IMG/VR virus record: IMGVR_UViG_3300020569_000004
Location: 1 to 47,229 of that record
From: a virus
Taxonomy: Duplodnaviria; Caudoviricetes
Reading direction: 5' to 3' (one strand)
Length of the DNA stretch: 47,229 bases
Below, piece by piece: positions 1 to 47,229 of this stretch. Every line of letters begins with the position of its first letter. The stretch's first letter is position 1. The notes below the pieces were generated by a model, which worked only from the letters and a program-made list of their open reading frames with translations, ran no database searches and was not told where the DNA came from. Made by a program: the position numbers and the translations under genes.

Positions 1-1877
1 ACCTTCAGGCCCGCGCCCGCCACCGTGCTACCGATCTGGTCAATGTCGATGCTGATCTCGGCGTCATCCGCCAGGCTGGAATCCGTGATCGTTGCGGCGC
101 TCGCTGCGGTGGTGCTACTGAACTCGCTGGCGTCGATTGAGAGCTTCGTCCCAAGCACGCTGGTGCCCGCCTCGTTTACGTCCACGATCAGCGTCGAGCC
201 GGTCGGTGCTGTGTTCACATTGGCCCGCACCGCCAGCAGCGTGGCCGCAAAGGGCATCCTGAATCTCACCCGGTTGGTGCCGGTGGTGAGCGCGGTGGTC
301 TCGTCGCCAACAGGAATCACGATTACATCGGAATCGCGCTGGTGGGCGTGATCCTCCCTGGCGTAGTCCGCGCTGCTGCCGATGGCTGCAGTGGCCGCCA
401 GGGCGGCGGGAGCTGCGTCGGCGGGGGCGGGGATCGACGGCAACCCGCTCAGGTCCACATAGGCCCCGGTGAACCCCACCCGCGCCATCGCCGCGCCGAT
501 GTTTACCAGGATGGTGCCGGTGTTGCTGTTCACCCGTGCCACGCTGCTTACGGCCTGCACCAATCCGCTGGCCGGGGGTGTGGCCACCATGGCGCCGCCA
601 GCGCCGACATAGAGCCGGTCCCTGATTTGATAGCCGCCGGTATTGAACGGTCGCAGCTCGCCCAGAACGACGGCGTCACCATCGCCGTTTTGGGCCAAGG
701 TGGTCTGCAGGATCCCGATTGCCGGCATGGTCGCCGCGTTGCTCGGGTCGCAGGCGGATACGGTGATGCGGTCGGTGTCGCCGACTGAGCCCGTGGCGTA
801 AACCGCTGTGCCAGCCGCCAAGGGGGCGCCGCTGGTGTTGCGGACGTGGACGTAAAAATCACCGGCGATGCTGCCGTGGATGTGTGGGATGACGACCGGC
901 GCGGTGCCGGTGATCGTGAGGCCGGTGAAGGAGGGGGAATCGTCGGCGCCCAGCTGATCGATTCGTGTCTTATCCGCTGCGCTTTGCAGGCCCGCCAGAG
1001 TGGTAGTGGCTTCAGGCAGCGTCACATCCGCCCCTGTGCTGCTGGCAAGCAGCCTGCTGGAGGCGGTGTAGCTCAGATCTGTGCCCACATTTGCCTGGGC
1101 GCCGGCCTCGATGCCGTCGAGCTTGGTCTTGTCGGCAGCACTTTGAAGACCCGGAACAGTCGCAGTTGCCTCAGGCAAGTTTACATCCGCGCCCGTGCTA
1201 CTTGAAAGAAGCCTTGTGCTGGCCGTATAGCTAAGATCGGTAGCTACGTTTACCTGAGCGCCAGCCTCGACACCATTTAGTTTTGTCTTGTCCGCCCCAC
1301 TCATCAGGCCAGCAACGGCTGTCGTCGCCTCCGGCAGGGTTACGTCTGTGCCCGTGCTTGATTCGAGCAGTCGCGTAGAAGCGGTATAAGATAAATCGGT
1401 GGGAACGTTGACTTGTGCCCCCGCAGCAATTCCATCAAGCTTGGTTTTGTCAGCAGCACTTTGCAGGCCAGGAAGCGATGTGGTCGCTTCGGGCAGTGTT
1501 GCGTCTGCTCCCGTGCTACTAGACAGCAATCGAGAGCTTGCTGTGTAACTTAAATCAGTGCCTACATTTACTTGCGCCCCATCCTCCACGTTGAGCAGAG
1601 TTCTAATCTCAGGAGCCGTCGCGTCCTGTGGATCTCCAGTGCCAGCGGCAATGCGAGCCTTGATTGTTCCACTGGCCATATTTGCCAGTTTTGTGTTGCC
1701 AACAGCGTCAGGGTCGATGGTCCAAGTCAAACCACTGGCCGAAACCGTTATATCCCCCTTGTCGCCATCGGTTACACCACCCGACCCGCCAGAGCCAGGC
1801 GGCCCAGCAATGCCAGGCACTCGAAGAATGATCTTTGGCTGCCCAATGGCGCTTGAAATAGAAACAGACTGGCTCAT
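1..1877 (-). CDS. Tail fibre / receptor-binding structural protein, >625 aa, runs off the window start
   Basis: Not in the ORF track. Manual translation from ATG at 1877 (ATGA overlap with the upstream stop) is open to position 1: MSQSVSISSAIGQPKIILRVPGIAGPPG..DGDKGDITVS..; 4 x 53-aa repeats GAQVNVxTDLSYTASxRLLxSSTGADxTLPEAT..GLQSAADKTKLDG; located in the tail module. Confidence 0.8.
   Translation of the reverse strand, partial: MSQSVSISSAIGQPKIILRVPGIAGPPGSGGSGGVTDGDKGDITVSASGLTWTIDPDAVGNTKLANMASGTIKARIAAGTGDPQDATAPEIRTLLNVEDGAQVNVGTDLSYTASSRLLSSSTGADATLPEATTSLPGLQSAADKTKLDGIAAGAQVNVPTDLSYTASTRLLESSTGTDVTLPEATTAVAGLMSGADKTKLNGVEAGAQVNVATDLSYTASTRLLSSSTGADVNLPEATATVPGLQSAADKTKLDGIEAGAQANVGTDLSYTASSRLLASSTGADVTLPEATTTLAGLQSAADKTRIDQLGADDSPSFTGLTITGTAPVVIPHIHGSIAGDFYVHVRNTSGAPLAAGTAVYATGSVGDTDRITVSACDPSNAATMPAIGILQTTLAQNGDGDAVVLGELRPFNTGGYQIRDRLYVGAGGAMVATPPASGLVQAVSSVARVNSNTGTILVNIGAAMARVGFTGAYVDLSGLPSIPAPADAAPAALAATAAIGSSADYAREDHAHQRDSDVIVIPVGDETTALTTGTNRVRFRMPFAATLLAVRANVNTAPTGSTLIVDVNEAGTSVLGTKLSIDASEFSSTTAASAATITDSSLADDAEISIDIDQIGSTVAGAGLK
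955..1580 (-). repeat. Four tandem 159-bp (53-aa) coding repeats in the tail fibre
   Basis: GAQ codons start at 1580, 1421, 1262 and 1103; protein conserved, synonymous sites diverged. Confidence 0.9.
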
Positions 1878-2215
1878 GGTGCGCTGTACCCCTGAGAAAC
1901 AAAGGCAAGGCCTTCAAGAAGATAGAAAGGACGAGAACTTGAATCGACTACAAGCAAATCATAAAAGCATTCACACGGGAGACTTATGGTACTTGCCGCA
2001 GGCAGGGTCCAGCGGAACTGCCCGAGGACTCGACTGACATATTCTATTGTAAAGTCTGCAAACTTATTCGCCCTGGTCTTATCCCAAATCTGAGAATAAA
2101 TATTCGCCCCCGTCAAATCAATATTGTTATCCGCTTCGTCAAGCAATTCAACCAGATAGCTGAAATTTGATCGCCTCTGGAGCTGTATATTGAATTTTGC
2201 GGGTTGAATTGACAT
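1874..2215 (-). CDS. Tail/baseplate-associated beta-sandwich adaptor protein
   Basis: 113 aa; IDLTG..SQIW..YDLLV..YLLEG pattern typical of small proteins preceding fibre genes; coupled to the fibre gene. Confidence 0.6.
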   Translation of the reverse strand: MSIQPAKFNIQLQRRSNFSYLVELLDEADNNIDLTGANIYSQIWDKTRANKFADFTIEYVSRVLGQFRWTLPAASTISLPCECFYDLLVVDSSSRPFYLLEGLAFVSQGYSAP

Positions 2216-2234
2216 CTCTACTTTAAGCAGTCAG

Positions 2235-2615
2235 TCAAACGTACTCTGTAACCTGAGCCGCACCATTCGCGCTAGCCCAAATACCATAAATAGTGTTGCC
2301 AAAAATTAACTGTTGATCAAACAGCCTAAATTCACCCGCCTGCATCTCAATAAAACAGTTTGCAACAGTTGCTGGATTTGAAAAGCTAAGATAAAGCTTT
2401 GAGGTGCTGATATTACTAATGGAAACCCCCTTCCTTGCCGTATTTGCAGCAAGAATCGGAACGCTGCTTGCATTGCTCGCAATACTCGTTGTCGCTGGAG
2501 CCCTGAGCGGGGAAGCGCTAAATTGATCAATCTTGATCTCGCCACTAGCGGTTACGCCAACAGGCTTATCTGCCCCATTTGGCCCCCTGCCAATCAGAAA
2601 AGCGCCCGCAGACAT
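2235..2615 (-). CDS. Virion structural protein (hypothetical)
   Basis: 126 aa, Ala/Ser/Thr-rich beta protein (ILAANTARKGVSISN..LYLSF) in the tail module. Confidence 0.55.
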   Translation of the reverse strand: MSAGAFLIGRGPNGADKPVGVTASGEIKIDQFSASPLRAPATTSIASNASSVPILAANTARKGVSISNISTSKLYLSFSNPATVANCFIEMQAGEFRLFDQQLIFGNTIYGIWASANGAAQVTEYV

Positions 2616-2660
2616 ACCCGTTCAGCTGCTACACACTCAATCTAGCGAGCCGCCCCAGGC

Positions 2661-2687
2661 AAAGAAAAACCCCTCCCGAAGGAGGGG
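2661..2687 (-). terminator. Intrinsic terminator after the tail tube gene
   Basis: Minus strand CCCCTCC-TTCG-GGAGGGG followed by TTTTTCTTT. Confidence 0.85.
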
Positions 2688-2708
2688 CCGGATGATCGCA
2701 AAGGATGA

Positions 2709-3461
2709 TCAGGACTTCACTAGATCGAAGACAGGAGCCTCCGAGGGGCGGAAATTGATCGAGATGGACTGGGCATCGTCAGGGTTGACGTTCAGGCTTG
2801 CAGAGGTCAGAACGATCTTGGTCTGGATCGAGCGGCTCAGGGGATCATTGAGGGTACCGCCGGAGAACACCTGATCGATGTAGAGCTTCACCGCAGCACC
2901 AGTTTGACGACGCTGAATCACGTCCTCGATCATGCGGTTGGAGATAGACTCTTCTTCGTCAGTGGTGTAGATAGTAGCGGTGCCACTGCCATCTGCAAAA
3001 CCAGTGACGTACTTGCGGAACGGTGCATACTGCCCAGTGCCCTGACCAATAGTGGTCACGTCGATCTCGGAGCGAGTGATTTCAAAGCTCCAATCACGAA
3101 CTTGCCCAACAACAGTGAACCCATTGTAAACAATCTTCGCCTTCGCCGCTCCAAAACCAGAAGGCTGAGCAGTAGCAGTTGCAGCGGTGCCACCGGCAGT
3201 AGAGCTAATCGTCATCACGCCCGTGGTCGGATCGTAAGTTTTGACGAAGTAGTTGCCAGCAGCAATTGCGTTGGTAACAGTTGCGCCCACCGGATAGCTA
3301 AGAGTGATCGGATCATTCACTCGAAAGCCGAGAAAAACGCCAACAGTGATGTTGGCCCCAGTGGCAGGAAAGGCGGTGGCGAGAAGACAGGCTTCAGTGT
3401 TGGCGGGCTTATAGTAAAAAGCCCCGGAAGTGCCGGTAAGCACCGTAGTGTCGCAAGTCAT
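2709..3461 (-). CDS. Major tail (tube) protein
   Basis: 250 aa; GQVRDWSFEITRSEIDVTTIG..GFADGSG..SASLNVNPDD..INFRP tube-like motifs; follows the tail terminator gene; has its own terminator. Confidence 0.8.
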   Translation of the reverse strand: MTCDTTVLTGTSGAFYYKPANTEACLLATAFPATGANITVGVFLGFRVNDPITLSYPVGATVTNAIAAGNYFVKTYDPTTGVMTISSTAGGTAATATAQPSGFGAAKAKIVYNGFTVVGQVRDWSFEITRSEIDVTTIGQGTGQYAPFRKYVTGFADGSGTATIYTTDEEESISNRMIEDVIQRRQTGAAVKLYIDQVFSGGTLNDPLSRSIQTKIVLTSASLNVNPDDAQSISINFRPSEAPVFDLVKS

Positions 3462-3525
3462 GATTGCTTTACACAGAACAGCAGTACGGGCACTGCCCGG
3501 TTACATTCAGAATAGCCGTAGCCGA

Positions 3526-4020
3526 TCACTCAGAGCAGGGCACCATGGCCTGCCAACCAGCAGAGATCTTGCCCATAAAATGAGGCGAATAAGACGAAAG
3601 AGATGGTTCAATTGATTCCGCTCTTTCCCTGATGAAATCCGGCCCCGTAATCGGCCCAGTCCTTACAAATACTTGATCCACGTTCTTCTTTGTCGCCCCA
3701 AGCTGAGTAATAACTTTTGCCGCAATGCCAATAAGCTCCTGGCATCTTGCAGGCCCGCCCCCAAGAGGAGCGAAACAGCGAACGATGAGAGCACCTCTCG
3801 CGTTTTTCACTGTTTGAGATATGCCTGACTCATTCATCAGCCCAAAGGTTAAGTTAACGCGAATGTATTCCTTCGGGGGGTCGGGCGGGACTGCTGTAAT
3901 GTTGTCAAAGTAGACCGGTACGGGCGGAACCTGAGAATTAAAAGCAGTCAGCAGAGGCGCCTCAATAGCAGCTCTGATGCGCTGATATTCCGTTAAGCCG
4001 TTAAGTATTTGATCTGGCAT
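3526..4020 (-). CDS. Tail terminator / tail completion protein
   Basis: 164 aa; VYFDN..P..YIRVNL..G.LIVRCFAP.G.G pattern; position directly before the tube gene. Confidence 0.65.
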   Translation of the reverse strand: MPDQILNGLTEYQRIRAAIEAPLLTAFNSQVPPVPVYFDNITAVPPDPPKEYIRVNLTFGLMNESGISQTVKNARGALIVRCFAPLGGGPARCQELIGIAAKVITQLGATKKNVDQVFVRTGPITGPDFIRERAESIEPSLSSYSPHFMGKISAGWQAMVPCSE

Positions 4021-4619
4021 CAGAACCTAACTCTGTCTGACTGAGAAAACCTAAAGCCCCGAGCAAGATCACCTTGCATGACGGACTGAACATAGGTCTC
4101 GAACCAGTCTTGCGGGGCGGTGATGGAAGAGCTGGCCTCCTCTCCGTAGCCAAGGTAGGCAATCTGGTAGCGCAAATGCTCTAGCTGACCATTTTCATCT
4201 CCCGGCCGAGGCCCCCCCTCTATCTGAGGCTTCAAGGGCTGACCAATCTGGTAAAAGGTCGCCTCTTCTTTGTCAATCGCAATATCAGCATGTGGAGCAG
4301 TATTGACTATTTCAAACTTAATGGAACGCCCCCCGCGATCCAGGGCTCTTTCAAACTTTCTAAGCTGAAAGTTTCTGTAAGTATATTCGTAAATACCATC
4401 CCCACCCCTGCCGCCACTCGGAGGCGTTTCCCCTGGAGCGACCACATACCAGGAACGAGAAAATTCGCCACTCCAGCCAGGGCCTGCATCAACAAGGCCG
4501 TTCACAATCTCAACAGCAGCATCACGAATCCCGCGAGAAATAACAGGAGTCAGGTCTCTCTGAACCTGTTTTGCAAGTCCCATCAGGGATCGCCTGGATG
4601 AAGCACTCCGCCTAGCCAT
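4020..4619 (-). CDS. Neck / tail completion protein (HK97 gp10-like)
   Basis: GP.WSGEFSRSW and I.NTAPHA motifs; synteny. Confidence 0.55.
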   Translation of the reverse strand: MARRSASSRRSLMGLAKQVQRDLTPVISRGIRDAAVEIVNGLVDAGPGWSGEFSRSWYVVAPGETPPSGGRGGDGIYEYTYRNFQLRKFERALDRGGRSIKFEIVNTAPHADIAIDKEEATFYQIGQPLKPQIEGGPRPGDENGQLEHLRYQIAYLGYGEEASSSITAPQDWFETYVQSVMQGDLARGFRFSQSDRVRF

Positions 4620-4996
4620 CAGCTCAACCTCCCAACAACTACATGCAGTATAGGATTATCCCCTCGATAGGACATAATGCCAACAATCTTCGCCGTTCTT
4701 TGCGCCCCATCTTGCAAATATCGCACAGAATCAGTAGTTCTCGGATAATACTCTCCGAGTGACGAAGCTGAGATCAGAATCTTCACATCTGTCATCTGAT
4801 AAAGCCCCTGCACCTCTTCCGGTCTGAGCTGAGTCGGGAGAAGCTTGATAGGAACCTCCGAATCACATCCCATCACCGTCCCGGTATATGGGTCATACTG
4901 CTGATTCTGAGATGACTTAATATAAGTGCCAGAAATTCCCCACTGAGCAATCAGCGGCCCCGGAATCTTCCCAAATACACGATCGGCAAGAGACAT
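4619..4996 (-). CDS. Head closure / head-tail joining protein
   Basis: 125 aa, YDPYTG and DVKILI motifs; synteny. Confidence 0.6.
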   Translation of the reverse strand: MSLADRVFGKIPGPLIAQWGISGTYIKSSQNQQYDPYTGTVMGCDSEVPIKLLPTQLRPEEVQGLYQMTDVKILISASSLGEYYPRTTDSVRYLQDGAQRTAKIVGIMSYRGDNPILHVVVGRLS

Positions 4997-5002
4997 AAGA
5001 AA

Positions 5003-5665
5003 TCAAAGAGGATTGCTGTACCAGCCCCCAGAGACCGGATAAACCATGCCGCCCGCAAAAGTTACACGTCGCCCCCTAAAAGCCCCAGCAGCGTAATACT
5101 TGTCAATTCTTGCAGAGCTATCTTTTGTAAGATGAGACTGATGAAAGCTACTATCAATGATATACTTTGAAAGAATATCCATCGCAAACGGTGGAATAAA
5201 CTCAAAGCCCGACTGCACCGTGTCTCGGTCTCGATATTTGACCTGAAGAGATCCGCTGCCGAGATTCACTTCATCATACTGATCGTTCTCTCTCAGCAAA
5301 ACACCCCCATCATTATCAGCCCCAATACCTGCGTAGCCCCCAGTTGTAGTAAGAAAGGCTGCCATGTAGGAGACAGCAATTTCAAAGTCAAGTGGAAGCT
5401 CGTCGCTCGGAAGAATTCGCCCATCGAGCTTCATGTATCGAGGCCATGCAAGAGACTGCTGAGGGTCAACCAAGGCCCCCTTCCACTTGAGAGGGTTGAT
5501 TGCCATTGTCGCCCCCACAAGCGTCTGCTCTTTTTGCTGATTGCCAAGAGCAAGCCAAGAAGCAATACCTGGACTTTGCGGCAAGTCAGAAAGAAGCGAA
5601 GTGGCCCTCGCTACACTCACGAAAGAATTGGCGTTAGACGCCCCAAGAGTGGAAACGAAGGCCAT
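5003..5665 (-). CDS. Head-tail adaptor (family often annotated as 'DnaT-like ssDNA-binding protein')
   Basis: ANSFVSV..A, WKG....QSLAWPR motifs; directly downstream of the capsid gene. Confidence 0.7.
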   Translation of the reverse strand: MAFVSTLGASNANSFVSVARATSLLSDLPQSPGIASWLALGNQQKEQTLVGATMAINPLKWKGALVDPQQSLAWPRYMKLDGRILPSDELPLDFEIAVSYMAAFLTTTGGYAGIGADNDGGVLLRENDQYDEVNLGSGSLQVKYRDRDTVQSGFEFIPPFAMDILSKYIIDSSFHQSHLTKDSSARIDKYYAAGAFRGRRVTFAGGMVYPVSGGWYSNPL

Positions 5666-5673
5666 TCACGCAA

Positions 5674-5907
5674 TCACTTAGAGGAAGTGACACCAGGGGC
5701 TGCTTTCACCTTAGCCGCAGAAGTGACAGGAGCTTTCGCCTGCACTGGCTTTGACTCAGCCGGTTTCGATTCAGCCGGAGGCTTGATCGAGCATTCAGCA
5801 ACAGGAGCCTCTTCTGCCGGAGACTCCACAGGCGAAACACTCTGCACCTTTTCTTGAGCTTTGCGCTCTTGCGCTTCACGAGCAAGACGGAAGGTAATCA
5901 TGGACAT
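5674..5907 (-). CDS. Small Ala/Pro/Lys-rich protein after the major capsid gene
   Basis: 77 aa; FRLARE N-terminus, low-complexity tail. Confidence 0.55.
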   Translation of the reverse strand: MSMITFRLAREAQERKAQEKVQSVSPVESPAEEAPVAECSIKPPAESKPAESKPVQAKAPVTSAAKVKAAPGVTSSK

Positions 5908-5927
5908 GGCTTGTTTTGCGATTGAGT

Positions 5928-5966
5928 AAGAAAAAGCCCCACCAGCATATTAAATGCCAGCGGGGC
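5928..5966 (-). terminator. Intrinsic terminator after the major capsid gene
   Basis: Minus strand GCCCCGCTGGCAT..ATGCTGGTGGGGC followed by TTTTTCTT. Confidence 0.85.
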
Positions 5967-5987
5967 CCAGCGGTAGTGCAACCGAAG

Positions 5988-6971
5988 TCACACGTAGCAA
6001 CGAAGCTGGGTCAAGCGAATGTTGCGGTCGTCCGTAAACACCTTGGACCAGTTGGCGCCAGTAGCAAGCTCAGTGTTACTGGGCGAGTTGCCGGCAGCAT
6101 TGCCAGTCCAGCTGATGCCGTTGGGATGCACCAGGTAGTGAGTACGGTTGATCAGGAAGTCAACGCCCTTCAGAGTGTCGCGATCGGTTTCCACCGGAGT
6201 CTTGGCAGGAGCAGTCGCATAAGCGAAAGCGCCAGGGCCAAAGAAATAGGTGTGATGAACATCGGTGCCACCAGTGCCGGCACCAGCATCGAAGGGGAGG
6301 GTGTCGTCCACGAACACGGGACGGCCTAGATAAGTACCTAGTTCAAGACGCTCGCGGGAGAGGCGGGTATCCAGCTGGCTGGTCTGGCTCGCAGGAACGA
6401 TCAGATCCAGGTTCATCAGTGCGTAATACACCGGGGAACGCATCAAAATGCCCGTCAGTTCCTGACCAGCGTCACCCAGCTTGGCGATACCGCTCACCAT
6501 AGCTGACTGGCTCAGGGCAGTAGAGGTGCCGCCAACGGCGTGACTGGTCGCCAGGGGACCCCCAGAGACAAACATGCCGCGCAGGATGCTGATCATGGTC
6601 TTCTGCATGTCCCGCACCCAATACTGACCAGTGCGACGAGCAATGGCCTGCATGGGGTCGGAACCAGCCAGCTCACCAGCCAGGTCGGAGGCGCTCCAGG
6701 CGCGGCCACGCACGTTGCGAACACCGGTCTGCAGGTCGCCAGCCAGCACCGAGGGGGTCAGGCCAACAGCGTCATTCAGGATCTCGGAATCGCCCGAGAG
6801 ATCGCCAAAGAAAGGAAGGTCGATGGTTTTGCCGCCTTTGGCGAACTCAGCCTGGATGGCATCATTCGTCACCATCAGGCCAGAATTGACCAGTTGGTTA
6901 CGGTCTTGAACCTCTTCCTGCTGGTATTCCAGGAAGAGCTGTGGGATAAAAGGAACACCAGCGAGCAGCAT
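5988..6971 (-). CDS. Major capsid protein
   Basis: GG.TIDLPFFGDL.GDSE, RGRAWSASDLA.ELAGSDPM.AI, TYLGRPVFVDD, PVETDRD, HPNGISW coat-protein motifs; ATG at 6971 preferred to the track's GTG at 7022. Confidence 0.9.
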   Translation of the reverse strand: MLLAGVPFIPQLFLEYQQEEVQDRNQLVNSGLMVTNDAIQAEFAKGGKTIDLPFFGDLSGDSEILNDAVGLTPSVLAGDLQTGVRNVRGRAWSASDLAGELAGSDPMQAIARRTGQYWVRDMQKTMISILRGMFVSGGPLATSHAVGGTSTALSQSAMVSGIAKLGDAGQELTGILMRSPVYYALMNLDLIVPASQTSQLDTRLSRERLELGTYLGRPVFVDDTLPFDAGAGTGGTDVHHTYFFGPGAFAYATAPAKTPVETDRDTLKGVDFLINRTHYLVHPNGISWTGNAAGNSPSNTELATGANWSKVFTDDRNIRLTQLRCYV

Positions 6972-7169
6972 GGCTTTAGCCTCAAAGAAAAGGGATTGTT
7001 GGAGCGTTTTCAGGTTCGGCACTGCCGACAGAGACGAGGGGCGTCAAACGCCAGCGCTCTCTCAAGACCCAAAGAAAAGATTGCGGTACTACCGCGAAAG
7101 CCTGCCCTCGAAGCACTGCAGCGAGGTTGCCTTACATCGTCACTATAGCAGCCAAATCAAGCAAGCAAC

Positions 7170-7191
7170 AAAAAACCCGGCAAAAGCCGGG
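7170..7191 (-). terminator. Intrinsic terminator
   Basis: Minus strand CCCGGC-TTTT-GCCGGG followed by TTTTTT. Confidence 0.8.
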
Positions 7192-7216
7192 CGAGGAAAG
7201 AGTTGCAGGCAAAAGC

Positions 7217-7507
7217 TCAAGCAGTGACATCCAGGGTCCAACCCTTGCCGGTAGCTACTGCTTTTTCGCCGGTCGTAACCGTAGCATTGCCGGTAGTGCC
7301 ACTGATGTCGAGGGTCTGGGTTCCGGTCACAGTAGGCAGACCAGCAAAAAGCTCGACAAGGTTGGCCCTTGTAAAAGCAGCGGGAATCACGTAGATGCTA
7401 CCACTTGCCATGCCGGCATCATAGGCAATGCGAAGAGCCGTAATCACTTCCTCAACGGCAGAAGTGATCTGCCTTCCAATCACATTGCGATCAGTTTTGT
7501 AGCTCAT
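7217..7507 (-). CDS. Small probable virion/capsid-associated protein
   Basis: 96 aa; own putative promoter and terminator; C-terminal LPTVTG.QTLDISG..AVATGKGWTL motif. Confidence 0.6.
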   Translation of the reverse strand: MSYKTDRNVIGRQITSAVEEVITALRIAYDAGMASGSIYVIPAAFTRANLVELFAGLPTVTGTQTLDISGTTGNATVTTGEKAVATGKGWTLDVTA

Positions 7508-7565
7508 GGTGCGTCTGAGTAGAGTGCCCTACATCAGAATAGCCATGACAGCCGAGGCCCTAGCC

Positions 7566-7757
7566 ATGCCCAAAAGAGAGTACAACACGGCTTACCGGGA
7601 GCCATGGAACGACTTTATTAGGGAGTCGCTAAAAGCGATTGATACCCATAATACAATATATTTTCAAACAAATAATATATGGCATCTGGAGAAAGCAAAA
7701 GAATTAAGAAAACATGTAACCGAATTAAAAGAAATGATTAAGAGGCAGGAGAGATAA
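7566..7757 (+). CDS. Conserved cyanophage-type hypothetical protein, antisense to the structural module
   Basis: MPKREYNTAYREPWN..LKAID.HN..YFQT...WHLEKA..LR..V.ELK resembles a small protein I recall from cyanophages. Confidence 0.65.
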   Translation: MPKREYNTAYREPWNDFIRESLKAIDTHNTIYFQTNNIWHLEKAKELRKHVTELKEMIKRQER

Positions 7758-8057
7758 AAGAAAAATCCATTTATATTTATCAGCCCACCAAGCAGCCGAC
7801 ATCCTCCCCTTTGCAATATTTTTAGCGTGGCGATCCTTCCAACCCTCGCGCCTAAGCCGATAGGCCCTTGATTCGTTTTTCTTTTTTGGAGAACCTTTTA
7901 CGCCTTGCTCTCCAAAGCGAATAAGCTTATACCTTCCGTCTTCTTTCGCCATTACGACATGAGACTTAGTTTTATGGCCGGGAGTTCTCTTGGGCTTATT
8001 CACCCCCGAAAGCCCAAGCTCTTTTATTTTGCTTTTAACTCTCTCTGGAACAGCCAT
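7725..8057 (-). CDS. Small basic conserved phage protein
   Basis: NKPKRTPGH.TKSHVV.AK....KLIRFG.QG..RH..NI.KG.MSAA.WA.K.KW motif, widespread in aquatic phages. Confidence 0.7.
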   Translation of the reverse strand: MAVPERVKSKIKELGLSGVNKPKRTPGHKTKSHVVMAKEDGRYKLIRFGEQGVKGSPKKKNESRAYRLRREGWKDRHAKNIAKGRMSAAWWADKYKWIFLLSLLPLNHFF

Positions 8058-8102
8058 GGCGAAAGCGTGCCTAATTCAGGCTAGCCAAAGCCTCATGAAC
8101 AG

Positions 8103-8357
8103 CTAACTCTTTTTTCGTTTATGGCGGTAGTCTATTCTTTTTGAACTTGTCTTTTTGCGCTTGAACTTTCTCTTCTCTTTTTCGGAAAGCTCTTTTGCGG
8201 TTTTTGGAGTCTCGGAAGAAACACGCTTGGACGGCCTGCAAGCAGGATAACTTCTACGCTTTTCGCCAGTCTTCCGCCCGCAAGGCTTCCCGGTCTTTAT
8301 GTCAACCCACTCCTCGGCAAACCAGCGACCAAGGCCGCCCCGACCACGCTCAGCCAT
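8103..8357 (-). CDS. Small basic conserved phage protein (DUF5872-like C-terminal part)
   Basis: GL.RWF.E.WVD.KTGKPCGR......YPACRPSKRVSS.TPKT motif; TGATG coupling to the upstream ORF. Confidence 0.7.
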   Translation of the reverse strand: MAERGRGGLGRWFAEEWVDIKTGKPCGRKTGEKRRSYPACRPSKRVSSETPKTAKELSEKEKRKFKRKKTSSKRIDYRHKRKKS

Positions 8358-8521
8358 CACCCGCCCCCTTTAGAGGTTTTGTACTTTCCCCCTCGCCTCT
8401 TGTATTCACGAACAAGCCAGCCACTCGCATAGGCGCTCGGGAAAACAGCGAACTTACGCTTAGCTTCGGCCTTGACACGGGCATAAAGAGATTTGTTCGT
8501 TGGAATATTCTTCGCTCTCAC
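8357..8521 (-). CDS. Small basic protein, 54 aa (DUF5872-like N-terminal part)
   Basis: Not in the ORF track; manual translation MRAKNIPTNKSLYARVKAEAKRKFAVFPSAYASGWLVREYKRRGGKYKTSKGGG; GTGA/TGATG coupled on both sides. Confidence 0.75.
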   Translation of the reverse strand: MRAKNIPTNKSLYARVKAEAKRKFAVFPSAYASGWLVREYKRRGGKYKTSKGGG

Positions 8522-8664
8522 TTCTTCTTGCCCTTCTTTTTGCGAGACTTCTTGGCAGTAGAAAGAGCAATTGCAACCGCCTGCTTTTGGGGACGCCCCT
8601 CCTTCCTCAGCTTTTCAATATTGTAAGAAACCGTAGCCCCAGACTTCCCCATTTTCAAAGGCAT
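8518..8664 (-). CDS. Small basic protein, 48 aa
   Basis: Not in the ORF track; MPLKMGKSGATVSYNIEKLRKEGRPQKQAVAIALSTAKKSRKKKGKKK matches the common phage 'PLKKG..NI..EG.PQKQAVAIAL' peptide. Confidence 0.75.
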   Translation of the reverse strand: MPLKMGKSGATVSYNIEKLRKEGRPQKQAVAIALSTAKKSRKKKGKKK

Positions 8665-8687
8665 GACATCAAAGCATCTGCTTACAC

Positions 8688-8716
8688 AATAAAGCCCCCT
8701 CCGGGGGAGAGGGGGC
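8688..8716 (-). terminator. Probable intrinsic terminator
   Basis: Minus strand GCCCCCTC..GAGGGGGC followed by TTTATT. Confidence 0.65.
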
Positions 8717-8732
8717 GGGGAAAAGAATTAGC

Positions 8733-9023
8733 TCAGAAGAGAGCAATCAAAAAAAGAAGGAAAAGCGCTAAAAGCAAAGTAAAAATTGCAATCAGTGGAG
8801 AGGATTCATTTCTCGCTTGATAGACAGGCCTGCTTTCACGAGGAACAGGAGACGAGACCGGTTGAACAGAAGAAGGCATGGAGGGAGAAGCAGAATAACT
8901 TCTGGTTCTCGCATAAGAACGTGTTGAAGAAGAGGCAGCACGGCGGCTTCTGTAACCCCCGCGAGACCACTTCGCAACAGTTCTGCGCCCATACCTTCTG
9001 TTGTAGCGAAATTCGCTTCTCAC
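8733..9023 (-). CDS. Hypothetical Arg/Ser-rich protein with C-terminal transmembrane helix
   Basis: 96 aa; abuts the scaffold stop; hydrophobic end LIAIFTLLLALFLLFLIALF. Confidence 0.4.
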   Translation of the reverse strand: MRSEFRYNRRYGRRTVAKWSRGGYRSRRAASSSTRSYARTRSYSASPSMPSSVQPVSSPVPRESRPVYQARNESSPLIAIFTLLLALFLLFLIALF

Positions 9024-9929
9024 TCAACCAAGCACACCACTCATTGCCCTTCCCACGGTCGGATCAAGCTTGCCAGCAGCACGAGCTTCACGGTAGAGCC
9101 GTGCAGCTTTTTCCTTTTGCCCCGAGTTAATCATTTCTGCAACGAGAGTTGCGTTCACCGACCCAACAGCAAATGGGTTGTTCGCAGAGGTGTAAGCAGG
9201 AGCGCGAGACGGAGCCATGCCAGAGCCCGTAGCCCCGGAACCATTGAAGTAAATAGAGTAGTCGTCATCCTCACGAAGCTTGCTCACGGCATCCTTGAGA
9301 GACACCGGATCGTCCTGGGGCCCATAAACAACCGTCTCCTCGTCTTCAAGCAAACGGAAATCCTCCCTCTTGAGCTTGAACAAATGCCCCGGCTTCCGAC
9401 AATCAACACGAGCCAGCTCGTCCATCACCTTCTGCTCAAGCAGAGTTGCGCGGCGGCTCTCGCGCTCACGATCGCGCTCCTGCTCGGCCTGGATGATCCG
9501 CTTGTTCTGCTCCTCCAACCGGCGCTTCAGCGAGGCCATCTCCGCCTTCACAACCGTGTCCACGGCATCAGAGGGGTTGGTGTAGACCTGCTGCCCTTGG
9601 GGCTGCTGCTGCCCCCCCTGGGGCTGCTGCTGACCATTCTGGGACTGGCTCCCGCCAGCGCCGCCGCCCTCGCCTTCCTCGCCCTCCTCAGAGGCATTCG
9701 CGGCCTTCAGTGCCAACACCTTCTCGGCGATCTCTTCGTCGCTCATGTCAGGTGTCAGCTCGATGCCAGCCACTTTCAGGAAGGTAGCGATCTGCTTGCG
9801 CTTCTTGAGATCGCCCTGCAGGCCTTCCTTCGTGGCCTTCAGCTTCGTGTTTTCGGTCTCCAGAGCGTTGAGCCGCTCCTCAAGCGACTTGAAAGCACTG
9901 TTTGCCTCGTCGAGAGTCTCAAAAGCCAT
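9024..9929 (-). CDS. Capsid scaffolding protein
   Basis: Coiled-coil, acidic/Gln-rich linker, GATGSG..NNPF C-terminal motif; between portal and capsid genes. Confidence 0.75.
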   Translation of the reverse strand: MAFETLDEANSAFKSLEERLNALETENTKLKATKEGLQGDLKKRKQIATFLKVAGIELTPDMSDEEIAEKVLALKAANASEEGEEGEGGGAGGSQSQNGQQQPQGGQQQPQGQQVYTNPSDAVDTVVKAEMASLKRRLEEQNKRIIQAEQERDRERESRRATLLEQKVMDELARVDCRKPGHLFKLKREDFRLLEDEETVVYGPQDDPVSLKDAVSKLREDDDYSIYFNGSGATGSGMAPSRAPAYTSANNPFAVGSVNATLVAEMINSGQKEKAARLYREARAAGKLDPTVGRAMSGVLG

Positions 9930-9960
9930 ACGGAATTGTTGTCGGTGAAAGAACTATAGC

Positions 9961-11685
9961 TCAAGCCTCGCTTGGCTCAAACCCCGGCTCCGAGACTTCT
10001 CTGTCGGCGCCCTCACTCATTGGGGTTGTGTTGTCTACTTCAACGCGGGGGCGAGAAGATCGCCCATCGGCAGAAGCCCCTTCGCGAGCCCCCATCAGCT
10101 CCCTGATAGTCTCAGTGCCCTTCAGTCCCATCTTTTCGATAATGTCGGAGACACTGAAGCCAGGAATGCCCTCAAAAAGCTCCCCGCTCTCAAGCATACG
10201 CATGAACAATTCAATAGTTATCACCCCATCCTTGAACAGAGAGCTGTAAGCCATTACCTGCTGCGAGTGCAGTTTAACAGGAATGAAGTTCTTGCTAATT
10301 ACAATCTTGACCGCAGAGTAGTTTCTGTAAGCCGCAGCATACATAAGCGCCCTGTTCAAGGCATCTTCAAGCGACTGAACGAGAACTGCAAGCTGAGAAT
10401 CACTCTGAGAGCGGTCAAGAAGCTTCGCAAAGCCGGATTCAGCCTGCGTTTTGCCCGTTGTCATTGCAACTGCGGCCAATCGCTCCATTGATTTCTCAAT
10501 TCTGTCAAGATTTTTAAGTGTAACTTCTGCCCCCTCCATGCTTGCGCTGATCATCCCGAACCTTGCATCAGGATTTTGCGAAGAAAGCGTTCGCCCCGAC
10601 CCCGCCTTAACCTCATCGTCGGGACGGACGCCCGTCATTGTCAAAAAGGGCGAGGCTGTAAGGTGGATTGACTCTGCAAGGTCAGCGGAAACCGCCCAAT
10701 GATGCAGATTTAGCCGCGCAATATCAAGAAGAAGGGGGCGAGCACGGAAAAATGCCTCTTTTTCACCCCCAAGAACGGGTACAAACGGGATAAATGGAAT
10801 AGAGAGATACCTTTCCTCCCCTTCTTGAACATACCTATCGGTATTTCCGGGCACATTTTGCTTCACATACGTCCTGCAGCGAACTCTGCGCCCAGGAGGC
10901 ACGAAGCGAAGCGTGTCATTCACCTCGGAAAAGCTATCTTCCCCAATTTCTACGATGTCATAAACGAAAACAGCGGGCAAAACTTCTTCAAAAAACTCAT
11001 TTGTGGCACTTTTTCGGCGAATTTCCCCCTTAATACGCAAATACGTGGGGAAAGAGCCAAAGAGTGACCGCCCCAAGATCTCTGCACTGAAAATATCGTG
11101 CCTACATTCAAGCACTTGGTCGCACTTGATCAAGACAAGGTAGGGGCGAGGGTTGAGAATTTTTTCCTCTTCTGCACTGAGGTCAGTAGGGAGCTTCGGA
11201 TATTCGACCCAAATACCTGCAACGCCCGCGTCAATGGCTGCCGTAAAAAGCTCTTTGGTGTACGAGGTTAAAGAATGCCCCTCAAGATCGCAATCTTCAA
11301 AAAAATTGCCCCACGACTCATCAATATTTTCGGGAATTACGACGCCCTTGCGAAGAGCCGTACCAATTGTAAGGTTGCGAAGATGCGAATAAAAAGGCTC
11401 GAAGCTGCTTTGCGCCCTGGTTTTGCGAACATCGTAGGATTCCACCTCCTCAAGATGATCCTTGGGGATATATTCGCTAGTCGCTTCGTACAGGAAGAAC
11501 TCGGGCAGGGTGCAAAACTTGATCGGAGACAGCCTTTCCAGCTGCTGAGCCTGCTCGATCGAGTATTCAGCAACGCCCGTAACCCCCTCAACATTCGCTT
11601 CCAGCTCTGGGTGCCGCCGGTCAAACGGATTCAGCCCCAGGGCGTCATCAGCATTTGGGATCAGAGAGTTACCGACGATGACCAC
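9961..11685 (-). CDS. Portal protein (DUF4055-like)
   Basis: 574 aa after TerL; DCDLEG.SL, G...I.VEYP, RPYLV, IPFVP, PLLLDIARLNL.H, AES...K.LDRSQ.DS.L motifs. Confidence 0.85.
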   Translation of the reverse strand: MVIVGNSLIPNADDALGLNPFDRRHPELEANVEGVTGVAEYSIEQAQQLERLSPIKFCTLPEFFLYEATSEYIPKDHLEEVESYDVRKTRAQSSFEPFYSHLRNLTIGTALRKGVVIPENIDESWGNFFEDCDLEGHSLTSYTKELFTAAIDAGVAGIWVEYPKLPTDLSAEEEKILNPRPYLVLIKCDQVLECRHDIFSAEILGRSLFGSFPTYLRIKGEIRRKSATNEFFEEVLPAVFVYDIVEIGEDSFSEVNDTLRFVPPGRRVRCRTYVKQNVPGNTDRYVQEGEERYLSIPFIPFVPVLGGEKEAFFRARPLLLDIARLNLHHWAVSADLAESIHLTASPFLTMTGVRPDDEVKAGSGRTLSSQNPDARFGMISASMEGAEVTLKNLDRIEKSMERLAAVAMTTGKTQAESGFAKLLDRSQSDSQLAVLVQSLEDALNRALMYAAAYRNYSAVKIVISKNFIPVKLHSQQVMAYSSLFKDGVITIELFMRMLESGELFEGIPGFSVSDIIEKMGLKGTETIRELMGAREGASADGRSSRPRVEVDNTTPMSEGADREVSEPGFEPSEA

Positions 11686-11801
11686 TGTTTCTTCGCAGCA
11701 CTATTCACACTCTAACAGCAGAAAAAGCTTCGCAGTTGGGGGCGGGAAAGACCAAAAATGTCGGGGGCGCAAAGGAAAATCAGGGGGCAAGAAAATGCAA
11801 A

Positions 11802-13205
11802 CTATCTCCAACGCTGCCCTCGCCCAAGCCCAATCGACGGCCTTGGCATTGTTTGCCAAACGAGATACCTCAAGGCATCACCAAAGTGAGAATAGTCCAA
11901 TTTTCCACCTTTTGATGGCTTCAGAGAACTATCATAGCCCCAGTTTTCTAGCATTTCTACAGATTCGTGGCACGAGGAACAGTTGATAAAAATCTGCCCC
12001 TTATTAAAGCAATTATTTGCGTGCCCCACAGTTTCTGCGATTGGTGGATTTCGACGCTCGGCTATAACTTTCGCCCCCGTCTCTCTCAAGATGTCGTGAT
12101 CACTCATGGTGGACGACGTGCTAGCATGTGACCCCGAGCTATCAGGGTAAATCATCACCATGTTTCTTGCGACATGAGCAGCGTATTTCCGCTTGATATG
12201 CTCCGCGAGCGAAAAAGTGTCCCTAGAAATGTTCTCGTCAAATATGTGCAAGGCCTGGCCCCCAGAAGGCAGGGGGCGCATAACAGCATAAACACTCGAC
12301 ACCTTGCCCACGTTGAAGTCGCACCCAATGAGGATTGGCTCGCCAGCTTCGGGGCAGAAGATATTTGTAAAGTGCTTGTCTCTCTCAAACTCGCTAAATA
12401 CAGTCGTCGTCTCAAGATTAACAAACTCGCCCTTCACGTAAGCATCAACCAGATTTGAAGGGTATTTCTCCAGCAAGTCTTTGACGTAATTTTCATCGAG
12501 GTAGGGATTGTCTCTGGTATCAGCTCTATAAAGTTGCTTATCATCGCTTTTATTTTTCTCAAAGAAGCCCCAAATAAACTTCCGCCCCTCCGGCGTAGAT
12601 ACAAAACAAATCTGCGGACAATTACCTACACGAACCCGCCCCTGCAGTTTGACCAGGGCCGCCTCGGCAACCTCCTGCTTGACCGTATCCGCCTCGTCAA
12701 TGACCAGGGAGGCGGCGTTGATGCCCACCAGGCGCTCCACGTTCATGAGGGGGCGGAGAAGGATTGTGGTGTCCCCCTCGGGTAGGTGCAGGGTGTAACT
12801 GGGCTGAGGAGAGACTCGGTGCGTGAAAGGAATATCGTATTTATGAAGAAATGAGTTCCACGTAGGAATCGCGATGTCGTTCAACATCACGTAGGTGGGC
12901 TCAAGATAAATGTGAGTATGCCCCTGACTCCTAAAAGCTAAAAGTATTGCCTTGGCGACACTGCTATAAGACTTTCCTGAACCCAATCCACCCACGTAAA
13001 GGATATACCTTGTATCGAAATTGCAAACAAAATCTTTTTGGTGCGGCAGCAGATCTGCAACAATTCGATCTTCGATCTCGTCTACGCTCAGAGCATTGTT
13101 GTTTTTTCTTTTTAATGCCTTGAGCATTGACGTATCATGAAAAAGCCCGAGCGACTGCAGAGCTGCTCTGTCTGCGTATCTTGCGCTGCGGGCTTTTGCT
13201 GGCAC
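11802..13205 (-). CDS. terL: Terminase large subunit
   Basis: LLPHQ Q-motif, Walker A GGLGSGKS, Walker B LVIDEA, STPEG, DNPYL, nuclease IGCDFN and HFGDALRY. Confidence 0.93.
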   Translation of the reverse strand: MPAKARSARYADRAALQSLGLFHDTSMLKALKRKNNNALSVDEIEDRIVADLLPHQKDFVCNFDTRYILYVGGLGSGKSYSSVAKAILLAFRSQGHTHIYLEPTYVMLNDIAIPTWNSFLHKYDIPFTHRVSPQPSYTLHLPEGDTTILLRPLMNVERLVGINAASLVIDEADTVKQEVAEAALVKLQGRVRVGNCPQICFVSTPEGRKFIWGFFEKNKSDDKQLYRADTRDNPYLDENYVKDLLEKYPSNLVDAYVKGEFVNLETTTVFSEFERDKHFTNIFCPEAGEPILIGCDFNVGKVSSVYAVMRPLPSGGQALHIFDENISRDTFSLAEHIKRKYAAHVARNMVMIYPDSSGSHASTSSTMSDHDILRETGAKVIAERRNPPIAETVGHANNCFNKGQIFINCSSCHESVEMLENWGYDSSLKPSKGGKLDYSHFGDALRYLVWQTMPRPSIGLGRGQRWR

Positions 13206-13278
13206 GGCCTACTCTTCTGAGGTGGGGGCGAGGGAAAAATAAAGTGAGGGAAAAAGAAGGGGGGCGAGAAAATGAAAG

Positions 13279-13905
13279 TTATTCAGTAAACGCAGCTTCT
13301 GCAATCACCGGAAACTCTTTAGCAAAAATTTCCTTGCACTCTTCTGCAATTAGTCTATGCTCCAGCTGAGTATCAGGTGCGGTTCTAAGTTGTAGATAAT
13401 GCGCCCAACTACGCAGCGTCCCGTGCATGTAAAGAGTCGTGGGCGTGCAAAGTGGAAGAATTCTCCTCGCCGTTTCTTTTGCAACCCCCGCATCAAGCAT
13501 CTCTTGATACAGTAGGTAGATATTTTTAATACTAATGCCCACCTGAGGGGTAAATCGCTTCAGCACCTCTTCATCGAGACAGTCATCGCTTGACTGATGG
13601 TTTTTCTGGCTCTGCTTTCTGAGCGCGGGCATTTCTGCAACAGAGGTTTTCGAGTACCTGGTCGAGAACTCTTGAAACGAAAAGCTTCTGTGTCTGAGAA
13701 TCTGCGCAGCTATATCTCGCTCTGTCTCAATCTTCACGCACATTGACGCCATCTCAAGTGGAGACCAGTGCTTGTGTTTGATCAGATACCTCAACAGCCT
13801 GGGGGCGGTATCAACATTGTCTTCATTCGATGGATTCGAGACTCTCGCCATTTTAACTATCAGTCGCTCCGCCCCGTCCGTCCGATGAACCAGCTCAACG
13901 CCCAT
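13279..13905 (-). CDS. thyX: FAD-dependent thymidylate synthase
   Basis: HWSPLE, RHRSFSFQEFSTRY ThyX signature, KETARRILP, TQLEHR. Confidence 0.95.
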   Translation of the reverse strand: MGVELVHRTDGAERLIVKMARVSNPSNEDNVDTAPRLLRYLIKHKHWSPLEMASMCVKIETERDIAAQILRHRSFSFQEFSTRYSKTSVAEMPALRKQSQKNHQSSDDCLDEEVLKRFTPQVGISIKNIYLLYQEMLDAGVAKETARRILPLCTPTTLYMHGTLRSWAHYLQLRTAPDTQLEHRLIAEECKEIFAKEFPVIAEAAFTE

Positions 13906-14266
13906 GTCAATTCAAGGCCACTTACCGTCTCTCACCATACCTCAGCTCGTCAACACTGCAGCATTGCCGAGGCGGGCAAAGAAATCCAGTGGGGGCGAGA
14001 GGAAATTGACGAGAAGGGGAAAACAGCCGGGCCAAAAACTTTACAGATTCGATATAAATGCAAGTGTCTGCGTGAAATAGACACTAAAAAAATTTTGAGA
14101 CACTGGTTTGAAAAGGTTGCGAAAATCGATTTTTTTCAGAGTAGGGGGGTGTAAAGTAATTGTGCTGTTGAGATAGATGAGAGTTGATGTGAGTGTTGGG
14201 AATAGGTGAAATAGTGCTGGTGAGAATGGGTAAAAAAAATTTAGCTGGTTGGAATGGGTGAAAAAA

Positions 14267-14324
14267 ATTTAGGGGTGGGGGTACCGGGCCTTGCCAGCGC
14301 CAGCGGGATCACCCCCCCCTAAAT
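14267..14324. other. Inverted repeat flanking a GC-rich core; candidate genome terminus/packaging site
   Basis: ATTTAGGGGTGGGGG ... ACCCCCCCCTAAAT around TACCGGGCCTTGCCAGCGCCAGCGGGATC; non-coding, between TerS and TerL; function inferred. Confidence 0.35.
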
Positions 14325-14352
14325 ATAAAACCGGGGGCGAAGATGCCCCCGG
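14325..14352 (-). terminator. Intrinsic terminator of the 14361-14921 gene
   Basis: Minus strand CCGGGGGC-ATCTTC-GCCCCCGG followed by TTTTAT. Confidence 0.8.
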
Positions 14353-14360
14353 CGGTTTAA

Positions 14361-14921
14361 TCAAAGGTCGCCACTATTAGCAGCATCCTTAACAGACTGA
14401 ACCACTAGATTGGCAGACTTAATATAGTTGCTAAAGCCGTTTCCCTCGACTTTAAGTGTAACGACATCGGCCTTAGATTCGGCCTCAACGTTAAGATCAT
14501 TTGCGATTTTGACAATTAAAGCCCGCAAACTCGTTGCAATTTTATACTGGCGGCACAGACCAATATAAAGAGAAGCTATGTCAACGGTGCCAATCTTGCC
14601 CTTGTTTTGTGCGGCCAGGCCAGCAACACAGCACCTAAACACGAAATACGCTTTGACGCGGTTACGATCATAAACGTCCTGAGATTTATAGATTGGCTGC
14701 ATCCTGCTAAACACTTGTGCGCTTTTCTTTTCAGGTGTTTTCTTTTCAATCTTAAACTCAGACCATGACAAACCACAGGCGAGCATTATTTTAATAGACT
14801 TTTCATCCTTAAAGATCTCAGTATAAATATCGGAAACGTCAACAGTTTTAACAGACTCCGCAGACTTTGCCGCAGACTCAATCGCAGCATCAAACTGATC
14901 CAGAAAATTAAACTCAGGCAT
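14361..14921 (-). CDS. Hypothetical protein, isolated transcription unit
   Basis: 186-aa ORF with AAGATC-ATG start, upstream hairpin and downstream terminator. Confidence 0.75.
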   Translation of the reverse strand: MPEFNFLDQFDAAIESAAKSAESVKTVDVSDIYTEIFKDEKSIKIMLACGLSWSEFKIEKKTPEKKSAQVFSRMQPIYKSQDVYDRNRVKAYFVFRCCVAGLAAQNKGKIGTVDIASLYIGLCRQYKIATSLRALIVKIANDLNVEAESKADVVTLKVEGNGFSNYIKSANLVVQSVKDAANSGDL

Positions 14922-15002
14922 GATCTTAAATAAATGAAGGAAAGGTGCCAGCTTTCGCCAGCTCCCATATTATTACAAATATAAAGCGCAAACGGTAGAG
15001 GC

Positions 15003-15029
15003 AGTGTGCCACTTTTTAACTGTCACACT
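15003..15029. promoter_or_regulatory. Imperfect palindrome AGTGTGCCACTT-N3-AACTGTCACACT upstream of the 14921 gene
   Basis: 10/12 matching arms; related copy at 45263-45285. Confidence 0.5.
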
Positions 15030-15148
15030 AACAACTTTATATTTAGCATGTCACACTAAATATAGCTGGCGCGGGCTTGTGAACACACTAAATGTAGCTT
15101 AATTTTGCTTGTAAAGTATAAGCTCTCCAGGCGCTCAAATATACTGCC

Positions 15149-15223
15149 AGCAGACCCACGGTAACTAACACTTAGCAGACCCACGGTAACTAACACTTAG
15201 CAGACCCACAGTAACTAACACTT
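15149..15223. repeat. 3 x 25-bp tandem direct repeat AGCAGACCCACRGTAACTAACACTT
   Basis: Units at 15149, 15174 and 15199; one mismatch. Confidence 0.95.
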
Positions 15224-15267
15224 AGCGCGGCTTGTGAACATAACAAATAAGATAAGACTTCCAGGCT

Positions 15268-15558
15268 ATACTTTACACTTAACTTGTTTAATACTTTATA
15301 CTTAACTAATTGATACTTTACATTTAGTATTTGCTATACTTTATATTTAGCTGTTTGATACTTTATACTTAGCAAGTTGATACTTTATATTTAGCTAGTT
15401 GATACTTTATACTTAACAAACTCTGATACTTTATATTTAGTAGATTGCTATACTTTAGACTTAATTTGTTTAATACTTTATATTTAGCAAACTTGTTTAC
15501 TTTATACTTAACTTGTTTGATACTTTATACTTAGTAGGTTGCTATACTTTATACTTAG
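15268..15558. repeat. 13-unit AT-rich iteron-like array, core ATACTTTATAYTTAR, 22-24 bp period
   Basis: Cores at 15268, 15291, 15313, 15336, 15358, 15380, 15402, 15426, 15450, 15473, 15497, 15520 and 15544, separated by 7-9 nt variable linkers. Confidence 0.95.
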
Positions 15559-15616
15559 CATTACACCTAAACTATAACACCAACTTAAACAGTAAGCAAA
15601 CAGAAGCCCCAGCTTA

Positions 15617-15812
15617 ACAAACACGCCAGCAAACAAACACGCCAGCGAACTTAAGTGACCGCTAACAAACACAAGTGACTGTGAACAAACACAAGTGAAT
15701 GGCGGCTGCAAATGGTGGCTGCAAATGAATGCAACTGTGAATGAATGAATGTAAATGGTGGCTGCGGCTAGTAAAGAAAGTTGGGGGCGAGGAAATGAAT
15801 GTGAATGAATGG
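15617..15812. repeat. Short low-complexity repeats (ACAAACACGCCAGC x2, AACAAACACAAGTGA x2, ATGGYGGCTGC x3, GAAT runs)
   Basis: Read directly; non-coding 3' of the wHTH gene. Confidence 0.7.
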
Positions 15813-15813
15813 A

Positions 15814-16281
15814 TTAGTTTTCATCTTCAAAAGCTGAATCGAACTTCTTAAGATAAAACCCCTGTCTCTTCTTTCCGCCCACACTAAAGATTCCCGGATC
15901 AATCAGAAAGTATCTGTCTCCATTCGACTCAACAAAGAGGGCGACTAACCTAGCTTTCTTGAGGCGAGACAAACTAGAAGAAACTGAATTAGCAACAATA
16001 CCAAGCTCTGCTGCAAGATTTTTAACCATAAATTTAACCTTGCTAGTTCTTGTATCACATAAGCTCATCATCGAATACAGCACACAAACATCTCTCTGAT
16101 TGATTTTCTTTTCTCTGATTAACTTAAATATTTTCGCCCCCTGCTGACCATAGAATAATCCAAACCCAATAGTTTCTGAATCGTAGTTGTCGCTCTGAAA
16201 ATGTGTAAACTCACCAAGATTTCGCATAACGGTTTTGTGATAACGTCCAAAGGATTCTACGGGACCACGATAATGTAACAC
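15814..16281 (-). CDS. Winged-helix DNA-binding protein, RepL-like (start possibly ATG 16227)
   Basis: VKNLAAELGIVANSVSSSLSRLKKARLV helix-turn-helix then YFLIDP.IFSVG wing; adjacent to the repeat arrays. Confidence 0.65.
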   Translation of the reverse strand: MLHYRGPVESFGRYHKTVMRNLGEFTHFQSDNYDSETIGFGLFYGQQGAKIFKLIREKKINQRDVCVLYSMMSLCDTRTSKVKFMVKNLAAELGIVANSVSSSLSRLKKARLVALFVESNGDRYFLIDPGIFSVGGKKRQGFYLKKFDSAFEDEN

Positions 16282-16516
16282 AGCTACGAAGCACCCTCAA
16301 GGCCTTCGTTTTTTGGCTCGCACACAAAACAGCATACTCAGAACTCTCTCCACCACAGGGCCAAAATCAAGTGCTTCTATTATCTTATTAGGTACAGCAA
16401 CCAATCAATGCCTTGCGCCCAAAATCCCCCGTAACAAAAACTCGCCCGCAACAACTCACAGCAACAAACAAATTCAAGCAGCAAACTTTTGGCTTGTGAA
16501 CACTGCAGCAATAACT

Positions 16517-17275
16517 TTAATCTTCCACTTCTTCCAAAGCAGCTAACAACTGATCCACCCCAAGACTGCTTGCCTGGAGATTCCGCCCAATGTCTCCCGC
16601 CTTCGATGCGGCGGCTAGAATGCCAGGCACATCTTTTATATCTATATCAGCATCAGCAGCAATAAACTTATCCAAGCTTCTACTTACAATTGCAGCCAGT
16701 TTGGCAGCATCTGCAGTTAAGCTGCGCCCAAGAAACTCTTGCTGCAATCTATATTCTTCAAGCTTCTTTTTATGCTCCAGCGCCCTCTGGTTGCTCTCTT
16801 CTTTCATCAGCAGCTGTAGTTGATACTTATCGTAATCTGCAACTCTTTTGCCCCAATTGTCCCTTGCAGCTATTTTGAGCACTCTGGTTTCTGATAAGTT
16901 GTAGATTAAAGATATGTATTTTGTTGATCGTCCCGATCCACTATCTCGATACAAACAGAACATTGCAAAATCTTTCTCTCCCTCAGCAGGAGCAAGCCTG
17001 CTTCTATAATCCCAAGATTGTAGTTTGTTAGTAGCGGAATATGGATCTTGTAAAGAGCTAGAAATATCCTCATCAGCAAAATCCTCTTCATCACTTCGCG
17101 AGAAACTATTCTGATCATCATCAAACAGTTCATCATCTGCATCAATTTGATCAGTTGCAGAATCACTGCCATGGGGCGGGAAACTTTTCATTTCAGAATT
17201 ACTTTCAACATCTACGATTCGATCAGTTGCTTGCACTTCATCTTGATCTTCAAAGCTTGCAGAGCTGTTAGTCAT
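16517..17275 (-). CDS. Probable terminase small subunit
   Basis: E.EK.FAMFCLYRD.G..RS......W.KRV..YD HTH-type motif and coiled coil seen in one TerS group; acidic N-terminus; upstream of TerL. Confidence 0.55.
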   Translation of the reverse strand: MTNSSASFEDQDEVQATDRIVDVESNSEMKSFPPHGSDSATDQIDADDELFDDDQNSFSRSDEEDFADEDISSSLQDPYSATNKLQSWDYRSRLAPAEGEKDFAMFCLYRDSGSGRSTKYISLIYNLSETRVLKIAARDNWGKRVADYDKYQLQLLMKEESNQRALEHKKKLEEYRLQQEFLGRSLTADAAKLAAIVSRSLDKFIAADADIDIKDVPGILAAASKAGDIGRNLQASSLGVDQLLAALEEVED

Positions 17276-17312
17276 GACAAAAGAGAAATAGAGGGGGCGG
17301 GGAGCTGTAAAC

Positions 17313-17795
17313 TCAGTATAGATCCATATATTCTGTAGACTTCTGGTAGACAACTCTGCCTGATGATTCGTCTCGGTAGAAGACTCGGGGGGCGTGATAA
17401 ATACTACCTAAGCAAACAATGACATGTTTTACAACATCCTTTTGTTTGCGATACTTTGTGAACAGCATTGCTGTTACAGAAAAGCTCTTGCAAATAGATT
17501 CACTGTTATCTTGCACATACTGTTGCACAGATGCTAGAGAGAAATTGTTGCGATCGAACAATTGGGGGCGATCTAATATTTCACTTAAAAACACATCCTT
17601 TCTAAACAATCTTTTGTTGTGATCGAGAGCGGTATAAAAAGAAGCTTCGTCTTGAGCTTGCAATGGCAGACTAAATATCTCTCTATCGTAAACTAACACT
17701 TGATTTTTATTTAGCAGCATTCTCTTGACTGATCTCAGCCTTCTAATTATCTCAGCATTTGTCATTCGCAAAGCATTATTAACTTTGTAGCTCAC
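17313..17795 (-). CDS. Hypothetical protein
   Basis: 160-aa ORF co-oriented with neighbours. Confidence 0.55.
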   Translation of the reverse strand: MSYKVNNALRMTNAEIIRRLRSVKRMLLNKNQVLVYDREIFSLPLQAQDEASFYTALDHNKRLFRKDVFLSEILDRPQLFDRNNFSLASVQQYVQDNSESICKSFSVTAMLFTKYRKQKDVVKHVIVCLGSIYHAPRVFYRDESSGRVVYQKSTEYMDLY

Positions 17796-18147
17796 TTGCC
17801 CCTCACTGTTTGTCTTGCAATTGCTTCAACAATCTACTTCAACGACAAACAAAGAGCAATCTTTGACGAGAATCTCTTTCTCGCCCCCATGGCTTTCTTC
17901 TGCTGCGGGCAAGCTCTCGGATCGAGGGCCAGGAGCCTCAGGAACAGCCCTCTAGCCTCTTTGACGGGGAAACGCCTTGCCAAGGGGGCAAGCAGCCTTG
18001 CAGGCGATTCTCGAAGGGGGCGGGGGATTGAAGAAATGTGGGGGCGGGAATAAAGTGTTGACTGATTTAAGTTGCAGAAAGCCAAGAAAAATGCGCCATG
18101 CTCTTACGAGCACAGCGCAGACACACACTATTTAAGAAAGAAAGAAA

Positions 18148-18510
18148 CTACTTTACTTTCCTCCAGAACTCAGCAATATCTAACACCCATTCAGTCGCTT
18201 CGTCTTTGAAGTTCAGAGCAACAACCAATCCGTTCTGTATTCGTAGAACTTTCCACTCTTTATAGGTTTTGCCAATCTCAGGCAGTGGATACGCAGCATT
18301 TACCTCAAGAGGAACCTTATCCGTAACAGCCTGATCAATGTAGTACAGGAGCCTGTCAATCTCCTGCACGGAGCGAACGTACTCAGCCTCTTCCCAAAGC
18401 CTGAACTCCTGCTGGTCTTTCATTATGTCGCCCCGATGTTTTATCAGGGCAAGGCGCAAGGTGTTTGCGCGTATTTGGTTGTCGGGGGCGGGATTAAATA
18501 AAGTTGCCAT
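18148..18510 (-). CDS. Hypothetical protein
   Basis: 120-aa ORF, pyrimidine-rich leader. Confidence 0.65.
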   Translation of the reverse strand: MATLFNPAPDNQIRANTLRLALIKHRGDIMKDQQEFRLWEEAEYVRSVQEIDRLLYYIDQAVTDKVPLEVNAAYPLPEIGKTYKEWKVLRIQNGLVVALNFKDEATEWVLDIAEFWRKVK

Positions 18511-18547
18511 TGAAGGGAATTGGTGATGGGGGGCGGGAAAATGTAAA

Positions 18548-18934
18548 CTAAATGATCACTCGGGGATTATAGCACGGCATACTAAAGCCAAGCTCAAACT
18601 CAAAGACCACTAAGTAGATAACCTTGTAAATTTCCTCCATCTCTTTTTTCGCCCCCGGAAACTTTAAGGCAAACTTTTCGTATCCGCACAGGTCTTCTTC
18701 GTGAATTTCCGCGATGTCTTCAGCATCGGGAATGTCGCTGGCCGCGTGAAACATCAAATCATATTCATCGAAGCTAAATGCAAGCAGGCCCATGCCACTT
18801 GTAAACGTCAAGCTATACTTCTTGCAAAAAGGAACAACTACCTGATCAAAGTATTCTCTTGCTAGATTGTCAACCTGCTGATTGGCCTTCTCTTCTATTT
18901 TTTCAATCTTTTTCTGTATCTTATCAGAGTCCAT
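18548..18934 (-). CDS. Hypothetical protein (resembles 26835-27176)
   Basis: V.PFCKKYSLTFTSGMG vs LEPFCKENEIDFISGAG. Confidence 0.6.
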   Translation of the reverse strand: MDSDKIQKKIEKIEEKANQQVDNLAREYFDQVVVPFCKKYSLTFTSGMGLLAFSFDEYDLMFHAASDIPDAEDIAEIHEEDLCGYEKFALKFPGAKKEMEEIYKVIYLVVFEFELGFSMPCYNPRVII

Positions 18935-18968
18935 GACGAGGATTGGCAGAGGGGCAAGAAACTGTAAG

Positions 18969-19238
18969 CTAAACAACCATGTCAGAAAACTGCTCGTCTA
19001 TGATTCTTGAAGTATAGGCATCTCTGTTCTTTTCATCATCGTACCAGTCGCTAAGCTCCTTCATATCTTGTTCGTGCTGCAGCCTTCTCTGTTCTGCGTC
19101 ATGCCTCTCCTGGAGTCCTTCCAGTTGATCGGCGACTCTATCAACTTTGTACCAGTCCTTCAGTCTTCTATAGCGCTGCAGCAACTTCTCGAAGTGAGCA
19201 ATCTTTCTAGATAGTTCAAGCATGGTGGGACTTTCCAT
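18969..19238 (-). CDS. Hypothetical coiled-coil protein
   Basis: 89-aa ORF. Confidence 0.6.
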   Translation of the reverse strand: MESPTMLELSRKIAHFEKLLQRYRRLKDWYKVDRVADQLEGLQERHDAEQRRLQHEQDMKELSDWYDDEKNRDAYTSRIIDEQFSDMVV

Positions 19239-19283
19239 GGGGGCAAAAGAAATGATGGGGGGCGAGAAAATACAAGTTAAACG

Positions 19284-19811
19284 CTACTCAATCATCCAGC
19301 CATCGTGCCACGCCCTGGCTTCTTCAATCTGCTGCTTCATCGCAGCACATAAAACCCTGGCTTCTTTCTTGTTCATTTTTCGTGGCTCCGCCTCAAAGTT
19401 TACATGGCCATGACAATCAAACAGCCTCTGGTAAAAACTTGCCCGATGCACGGGATTTGAAGAAGTGGCTTCAAACACAAGTTCCCGAACAGACGTGCCA
19501 ATAAAACTTGCAAGCGATTGCAAATCTTTTTCTGTTCCAAACCATGCAGGATGATCCACATGAAAAGGATTGTCAGATAGCGCGATGTATTCGCCCTCCC
19601 GACCCTTGATGGCCGTCAACCTTTCGCAGAGAATTGTGTAACGCTTCCAACTTGTAGGATCGCCATAGCGATCACTTCCCTCTGGCTCAAGAATCAAAAG
19701 CTCGGGATCGTAGCAACCCCTCTTATCCACAAGAACAAAAGCCCCGCCGTGAACAAGCGGGGTAGCATCACCGATGTTGGCGATGCAATGAAAAGAAGGC
19801 TGATTGGTCAT
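19284..19811 (-). CDS. Hypothetical early protein
   Basis: TAGATCA-ATG start; IANIGD.TPL.HGG.FV motif. Confidence 0.7.
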   Translation of the reverse strand: MTNQPSFHCIANIGDATPLVHGGAFVLVDKRGCYDPELLILEPEGSDRYGDPTSWKRYTILCERLTAIKGREGEYIALSDNPFHVDHPAWFGTEKDLQSLASFIGTSVRELVFEATSSNPVHRASFYQRLFDCHGHVNFEAEPRKMNKKEARVLCAAMKQQIEEARAWHDGWMIE

Positions 19812-19873
19812 TGATCTAAAAAGAAATTGTGCAGTGCCTATCTCCGCTGAAGGCAAAAGGCTTGTGAGAAAAG

Positions 19874-20239
19874 TCAGCAGGAAAAGAAAGCCCTGATAGA
19901 AGCGATGAGGGCTGAGCGTGGGGCAAAATCATACGCCCCAAAGTCAAAACACAACACCTTGCCATTCTTATTGGAAACTGTAAACTTCCATCGCCCATCT
20001 TGTTTCCTGATCTCAAGAACGACGCCATTCTTATGGGAAATGATTTCACGGGTTTCATCCATAGAGCGAAACCCATCTAACTTCCACGTTCCCCTAAGAT
20101 CCGCGTCGTTAAGTATCTTTAACCATTTATCAGCAACTCGCTGAAACTGATTTCGAGTGAAGGGGTCAGAATAAAATTCAATCTCACAATTTCCCAAAGT
20201 ACGGGAAAAAAGTTGCGGGTCAAAAGTCTTGACTGACAT
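19874..20239 (-). CDS. Hypothetical early protein
   Basis: First gene after promoter cassette P1. Confidence 0.65.
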   Translation of the reverse strand: MSVKTFDPQLFSRTLGNCEIEFYSDPFTRNQFQRVADKWLKILNDADLRGTWKLDGFRSMDETREIISHKNGVVLEIRKQDGRWKFTVSNKNGKVLCFDFGAYDFAPRSALIASIRAFFSC

Positions 20240-20267
20240 AATCTGAAAAAGAAATAAATGAACAGAA

Positions 20268-20335
20268 AATAGGCAGGCCTCGGCCCACCTGTCTTAATTA
20301 TACCCTATGCAGAGGGCGCTGTCAAGCACAAATAA
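20268..20335 (-). promoter_or_regulatory. Early promoter-stem-loop cassette P1
   Basis: TTGACA (20325-20320), 17 bp, TATAAT (20302-20297); leader hairpin AGGTGGGC-CGAG-GCCTGCCT. Confidence 0.9.
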
Positions 20336-20366
20336 ATCATACTTTCATTTTCCCGCCCCCACACAA

Positions 20367-21062
20367 TCAGTAATAGTCGCGCTCGTCAATTAACTCTGCT
20401 CTCATTGCAGAAATATCAACAATCAACTTTGCCTCATCGCCAACTTGAACATCGCCCATCAGCCACTTATCGCACTCTTTTGCGATAGCTGGAAACAGGT
20501 AATCAGACAAGTCAAAGATGCTCACGGAAGAAAACCTCTTCCTGAACATCTGGACTCCCTTACAGGTCCAGCCAACCGTGGAATCTACGTCGAAAAGATC
20601 CTCAATCTTTTTCTCGCCCCGAACCGCAACATTGCTCTCGTCAGTATATTCGTCCCATGCTTCTTGCAGTCCGCCCATCACAGATTTCCTGATGCTGCCC
20701 ATCATTCCCGAGTCCCTGAGAAAACCTCTGCAGGGTTTCGCGCAGAAGGGCTCGGAGCTTATCAGGCAATGCCTCGCCAAAGAAGCAATATCAGACTGAA
20801 GGTCGTCAATCGACAATTGCCTTCCGCCCCGATTCATGTAGCCGTGCTGGATTCTCCCAGCAAGAAAACCTCCTAGGGCCAACAATTCATCGATGATTCC
20901 ATTGGGATGAGCGGTTGCAGGATGCTCAAGAACGTCGTGAGCAATTTGTTCACCGCTCAGGCCGGGCTCAAAGTAATCCCGGCCGTTCAGGCCTCTAACA
21001 AAAACAATTCCAGGATTGCCTGTTTCAAAGTGTTCTCTGATCTGAAGCCTGTAAGTCTTCAT
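20367..21062 (-). CDS. Hypothetical protein with possible zincin-like AHDVLEH..DEL.ALG motif
   Basis: 231-aa ORF; motif read by eye. Confidence 0.6.
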   Translation of the reverse strand: MKTYRLQIREHFETGNPGIVFVRGLNGRDYFEPGLSGEQIAHDVLEHPATAHPNGIIDELLALGGFLAGRIQHGYMNRGGRQLSIDDLQSDIASLARHCLISSEPFCAKPCRGFLRDSGMMGSIRKSVMGGLQEAWDEYTDESNVAVRGEKKIEDLFDVDSTVGWTCKGVQMFRKRFSSVSIFDLSDYLFPAIAKECDKWLMGDVQVGDEAKLIVDISAMRAELIDERDYY

Positions 21063-21089
21063 GGGTCTTGAGAAATAAGTGGAAAAGAA

Positions 21090-21512
21090 TCAGCAACTGA
21101 GAAAACTGTTTAGCACAAAATCTACATCAATCATCTGCCCCGACTTGTCGTAGTAATCCACACCCGCAGAATAGGATTTAGTGTCTTCAACAATCCAGAC
21201 AACCTTCATAAAAGAAGAGGTTTGCAGGCAGGAAAAATGATGCGAAAGAAAATCAAAAACAGCTGAGTTGTCATTAAATGACTCGTCGGTCGAATAGCCA
21301 ATCTGAAGAATACCTCGATCAAGACTTAGGTAGCCGCTGATATTTTCGACAAACTCATCCGAGTCGTCGCCAAGATCATTGAGGTCGTCAGTGATTTCTT
21401 CTGGATGATTTACCAAGTAATCGTAGACGGACAGCGCAATTTCGCCGACACTTGCAAGAGAGGGCGGAATAGAACAGGTGGCCGAAGCGGAAGCAAAAAC
21501 TACAGAAGCCAT
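21090..21512 (-). CDS. Hypothetical acidic protein
   Basis: 140-aa ORF. Confidence 0.65.
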   Translation of the reverse strand: MASVVFASASATCSIPPSLASVGEIALSVYDYLVNHPEEITDDLNDLGDDSDEFVENISGYLSLDRGILQIGYSTDESFNDNSAVFDFLSHHFSCLQTSSFMKVVWIVEDTKSYSAGVDYYDKSGQMIDVDFVLNSFLSC

Positions 21513-21570
21513 GGCTCAAAAAAGAGAAGAAAGAAAAGTCGCCGCGAAGACGGCTTGCGAACAATGTGTT

Positions 21571-21735
21571 TCAGTTGGTAATTTCAAACTTGTATTTGCA
21601 AACCTCTTCTGCATCATGATCAGAAAACGATGCTCGACCTTGCCATTTCTTTGCCTCAATTAAACCCCAGACATCTTCCAGGGCGATTAGCAAATTTTCC
21701 CTAGTGTCCGCATCAATGGAAACAGTCAGCTTCAT
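21571..21735 (-). CDS. Hypothetical 54-aa protein
   Basis: TAGATCAA-ATG start right after cassette P2 (MKLTVSIDAD...). Confidence 0.65.
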   Translation of the reverse strand: MKLTVSIDADTRENLLIALEDVWGLIEAKKWQGRASFSDHDAEEVCKYKFEITN

Positions 21736-21761
21736 TTGATCTAAAAAGAAAAAACGACAAA

Positions 21762-21830
21762 AGAGTGACAGACCTTGCCCGTCACTCCTTAATTGTAACA
21801 CATGCAAGGGGCGGTGTCAAGTACAAATAA
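21762..21830 (-). promoter_or_regulatory. Early promoter-stem-loop cassette P2
   Basis: TTGACA (21820-21815), 17 bp, TACAAT (21797-21792); hairpin GAGTGACGGGC-AAG-GTCTGTCACTC followed by a U-tract. Confidence 0.9.
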
Positions 21831-21863
21831 ATCGTACTTTGTTTTTATCCGCCCCCAGCAAAC

Positions 21864-22160
21864 TCAACAATGCGCGTCCCAGATTTCAACAAGAGTTCGA
21901 TTTAATTCGGCATCCGAGACATTGGCGAACTGAACTTTCATTGCTTGCCCGTAGACAGTATCATCCAGAACAAACTTTTTCCACTCCTGGAAAGTCTCAA
22001 AATTGCCGATCTCTTCAACAACAAATGTGTGCTCGTTGTTGATTGTATAATCAACCATGCGCCCAATCGCTTCTGCGAGATCGCAATTTTCATCAAGAAG
22101 AAGTGAGGCGAGAGCGGAGGGTTTGGGGCGAGAAACAGGCGAAAGACCAAAGTCGTCCAT
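21864..22160 (-). CDS. Hypothetical acidic protein
   Basis: 98-aa ORF. Confidence 0.65.
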   Translation of the reverse strand: MDDFGLSPVSRPKPSALASLLLDENCDLAEAIGRMVDYTINNEHTFVVEEIGNFETFQEWKKFVLDDTVYGQAMKVQFANVSDAELNRTLVEIWDAHC

Positions 22161-22210
22161 GAGATTAAAAGAAAGAAATGATTGGGAAATGAGGGGGGGC
22201 GGAAATAAAC

Positions 22211-22564
22211 TTACTCGTAGTGGGGCCTTTCTTCAGGGAAAGGCTTAGCAAAATCCTCCTCGAAGTAACTCACAAAAGAGTTGTCCTGCTGGTAGGTACT
22301 TGGGGTGTCTGAGCCAAGCACAAATGTGTAACCGCCGTAGCCAGTATCTTTTGGCGTTGGCGGCTTACCATTCGTGTAGGCTATTGTGGCTTTGCTTCTC
22401 AGCTCATGCCGCTCTTCGCTTGGGACTCTCTCAAAAAAATCCTCAAGGTCTTCGTCTGAGTAGAAAACCGATTGAACTGGTGTTCCACAAGTAAACCACC
22501 ACCCTCCTTCTTCTGGGCCACCGTAAGCTTCCCAGGTTTCGTAAGTGTTGAGATAGACAGTCAT
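22211..22564 (-). CDS. Conserved phage hypothetical protein
   Basis: Y....AYGGPEEGGWW motif and P..FPEERPHYE C-terminus; CAGATC-ATG start. Confidence 0.75.
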   Translation of the reverse strand: MTVYLNTYETWEAYGGPEEGGWWFTCGTPVQSVFYSDEDLEDFFERVPSEERHELRSKATIAYTNGKPPTPKDTGYGGYTFVLGSDTPSTYQQDNSFVSYFEEDFAKPFPEERPHYE

Positions 22565-22617
22565 GATCTGAAAAGATAAAGTGCTTGATTTGATTTGACT
22601 TGCGAGGCTCCCGCTAT

Positions 22618-22956
22618 TCATCCATAAACAATTTCGCCGAAACAAGCAATTTGACAAATCACATCAGCAGCATCTGCATCAATATCGGAATAATCCCCAA
22701 AGACGGCAGATTCAATTGAGCGTCGAATGTCTCTTCGGCAATCAACCCGCCTGGCGAAGATTGAGGCGACAGCCTCCTCAGCCGCTTGCTGAGTAATTAC
22801 ATGCTGGACAGACTCCTCATCAATAATCATGTAAACACGGTCCTCCCTGTTGACATGTCCAGACTTCGCCCAATAGCCAATGGAATATCCGGCGGTATCG
22901 CAAATACCCTCGAAGTCGTCCCAGGAAATTTTGAAGTCTAAGGTAATGAGAGTCAT
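22618..22956 (-). CDS. Hypothetical protein, paralog 1 of a tandem pair
   Basis: ISWDDFE.ICDTAG..I.YWA...IDADAAD.I.Q.ACFGEIVYG. Confidence 0.8.
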   Translation of the reverse strand: MTLITLDFKISWDDFEGICDTAGYSIGYWAKSGHVNREDRVYMIIDEESVQHVITQQAAEEAVASIFARRVDCRRDIRRSIESAVFGDYSDIDADAADVICQIACFGEIVYG

Positions 22957-23009
22957 GATCTGAAAAGATAAAGTGCTTGATTTAATTTGGCTTGTGAAAC
23001 TATTGCTAT

Positions 23010-23354
23010 TTACCCATAAGCAATTTCTCCAAAGCAAGCATACTGAAAGATGATACTAGCATCCTCTGCATCAATTTCACTGTATTCATTTTCGAGTACC
23101 GCAAGTTCGATAGACTTCCACGTTGCCTCAATGCAAAACTTCTTGCGATTGAAGAGATCAGCAATAACCTTCTCGACCATTGCCTGAGAGATGTGATGAT
23201 GCGTCAACTCCTCGTCCACAATCGTGAACATTCGATCCTGTTTGTTGATGTGCCACTTGTGGGCCCACCCGTCGATACCGCCGAAGCCAGCGGTGCAGCA
23301 AAGATCCTCAAAATCATCCCAAGAAATTTTGTAGTCCAGAGAAATAAGAGCCAT
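23010..23354 (-). CDS. Hypothetical protein, paralog 2 of a tandem pair
   Basis: ISWDDFE.LC.TAG..I..WA...IDAEDAS.I.Q.ACFGEIAYG. Confidence 0.8.
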   Translation of the reverse strand: MALISLDYKISWDDFEDLCCTAGFGGIDGWAHKWHINKQDRMFTIVDEELTHHHISQAMVEKVIADLFNRKKFCIEATWKSIELAVLENEYSEIDAEDASIIFQYACFGEIAYG

Positions 23355-23391
23355 GGCTTGAAAAGCGTGGGGGGCGGAAATTAAATAGAAA

Positions 23392-23823
23392 CTAGAAAGG
23401 GGGCTGAGACTCTCTGAGGTAAAATCCCCCAGATTCCCAACAAACAACAGAATCTTTCGTCGCCCAATCCGTTTTGATTCGGGCATAATAGTCGCCCTCA
23501 AGACCTGGCGTTAATTCGCCATCAATTTTGAGTTCTCCACAGAACTCTTCTTCAACCCAGGCTTCAACCTGTTCCCTGAGATCAAGCGTGGAATCTTCGT
23601 CAAACTCCACAACCCACTCTTGCCCAGTTCGGCAATCTTCCACAAGAAGATAGGCCTCGAACGGACCTTTTTCTTCGTCGTCCTCTTCCTGCTCGGGCAG
23701 AATAAACTTGTAAGTTGCCGAGCCCTCAGCAACTTCCAATCTTATCCACTGCACTGGGCAGCTTGAGATCCACTGCTCAAAATCTTCCCCAGGAAAACCA
23801 TGGGGCCAGAGATCGTTTGACAT
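23392..23823 (-). CDS. Hypothetical highly acidic protein
   Basis: 143 aa, Glu/Asp-rich; FEQW..SCPVQW motif. Confidence 0.65.
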   Translation of the reverse strand: MSNDLWPHGFPGEDFEQWISSCPVQWIRLEVAEGSATYKFILPEQEEDDEEKGPFEAYLLVEDCRTGQEWVVEFDEDSTLDLREQVEAWVEEEFCGELKIDGELTPGLEGDYYARIKTDWATKDSVVCWESGGFYLRESQPPF

Positions 23824-23856
23824 GATAGAAAAAGAATGAACAGCAAAAGACAATGG

Positions 23857-24012
23857 CTAGAAAATGTCTACATTGTTTTCGTCGCAGACATTCACAATCT
23901 CGGTGCCGAGAATGTCTTCGTGCGTAAAACTGTAGTCAAGGTTTTCCGCAACTTCATGCGGATCTGCTTCGTCTTTGATACGAATTTGCACAGTCAGGTG
24001 AATTGTTTTCAT
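23857..24012 (-). CDS. Hypothetical 51-aa protein
   Basis: Not in the ORF track; MKTIHLTVQIRIKDEADPHEVAENLDYSFTHEDILGTEIVNVCDENNVDIF; first gene after cassette P3. Confidence 0.65.
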   Translation of the reverse strand: MKTIHLTVQIRIKDEADPHEVAENLDYSFTHEDILGTEIVNVCDENNVDIF

Positions 24013-24032
24013 GATAAAAATGAAGAAACAAA

Positions 24033-24100
24033 AGATGACAGACCTTGCCTGCCATGTCTTAATTGTACCCTACGTAGGGGCGAATGTCAAGTACAAACAA
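24033..24100 (-). promoter_or_regulatory. Early promoter-stem-loop cassette P3
   Basis: TTGACA (24090-24085), 17 bp, TACAAT (24067-24062); hairpin ATGGCAGGC-AAG-GTCTGTCAT. Confidence 0.9.
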
Positions 24101-24133
24101 AAGAGACTTTTACTTTTCGCCCCCGACGAACAA

Positions 24134-24496
24134 TTAAACGGCGGAGCAAACAGAAGAAGCCTGCTGCCACAAAGAAGAAGCAAGCTGCATTTCCTCCGCA
24201 AAAGAAAAACCTTTCACGCCCAAGAAAAGCTCATCAAGAGCGCATAGGGCGTGCATGTATCTCAATGTCCTCCTGCCAGATTTTGAAGTGTAATAGCTAC
24301 AGGAAACAAAGAAGGGGTTGGTATGCCTGTTGGCAGCCAGGAAAACTCTGGCAACTCCTTTCAGGTCGAAAAACAGAATGCCGTTTTTCTTGACCTGAAA
24401 AGTACCAGAAGCTGTAGACGGTCCCTTAAACAAAGAATCAACAACTTGCGATTGATTCTGAACAAAGAAAACTCTTTCCGAAGTTGATAAAATCAT
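24134..24496 (-). CDS. Hypothetical protein
   Basis: CAGATCA-ATG start; 120 aa. Confidence 0.65.
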   Translation of the reverse strand: MILSTSERVFFVQNQSQVVDSLFKGPSTASGTFQVKKNGILFFDLKGVARVFLAANRHTNPFFVSCSYYTSKSGRRTLRYMHALCALDELFLGVKGFSFAEEMQLASSLWQQASSVCSAV

Positions 24497-24523
24497 TGAT
24501 CTGAAAGAATAAAAAGCGAAGAA

Positions 24524-24835
24524 CTAATCTTGGAGGCGAAGGTCTCCGATCAGAAAAGACCTGCTGGGAAAAAGAGGATTTGCAGCAATCTCCCTGGAAA
24601 GGTTGTTGCAATAATGAAGGTAGTGATTTTTTGTTGTGTCATGCCCTTTCATTAGCTGAACGCTATAAAGAGAAAAGGCAGCAATACCATTCCAAGCAAA
24701 AGAGCTGATTTGATTGGCAAGAATTTCAGATCCGGGGCCAGAAAGATTAAGCCTGTTGGCGAGCCATCGCCCGGTTCTGGTCCCATAAAGATCCTTGAAT
24801 TTCTCAAGGCCATCTCTGGTGCGAAGATCAATCAT
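24524..24835 (-). CDS. Hypothetical protein
   Basis: 103-aa ORF adjacent to the upstream gene's stop. Confidence 0.6.
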   Translation of the reverse strand: MIDLRTRDGLEKFKDLYGTRTGRWLANRLNLSGPGSEILANQISSFAWNGIAAFSLYSVQLMKGHDTTKNHYLHYCNNLSREIAANPLFPSRSFLIGDLRLQD

Positions 24836-24837
24836 TG

Positions 24838-25371
24838 TCAGAAAACCTTCTTGTCATTTTCCACACTGAAACATGAGTATGGCATTGGGTTATCTGAGTC
24901 AAACCAATCAGGCCCCAAGCAATACGTCATAACCTCGCCGTCACTTTCCAAATGTCCGGCCCCCGGCGCACACGGCGAGCAAAACCCGCAGAGCGCATAA
25001 AACTTAGACTTGGTTACGAAAATATCGCCGTCAGAGCAAACAGTAAAAGTCACATCATCGTCAGAGTATTCGTATCTGGTACAATCACCAGTAGACTCAA
25101 AACTCAGATTCAGCTCTTCTACAATTTCCTCTGCAGCCTGCCTGCAGTCAAAACCAGAATCATAGTCTGCCAAGACAGATTTCAGGCTGTTGGTCAAATC
25201 CTGAGTCAATCCCTCAATGCCATCTTTGTAATCCAGGTCTGTGCCCTTGCTGGTTATTTCATCCCAGACATGAGAGGCAAGTCTGTTGCTGTTAATCACC
25301 CCATAGCGAATACCTGTTTCGCTGTCAACATTTGTCGTTCCGTGGCCGTAGTCAATTCCAGAAAGTGTCAT
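24838..25371 (-). CDS. Conserved phage hypothetical protein
   Basis: GIDYG.G.TNVD.ETGIRYGVI and CSPCAPGAG.L motifs. Confidence 0.7.
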   Translation of the reverse strand: MTLSGIDYGHGTTNVDSETGIRYGVINSNRLASHVWDEITSKGTDLDYKDGIEGLTQDLTNSLKSVLADYDSGFDCRQAAEEIVEELNLSFESTGDCTRYEYSDDDVTFTVCSDGDIFVTKSKFYALCGFCSPCAPGAGHLESDGEVMTYCLGPDWFDSDNPMPYSCFSVENDKKVF

Positions 25372-25405
25372 GACGAGAAAAAGTAAATGAAAAGAAACAG
25401 AAAAA

Positions 25406-25723
25406 TCAAAGCCGAGAAATTTCCTTGAGCTTCTCGACAACATCGTCAGCCGTCAACCAGCCAAGCACATCATCCGTTACAGATGTTTCGTAAGTCAGCC
25501 GAAAATCCCTGGGATCTTTTTCGTCCTTGACGATTACAGCCAGCTCGTAAAAGCCTTCGCGACCGCCGTAAGAATAAGAGTGCCTTACGACGCTTGCGCC
25601 GAATCCATTGCGAAAGAAGATAACCGCTTGGTCGCCATCATGGGCTTTGTAGTGTTCCGCACTAGCGACAACATTGTCAAGCTCGGTAATTGAAAAACTG
25701 GAGGAAAGAACGATTGGAGACAT
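25406..25723 (-). CDS. Conserved phage hypothetical protein
   Basis: F.NG.GASVV....SYGG..G.YELAVI..Y.T.VTDDV.GWLT..DV motif, common in phage early regions. Confidence 0.75.
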   Translation of the reverse strand: MSPIVLSSSFSITELDNVVASAEHYKAHDGDQAVIFFRNGFGASVVRHSYSYGGREGFYELAVIVKDEKDPRDFRLTYETSVTDDVLGWLTADDVVEKLKEISRL

Positions 25724-25763
25724 GGCAGAAAAACAAGAAGAAAGAAAATGAAAAGAATTGAAA

Positions 25764-25937
25764 TCAGCGCCCAACAATCTGAAGACGACAAGAAACAGTC
25801 TTGTCTCTTTGCTCACACTGCTGCATCAGTTGCTTCTCTTGATTCCAGAGAGAACCCAGAACTAAAAGAGAAACTGCAAGAGCTGCAAGGCTCACAGGAA
25901 ACTTGTTGCTGGCGAGAAAGTCGTTGATGGCTTGCAT
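25764..25937 (-). CDS. Small membrane-anchored protein, 57 aa
   Basis: Not in the ORF track; MQAINDFLASNKFPVSLAALAVSLLVLGSLWNQEKQLMQQCEQRDKTVSCRLQIVGR. Confidence 0.55.
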   Translation of the reverse strand: MQAINDFLASNKFPVSLAALAVSLLVLGSLWNQEKQLMQQCEQRDKTVSCRLQIVGR

Positions 25938-25978
25938 AATGAAAATGAATTGATTTGAATTGATTTTGGCTTGTGAAA

Positions 25979-26296
25979 CTACTTGTCGTAAAAAGACTGC
26001 AGATAATTGGTCTCGGAAACCTCGTTGATTACCAAGCGAAGCGACAAAACACGCCTGTCCTCAAGTTCGCTGTACTTAGCTTCGAGCCCACCAGCGGAGA
26101 TAGCTGTCTTTTGCCAAATTGCCTCTCTGCACAGCCGAGAAGCCTGTTCCCTCAGATCTTCAACAAGCGGAACTCTGTATTCGCTGGTTCCAACAATCGC
26201 CCACTTCCAGTCAAGAAAAGAAAAAATAGACTGGATCTTGTCCCAGTTGACTCGATCAACCACAAGGTCGATCAATTCGTAATCTTGTTTTGTCAT
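25979..26296 (-). CDS. Hypothetical protein
   Basis: TAGATCA-ATG after cassette P4; NWDKI...M/F.FLDWKW..VP...L motif. Confidence 0.7.
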   Translation of the reverse strand: MTKQDYELIDLVVDRVNWDKIQSIFSFLDWKWAIVGTSEYRVPLVEDLREQASRLCREAIWQKTAISAGGLEAKYSELEDRRVLSLRLVINEVSETNYLQSFYDK

Positions 26297-26320
26297 TGAT
26301 CTAAAAAAAGAAAGTGAACA

Positions 26321-26390
26321 AAGACGAGCATACCTTGCCCGCCATGTCTTAATTGTAACACATGACGGGTGCGGTGTCAAGCACAAATAA
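26321..26390 (-). promoter_or_regulatory. Early promoter-stem-loop cassette P4
   Basis: TTGACA (26380-26375), 17 bp, TACAAT (26357-26352); leader contains GGGCAAGG. Confidence 0.9.
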
Positions 26391-26403
26391 AAGCAGCTGC
26401 AAG

Positions 26404-26799
26404 TCAAAGATAATTAAATGCCCAATGATCCAAATCCTTCATTGGCAGCCTCGAAAGATCCCCATGCCTTCTGTAACTCTCAACGACGTGATCCGCAAAA
26501 TCAATTGCGTGCTGAGCCATGAAGAAGTCTTCGCCTAAACACCAGTTTGTTTGTGACAGACACTCATCAAAACGAAGGTCCTTGATGATGCAAAGTAATA
26601 CATAAAAGGTTTCAGTGGCCTCGTGGCTGTCAAACTCTTTGACACAGAAAGTCATTGTTGATCTTTCCGCCCCCAATTGAAACACAGTGATCTCATCGCT
26701 GGCATGAAACCCCCCCTGAAAACCACGGGAAAGATTCGTCCAGACAAGTGGCTGCTCGGGGGCTTGATTCATTTTCGCCCCAAAATAACAAGTAGACAT
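26404..26799 (-). CDS. Hypothetical protein
   Basis: TAGATCA-ATG start; 131 aa. Confidence 0.6.
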   Translation of the reverse strand: MSTCYFGAKMNQAPEQPLVWTNLSRGFQGGFHASDEITVFQLGAERSTMTFCVKEFDSHEATETFYVLLCIIKDLRFDECLSQTNWCLGEDFFMAQHAIDFADHVVESYRRHGDLSRLPMKDLDHWAFNYL

Positions 26800-26834
26800 T
26801 GATCTAAAACGATTGAATTGAGTGAAGTGAAAAA

Positions 26835-27176
26835 TCAGAAAGGGATGTTGATGTAACTTCTTACGTGATTGCCAAATCGACGACCATTAAGAAGCTCCCT
26901 GTCGAGCACAAAGAATAAATCCTCCAACTTGTCCCCAAGTGCTAGCCAGTCTGGTGGAAGGGAGTCAATTTCCGCCGGCCTCTCAACAAAGAAACCTTCC
27001 GATGGGCGATGAAAGAAATACTTTCCCGCCCCAGAGATGAAATCAATTTCATTCTCCTTGCAGAAGGGTTCCAGCGTGCTCTCTCGAAAGAGATTTGCAG
27101 CACTTTCAATGCTCTTGATGTAAGCAAGGTTTGCCTGTCGTATTTGAGTGACGACAAACTCATCATGAACATTCAT
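26835..27176 (-). CDS. Hypothetical protein (resembles 18548-18934)
   Basis: ATGA-coupled to the upstream ORF. Confidence 0.6.
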   Translation of the reverse strand: MNVHDEFVVTQIRQANLAYIKSIESAANLFRESTLEPFCKENEIDFISGAGKYFFHRPSEGFFVERPAEIDSLPPDWLALGDKLEDLFFVLDRELLNGRRFGNHVRSYINIPF

Positions 27177-27436
27177 TTTGCCCCTCGCTCTGCTCTGATA
27201 AAACGAGCAGCCTCTTTCTGAATAGCGATCAACAAAGAGATTGTCAATGGAAGGCCAGCCGCTTTGACGACGGGGGCGATGTATCTTGAAACGGCGGGGG
27301 CGACAAGATCCCACTGCCTGGGGTTTATGTCATTAAAATCAGAGTGCCGACTTGCTTTGATGTCTCGTTCGCCTACTCCAATGCGAACAATCTCAATAAC
27401 TCGGTCGTCAACAAATTGGCGGTAACTAAGTGGCAT
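27173..27436 (-). CDS. Hypothetical protein
   Basis: 87 aa; FNDI....WD motif. Confidence 0.6.
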   Translation of the reverse strand: MPLSYRQFVDDRVIEIVRIGVGERDIKASRHSDFNDINPRQWDLVAPAVSRYIAPVVKAAGLPLTISLLIAIQKEAARFIRAERGAK

Positions 27437-27479
27437 AATGAAACAGAAGAGAATGTGTGTGCGGGGGGAAAATTACAGT

Positions 27480-27659
27480 TTACTCGAAGTCTTCAAAACC
27501 CTCCGAATCTCTCAGGCTGCTGATTTCATCAAGGAAATCCTCGCTGTAAAAACCAGGATCGACAAAGATTGAATCCACCGCATGATCTGCCATGCAGTCA
27601 CTATCCAGCCATGGAAACAAAGCAGACTCTTGAGCGAGCTGTTCAAGATCGACAGACAT
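27480..27659 (-). CDS. Very acidic 59-aa protein
   Basis: Not in the ORF track; MSVDLEQLAQESALFPWLDSDCMADHAVDSIFVDPGFYSEDFLDEISSLRDSEGFEDFE. Confidence 0.55.
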   Translation of the reverse strand: MSVDLEQLAQESALFPWLDSDCMADHAVDSIFVDPGFYSEDFLDEISSLRDSEGFEDFE

Positions 27660-27706
27660 GATGGAAAATCAAAAGAAGTATGTGCAAGAAAAAAGAGAAA
27701 GAAGAA

Positions 27707-27886
27707 TCAATCGTAGTAGGGCATGACATACCTCTCGTTGTAAAGATCGCAGGCATGTCTTTCTTCGTTCGAGATTTCTTCAACCCCGCCCCATCCCCAA
27801 TCACCATCTTCGTCGGCCTCGTCTGGCTCGCTTTCGGCCATGGAATCGAGATAGTCTGCGTTGCGTTGATCGTCGTAAATGCTCAT
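27707..27886 (-). CDS. Very acidic 59-aa protein
   Basis: Not in the ORF track; MSIYDDQRNADYLDSMAESEPDEADEDGDWGWGGVEEISNEERHACDLYNERYVMPYYD. Confidence 0.6.
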   Translation of the reverse strand: MSIYDDQRNADYLDSMAESEPDEADEDGDWGWGGVEEISNEERHACDLYNERYVMPYYD

Positions 27887-27907
27887 GATTTTGAAGAAGG
27901 AAAAGGA

Positions 27908-28405
27908 TCAGTAGTAGCCAGGGGTAAACTCAGCGATGCTCGACTTCAAGGAGCTGATCTGCTTTTCCAGCTCGGCAATCTTGTCACGAGCAGCCGTGAT
28001 TTCCTCCACGGTGTAATCACAACGACGCTTGATGAATTCACGAGATTCCTCTGTCATCAAACCAGTGCTGCGATCGAAGCACGCAACGAAGAATTCCACC
28101 TTGCAGTAATTAACTGACACGTCAGACGTTCTGTAAGTGTCTTGGACATTGAAATAAACAGAGCCGAAAGAGGAAACCTCGAACCAGCAATGAAACCCCC
28201 TGCCCCTTACTTCTTCCATTATCAGCTCCACTGCTTTAAGAACGGAAGCGGACAAAGAGCCACCTGTAAACTTGTAAATCTTCTTGCCGACAAACCGGCT
28301 GAAGACTTCTTGAAGCTGAAGCCGGAACTTTTCAGCTTCTGCATTCAGCCGATTACGGCAATCGACTTGATTCTGCAGAATCTGCAAACGAGAGAATTGA
28401 GCCAC
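27908..28405 (-). CDS. Hypothetical protein
   Basis: TAGATC-GTG start after cassette P5; 165 aa. Confidence 0.7.
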   Translation of the reverse strand: MAQFSRLQILQNQVDCRNRLNAEAEKFRLQLQEVFSRFVGKKIYKFTGGSLSASVLKAVELIMEEVRGRGFHCWFEVSSFGSVYFNVQDTYRTSDVSVNYCKVEFFVACFDRSTGLMTEESREFIKRRCDYTVEEITAARDKIAELEKQISSLKSSIAEFTPGYY

Positions 28406-28429
28406 GATCTAAAAGAAAGAAGTGAACAA

Positions 28430-28499
28430 AGAGTGACAGAGCTTGCCCCATCACTCCTTAATTGTACCACACGGACAGTGCCGTGTCAAGTACAGATAA
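28430..28499 (-). promoter_or_regulatory. Early promoter-stem-loop cassette P5
   Basis: TTGACA (28489-28484), 17 bp, TACAAT (28466-28461); hairpin GAGTGATGGGG-CAAG-CTCTGTCACTC. Confidence 0.9.
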
Positions 28500-28512
28500 A
28501 ACCAACTTTATC

Positions 28513-29289
28513 TTATTCCGCCCCCAACTCAATTTCTTGCTCAGCAAACTTCAGCAACTTCTGCCGCACTTTCTTGAAAAACCCCCTGAAAACTCGCTTG
28601 AGCATTGTCACGTCACCACGCTGGCAATCTCGCTGCATGATTGCAAAAATAAACTGTGGATTGCTATAGCCTGCAATGGTGGCAGCGTAAACAAGAAAAC
28701 TACCATGGATGTAAGTTTCCTTCAGGTGAGAGTAAACGTGATCCATATCATCTCGATCTCGCTGCTCACTTTTGGTTTGTGAGTAAATCTTGCAAAGTAA
28801 ACAATCTCCAGCGTCGGGCAACGGAAGCCCCTCTTTGATTGATTGATCACAGAACTTCTTGATGTAGTCGGTGATCATCTGATCCAGCTTCCGCCCCACC
28901 TCAATTCCATCAAGAGAAGCCTCAGCAGAATTAAGCACTCGCCCCGACTGATCAACAGTCATTCCATCAAAGAACTGCACAACTTCTTCTCGCCCATCAA
29001 CCTGCTGATGGACGTACCAAACGCCACGCTTCTGAAAGATTCGCAGGGGCGTGAAAGAATTGATGCGTTCTTTTGTCGTAGAAGTCATCCAGCCGTCAGT
29101 GTTAACGGTAAAGAAGGTTTGACTGCTCTCTTCTTTGATCTTCACAATGTCAGTATCGTGAAGACGAATGACGAAAGCATCGTCTTTCTTGGCAAGATAA
29201 GTGTTGTTGGCGAGCTTTTTCTTGTCAAAGCCACGCTTTTGTTGCGCGGCTAGAACTTCTTGAGCGTGGTCAAAAGTAAAAACAGTCAT
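28513..29289 (-). CDS. Conserved phage hypothetical protein
   Basis: 258 aa; NNTYL..IRLH.TDIV..GW.TSTTKERIN...IFQK...WYV..FFDGM and P.AGDCL.C motifs. Confidence 0.75.
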   Translation of the reverse strand: MTVFTFDHAQEVLAAQQKRGFDKKKLANNTYLAKKDDAFVIRLHDTDIVKIKEESSQTFFTVNTDGWMTSTTKERINSFTPLRIFQKRGVWYVHQQVDGREEVVQFFDGMTVDQSGRVLNSAEASLDGIEVGRKLDQMITDYIKKFCDQSIKEGLPLPDAGDCLLCKIYSQTKSEQRDRDDMDHVYSHLKETYIHGSFLVYAATIAGYSNPQFIFAIMQRDCQRGDVTMLKRVFRGFFKKVRQKLLKFAEQEIELGAE

Positions 29290-29321
29290 TGATCTAAGTG
29301 AAAATGAAACAGAGAAGTGAA

Positions 29322-29801
29322 TTAACCGAGATGCCTGCGCTTCAGAAGTCTGTCGTACAAAACAACATTAACCGAAGCTGCAAGATTCATGCAGTGATTT
29401 GTTGGAACGTAAACAATGTCACGACAGCGATCTGTTATTTTGCGCCCCAGGCTTGAGTCTTCGGGGCCGAAAATATAGAAAGCTCGCTCGGGGTGAACAT
29501 AATCGCAAAGAGACCTTGCGCCCTCAATGAGATCAACCGCAACGGGGACGGCATCATAAGGAATGACACCAAACAGATCATCTGTCTGCAAAGTTGGAAT
29601 ATGCCTCCAGGCTTTTGTGACATCCGAATGCTGCCTTTTCATCCTTGTGCCAGAAATAGCAACAAGAGAAGCGTCGTAACAATGAGCCGCTCTAAGAACT
29701 CCACCAAAATTGATCGAGTTCTTTGGGGCGAAAAGACCAATAGAAGCATAACCTCTTGGCTTGGTAAAAGAAGAAGCGGTCTGAAGAAGAGTTGCTGTCA
29801 T
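29322..29801 (-). CDS. SpoU/TrmH-family (SPOUT) RNA methyltransferase
   Basis: PKNSINFGGVLRAA (motif 1), YIFGPED (motif 2), VP...CMNLAASVNVVLYD (motif 3). Confidence 0.85.
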   Translation of the reverse strand: MTATLLQTASSFTKPRGYASIGLFAPKNSINFGGVLRAAHCYDASLVAISGTRMKRQHSDVTKAWRHIPTLQTDDLFGVIPYDAVPVAVDLIEGARSLCDYVHPERAFYIFGPEDSSLGRKITDRCRDIVYVPTNHCMNLAASVNVVLYDRLLKRRHLG

Positions 29802-30010
29802 TGTCTTGATTCCCAGAAGCGACCGCAAGGGCCGCACATTTTGCTATGCGTGTAAGCTCTTTCCACCGAGCAGAATCTTTTCTCTTGCTGGCCAGAGATT
29901 GGGCTAACTGGCCCACTCTGCGGCCTTAGGCAGCGATCAAGACTCTCGATGCGACAAGAAGACATCGTGAAGGGCTCATGCCACTTGCAGTCAATGCAAA
30001 GCTTGCTCAT
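29798..30010 (-). CDS. Small Cys-rich hypothetical protein
   Basis: KLC.DCKW..C..SPISG...FC..ER....CG..GRFWE. Confidence 0.65.
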   Translation of the reverse strand: MSKLCIDCKWHEPFTMSSCRIESLDRCLRPQSGPVSPISGQQEKRFCSVERAYTHSKMCGPCGRFWESRQ

Positions 30011-30366
30011 TCGGAATACTTCTCAACAACGTCAGGAAAAGCTTCCATGATCCTCTTTGCATTTTGAGGATCTGCGGCAATCAGAGCATCAGCGAGCTTG
30101 CTAACAAAATTGCCGCCATACTTGCGCATGTTCTCGACAAGCTCAAACTTGTCAACAGTCTTACACGGAGTTTCTTCACCGATCTCGAAAAGACCAACAG
30201 AGTTGCCGTTGAAGTCTCGAACAACAAAAGAATCACCAACAGAGGGCTGAGATTCTTCAATGCGAGAAGCAAGCTCTCGATAGATTCGAGCAAGCTCCTG
30301 CGAGCGATTTGAGCGGCCATCAAATACATCGTTGTCGAGATTGATGTCCAGTTGTGCAATAGCCAT
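30007..30366 (-). CDS. Hypothetical two-domain protein
   Basis: I.LDN..F / RDFNGN.VG N-domain and M.KYGG.FV..LA....ADP.N..RI..AFP C-domain. Confidence 0.7.
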   Translation of the reverse strand: MAIAQLDINLDNDVFDGRSNRSQELARIYRELASRIEESQPSVGDSFVVRDFNGNSVGLFEIGEETPCKTVDKFELVENMRKYGGNFVSKLADALIAADPQNAKRIMEAFPDVVEKYSE

Positions 30367-30372
30367 GACAAA

Positions 30373-30678
30373 TTAGTAGTTGGTGTACGGAGAGGAGGGT
30401 GCAATGAGTTGCAACTTTTCTTGAAACTCTCTCGTGTAAGAGAACTTCTGAACTTCAACACGAACAAGATCAGGCCTGTCGTGTTGCAACTGCAATGCTT
30501 TCTGCAAAGCAATTTGTGCAGTTGACTCAAGAATGGAGAAAGAGTGAAGAATCCTGCCCTGGCGATCTCTGCGAATGTAGCGCCAGTCAGTCCCGTTAGC
30601 AGAAAAAGCGTCTCGACGGATTTCCGTAACACGCTTTTCTGTTTGCACCGTGAAGCTGTTGACAGAGGAAAGATCCAT
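30373..30678 (-). CDS. Hypothetical protein
   Basis: 101-aa ORF. Confidence 0.6.
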   Translation of the reverse strand: MDLSSVNSFTVQTEKRVTEIRRDAFSANGTDWRYIRRDRQGRILHSFSILESTAQIALQKALQLQHDRPDLVRVEVQKFSYTREFQEKLQLIAPSSPYTNY

Positions 30679-30698
30679 AATTACAAAAATGAAACAAA

Positions 30699-30986
30699 CT
30701 AAAAACCACAGCCTTCTTCAGTGAAGAACTCAAACAACCACTTCTCAAGCTCTCGAAGAGAAAAGCAACTACGTGCTTCTTTCTCGATATGAGTGTGATA
30801 GTAAATGCTGCTACATGAGTGAAAGCAAGCAATCCAGCAATGATTTTCGTAAACAAAGAAACTTTTTGGCTTGTGATTAACAGTCCACCAAGTTTCGTCT
30901 ACACCACCTTCTTTTGCGATGTTTGACGACATGAAGTCGTCGTAACCAACCTCCTTGCGAGTCAGCTGAAAAGCTGAAAAGCTCAT
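30699..30986 (-). CDS. Hypothetical protein
   Basis: First gene after cassette P6. Confidence 0.6.
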   Translation of the reverse strand: MSFSAFQLTRKEVGYDDFMSSNIAKEGGVDETWWTVNHKPKSFFVYENHCWIACFHSCSSIYYHTHIEKEARSCFSLRELEKWLFEFFTEEGCGF

Positions 30987-31001
30987 AAACTTACAGCGAT
31001 A

Positions 31002-31071
31002 AAAGTGACAGGGCTTGCCCCACCACTCTTTAAGTATAACACACTCAGCAGGTGCTGTCAAGCACAAATAA
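31002..31071 (-). promoter_or_regulatory. Early promoter-stem-loop cassette P6
   Basis: TTGACA (31061-31056), 17 bp, TATACT (31038-31033); hairpin AGTGGTGGGG-CAAG-CCCTGTCACT. Confidence 0.9.
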
Positions 31072-31085
31072 AAGCAGTTGCAAAG

Positions 31086-31337
31086 TTATTTAAGTCGGGG
31101 AATGCTATCCCCACAATTATCGCAAAAAAGATACGGGGACGAAACATTGTCCGCGTCCTCAACAATCTCCCAGTGATCGTTCAAAGCAAGCTTTCGCTGA
31201 TTCATACAACAGCAGCGAGCGCAGATAGCAAATCCACCCTTCGTAGAGAGATACCTGCTTCTGCCTTTGCCGGGATTTAGCTCATAAAACCTCTTTGTGA
31301 TTTGTGCAATTCGCAGAGATGTGCTTTTACTTGTCAT
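31086..31337 (-). CDS. Small Zn-finger-like protein
   Basis: ICARC ... CDNC pairs. Confidence 0.6.
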   Translation of the reverse strand: MTSKSTSLRIAQITKRFYELNPGKGRSRYLSTKGGFAICARCCCMNQRKLALNDHWEIVEDADNVSSPYLFCDNCGDSIPRLK

Positions 31338-31353
31338 GCCTTAAGTCAGTCCG

Positions 31354-31677
31354 TCAGCGCCAAACACGAACATTGGCCAATGGATGCTCAGTACAAGCTT
31401 TTAGGTAACTGCAGCAAAAATTGTAAAAACTCTCCCAGTCGCCCCAGCCATTAGGAGGACTATCCTGCTCGCATGCACGACGCTGCATGGCAAGAAATAC
31501 AATACCCTTTGCAATTGGCTCAATTAGCTGATGGGCAGTTGTAATACCAATCTCTTCGGGGCGCCACAAAGCTTCGTAAACGCCAGCAGTGCTAGCCATT
31601 TTATTCAGGTTGTGAGTAATGTTTCTGGTGTAAAGACAAACACCGTTTTCGTCTTCAAGATAAACGTCAAGGCTCAT
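31354..31677 (-). CDS. Conserved phage hypothetical protein
   Basis: MSLDVYL..NITHNL.KMA..AG.YEALWRPEE..PPNGWG motif. Confidence 0.8.
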   Translation of the reverse strand: MSLDVYLEDENGVCLYTRNITHNLNKMASTAGVYEALWRPEEIGITTAHQLIEPIAKGIVFLAMQRRACEQDSPPNGWGDWESFYNFCCSYLKACTEHPLANVRVWR

Positions 31678-31863
31678 GGCTGAATAGTTGATGGTTCAAT
31701 GGTTAGACTCTCGATTCTCGCCCCTGTCAAAATCTCCCTGGGGGCGGCAAAAGCCCGAATCGGGGAAAGACTCGGGCCAAGGGAAACAAAGGGCTCAGGG
31801 GCGATTCTGGCTGGGCTCAGAGGCTTTCGAGGAAGAAGGGGGTGGGGGCGACAACAGGGATCG

Positions 31864-32304
31864 TCACCATTCGCCAAAGCAATCCTCACTCCCTTCACGT
31901 CCATCAATTTCATCGGGAAAGCCATACTTCAAAGCGGTTGCCTTGTAGAGCGGCAATCCATACATTGCGTAGTTGTCTGAGTCCCAATCCTCAAGTCCTT
32001 CCTCAAGGACCCAGTTCCACATTCTTACGCATTCAAACATGAATTGCGAGCTAATTCCGCGTCTATCCAGCGCTTTCTCAAAAGCAAAGGCAACATCTTC
32101 CTTGAGCTGAGCCAGAACATTTTCCCTGGTAAATGGCAGCACTTCTCGCACCGCCCTGCCTATATTGCCTTGAGTCTCGCCTAGATACTCAAGCCCAAGA
32201 AGATGCAATTGATCACTGGGGACAAAAGCCGCCAGCCTCATAAGGTCCCTGTTATCAAGGGTTTGAGACTTGTAAGCGGAAATAACCTGTTCAAGAGTTT
32301 TCAT
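31864..32304 (-). CDS. Conserved phage hypothetical protein
   Basis: QL..DV.F.FEKAL..RGISS..M..V..W.WVLE..YA.YGLPL.KATA.KYGF. Confidence 0.75.
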   Translation of the reverse strand: MKTLEQVISAYKSQTLDNRDLMRLAAFVPSDQLHLLGLEYLGETQGNIGRAVREVLPFTRENVLAQLKEDVAFAFEKALDRRGISSQFMFECVRMWNWVLEEGLEDWDSDNYAMYGLPLYKATALKYGFPDEIDGREGSEDCFGEW

Positions 32305-32325
32305 GGAAGCAGAAAATGAATTGTT

Positions 32326-32553
32326 TTAGGTGTTGCCGGAAGAACCGTCTCGGGGCGGGGAAGCGTGAAACTTAATCGTCAGCTCAGTTCTGAGTTCAGC
32401 GATCTCATCCTGCAGCTTGTCCCACGCCAGCAAGTTATCTTCTTTGTGCCCAGGGTATCGCTCTTTGATAAGTGATACAATCTTTGGCCCATAAGTGTGA
32501 AAGAACGTCAGGCTCATTAAGATGATCTGACGCTGGCGCTTAGTTAGTGACAC
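32326..32553 (-). CDS. Hypothetical protein
   Basis: GTG start overlapping the upstream stop. Confidence 0.45.
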   Translation of the reverse strand: MSLTKRQRQIILMSLTFFHTYGPKIVSLIKERYPGHKEDNLLAWDKLQDEIAELRTELTIKFHASPPRDGSSGNT

Positions 32554-33199
32554 AGAGTTTTCTCTCCTGCCTTGCTCTGAGGTACTCAAAGATGTCTAGG
32601 GCACGAATGGATTCTGCGGGGGCGGAACTGTAAATCAATTCGTCCAGAGCGCCGCCCTCACAGATCCGGTCAAGTGCTTGATCCTCCAAGAGCACACTGC
32701 TCCCATAATTCAGATACTCAAAGTATGCCCGAAGAGCGCACAGTATCTGATTGTGATCCCAATCTTCTACTCGCCCCCACTCAGAAACGTCGGGCGAATA
32801 GTAACTGATGAATCCAGAACGACTGGTAAACATCTCTTTCGCCATCATCTTTAACCACTCGCCCCTCACGGCTCGAATGACTTTTGCAAGTGACTTGCGA
32901 GAGATGGACGCAAAGATTCTGTCTGTCGTGAAATTGTATTCCCTAGGGGAACTCAGCCCATCAAACTCAAGCTCAAGTTCCGTCAGCTCTGAAATAGCTT
33001 CAACGTAGGATTTTGCATACTTTTTGTAAAGCTCTCCGCGATCCACGTGTTTCCAGTAGTGCTCGTAAAGAGAACCATGCACTTCTCCATCATCAAAGCT
33101 GAACATCTGCTCTTCTTGATTGTCGATAGCCTCGTCGTGAGAGCTATTGTAGAAACCAGAGAAGGGGAGAACGCAAAGAAATAGCTGTTTTTTGGACAT
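32540..33199 (-). CDS. Conserved phage hypothetical protein
   Basis: PFSGFY.S, LSSPREYNFTTDRIF and FTSRSGFISYY motifs. Confidence 0.8.
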   Translation of the reverse strand: MSKKQLFLCVLPFSGFYNSSHDEAIDNQEEQMFSFDDGEVHGSLYEHYWKHVDRGELYKKYAKSYVEAISELTELELEFDGLSSPREYNFTTDRIFASISRKSLAKVIRAVRGEWLKMMAKEMFTSRSGFISYYSPDVSEWGRVEDWDHNQILCALRAYFEYLNYGSSVLLEDQALDRICEGGALDELIYSSAPAESIRALDIFEYLRARQERKLCVTN

Positions 33200-33228
33200 G
33201 ATAAATCTGAAATGAAGAAAGTTTGCAA

Positions 33229-33573
33229 TCAGCGGATCTTGCTACCAGATCGAATCTTCTTCCAGTTCTCGCAAGACGGATCTTCCAGCTCAAGCCAGGT
33301 ATCAATAGCGGCTGCAAGATCAGGCTCGTGCCCGTGATCTTTGTCGTTCAGTTCTCTGTAAAGGGCATCGGCAACATCCTTAGGAATAGGATTTACTTTG
33401 TACTCTTGCCCAGTCTCAGTCCCTTGCCACTTGCTTTCGTATGTTAGAACTGCGTAGTACAATGGCTCCGACAGCGTTTCGTTATCGAAGAACTCAATAT
33501 CATACCCAGTTGAAGTGCATTCGCTGGGGTCGTAAGTGCGGAAATGAAAGATGGGGCGAAGAGAAGAAGTCAT
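33229..33573 (-). CDS. Hypothetical protein
   Basis: 114 aa; SKWQG motif. Confidence 0.6.
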   Translation of the reverse strand: MTSSLRPIFHFRTYDPSECTSTGYDIEFFDNETLSEPLYYAVLTYESKWQGTETGQEYKVNPIPKDVADALYRELNDKDHGHEPDLAAAIDTWLELEDPSCENWKKIRSGSKIR

Positions 33574-33614
33574 TTGTTTTTTGATTGAAATGAATTAGTT
33601 AGACGCGGGGGCAT

Positions 33615-33893
33615 TCATGACTTCCCATAGGCGATGCGGTCAAACACCCAAGAGTTGTTAGCCAAGACGTCGGTGTAGGGCGTGGGGTTGTGGTCACGGT
33701 TCCAGATAACGTCGGTGATCGTCGTGCCGTCTGCATCGACATGGGAGACGTCGAGAAGTGTGACATCGACTTCCTTGAGAGTAATTGTCTGGAATGCCCC
33801 GAGGTTGTGAGCGTTAACTATGTCGTAACTAAGCTCAGCGCCGTCTGCGGGGCGGTAACTATAGCCAAAGGCGAGGATAGAGGGGTGGTTCAT
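33615..33893 (-). CDS. Hypothetical protein
   Basis: TGATG-coupled ORF. Confidence 0.6.
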   Translation of the reverse strand: MNHPSILAFGYSYRPADGAELSYDIVNAHNLGAFQTITLKEVDVTLLDVSHVDADGTTITDVIWNRDHNPTPYTDVLANNSWVFDRIAYGKS

Positions 33894-34093
33894 CAGTCAT
33901 CACCGGCAGCAGCCGGGGTGAAAGGAAAGGGGCGGTCTTCATCGGTCAGGACGCGGTAGCTCTTGAAAGCTGAGGTTTCTTGTATCAGCTCGGAGAGCTT
34001 TTCAGAGAGGTAGGCGAAGTCGGAGTCGCGTTCTTGACTGGAGGAATCAGGGTGAAAATCGAGCTTGACGTAGATGGGTTTAGGAGTGCTCAT
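33893..34093 (-). CDS. Hypothetical protein
   Basis: ATGA-coupled ORF. Confidence 0.6.
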   Translation of the reverse strand: MSTPKPIYVKLDFHPDSSSQERDSDFAYLSEKLSELIQETSAFKSYRVLTDEDRPFPFTPAAAGDD

Positions 34094-34329
34094 TGGGAAT
34101 CACCGGCGTCAGCCGGGGCAAAGGTTTGAGACTTAATTGAATCCCACTTTTGCTGCGCTCGATCAATCAACTCGTAAATCTGCCACGGCTCAAGATCCAT
34201 GGAAATAGCAATTGAGTCAACAATCTTCGTGCCGTCACGCTGCAAAAGATCAAATGCCCCCACTGCTTCGATCTCGGAGATTAAACGCGGGAATTGGATG
34301 GAGTCGTTTAACCAGTTTTCTTGGCTCAT
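34090..34329 (-). CDS. Conserved phage hypothetical protein
   Basis: W.NDSIQFPRLISEI..SMDL...I.ELIDRAQ..WD motif; first gene after cassette P7. Confidence 0.7.
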   Translation of the reverse strand: MSQENWLNDSIQFPRLISEIEAVGAFDLLQRDGTKIVDSIAISMDLEPWQIYELIDRAQQKWDSIKSQTFAPADAGDSQ

Positions 34330-34378
34330 GGATAACTGTCGGCAAAAGCCGGTGCGAAAAAAATGAATTGAAGCAAAC

Positions 34379-34444
34379 ATGACAGAGCTTGTCTGTCACC
34401 TCTCAATTGTAACACATTGACAGCACGCTGTCAAGTGCAAATAA
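34379..34444 (-). promoter_or_regulatory. Early promoter-stem-loop cassette P7
   Basis: TTGACA (34434-34429), 17 bp, TACAAT (34411-34406); hairpin GTGACAGA-CAAGC-TCTGTCAT. Confidence 0.9.
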
Positions 34445-34463
34445 AGCCGTTGAGTGCTTTAAG

Positions 34464-34712
34464 TCAGTACGGAAGCACCCAGCCAAAAAACTGAACGCCA
34501 AGGCGAAAAATCCTGATTACAATCAAAACTGGCCAGAGTGCAGCAACAATGGCACAGCCAAGTCGCTCCCAGGGAGCTTCTTCGTAAAACATACCCTGCG
34601 TGCTGGCATAAAACGAACAAACCGCAGGCATCGCACAGGCTGAAAGCGCAATGTAAAGGCAGAAGAAAACTTGTCGAGAGAGCAGAAAAGAAGGAAGAGA
34701 AATACAGGTCAT
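34464..34712 (-). CDS. Small membrane protein
   Basis: Two hydrophobic segments, AALWPV motif; ATGA-coupled. Confidence 0.5.
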   Translation of the reverse strand: MTCISLPSFLLSRQVFFCLYIALSACAMPAVCSFYASTQGMFYEEAPWERLGCAIVAALWPVLIVIRIFRLGVQFFGWVLPY

Positions 34713-35224
34713 GGTTGGAGGGCAACAAGATAAGCGAAAACAGCCAAAAGCGCCAAGCTGAGTATCCAGGGGATGAAAGAGGTCGCCGGAAGACTAAAGC
34801 TAGGATTATCAAACCCCTCTTCCCGTTTGCCGGCGACAGAAAGAGATTCAAATCTTTTTATACATGATTCACGCTGTCCTGTTAGATATAGATAATCGTG
34901 GATGAGTGATTTTTCGTGATCGTTTAACTCTTCTTCGTTTTCGGACAAATACAACTTGGCATAACGCATAGCGTTTCTTTTCTTGCTTTTCAGTCGATCT
35001 TCAATTTTTTTATTCCAGTCTCCCCACTGAAAGACTAAATCACCTGAATTTCTTGAAATAAACTCAATAATTTCTACTGGGGTATGACTGTTGCAGGCAA
35101 GTGCAGTCATAACAGACCTGCTTCTTCTTGGATACTTGTCCATGAATAAATCAATTATATGCTGTTTCTCTGTTGCCCAAAGCGCACCTGAAAACTGAAG
35201 ATCGCCGCCGAAATCGCAATACAT
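34709..35224 (-). CDS. Hypothetical protein with C-terminal TM helix
   Basis: 171 aa; ALACNSHTP.E motif. Confidence 0.5.
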   Translation of the reverse strand: MYCDFGGDLQFSGALWATEKQHIIDLFMDKYPRRSRSVMTALACNSHTPVEIIEFISRNSGDLVFQWGDWNKKIEDRLKSKKRNAMRYAKLYLSENEEELNDHEKSLIHDYLYLTGQRESCIKRFESLSVAGKREEGFDNPSFSLPATSFIPWILSLALLAVFAYLVALQP

Positions 35225-35411
35225 TTTGCTGTGCTGAATAAAGAGAAATAAAAGTTACTTTCTAGCTGAAAGCAAGACATAAAGCAATGCGAAAACCTTA
35301 GGGGAAAACAAGAAAGAAGGAAGAAAGGCAGCGCAAACAAGCTGTGCGGGAAGAAATGCCTTAGCCATTGTGATAAAAGTGAGTAGAAGAGGTTGAAAGA
35401 TCAAGCTGCAG

Positions 35412-36002
35412 TCAAGTAAGCAGACGAGCTAGTGCAGCTTGCCTGAGTTCTCGCTGGATGGCAGAAGCCGGACGAGGCCGCGACACAGGTAGCGTGAAAC
35501 GTGCCACGGCGCAGATCGAGGGGAAGCGCTCGTTGAGTGTTACCTCAGGAAAAGTAATGAGTTCGTCCCATGGGATTAGGACGGTTACGCTATTCATGGG
35601 TCCGATAGTGGCGTGCATGTATTCAAGAACTTCCCGAGGCAGGGATACCGGCGGGAGACTTCGCTGATTACGAGACGCAAGACAGATCACAACTCCGTTG
35701 ATGCCTTTTTGGAGTTGGAGTCGCCAGGAGTAGGTCGCAGTGATGGCTGTCTTGACAGGCAGCTCAGACAGCGGGTCTTCTCCAGTGTCCACTACATGCT
35801 GGAAGTAGGATTTCCAGGCTTCGTCGTGTTCATCCAGGGTAGGGATGTCGTTGAAGTCGATGTCCTCGTGATCGCCATCACCATAGCGATCGACGGTGTA
35901 ACCGTTGTCGGTGTCGGAAGTCCAATAATTAGCCAGGTGCCAGCCGACTGGGCAGCCCCGCTCGCCGCAGCTCCAGGGTGTGGATTGGTAGATGTCGCAC
36001 AT
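35412..36002 (-). CDS. Hypothetical protein
   Basis: 196-aa ORF, more GC-rich than its neighbours. Confidence 0.65.
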   Translation of the reverse strand: MCDIYQSTPWSCGERGCPVGWHLANYWTSDTDNGYTVDRYGDGDHEDIDFNDIPTLDEHDEAWKSYFQHVVDTGEDPLSELPVKTAITATYSWRLQLQKGINGVVICLASRNQRSLPPVSLPREVLEYMHATIGPMNSVTVLIPWDELITFPEVTLNERFPSICAVARFTLPVSRPRPASAIQRELRQAALARLLT

Positions 36003-36052
36003 CGCTCACACCTCACGGGCGGCGTCAGCGCTGGCGAACTGTGCAGTGCAGG

Positions 36053-36370
36053 TCATTTTTTAAGAGCAAGCTTTTGTTGAAAAGAAATGTTCGCCATTTC
36101 CTTTGCACTCAACGGAGGTTCGCCGCTGAAATCAGCGGTTGGATCAGAATCAACAGCATCTTGCACGCCACCAACAAACTCATCAATCAAATCGCGAAGA
36201 TCAGAAAAATGTTCGTCCATGGTGTGACGCTTCAAGTCTTCTTCATTCAGCTGCTTTAACTCCTGAACAAGTAGAAGGATCTTCTCTCTCGGCCAAAGAG
36301 CCTCGCCGTCAGGAACAATGAATTGAACAGAGCAGTCTTTGATGCGGGCTGGTTTTTTGTAGGTGCTCAT
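36053..36370 (-). CDS. Hypothetical protein
   Basis: GEPPLSA.EM motif; coupled ORF. Confidence 0.65.
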   Translation of the reverse strand: MSTYKKPARIKDCSVQFIVPDGEALWPREKILLLVQELKQLNEEDLKRHTMDEHFSDLRDLIDEFVGGVQDAVDSDPTADFSGEPPLSAKEMANISFQQKLALKK

Positions 36371-36708
36371 TGATTTACAATAGAAAAAACGTTGGGGCGA
36401 GAAAAAAGTTCCTCGATGAATTGCTTAGATTCTCCAAGCCCAACACCAGTCAGCTCTCGATGAAACTTGAGCGCTTTGATCTTTGCCATTGGATAGCCCC
36501 CATTCTGAAGAACGTGGTGAACAACCTGTTTCTCAAGCTCGCTGATTGCAAGATTTGCAACTCGATCATCGAGAACGTGAGACGGAGAAACTCGCTTTGC
36601 GCAAGCAACAAATAGCTTGGGCTGAACCTTTGCCATCTCAAGTGCAACAGCTTTCCAGTCAAGCTCTCGCGTAACCCAATCGATTGCCTGTCGGTGATAA
36701 TTCGTCAT
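36367..36708 (-). CDS. Protein with ribosomal protein bL12 (L7/L12) C-terminal-like motif
   Basis: KIKALKFHRELTGVGLGESKQFIEEL matches the K-I-x-A/V-I-K-x-x-R-E-L-T-G-x-G-L-x-E-A-K-x-x-V-E consensus. Confidence 0.65.
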   Translation of the reverse strand: MTNYHRQAIDWVTRELDWKAVALEMAKVQPKLFVACAKRVSPSHVLDDRVANLAISELEKQVVHHVLQNGGYPMAKIKALKFHRELTGVGLGESKQFIEELFSRPNVFSIVNQ

Positions 36709-37175
36709 GTGGAAGAAAGAGAAAGAAGTTTTTGATCAGCCATCATGTTGGCTTGCGAGACAATCTCTGCAAACTTTTCGCCCCCAAGAGCATCCTTTGC
36801 GAGAGAGGCAATTTCCCGCTGAAGCAGCAAATCCCTCTTTTGTTTGAGCGCCCCAATGCGAAAACTAATCTCCCTGGAAACCGCTTTACCGAAAAAGATA
36901 AGAACGAAACGCTTGAAGGCATACCGTTTATGAGCATCCTTCCAGTCGTGAAAAGGATCTATGCGCTCAATGTAAGAGTTGACATCAGAATGAAACCCCT
37001 GCAAAGCATGTTGAGCGTCAATCTCAAGTCTTAACTTCTTGAGGTCATCAATGTGCATTGAAAGAATGTCCTGCAATGCAACTTCTCTATCGAGATAGCG
37101 AGAACGAAAGAAAAGCTCTCGCTTGTCCTCAAACTCAGGTTCACTCAGCCAGCGTTCGTCCTGTACGTTTTTCAT
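36705..37175 (-). CDS. Hypothetical protein (resembles 45811-46464)
   Basis: Helical 156 aa; C-terminal ..LGGEKFAEI..QA vs ..MGCERVAEI..EA. Confidence 0.6.
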   Translation of the reverse strand: MKNVQDERWLSEPEFEDKRELFFRSRYLDREVALQDILSMHIDDLKKLRLEIDAQHALQGFHSDVNSYIERIDPFHDWKDAHKRYAFKRFVLIFFGKAVSREISFRIGALKQKRDLLLQREIASLAKDALGGEKFAEIVSQANMMADQKLLSLSST

Positions 37176-37522
37176 GCAGTTTCGATAAGTCGTCGAGTTT
37201 GAAATAGATCGTCATTTTGACAGATGGCAGTCAAGCTCGGGAGGCAGACCACACGGAACCCAACGATGCTGCAGGCGCTGACGGGCAGGAGGTGGTCGCG
37301 GTAGGCCGAACGGCAGTCCCTAGGGAGGTCGCTCCAGGAGCCGCCGCGCAGCAGCTTGAAGACAGGCCTTGCAGCTTTTGTTTTTTCAGATAAACAAGCC
37401 ACACGGAACCCAACGAAGTAGCTGGCATTGACGGGCCGGAGGTGGCTGCGGAAGGCCGAACGGCAGCTCCCGGGGAGGCTGAACCAGGAGCCGCCGCGCA
37501 GCAGCTTTGCTTGTAAAGCCAT
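37172..37522 (-). CDS. Protein consisting of two tandem FGE/CLec C-terminal (DGR variable-repeat-like) segments
   Basis: KLLRGGSW..P..CRSA.R....P....VGFRV.C twice; ATG begins after a 2-nt gap following the stop of the FGE N-terminal gene. Confidence 0.8.
   Translation of the reverse strand: MALQAKLLRGGSWFSLPGSCRSAFRSHLRPVNASYFVGFRVACLSEKTKAARPVFKLLRGGSWSDLPRDCRSAYRDHLLPVSACSIVGFRVVCLPSLTAICQNDDLFQTRRLIETA
37249..37357 (-). repeat. Variable-repeat-like copy VR2
   Basis: 109 bp, 18 mismatches to VR1, 16 of them at codon positions 1-2; ~69% GC. Confidence 0.85.
37399..37507 (-). repeat. Variable-repeat-like copy VR1
   Basis: 150-bp period; no indels relative to VR2. Confidence 0.85.
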
Positions 37523-37524
37523 CT

Positions 37525-38046
37525 TCAGGAGCCCTCGTAATCGCTCAGGCACCACTCATAGACATTGCCATTCATGTCTTTCAGTCCCCATGGATTTGAA
37601 GGAAAGGAGCCGACGCGGCTAGTTGAGTTGCTATCGCAATTTGCCTTGGAGTTGTCAAATTCATCGCCCCAAGGATAATCTGTATCCGTCCCCGCCCGAC
37701 ACGCATACTCCCATTGCTCCTCAGTGGGCAGTGTGTATGTTTTGCCGGTAGCCGTGCTCAGGCGGTTGCAGAACTCCATGGCTTGATACCAGTTGACAGA
37801 TTCAACTGGCAAGTCATCTCCGGTGAAATGCGACGGATTTTCTGGAAGGTCAATCTCGACCCTGGGAAGGTTCGTAGCAACATATCGCCATTGAGCCTGA
37901 GTAATTGGCGTCTCCCCAATTTCAAAGGCATCAACATGGACCTCTCGCTTCGAGTCTTTCGGGCCCATGAAATAATTGCCACCTGGCACTGACACCATTG
38001 GGAAAGAAACGGGCGCTGGAATGGCGTGATCGTTTTTGCTGAACAT
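37525..38046 (-). CDS. FGE-sulfatase/SUMF1-type CLec domain lacking its C-terminal segment
   Basis: MV.VPGG.Y.MG, F.IG.TPITQAQW, PVE.VNW..A..FC.RLS, LPTE.QWEYACRAGT, N.WGL.DM.GNV.EWC, then stop; first gene after cassette P8. Confidence 0.9.
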   Translation of the reverse strand: MFSKNDHAIPAPVSFPMVSVPGGNYFMGPKDSKREVHVDAFEIGETPITQAQWRYVATNLPRVEIDLPENPSHFTGDDLPVESVNWYQAMEFCNRLSTATGKTYTLPTEEQWEYACRAGTDTDYPWGDEFDNSKANCDSNSTSRVGSFPSNPWGLKDMNGNVYEWCLSDYEGS

Positions 38047-38071
38047 GTGACGTAGATAAAGCAGATTAACG

Positions 38072-38143
38072 AAAAAGTGAAGGCACTGCGCCCTCACTGA
38101 TTTAATGATACCACTTTGAGGGCGGTTTGTCAAGCACAAATAA
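38072..38143 (-). promoter_or_regulatory. Early promoter-stem-loop cassette P8
   Basis: TTGACA (38133-38128), 17 bp, TATCAT (38110-38105); hairpin AGTGAGGGC-GCAGT-GCCTTCACT followed by a U-tract. Confidence 0.85.
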
Positions 38144-38157
38144 ACCGCCCCATCAAC

Positions 38158-38583
38158 TCACACGAAGTAAATCCTACCGTTGTCATCAAGACAAGCCACG
38201 ATCTCGGGGAAAGAATGCGCGGCGCTGTTCAGGATTCTAGACACAGATTCATCCCATTTACCCTTGTTCCAAAAGCCCTCGCCCTCATAGTTCCTGGTAT
38301 AGATAAAGTACAACTCAGTGGGGTTGTCGGGGCGAGAATCGAGATAGAACTCGTCAAGACTGTTCCATTCTCTTTCCGTAACTTTGGCAATTTCTGGTTC
38401 AACCATTTCAATGAATCGCTGAAACTCCAGATAAAGTCTCTTGACCGACTCGGGAAGAACCTCTGCTGGGGAATAGATCTCGGAAAGGGGCGTGTCGAAA
38501 TCATCCGTAGACGTTTCAAGCATCGCCTCAACAAGAGCAAGTGCTGTGGGGTTTTTGATAGTTGTCATTTGAGCTGTTGTCAT
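38158..38583 (-). CDS. Conserved phage hypothetical protein
   Basis: F.YTRN..G.GFW..G.W..L..AA..F.E....DD.G.IY motif. Confidence 0.7.
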   Translation of the reverse strand: MTTAQMTTIKNPTALALVEAMLETSTDDFDTPLSEIYSPAEVLPESVKRLYLEFQRFIEMVEPEIAKVTEREWNSLDEFYLDSRPDNPTELYFIYTRNYEGEGFWNKGKWDESVSRILNSAAHSFPEIVACLDDNGRIYFV

Positions 38584-38595
38584 GTGAGCAAATAA

Positions 38596-38901
38596 CTAAA
38601 AGCCTGCAGAGGTGCTATTGGGCTGCTGGCAAACAATCCAGCCATGGCTTTTGCCAGAGGGGTTGTTTTTGCCGCGACCCACAAACTTAATGCGCCCCTG
38701 TCTGCGCATCGCAGCTTTCCTGCGATTTATCACATTTCTGAGATGATCCGCTTGCTCCCAGGGCGAAGCAGTCATTAAATACCAGCGAGAAGTAAAGCTT
38801 GCTGCAAGCCGCTGCAACGCTGAGTTATTTGAGGGGTGCCCATCAGAGGTGAGCAAGAATCTACAAATTGCGTTATCAAGCTCTGAAAAATCAGAAGCCA
38901 T
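38596..38901 (-). CDS. Hypothetical (possible wHTH) protein
   Basis: ELD.AI...L..RR..AMRRQGRI.F..GW pattern. Confidence 0.5.
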   Translation of the reverse strand: MASDFSELDNAICRFLLTSDGHPSNNSALQRLAASFTSRWYLMTASPWEQADHLRNVINRRKAAMRRQGRIKFVGRGKNNPSGKSHGWIVCQQPNSTSAGF

Positions 38902-39151
38902 CAACATCCTCCCCCTTGCCGGCTTTCTCAGCCAGAACGGCCTGTTTACGCAGCTCCGACAAGCACCAGACCACGCCTTCGTCAAGACGACGGCCGGTTT
39001 GAGCGGATCTTTCCTCAAGCCAGGCGGCAATTTCTTCAATCTCTGAAGATTGACCAGTTGCGATCAGTTCGAGGTTTTGCAGACGAGAATCCGTTCCCTT
39101 CGCATAAGCATTCGCCATTCTTCTCCAGAGAGGGGTTTTAGTTGCTTTCAT
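38891..39151 (-). CDS. Hypothetical protein
   Basis: PLWRRM..AY..EIE.IA.WL motif. Confidence 0.6.
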   Translation of the reverse strand: MKATKTPLWRRMANAYAKGTDSRLQNLELIATGQSSEIEEIAAWLEERSAQTGRRLDEGVVWCLSELRKQAVLAEKAGKGEDVDGF

Positions 39152-39156
39152 GTGAA

Positions 39157-39474
39157 TCAGTGAAAAAAGTTGCCGATCTTAAACTCTTTTTCCGCCCCCG
39201 AAAGAATCTCGGCAGCGGCAAAAAGACTAACGGAGGTTTGATGCCGCCTAAAATCGTACTTGATTTCTTGGGGGCAAAAGCTGTACCAATACTGCCCAAA
39301 CCAACTGTCTGCAAAAGCGTAGCACCTTTCAATGCCAAGACCAAAGAACATAAGCCCTTGCCTTACCTCGTAGGTTGCGGACAACTCTTTCATTAGAGAG
39401 TTCCAGGATTCGCCATCAACATTCTCAAGGTAGAGAATGAACTTAGCGATTTCGTCAATTAGTTCTTGTTGCAT
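39157..39474 (-). CDS. Hypothetical protein
   Basis: 105-aa ORF. Confidence 0.55.
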   Translation of the reverse strand: MQQELIDEIAKFILYLENVDGESWNSLMKELSATYEVRQGLMFFGLGIERCYAFADSWFGQYWYSFCPQEIKYDFRRHQTSVSLFAAAEILSGAEKEFKIGNFFH

Positions 39475-39763
39475 TTTTCTTGAGGATTTCTTCGAGGGTG
39501 ATGGGGCGCATGTCTTCGTCTACGCCAGTGCTTTGCATCAGTTTCTCCCTGATGGATTGAAGGTGTCCAAGCCTCGCAATGGCAAAGTTTCCACTAGCTA
39601 GAAGCTCATTGGAGAGAGCATTTTTATTCCATGGCATGAAGAAAGACCTGCGCTTGAGGGCCTTGGATTTTGCAAGAAAACTCTGCGTGAGGGAATGTGC
39701 AGCGAAATCAATTGCTTCGATGGCAACAAGAACGTCGCCGACGTAAAGCTCAGGTGTTTTCAT
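39455..39763 (-). CDS. Hypothetical protein
   Basis: 102-aa ORF. Confidence 0.55.
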   Translation of the reverse strand: MKTPELYVGDVLVAIEAIDFAAHSLTQSFLAKSKALKRRSFFMPWNKNALSNELLASGNFAIARLGHLQSIREKLMQSTGVDEDMRPITLEEILKKNATRTN

Positions 39764-39787
39764 TTGAGTGTTGCGATGGATTGATAC

Positions 39788-40288
39788 TCAGAATAGATGG
39801 CTGAGAGACTCGGGGATCTCTACAAATTCATTAAAGAAAACAAAACGAACAACGTCAGAAAAAGACATAGGCTCGATAGTGCCAGAAAAACCGTCAGGAC
39901 CTTTGCCCACGAGATAAAATTCTGCAGAGTTGAATAGGACACGGTTCTGAGCTTGCTGCCATCCATGATTCTGAAAAAACCTTGCAATTGTAACATGAAC
40001 AGCAGAGAGTCGGTAGTCATTCAATTCCATGCTCTTCCACTCTGATAACTTGCAAGAGAGTGGCAGAAAGTGAGAGCCGAACTCGGTCACGATCCAGAGG
40101 CGATATTCACCGCATCGCATTTTCTTGAGCTTGCGAGCATCGTGAACAGCGACATCGGAAAGATTGTATCGAACAATCCCGTCGGCAATAAAACACATGC
40201 GTTCATGCAGTGTTTGTTTGTCCTTTGGCTCGGGAGCAGTTTTAACTGACTCTTGATGTGAAATGAGATTGAGGTGGGCAATAGACAT
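39788..40288 (-). CDS. Hypothetical protein
   Basis: First gene after cassette P9; SDVAVHD..L...LW.V...GSH motif. Confidence 0.65.
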   Translation of the reverse strand: MSIAHLNLISHQESVKTAPEPKDKQTLHERMCFIADGIVRYNLSDVAVHDARKLKKMRCGEYRLWIVTEFGSHFLPLSCKLSEWKSMELNDYRLSAVHVTIARFFQNHGWQQAQNRVLFNSAEFYLVGKGPDGFSGTIEPMSFSDVVRFVFFNEFVEIPESLSHLF

Positions 40289-40290
40289 GC

Positions 40291-40352
40291 AAGGAGAGTG
40301 CCTTGGACCTCTATAATATAGCACTATTAGTGCCAGTTGTCAAGCACAAAGA
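40291..40352 (-). promoter_or_regulatory. Early promoter cassette P9 (diverged)
   Basis: TTTGTGC-TTGACA (40343-40338), 17 bp, TATATT (40320-40315); leader CAAGG..CCTTG. Confidence 0.75.
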
Positions 40353-40367
40353 ACTTGCACCTATAGC

Positions 40368-40922
40368 TTAGATCAGTCCTTCTATGTCAAGATCGGGGTA
40401 GCGGGCCTTGTTCATCAGCTTTGGCAAAAGGTCTATAACTTCAAAATATGGGCGAAAGGGGTCAACCCTTGGAAATCCCCCCTGGGAATACGGGCTGATC
40501 CATTTTGCAACTTCGTTGTCTACAAAGATAAGTGGATAATCAAATCTTGTGCCCAGCCAAATACAGCCAGTATCGATGGGGGCGAGGCTAGAACCATTTG
40601 TTCTCACGAAGGGAAACAAAGCCCCTTCCGGGCAGCACTCTTGCTCGTATTTGCAATATTTTCCCCCATCAGCAAGCAAGGCCAAGTCAACGTATCTTTT
40701 ATGCAGCTGACGAATGGATAAGTATTCCGCTATCGAACACTTCTCAATATCTTTTATTGAACCGTAAATCCTCCTTAATCTTATCTTCGCCCCCCGCCTG
40801 TAAGTCAGCGACTCTTTGCAAAGAGCGAATCTATTATCTGTCTGAGTGCGTGAAAAGTAAAAATGCCCATCATCCGAATAGCGCCCGTGAAATTTTTGAT
40901 TCTCTTTTCTGCTTGTAGACAT
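40368..40922 (-). CDS. Hypothetical protein
   Basis: 184-aa ORF. Confidence 0.5.
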   Translation of the reverse strand: MSTSRKENQKFHGRYSDDGHFYFSRTQTDNRFALCKESLTYRRGAKIRLRRIYGSIKDIEKCSIAEYLSIRQLHKRYVDLALLADGGKYCKYEQECCPEGALFPFVRTNGSSLAPIDTGCIWLGTRFDYPLIFVDNEVAKWISPYSQGGFPRVDPFRPYFEVIDLLPKLMNKARYPDLDIEGLI

Positions 40923-41391
40923 CTACCTGAAAAGTGGTGGGGCGGGGGAAAATTAAAAGTCTAAGTAGGTAGTGGTGCAGGTCTTGAGTGTATTCGGTTG
41001 GGGGCAGATGAATCAACCACTTAAGAATCATTCGAGACTTCTCGATGCAGCAAGCATACCACTGCCGATACATTTTGGCTTGTGATTCTTGAATTGTAGT
41101 AGCCTTCATAAAAGTAAACGGGCAAAGAAACTCTTTATGCCCCGGCGCCCCATAGCCCGTAACTTTGTAGTAGCAGTACCAGGGGCGTCTTATTTGTTGC
41201 TTTAATCTCAGAATCTGAAACGTAAAAAACATAATCGCATCCTCGTGTCGAATCGCACGCCAGCGATCTGATTGATGAATCAATCCACCCTTGCTCGCCC
41301 TCCGCCTCCTCTGTTCGGCCTCGTAGGTCTCTCGGTCGTAGATGGTGATTTCGTAAGCAAAGGGGGCTTTTGGATTGCGTTTTCTGGGCAT
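40870..41391 (-). CDS. Hypothetical basic protein at the divergence point
   Basis: 173-aa ORF. Confidence 0.5.
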   Translation of the reverse strand: MPRKRNPKAPFAYEITIYDRETYEAEQRRRRASKGGLIHQSDRWRAIRHEDAIMFFTFQILRLKQQIRRPWYCYYKVTGYGAPGHKEFLCPFTFMKATTIQESQAKMYRQWYACCIEKSRMILKWLIHLPPTEYTQDLHHYLLRLLIFPRPTTFQVDVYKQKRESKISRALFG

Positions 41392-41434
41392 GGCTGTAAA
41401 ATTGAATCAGTTTCGCAAACAAAATGCTTTCACC

Positions 41435-41653
41435 ATGTCTGTTTTCGTCTACGAAGCCATTTTGCCATCTGGGGAGTCCGAGGCCGGAACCTTGTCGGAG
41501 TCCTGCGCCTCCCTAAAAGAGGCTCTGGACATTCTCAGCACCCATGACTACGAACAGGTAACTGTTAAAAAAATCAAAGAAGAAGTTTATGATCAACTTT
41601 GCGATTTCAGAAACAGAAAAACAAGCAATCTTGAAACAATTGCAACTTTCTGA
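41435..41653 (+). CDS. Hypothetical protein
   Basis: First plus-strand ORF; FVYEA....G....G.L...S..EA...L motif. Confidence 0.5.
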   Translation: MSVFVYEAILPSGESEAGTLSESCASLKEALDILSTHDYEQVTVKKIKEEVYDQLCDFRNRKTSNLETIATF

Positions 41654-41861
41654 GGAAAAGCTTCGGGCAGCCTCTCAAGAAGTCAAGGGGCTGCTTGAAG
41701 CACTTGAGTCCGAATACTGCTCTATTTCTAAAGAGCTTCAGAATAAACTTGAAGAGCATACCACCAGCGTCTGTTCTTCAATGTTCAAGATTCGCGTGCA
41801 AAGATGCAGATTGCGGGGGCGAGAGAGGGAAATAGAAGCGGAAAAACAAGAAATATCTTGA
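41589..41861 (+). CDS. Hypothetical coiled-coil protein
   Basis: 90-aa ORF. Confidence 0.5.
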   Translation: MINFAISETEKQAILKQLQLSEEKLRAASQEVKGLLEALESEYCSISKELQNKLEEHTTSVCSSMFKIRVQRCRLRGREREIEAEKQEIS

Positions 41862-41868
41862 AAAGGGG

Positions 41869-41897
41869 TTGACACACGCCAATCTATCATGTATCGT
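41869..41897 (+). promoter_or_regulatory. Sigma70-type promoter for plus-strand genes
   Basis: TTGACA, 17 bp (ending TG), TATCGT; -10 box ends 25 nt before ATG 41923. Confidence 0.7.
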
Positions 41898-41922
41898 TAG
41901 AAGCGATCAATCAGTTACATCC

Positions 41923-42423
41923 ATGAATCACCTCTCTTCAATTCAACTTGGCGACACCATTTACGTGAAGGGTTTCGAGGACCAGGAGTTCGAGTTCGCG
42001 GGGCACAGCGTCGAGCAGCCCCTGGTGACCGTTCGGCTGCCTAGCAACCGCACGGTCAAGACGCGAGCCTTCCCGAGCCTTCTGGGCCGCCTCAAGGCCG
42101 CTCCAGAATCCGTGGCGGGGGCAGAGATGTGGAGCGTGCCCGCGATCCATGTGGCCAAGAGGCCCTTCTCCAAACTGGTGGGCTTTTCTGTTTTCGCTGC
42201 AATGCTTTTCTCGGGGGCAGCTCTTGCAGAAACTCGGAGCCCAGGATTTCTTGGCTTTTGCGAAGCAGCTTCAAACGCCAACATTCAGGGAATCTCTGCT
42301 GCCCCTGACTCTGAGCTTGCGCGGCGAGTTGTTGTCAATGGGGGCGTGAAGAAAGAAGACTACACCGCTGTTTGGCAGATTGCAAAAACCTCGATCTTCC
42401 CGATCTGCAGGGGGCTGTGGTGA
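41923..42423 (+). CDS. Hypothetical protein with internal TM/signal-like segment
   Basis: LVGFSVFAAMLFSGAALAE segment. Confidence 0.6.
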   Translation: MNHLSSIQLGDTIYVKGFEDQEFEFAGHSVEQPLVTVRLPSNRTVKTRAFPSLLGRLKAAPESVAGAEMWSVPAIHVAKRPFSKLVGFSVFAAMLFSGAALAETRSPGFLGFCEAASNANIQGISAAPDSELARRVVVNGGVKKEDYTAVWQIAKTSIFPICRGLW

Positions 42424-42465
42424 TCATCTCTCGTTTTTCTTAAAGTTTTATTACTCAAACCACAA

Positions 42466-42603
42466 ATGCAGCTTTATCAGCTCTTCTTAATTGCATCTAT
42501 GTACTGGCACGCACAAGCAAACGCCGGAGACAAGAACTTTGCGAAAGTTATGTCATTCGTCTATCTCTTGGCATCGGTCATAGTCTGGGGCCTTGAGAAA
42601 TAA
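42466..42603 (+). CDS. Small membrane protein, 45 aa
   Basis: Not in the ORF track; MQLYQLFLIASMYWHAQANAGDKNFAKVMSFVYLLASVIVWGLEK. Confidence 0.45.
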   Translation: MQLYQLFLIASMYWHAQANAGDKNFAKVMSFVYLLASVIVWGLEK

Positions 42604-42633
42604 AGTAAAACGCAAACACTATTCACGGCACCA

Positions 42634-43014
42634 ATGGCAACTTTCATTTCTCGACGTGAAGCTCAAGAAAACAAGAAACTTGAACGAGAGCAAAAAAGAA
42701 ATGAGAAGCTTAAATACGCTGATCTGATGTGGGCGGCGAAGAGAAGGTATCTTGATGATACGGAATGGTATCAGTTATTTCAACTGCACAAAGTCTATGG
42801 CAAATGGGGACCAGAGAGAAGTGAGTACGAGTTCGGTGTACTGGAGGAGCTACGTGCCTACTTCAAACGTCACGCCGTTGGCAGCAAGGCCCCAGAGCTT
42901 AATGCACTGGAGAGGCATCTTGCGCTCTATGCCGAGCAGCAAAAGACCATTGAAAAAGAACAAGACAGAATCAAGAATCTCGTCTGCCCGCACCCCAGTC
43001 TGAAAAAGAAATGA
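42634..43014 (+). CDS. Hypothetical protein
   Basis: 126-aa ORF. Confidence 0.65.
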   Translation: MATFISRREAQENKKLEREQKRNEKLKYADLMWAAKRRYLDDTEWYQLFQLHKVYGKWGPERSEYEFGVLEELRAYFKRHAVGSKAPELNALERHLALYAEQQKTIEKEQDRIKNLVCPHPSLKKK

Positions 43015-43292
43015 GCATCATTGGACCAATCTCACTCAAGGAAAGAGAGCCCACTGGTTCTGATTTCTTGACTACAAAAGCCGGCGGCACAGCACTTCGT
43101 TACTGCTGGCTCGGTTACAAAAAAAGATTTCCGAGGAGAGACAGCAAGAAAATGCGATGGTGCTGGCACTTCACAATCTTCCTGAACAAAAGTGAGAGGC
43201 TTTATGATTACGCGCAAGTGACTCACTGGCTTCCAGCAGATATAGAAACACTGCCCGCCTTAATAAATACTGAGGACCAAGAAAATGGCTAA
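43011..43292 (+). CDS. Hypothetical protein (DUF551-like cyanophage domain)
   Basis: PISL.EREP...D..CW..W..THWLP....LP motif. Confidence 0.65.
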   Translation: MSIIGPISLKEREPTGSDFLTTKAGGTALRYCWLGYKKRFPRRDSKKMRWCWHFTIFLNKSERLYDYAQVTHWLPADIETLPALINTEDQENG

Positions 43293-43596
43293 TCAGAGCA
43301 GCAATCAAGACGATCACGAAGAAATCCCATCAGCAAATGGCTTCGGCAGAAAAGTGCCAGCACTAATTCCTGCAGAGATTGAAAAAGTTGCGGCATGGTT
43401 CTGCAATCTTGACCACGAAGAGCAGGCTCAGTTTTTCATAGATGTTTCTAAAATTGCAGAAACCTGGCAGGGGCAGGCCACGAATCAATGGTGGTGGGTG
43501 GGGCGAGAAATACATCTGCGCATTCAGTTGGATAAAGGCAGCCAGCTCGCCGCGAATATGATTGCCTGTATTCTCAGTGGCATTGAGCCGTCATGA
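43285..43596 (+). CDS. Hypothetical protein
   Basis: F..LD..EQA.FF..V...W....QW motif. Confidence 0.65.
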   Translation: MANQSSNQDDHEEIPSANGFGRKVPALIPAEIEKVAAWFCNLDHEEQAQFFIDVSKIAETWQGQATNQWWWVGREIHLRIQLDKGSQLAANMIACILSGIEPS

Positions 43597-43731
43597 AGGC
43601 AAGCAAAAAACACAGGCTCGTTTCGTCACGGGGGTGTAAGATGTAGGTTGTTCACGGGACTTGTAAGCTTCCGCCCCCACGCTCTCTTTTCTTTTTCTTT
43701 CCATTCACCCTTCTGTTTTTCACTTTTAGCC

Positions 43732-44574
43732 ATGACACTTTTTCTCGCAAGGTTTGAAGAATTTCGCACTCTCTACGAAAGAGAGCCAGCCTACAGGAGT
43801 CAAGCCTGTGACTTGATTTACCTGAGCGAGCCATTCAACGAAATCTGTGTCGAAAAAGAAGACTGGGACAGCTCGATTGCTCACGGTAATTCGCTTGAGG
43901 TTCAAGGCATGGCAGGGGGGCATATAACAAAAGAAATCATTCCGCAAATGCTCAATCTTTCCAAAACATTAAATCACAGGGTTCACGCAAACCTGAACGG
44001 AGTCGTGACAGGGGTATGGGCGGACGACACAGTTCAAACAGCCATTGAGCGGTATGAAACTCTGCGAAAAGCGGAGGCAAAAGCCGCTGAAGCCAGACGC
44101 AAAGTGTACGAGGCATCGCCGGAATACGCAGCCGCTCAGGCAGCCGCAAAGGCCAAGCAAGAGGCTGAAGACAAGCGACGCCAAGAATTGCTCTCCCTCG
44201 CCCCCGATGGCCCCACATTTACCGATCCAGAGGGCTGGAAGAAAGCCGTGGAGAACAACACCGACCCCTATGGCGCAGCCACCGTTTCCTATGCAAACAT
44301 GTGGGCGCAAATGATGGAGGGGCTAATCAATCAAGGATCTGCGCTCAAGGATATTGCAGAAGAGTGCAGCTATCTTGCTGATACGGAAGGCATCACGGGA
44401 TTCATGTACGGCTGTGCCGTATCAATTCTCTCGCAGTGCTGGAAATACGGGAGTGATCTCAACGCCTGGCACAATGGCAAATACGGGGACCAAGGCGAGG
44501 AAGCAACAAAAAGTGGGGGCACGATTAACCCTGCAGTCCTGACGATGACCATTGCCCCAGCGCCTTCCGCCTAA
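43732..44574 (+). CDS. Conserved phage hypothetical protein
   Basis: N.DPYG....YA..WA.MME, ADTEGITGFMYGCAVSILSQCWKYG..L..WHN, G.INPAVL motifs. Confidence 0.8.
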   Translation: MTLFLARFEEFRTLYEREPAYRSQACDLIYLSEPFNEICVEKEDWDSSIAHGNSLEVQGMAGGHITKEIIPQMLNLSKTLNHRVHANLNGVVTGVWADDTVQTAIERYETLRKAEAKAAEARRKVYEASPEYAAAQAAAKAKQEAEDKRRQELLSLAPDGPTFTDPEGWKKAVENNTDPYGAATVSYANMWAQMMEGLINQGSALKDIAEECSYLADTEGITGFMYGCAVSILSQCWKYGSDLNAWHNGKYGDQGEEATKSGGTINPAVLTMTIAPAPSA

Positions 44575-44639
44575 CCCACCCCACGGCCCGCCGGAACCCA
44601 TTTGGCGGCCCCCTCAGTAATCACTCATTGAACAAAATC

Positions 44640-44993
44640 ATGACAAAGTACATTTTTCACGGTGGCTGCGTAAGCTGCCAAAGCCAAGAGATCTATGGCG
44701 AGGAGCGATGCGCTGGCTGCCAATGCCTTGAGGCAAACTGGCAGCTGCCAGACCTAAGAATCTCGGAGTACGAGGCTCGTGAGATAGAAACAGAACGGGT
44801 TCGTCGCAGGATCAAGGGGCTTTCATTTGATACAAAGGAAATGGAAGTCTATTTGCAGGAAGTCAAGGAAAAAACGGGGGAAATGCGACGGCATCAAATG
44901 CGGGCCATGGTGCTTTCCAGGCAACACGAAGATAATAGCTCAATCGTAGACAAGGTATTCAAGTTTTTCTATGATCTTTTATCAGGTCGCTAG
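44640..44993 (+). CDS. Hypothetical Cys-rich protein
   Basis: GGCVSC.SQ..G..RC.GCQ..ANW.LPDL. Confidence 0.6.
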   Translation: MTKYIFHGGCVSCQSQEIYGEERCAGCQCLEANWQLPDLRISEYEAREIETERVRRRIKGLSFDTKEMEVYLQEVKEKTGEMRRHQMRAMVLSRQHEDNSSIVDKVFKFFYDLLSGR

Positions 44994-45016
44994 ACTGAGG
45001 AAGACTCAACAAGCAC

Positions 45017-45223
45017 ATGCAAGGTGATAGCAAGATCAAAAAAGCTGCATCAGCGATTGAACGCTACGCCAGAGAGAACATCCCCGAGAGTCGCAAGGCT
45101 TTCGGGGAATTTATGTACCATGCCGAATTGCTACGCAAAGGCCACGTCAGCATTCACAAGAAAGATCTGCAGCTTCTGCCCAGGAAGTATCAGACCGTGA
45201 TCGAGGGGATCTGGCAGGGGTAG
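45017..45223 (+). CDS. Hypothetical protein
   Basis: 68 aa; upstream GCTAGACTG motif. Confidence 0.55.
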   Translation: MQGDSKIKKAASAIERYARENIPESRKAFGEFMYHAELLRKGHVSIHKKDLQLLPRKYQTVIEGIWQG

Positions 45224-45348
45224 AATCAAGAGAGGCTTGCAGGAGCAGAAGCGAAAGAGACATGTGACAGTTACCAGAGTGTCATTAGTACACTACAGAT
45301 AAAAACGACACCGCTCAGCCTGCAAGCTGGCCCCTCGCTTCTCAACTC

Positions 45349-45648
45349 TCAGTCTCTTCGCATCCAGTCCGGTGCCTTGAAGAAATTGGCCAGGTCGTCA
45401 ACACTGCTATCTTTTGTAACGTGAGTTGACGGGTCGGGGTCCCCGAGATTCATTTCATCGCATAGGTCCCAGCCGTGCTTGTCATTGCTCACAGCACGAC
45501 GACGAGCATTTTGCAGCATGTCGTGAACTGTCCTATTTGATACTGCCCACTTCTGCACCCAAGTCATATCAGATAATTCGACGGGAGCGCGACTTTCAAT
45601 TCTTTTGCAGACAAACTCAACGCGCAGCCTGGTCTTCGTGGAGAGCAT
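45349..45648 (-). CDS. Conserved cyanophage-type hypothetical protein
   Basis: MLST..RLR.EF.CKRI....VEL.DM.W..K.A..NR..ARR..LGDPDPS.H..DW.R.D resembles a cyanophage family I recall. Confidence 0.75.
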   Translation of the reverse strand: MLSTKTRLRVEFVCKRIESRAPVELSDMTWVQKWAVSNRTVHDMLQNARRRAVSNDKHGWDLCDEMNLGDPDPSTHVTKDSSVDDLANFFKAPDWMRRD

Positions 45649-45810
45649 GGCGAAAGTAAGGGTTGCCTCAGGCTAGACGGAAAAAGCCAGAAAGCAAGAC
45701 TTGGCTTTGGCTTGTGAATAATCTGGACCGGCACCAAACATCCCAGGCTCGATTCTTTCCCCTTGAATCGCTGCGTTCATGTTAGGCTTGGCAGACACTG
45801 ATGGTGCCGC

Positions 45811-46464
45811 TTGTTTTTGCGGAAACAAATGCAAGCGGCCCAACGATCTAGTGACTCAGTAATGCAAATGATCGACACACAGTCAGACTTCACCAAGGAA
45901 AAACAGCAGCAAGCTGATTTGCCAAATGAAAAAAACGCAGGGCACGAACTGGGTCAGCTCGCAAACAAACTGTTAATCAATTTCTGGTCAAACACACTTA
46001 ATTGCGCCCTCGGCCCAAATGACAAGCGACTAGAATATGCGACACGAGAAGAGCTAAAAAAAGTAGTAAATGAGATAAGTCAATACAGGGAAGCAATGAA
46101 AAAAGCGAAGGCCGAAATAACAGCCAAGTGCCACGAATTAAAGTTTGCCAAGATTCCCAAGGCCCTTAGGGCTCGAATAGAGTCGCGCATACACTATTCT
46201 GGCCTACTTCAATTACACGCTTGCGCAGAGCTAGGAGAGCGAAAGAAAGCCTCTAAGAAGGAAGCCGAAAACATAAAATCTCTCTGCGGGCTATCAGAAG
46301 AAGATTTCAACCAAAAATTTAGCAACACGAAACGCAGAATATTTTACGAAATAATTGAAAAGCACATGGGCTGCGAAAGGGTTGCCGAAATCCAAAAGGA
46401 GGCAGAGGAAAGGGCCTGGGTGGTGATTAGGGCCAGGGCAAGAGAGCGGGCCGAGCTACACTGA
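45811..46464 (+). CDS. Hypothetical helical protein (start uncertain)
   Basis: 217-aa ORF. Confidence 0.6.
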   Translation: MFLRKQMQAAQRSSDSVMQMIDTQSDFTKEKQQQADLPNEKNAGHELGQLANKLLINFWSNTLNCALGPNDKRLEYATREELKKVVNEISQYREAMKKAKAEITAKCHELKFAKIPKALRARIESRIHYSGLLQLHACAELGERKKASKKEAENIKSLCGLSEEDFNQKFSNTKRRIFYEIIEKHMGCERVAEIQKEAEERAWVVIRARARERAELH

Positions 46465-46587
46465 CAAAAGCACGACCCCTGAAAAGGGTGAGGCCCCAGG
46501 AGTAAAACCCCCAGGGCCTCAATAGCGGATTAAGTCTTCCAGGACGCCCGCTATGTGTTCACCGTCGAAGCAAACAAGAGCATTCTA

Positions 46588-47229
46588 ATGCACCAGGCCC
46601 CCCATCAGCAACCCACCCCCCAAGAGCAGTGGCTCTCGGTTGCTCACCCCAGTGAATGGCACTTTGCCATCACCAAGAAACCCGGCGGTGAATGGGTTTC
46701 TCTGCCCAAGCCCTACAGAAGAGAGGCGATCTGCAACTTAACCAGCAGCGAGAAAAACATTGCTGGTATCCGCCCCGAAGGATCTGTAAGATCAATAGCC
46801 TGCGACTTTGATCACAAAGAAGACTACAGCAGTAAATACTGGCACAAATTCGCTCGCAGCAAAGAACTGATACAGCTCGAACAAGAAGCAAATAAAGCTG
46901 GCTGCTCTGTATCTTTCATTCGCAGCAGCGAATCTGGGGGGCTGCACTGCTACATCTCTCTCCCCGAGGCCGCCCCCTGCTGGCTGGCCCACTGGATCGG
47001 CATGGAGCTGTTCAGAAGGGCCGGGATCGAGGCCCAGCAAGGCCAGGCAGAGCTTTTCCCCTCACGGATGGACTTCCAGCAGGATCTCTCGCTGGGGCGG
47101 GTCCAGAGCCAGGGATTCCGCCTCCCCGGACAGCACGGCAGCGCCCTGATCGTCAACGAGTCATACGTTGAAGATTGCGATTTAATTTACAGCCAGCTCA
47201 ACAATGATTTGGAGCAAGCTGAGGACTGT
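46588..47229 (+). CDS. AEP-superfamily primase/replication initiator, cyanobacterial-plasmid Rep-like; runs off the window end
   Basis: Not in the ORF track; manual translation gives GIRP....IACDFD (motif I DxD), S.KYW, IRSSESGGLHCY (motif II), GQAELFP, GFRLPGQ.GS.L. Confidence 0.8.
   Translation, partial: MHQAPHQQPTPQEQWLSVAHPSEWHFAITKKPGGEWVSLPKPYRREAICNLTSSEKNIAGIRPEGSVRSIACDFDHKEDYSSKYWHKFARSKELIQLEQEANKAGCSVSFIRSSESGGLHCYISLPEAAPCWLAHWIGMELFRRAGIEAQQGQAELFPSRMDFQQDLSLGRVQSQGFRLPGQHGSALIVNESYVEDCDLIYSQLNNDLEQAEDC

Follow-up and report, generated by a model that had tools for sequence, protein, structure and literature searches.

How does a phage in which no DGR reverse transcriptase (RT) has been found come to carry repeats that look as if such an enzyme had written them, and why do these repeats lie on a small gene of their own, behind a CLec scaffold that stops short of them? 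The question is raised by a cassette at 37172-38046 of a linear virus record of 47,229 bp (G000), which is estimated to be 60% complete and the whole of which is called the window here. An earlier note, based on the DNA letters, had described the cassette as a split DGR-type target, one scaffold with two hypervariable tips. All features of the cassette, its promoter region included, are on the minus strand.

The split gene pair and its slot

The scaffold (ORF1; 37525..38046, 173 aa) is an FGE-type CLec protein without the C-terminal variable segment. It matches Pfam FGE-sulfatase with an E-value of 3.9e-36 over profile positions 5-194 of 255, and its tail reads NGNVYEWC-LSDYEGS, that is, seven residues beyond the motif and then the stop. 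The mini-protein (ORF2; 37172..37522, 116 aa; alleles P0002, P0004-7, P0009 and P0185) starts after a gap of 2 nt and holds the two variable repeats, so that the ORF coordinates bear out both the end just past NGNVYEWC and the separate 116-aa ORF described earlier. Both proteins match the same PHROG (18508), of which ORF2 covers positions 223-263 of 266. The further claim that the missing C-terminal part is encoded twice in ORF2 stands for the repeats but not for the linker between EWC and RGG, which measures 28-54 residues in intact relatives and is also absent here. At the junction (37508..37540), which keeps a remnant of a YEGAPxDG linker, 2 nt are missing with respect to a host gene. This loss yields the stop of ORF1 and, right behind it, the ATG of ORF2, which arises from the old Asp-Gly codons, and APEDG is still legible in the third frame. 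The split thus began as a frameshift and has persisted through a divergence of the scaffold of up to 17%. A programmed -1 frameshift was rejected, the 36-nt overlap having no canonical slippery heptamer (X XXY YYZ), although fusion at a low level may still occur.

The end point of the scaffold has been found to be conserved. Contigs of four runs (X4, X5, X6, and X8) bridge the stop without differences, and 20/20 close scaffolds (83-100% identity, the window's included) end after EWCL with YEGS, YEDFRA or HEGLSR; this alignment comprises 19 members of the three closest clusters plus the window protein, and some of its rows are the window's own sequence. The largest scaffold cluster had 15 of its 17 members among those listed, and the search covered proteins of 95-303 aa, a range that would include the fused form. 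Of 472 scaffold homologs, the best 120 were compared; the nearest two (84 and 87%) have their stop at the same place, and by a motif rule the 120 fall into 76 with a C-terminal repeat, 12 that stop within 12 residues (window protein included) and 32 others, many of them with N-terminal repeats. An assembly error or a recent pseudogenisation at the stop, the accidents on which the earlier note thought its reading might founder, can therefore be set aside, since the contigs of the four runs and all the close scaffolds carry the same end point. Related-locus searches returned no loci closely related to the scaffold or to the downstream gene.

Head, connector and terminase genes lie at 1-13205, about 24 kb from the cassette, which is thus placed outside the tail module, as had been proposed, and lacks the tail-module location of Mtd-type targets. 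Upstream of the scaffold, where the earlier note had placed a promoter, there is indeed a sigma70-like sequence (TTGACA-17-TATCAT with TG, 11/12; 38105..38133), one of nine copies of the motif. The site predates the cassette and aligns in G026, a syntenic phage whose slot is taken by another gene. The labels "early" and "strong" may well apply to it, as its consensus and, by analogy, a relative suggest. Along 20241-40353 (minus strand), the nine sigma70-like copies, 1.5-3.7 kb apart, split the region into small modules. Just after the predicted transcription start, a hairpin of 10 bp followed by a T run (38076..38098) resembles a terminator, and a similar sequence is present in G026; five terminator-like hairpins were found against 2.7 expected in shuffles, an excess that is weak alone.

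In G026, an unrelated 124-aa gene (locus L143) occupies the place, with the neighbours and the promoter that the cassette has here. The 3' end of that gene aligns with the C-terminal tail of ORF2 (37172..37225); this tail is likely what remains of the 3' end of the gene that formerly filled the slot. In contigs of X8 and X10, position 38074 is joined to 37225 with other letters in between, 119 nt in X8 and 308 nt in X10, the latter fitting equally well a scaffold-less allele or a different resident gene as in G026. From the synteny with G026 and these joins, the cassette likely replaced most of a resident gene. Related phage contigs either lack it or have it replaced, and it is likely an accessory element in a replaceable gene slot. 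Elsewhere in the window, a 280-aa ORF (43732-44574, plus strand) matches Pfam Tad4, a type I Thoeris inhibitor, in its C-terminal part with an E-value of 2.8e-28, and a SpoU-family RNA methylase (29325-29801, minus strand) is encoded amid small non-structural genes.

Variable repeats, alleles and cyanobacterial templates

Repeat 1 (37399..37507; 69% GC, GC3 0.89) and the core of repeat 2 (37357-37249) are 109 bp each, align without gaps and lie 150 bp apart; identity of repeat 2 (37239..37357; 70% GC) to the template extends 10 nt beyond that of repeat 1. An AT-rich, phage-specific spacer (37358..37398) separates them, and related spacer peptides are found in the alleles. The repeats, at 69-70% GC, contrast with the scaffold (51%), the spacer (39%) and the window (48%). 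They differ from each other at 18 positions, distributed 8/8/2 over codon positions 1/2/3; the count, the absence of indels and the codon pairs listed in the earlier note were all reproduced. This bias (16/18) is weak alone (p=0.03); it is when the repeats are set against a real template that the statistics become strong. The window holds no third copy, its next best site agreeing at 43 of 91 invariant positions, and a template inside the window was rejected. Neither can one repeat be the template for the other, since the mismatches are not adenine in either copy.

When genome_contigs was scanned with a pattern modelled on the expected template, 14 template loci were obtained, all in cyanobacterial MAGs, most of which are named Cyanobium, Synechococcus or their families. 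The RT motif set is full in the fetched flank of 9/14 of them and partial in one. The best of these 14 loci, all retrieved with this purpose-built pattern, is L033. Over the 106 nt compared, 25 of them A, it shows 18 mismatches with repeat 1, of which 17 fall on template adenines (hypergeometric p 9e-13), and 16 with repeat 2, of which 15 do so (p 7e-11); one non-adenine mismatch is left for each repeat. The template sequence predicted in the earlier note is thus present in L033 nearly letter for letter, and its proposal that both repeats come from one template type is supported. The 14 picocyanobacterial templates leave 1-14 non-adenine mismatches (median about 5-6), whereas 20 template-like sites taken from other cyanobacteria leave 13-29; in this latter control, a looser pattern matched 24/401 cyanobacterial genomes, and 20 of 28 sites were compared. 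L033 itself has an Avd-like ORF (below cut-off), but neither the 2.9-kb contig of this locus nor its MAG yielded an RT. The Avd-like ORF (1982-2599 of L033) continues in frame into the template, and the locus is possibly a deleted DGR.

The A-rich template near an RT or Avd, for which the earlier note had proposed a search, therefore exists in picocyanobacterial MAGs, with RT, but was not found in the phage. Judging from these comparisons, the tips are almost certainly real and DGR-written, and they most likely stem from a host template. The host would then be a DGR-bearing picocyanobacterium, to which the template match, the lake and freshwater labels of the runs and a Kyanoviridae gp96-like gene all point. 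A capsid search among named phages gave matches of about 38% identity and no clue to the host.

The alleles of the mini-protein carry the same signature. Among 63 homologs, six share its flanking peptides and, together with the window's own, make seven proteins with 13 repeats. In these, adenine-codon positions are changed in 137 of 195 cases (133 reachable by adenine changes alone) vs. 3 of 260 other positions; the comparison, anchored on the RGGSW motif, was made at the protein level because the DNA of the alleles was not recovered (tail-pattern scans gave no viral match, and only L061, a contig as long as the window). All listed alleles are in frame, with one (P0009), two or three (P0185) repeats. 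The second repeat of P0006 resembles the first half of the second repeat of P0185 followed by the last half of its third repeat, so recombination that is independent of RT would add diversity; in fact, repeat copies appear to recombine, their number varying from 1 to 3. Six scaffold entries and the mini-protein alleles sit on contigs of equal size, which suggests, at the level of contig sizes and not of DNA, that they are neighbours. In the contigs of X4, X5, X6, and X8, the repeats are identical to those of the window wherever covered, contigs being known to drop rare variants. Contig depth is lower over the cassette than over its flanks, a figure that is not usable as a share of genomes. No RNA data set was listed among those that contain the stretch, which weighs in neither direction.

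Phage relatives and the predicted domain

Repeats of this kind have a wider distribution among viruses. Other viral records hold intact genes, tandem genes, N-terminally shifted repeats, scaffolds that are cut here too, free-standing ORFs with 1-4 repeats, and arrays that are out of frame. A comparison of L033 with 44 repeats from the window and these loci, each 95 nt long, showed 686 of 1100 adenine sites changed vs. 501 of 3080 others; repeats of other lengths are left out of this count, and several of those included derive from other templates. Among the arrangements, L046 1495-3277 (G015) and L049 1054-3145 (G010) show out-of-frame repeat arrays behind one scaffold, like silent recombination cassettes. 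L047, L048, L053, L054, and L058 contain circularly permuted CLec genes, with one to four N-terminal repeats and none at the C-terminus. In L055 1118-2738 (G002), the split is independent, the end of a shrunken scaffold overlapping the first of four two-repeat ORFs, and the template type is another one.

Among 50,697 named phage records, the mini-protein matches nine, all of them Microcystis phages or Cyanophage MaMV-DH01. For example, gp062 of Ma-LMM01 (L144 1790-2620) is an intact FGE/CLec relative whose tip differs from template L154 at 21 adenines and 3 other sites; L154 comes from a cyanobacterium and belongs to a different lineage than L033. Another example is L145 1349-2629, with FGE/CLec genes of cultured Microcystis phages whose tips match templates, MaMV-DL02 having two short ones in tandem. 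No RT was found in the four cultured Microcystis phage genomes tested (0/4). Genes gp062 and ORF63 of MaMV-DC are annotated as kinase or hypothetical. In Ma-LMM01, gp062 is one of the early genes of the cluster gp054-gp063, an assignment confirmed by qRT-PCR, and no homologs of these genes are reported in the accessible text of that study (PMC5780444). Both genes resemble the cassette in being cyanophage FGE/CLec genes with a template-matching tip, no RT found in the genome and early expression, which for the cassette is a prediction, but they are intact single genes with one repeat and another template lineage, and the text available for PMC5780444 makes no link to DGRs. The tips of MaMV-DC and CH01 are identical although 18 other sites in the gene differ; rewriting is therefore not frequent there either.

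With respect to structure, the scaffold and the first repeat were modelled as one domain with a score of 0.95, the best control reaching 0.00, as would be expected if, in line with the structure prediction suggested in the earlier note, the two pieces rebuild the CLec fold. The runs of the complex share at least 95% of contacts, the pLDDT of the partner is at least 84, and that of the scaffold drops from 90 to 66 with unrelated partners; the mark used for the model was reached by 51/78 solved and 2/108 mismatched pairs. Among solved structures, TvpA of Treponema denticola (2y3c, E 1.9e-20) and PvdO (5hha, E 1.9e-38) come closest to an intact host target. Since such intact relatives are solved, split halves are apt to pass through likeness, and the model shows likeness, not binding. 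The tip is predicted to complete the scaffold. The RGGSW...GFR segment of the cassette aligns with the C-terminus of TvpA; TvpA and PvdO are single chains, whereas the chain of the cassette is cut before this segment. For the cassette protein, all NCBIfam scores of the enzymatic FGE-fold families (FGE, PvdO, EgtB, and GldK) are far under the cut-off. Each repeat holds one constant core Cys (CRSA), at a place where FGE has a catalytic Cys pair.

Source of the tips and candidate role

Somewhat better than an even chance is given here to the reading that the accessory cassette encodes a scaffold and tips rewritten by the DGR of the host, which would dock into a likely early intracellular binder. 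In this mechanism, the host would supply the DGR, its picocyanobacterial template and RT acting during infection, and mutagenised host cDNA would recombine into the phage repeats through their constant ends of 20-25 nt, without the host 3' tail. Recombination between copies would alter repeat number and shuffle halves. Both ORFs would be translated, coupled across the 2-nt gap, and one tip would complete one scaffold, with two specificities or a two-headed complex as the result. As to the entry route, host targets share a pyrimidine-rich 3' tail, presumably the IMH, which is absent after both phage repeats; homing by the host's own signal is therefore doubtful. Recombination of cDNA via the constant ends would be the simplest route, by analogy with DGRec (10.1101/2025.03.24.644984), an engineered system in which host-made mutagenic cDNA rewrites a gene of an infecting phage in an IMH-free manner, and in which phage lambda was mutated. 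DGRec is, on the other hand, artificial and requires a supplied single-strand annealing protein, and no recombinase or annealing protein was recognised among the 73 proteins of the window.

As for the role, counter-defence would be the most likely one by analogy, the product serving perhaps as a decoy for, or a rival to, the CLec sensors that the host itself diversifies through its DGR. This is favoured by the SAV_2336 N-terminal domains of host target genes (2/4 over cut-off), by the proposal that DGR-linked FGS domains are conflict sensors (PMC7159879, PMC10907252), and by the Tad4-like protein of the window. A more general version, in which lake cyanophages are parasites of a DGR-based "adaptive immunity" of their hosts, carrying targets only and having host RT and template rewrite them during infection, the CLec gene being a scaffold plus a library of interchangeable tips that jams host sensors early, and gp062 being the first cultured example, is conceivable and must be regarded as tentative.

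The main rival, rather unlikely but the strongest of the alternatives, is that the repeats were captured and not homed; they would have been DGR-mutated within host genes, would have reached the phage by ordinary recombination with repeats of the host chromosome and would then have been shuffled among the phage copies, and the split protein might still work. Copying at the DNA level is suggested by an ORF in another phage fragment (L029 3807-4334, G005), which holds an unmutated template-like copy (0/25 adenines changed) beside a mutated repeat, lacks the host template flanks and lies on a 27-kb fragment in which no RT was found. The chimeric repeat of P0006 indicates that RT-free recombination occurs, and the missing host 3' tail and the stable allele of the X4/X5/X6/X8 contigs are likewise in accordance with capture. 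However, the 13 different repeats of the seven alleles would demand many independent double crossovers in arms of about 20 nt, and no contig with host context was identical to either repeat among the pieces listed at 92% likeness, a search of low power.

It is improbable that the phage has a DGR of its own (RT, Avd and template) in the unassembled 40% of its genome, which would make the cassette an ordinary remote target, unusually split. This reading draws on the incompleteness of the record and on phage DGRs with a distal second repeat, as described in PMC12629997. It is opposed by a series of searches. No RT was detected in G000, either with a host RT query, which matched 2/3 host genomes as a control, or among the window proteins. 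The same query found none in 15 viral records with 2-8 repeats each (0/6 of those at least 90% complete), these being what was left of 19 contigs after removal of 4 whose match was no repeat. Pfam RVT_1 was absent from 21 capsid relatives (0/4 of the complete ones), the longer 21 of 79 capsid-related loci, and the repeat was likewise found in 0/21. One of them, G019, is 88-92% identical to the window over most structural genes and reaches about 44 kb past its left end, without RT. It stops short of the right end, and with the genome 60% complete a gap remains, so that the absence of RT is not final; joining G019 to the right end of the window in order to cover the genome failed. A template-type scan of viral_contigs gave a single match, whose 27-kb fragment has no RT, and no Avd match was obtained among the 73 window ORFs in PHROGs nor among the window ORFs scanned in Pfam. 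The cassette works like a remote DGR target and yet is no DGR; neither RT gene nor template repeat was found in the element (the window being 60% of the genome), and the repeat, which lies on a separate ORF, does not end a CLec chain as in single-chain targets.

Less likely again is that the tips act alone, as dominant-negative peptides displacing the C-terminal strands of host CLec proteins, with the scaffold as a chaperone or dispensable. Free ORFs of 1-4 repeats do outnumber scaffolds in L047, L048, L054, L055, and L060, some of them beside scaffolds with an N-terminal repeat; nevertheless, the scaffolds of this lineage, at 83-100% identity, have stayed intact and seem to accompany the alleles, and tips that displaced only constant strands would not need varied binding residues. 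Finally, neutral debris, that is, a frameshifted pseudogene whose repeats are passively overwritten through likeness to abundant host cDNA, is very improbable, since, although the split started as a small deletion and related phage contigs lack the cassette or have something else in its place, the reading frame of 20/20 close scaffolds runs on to one common point, where three different ends occur, the listed alleles are in frame, and independent splits and permutations occur in other phages.

The preferred reading, rewriting by the host DGR, finds its nearest parallel in cells. Cyanobacterial and clade-5 cellular DGRs have FGE-type CLec targets and remote targets (PMC7517822, PMC10907252, PMC7159879), which resemble the cassette in template backbone, adenine signature, CLec family and distance from the RT. 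The remote targets described there, however, are located in the genome of the RT itself and end an intact CLec domain, whereas the cassette belongs to a phage in which no RT was found, and its repeats form a separate gene, in tandem and without the host 3' tail. BPP-1 and other phage DGRs (PMC12629997) also have a phage gene with a CLec variable repeat, but they have an RT and a template of their own and mostly vary tail proteins, and the cassette lies amid small non-structural genes behind a sigma70-like promoter. Surveys of DGRs start from the RT and, by the statement of the largest of them, miss remote targets (PMC8144416); RT-less phage targets are therefore invisible to them. In the passages covered from open papers, neither RT-less phage targets of cellular DGRs nor split CLec targets are described. 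What is new is the allele series in one slot, the conserved split together with its origin, and the early-gene relative in culture.

If host DGRs do rewrite genes of lytic phages, hypermutation would cross the boundary between host and virus in nature, and the immune role proposed for cyanobacterial DGR targets would gain a viral counterpart. A split CLec protein with swappable tips would amount to a natural modular binder, and the cultured pair of Ma-LMM01 and Microcystis lets the function of cyanobacterial DGR targets, long an open matter, be tested directly. Three minor features of the window may also be recorded. The intergenic stretch at 15149-15560 contains AT-rich tandem repeats of 22-25 nt, like the iterons of an origin; tandem paralogous small genes are located at 22556-23365, two of which belong to PHROG 2355; and a long ORF of the tail region, at the left end of the contig, includes four repeats of 159 nt (967-1602).
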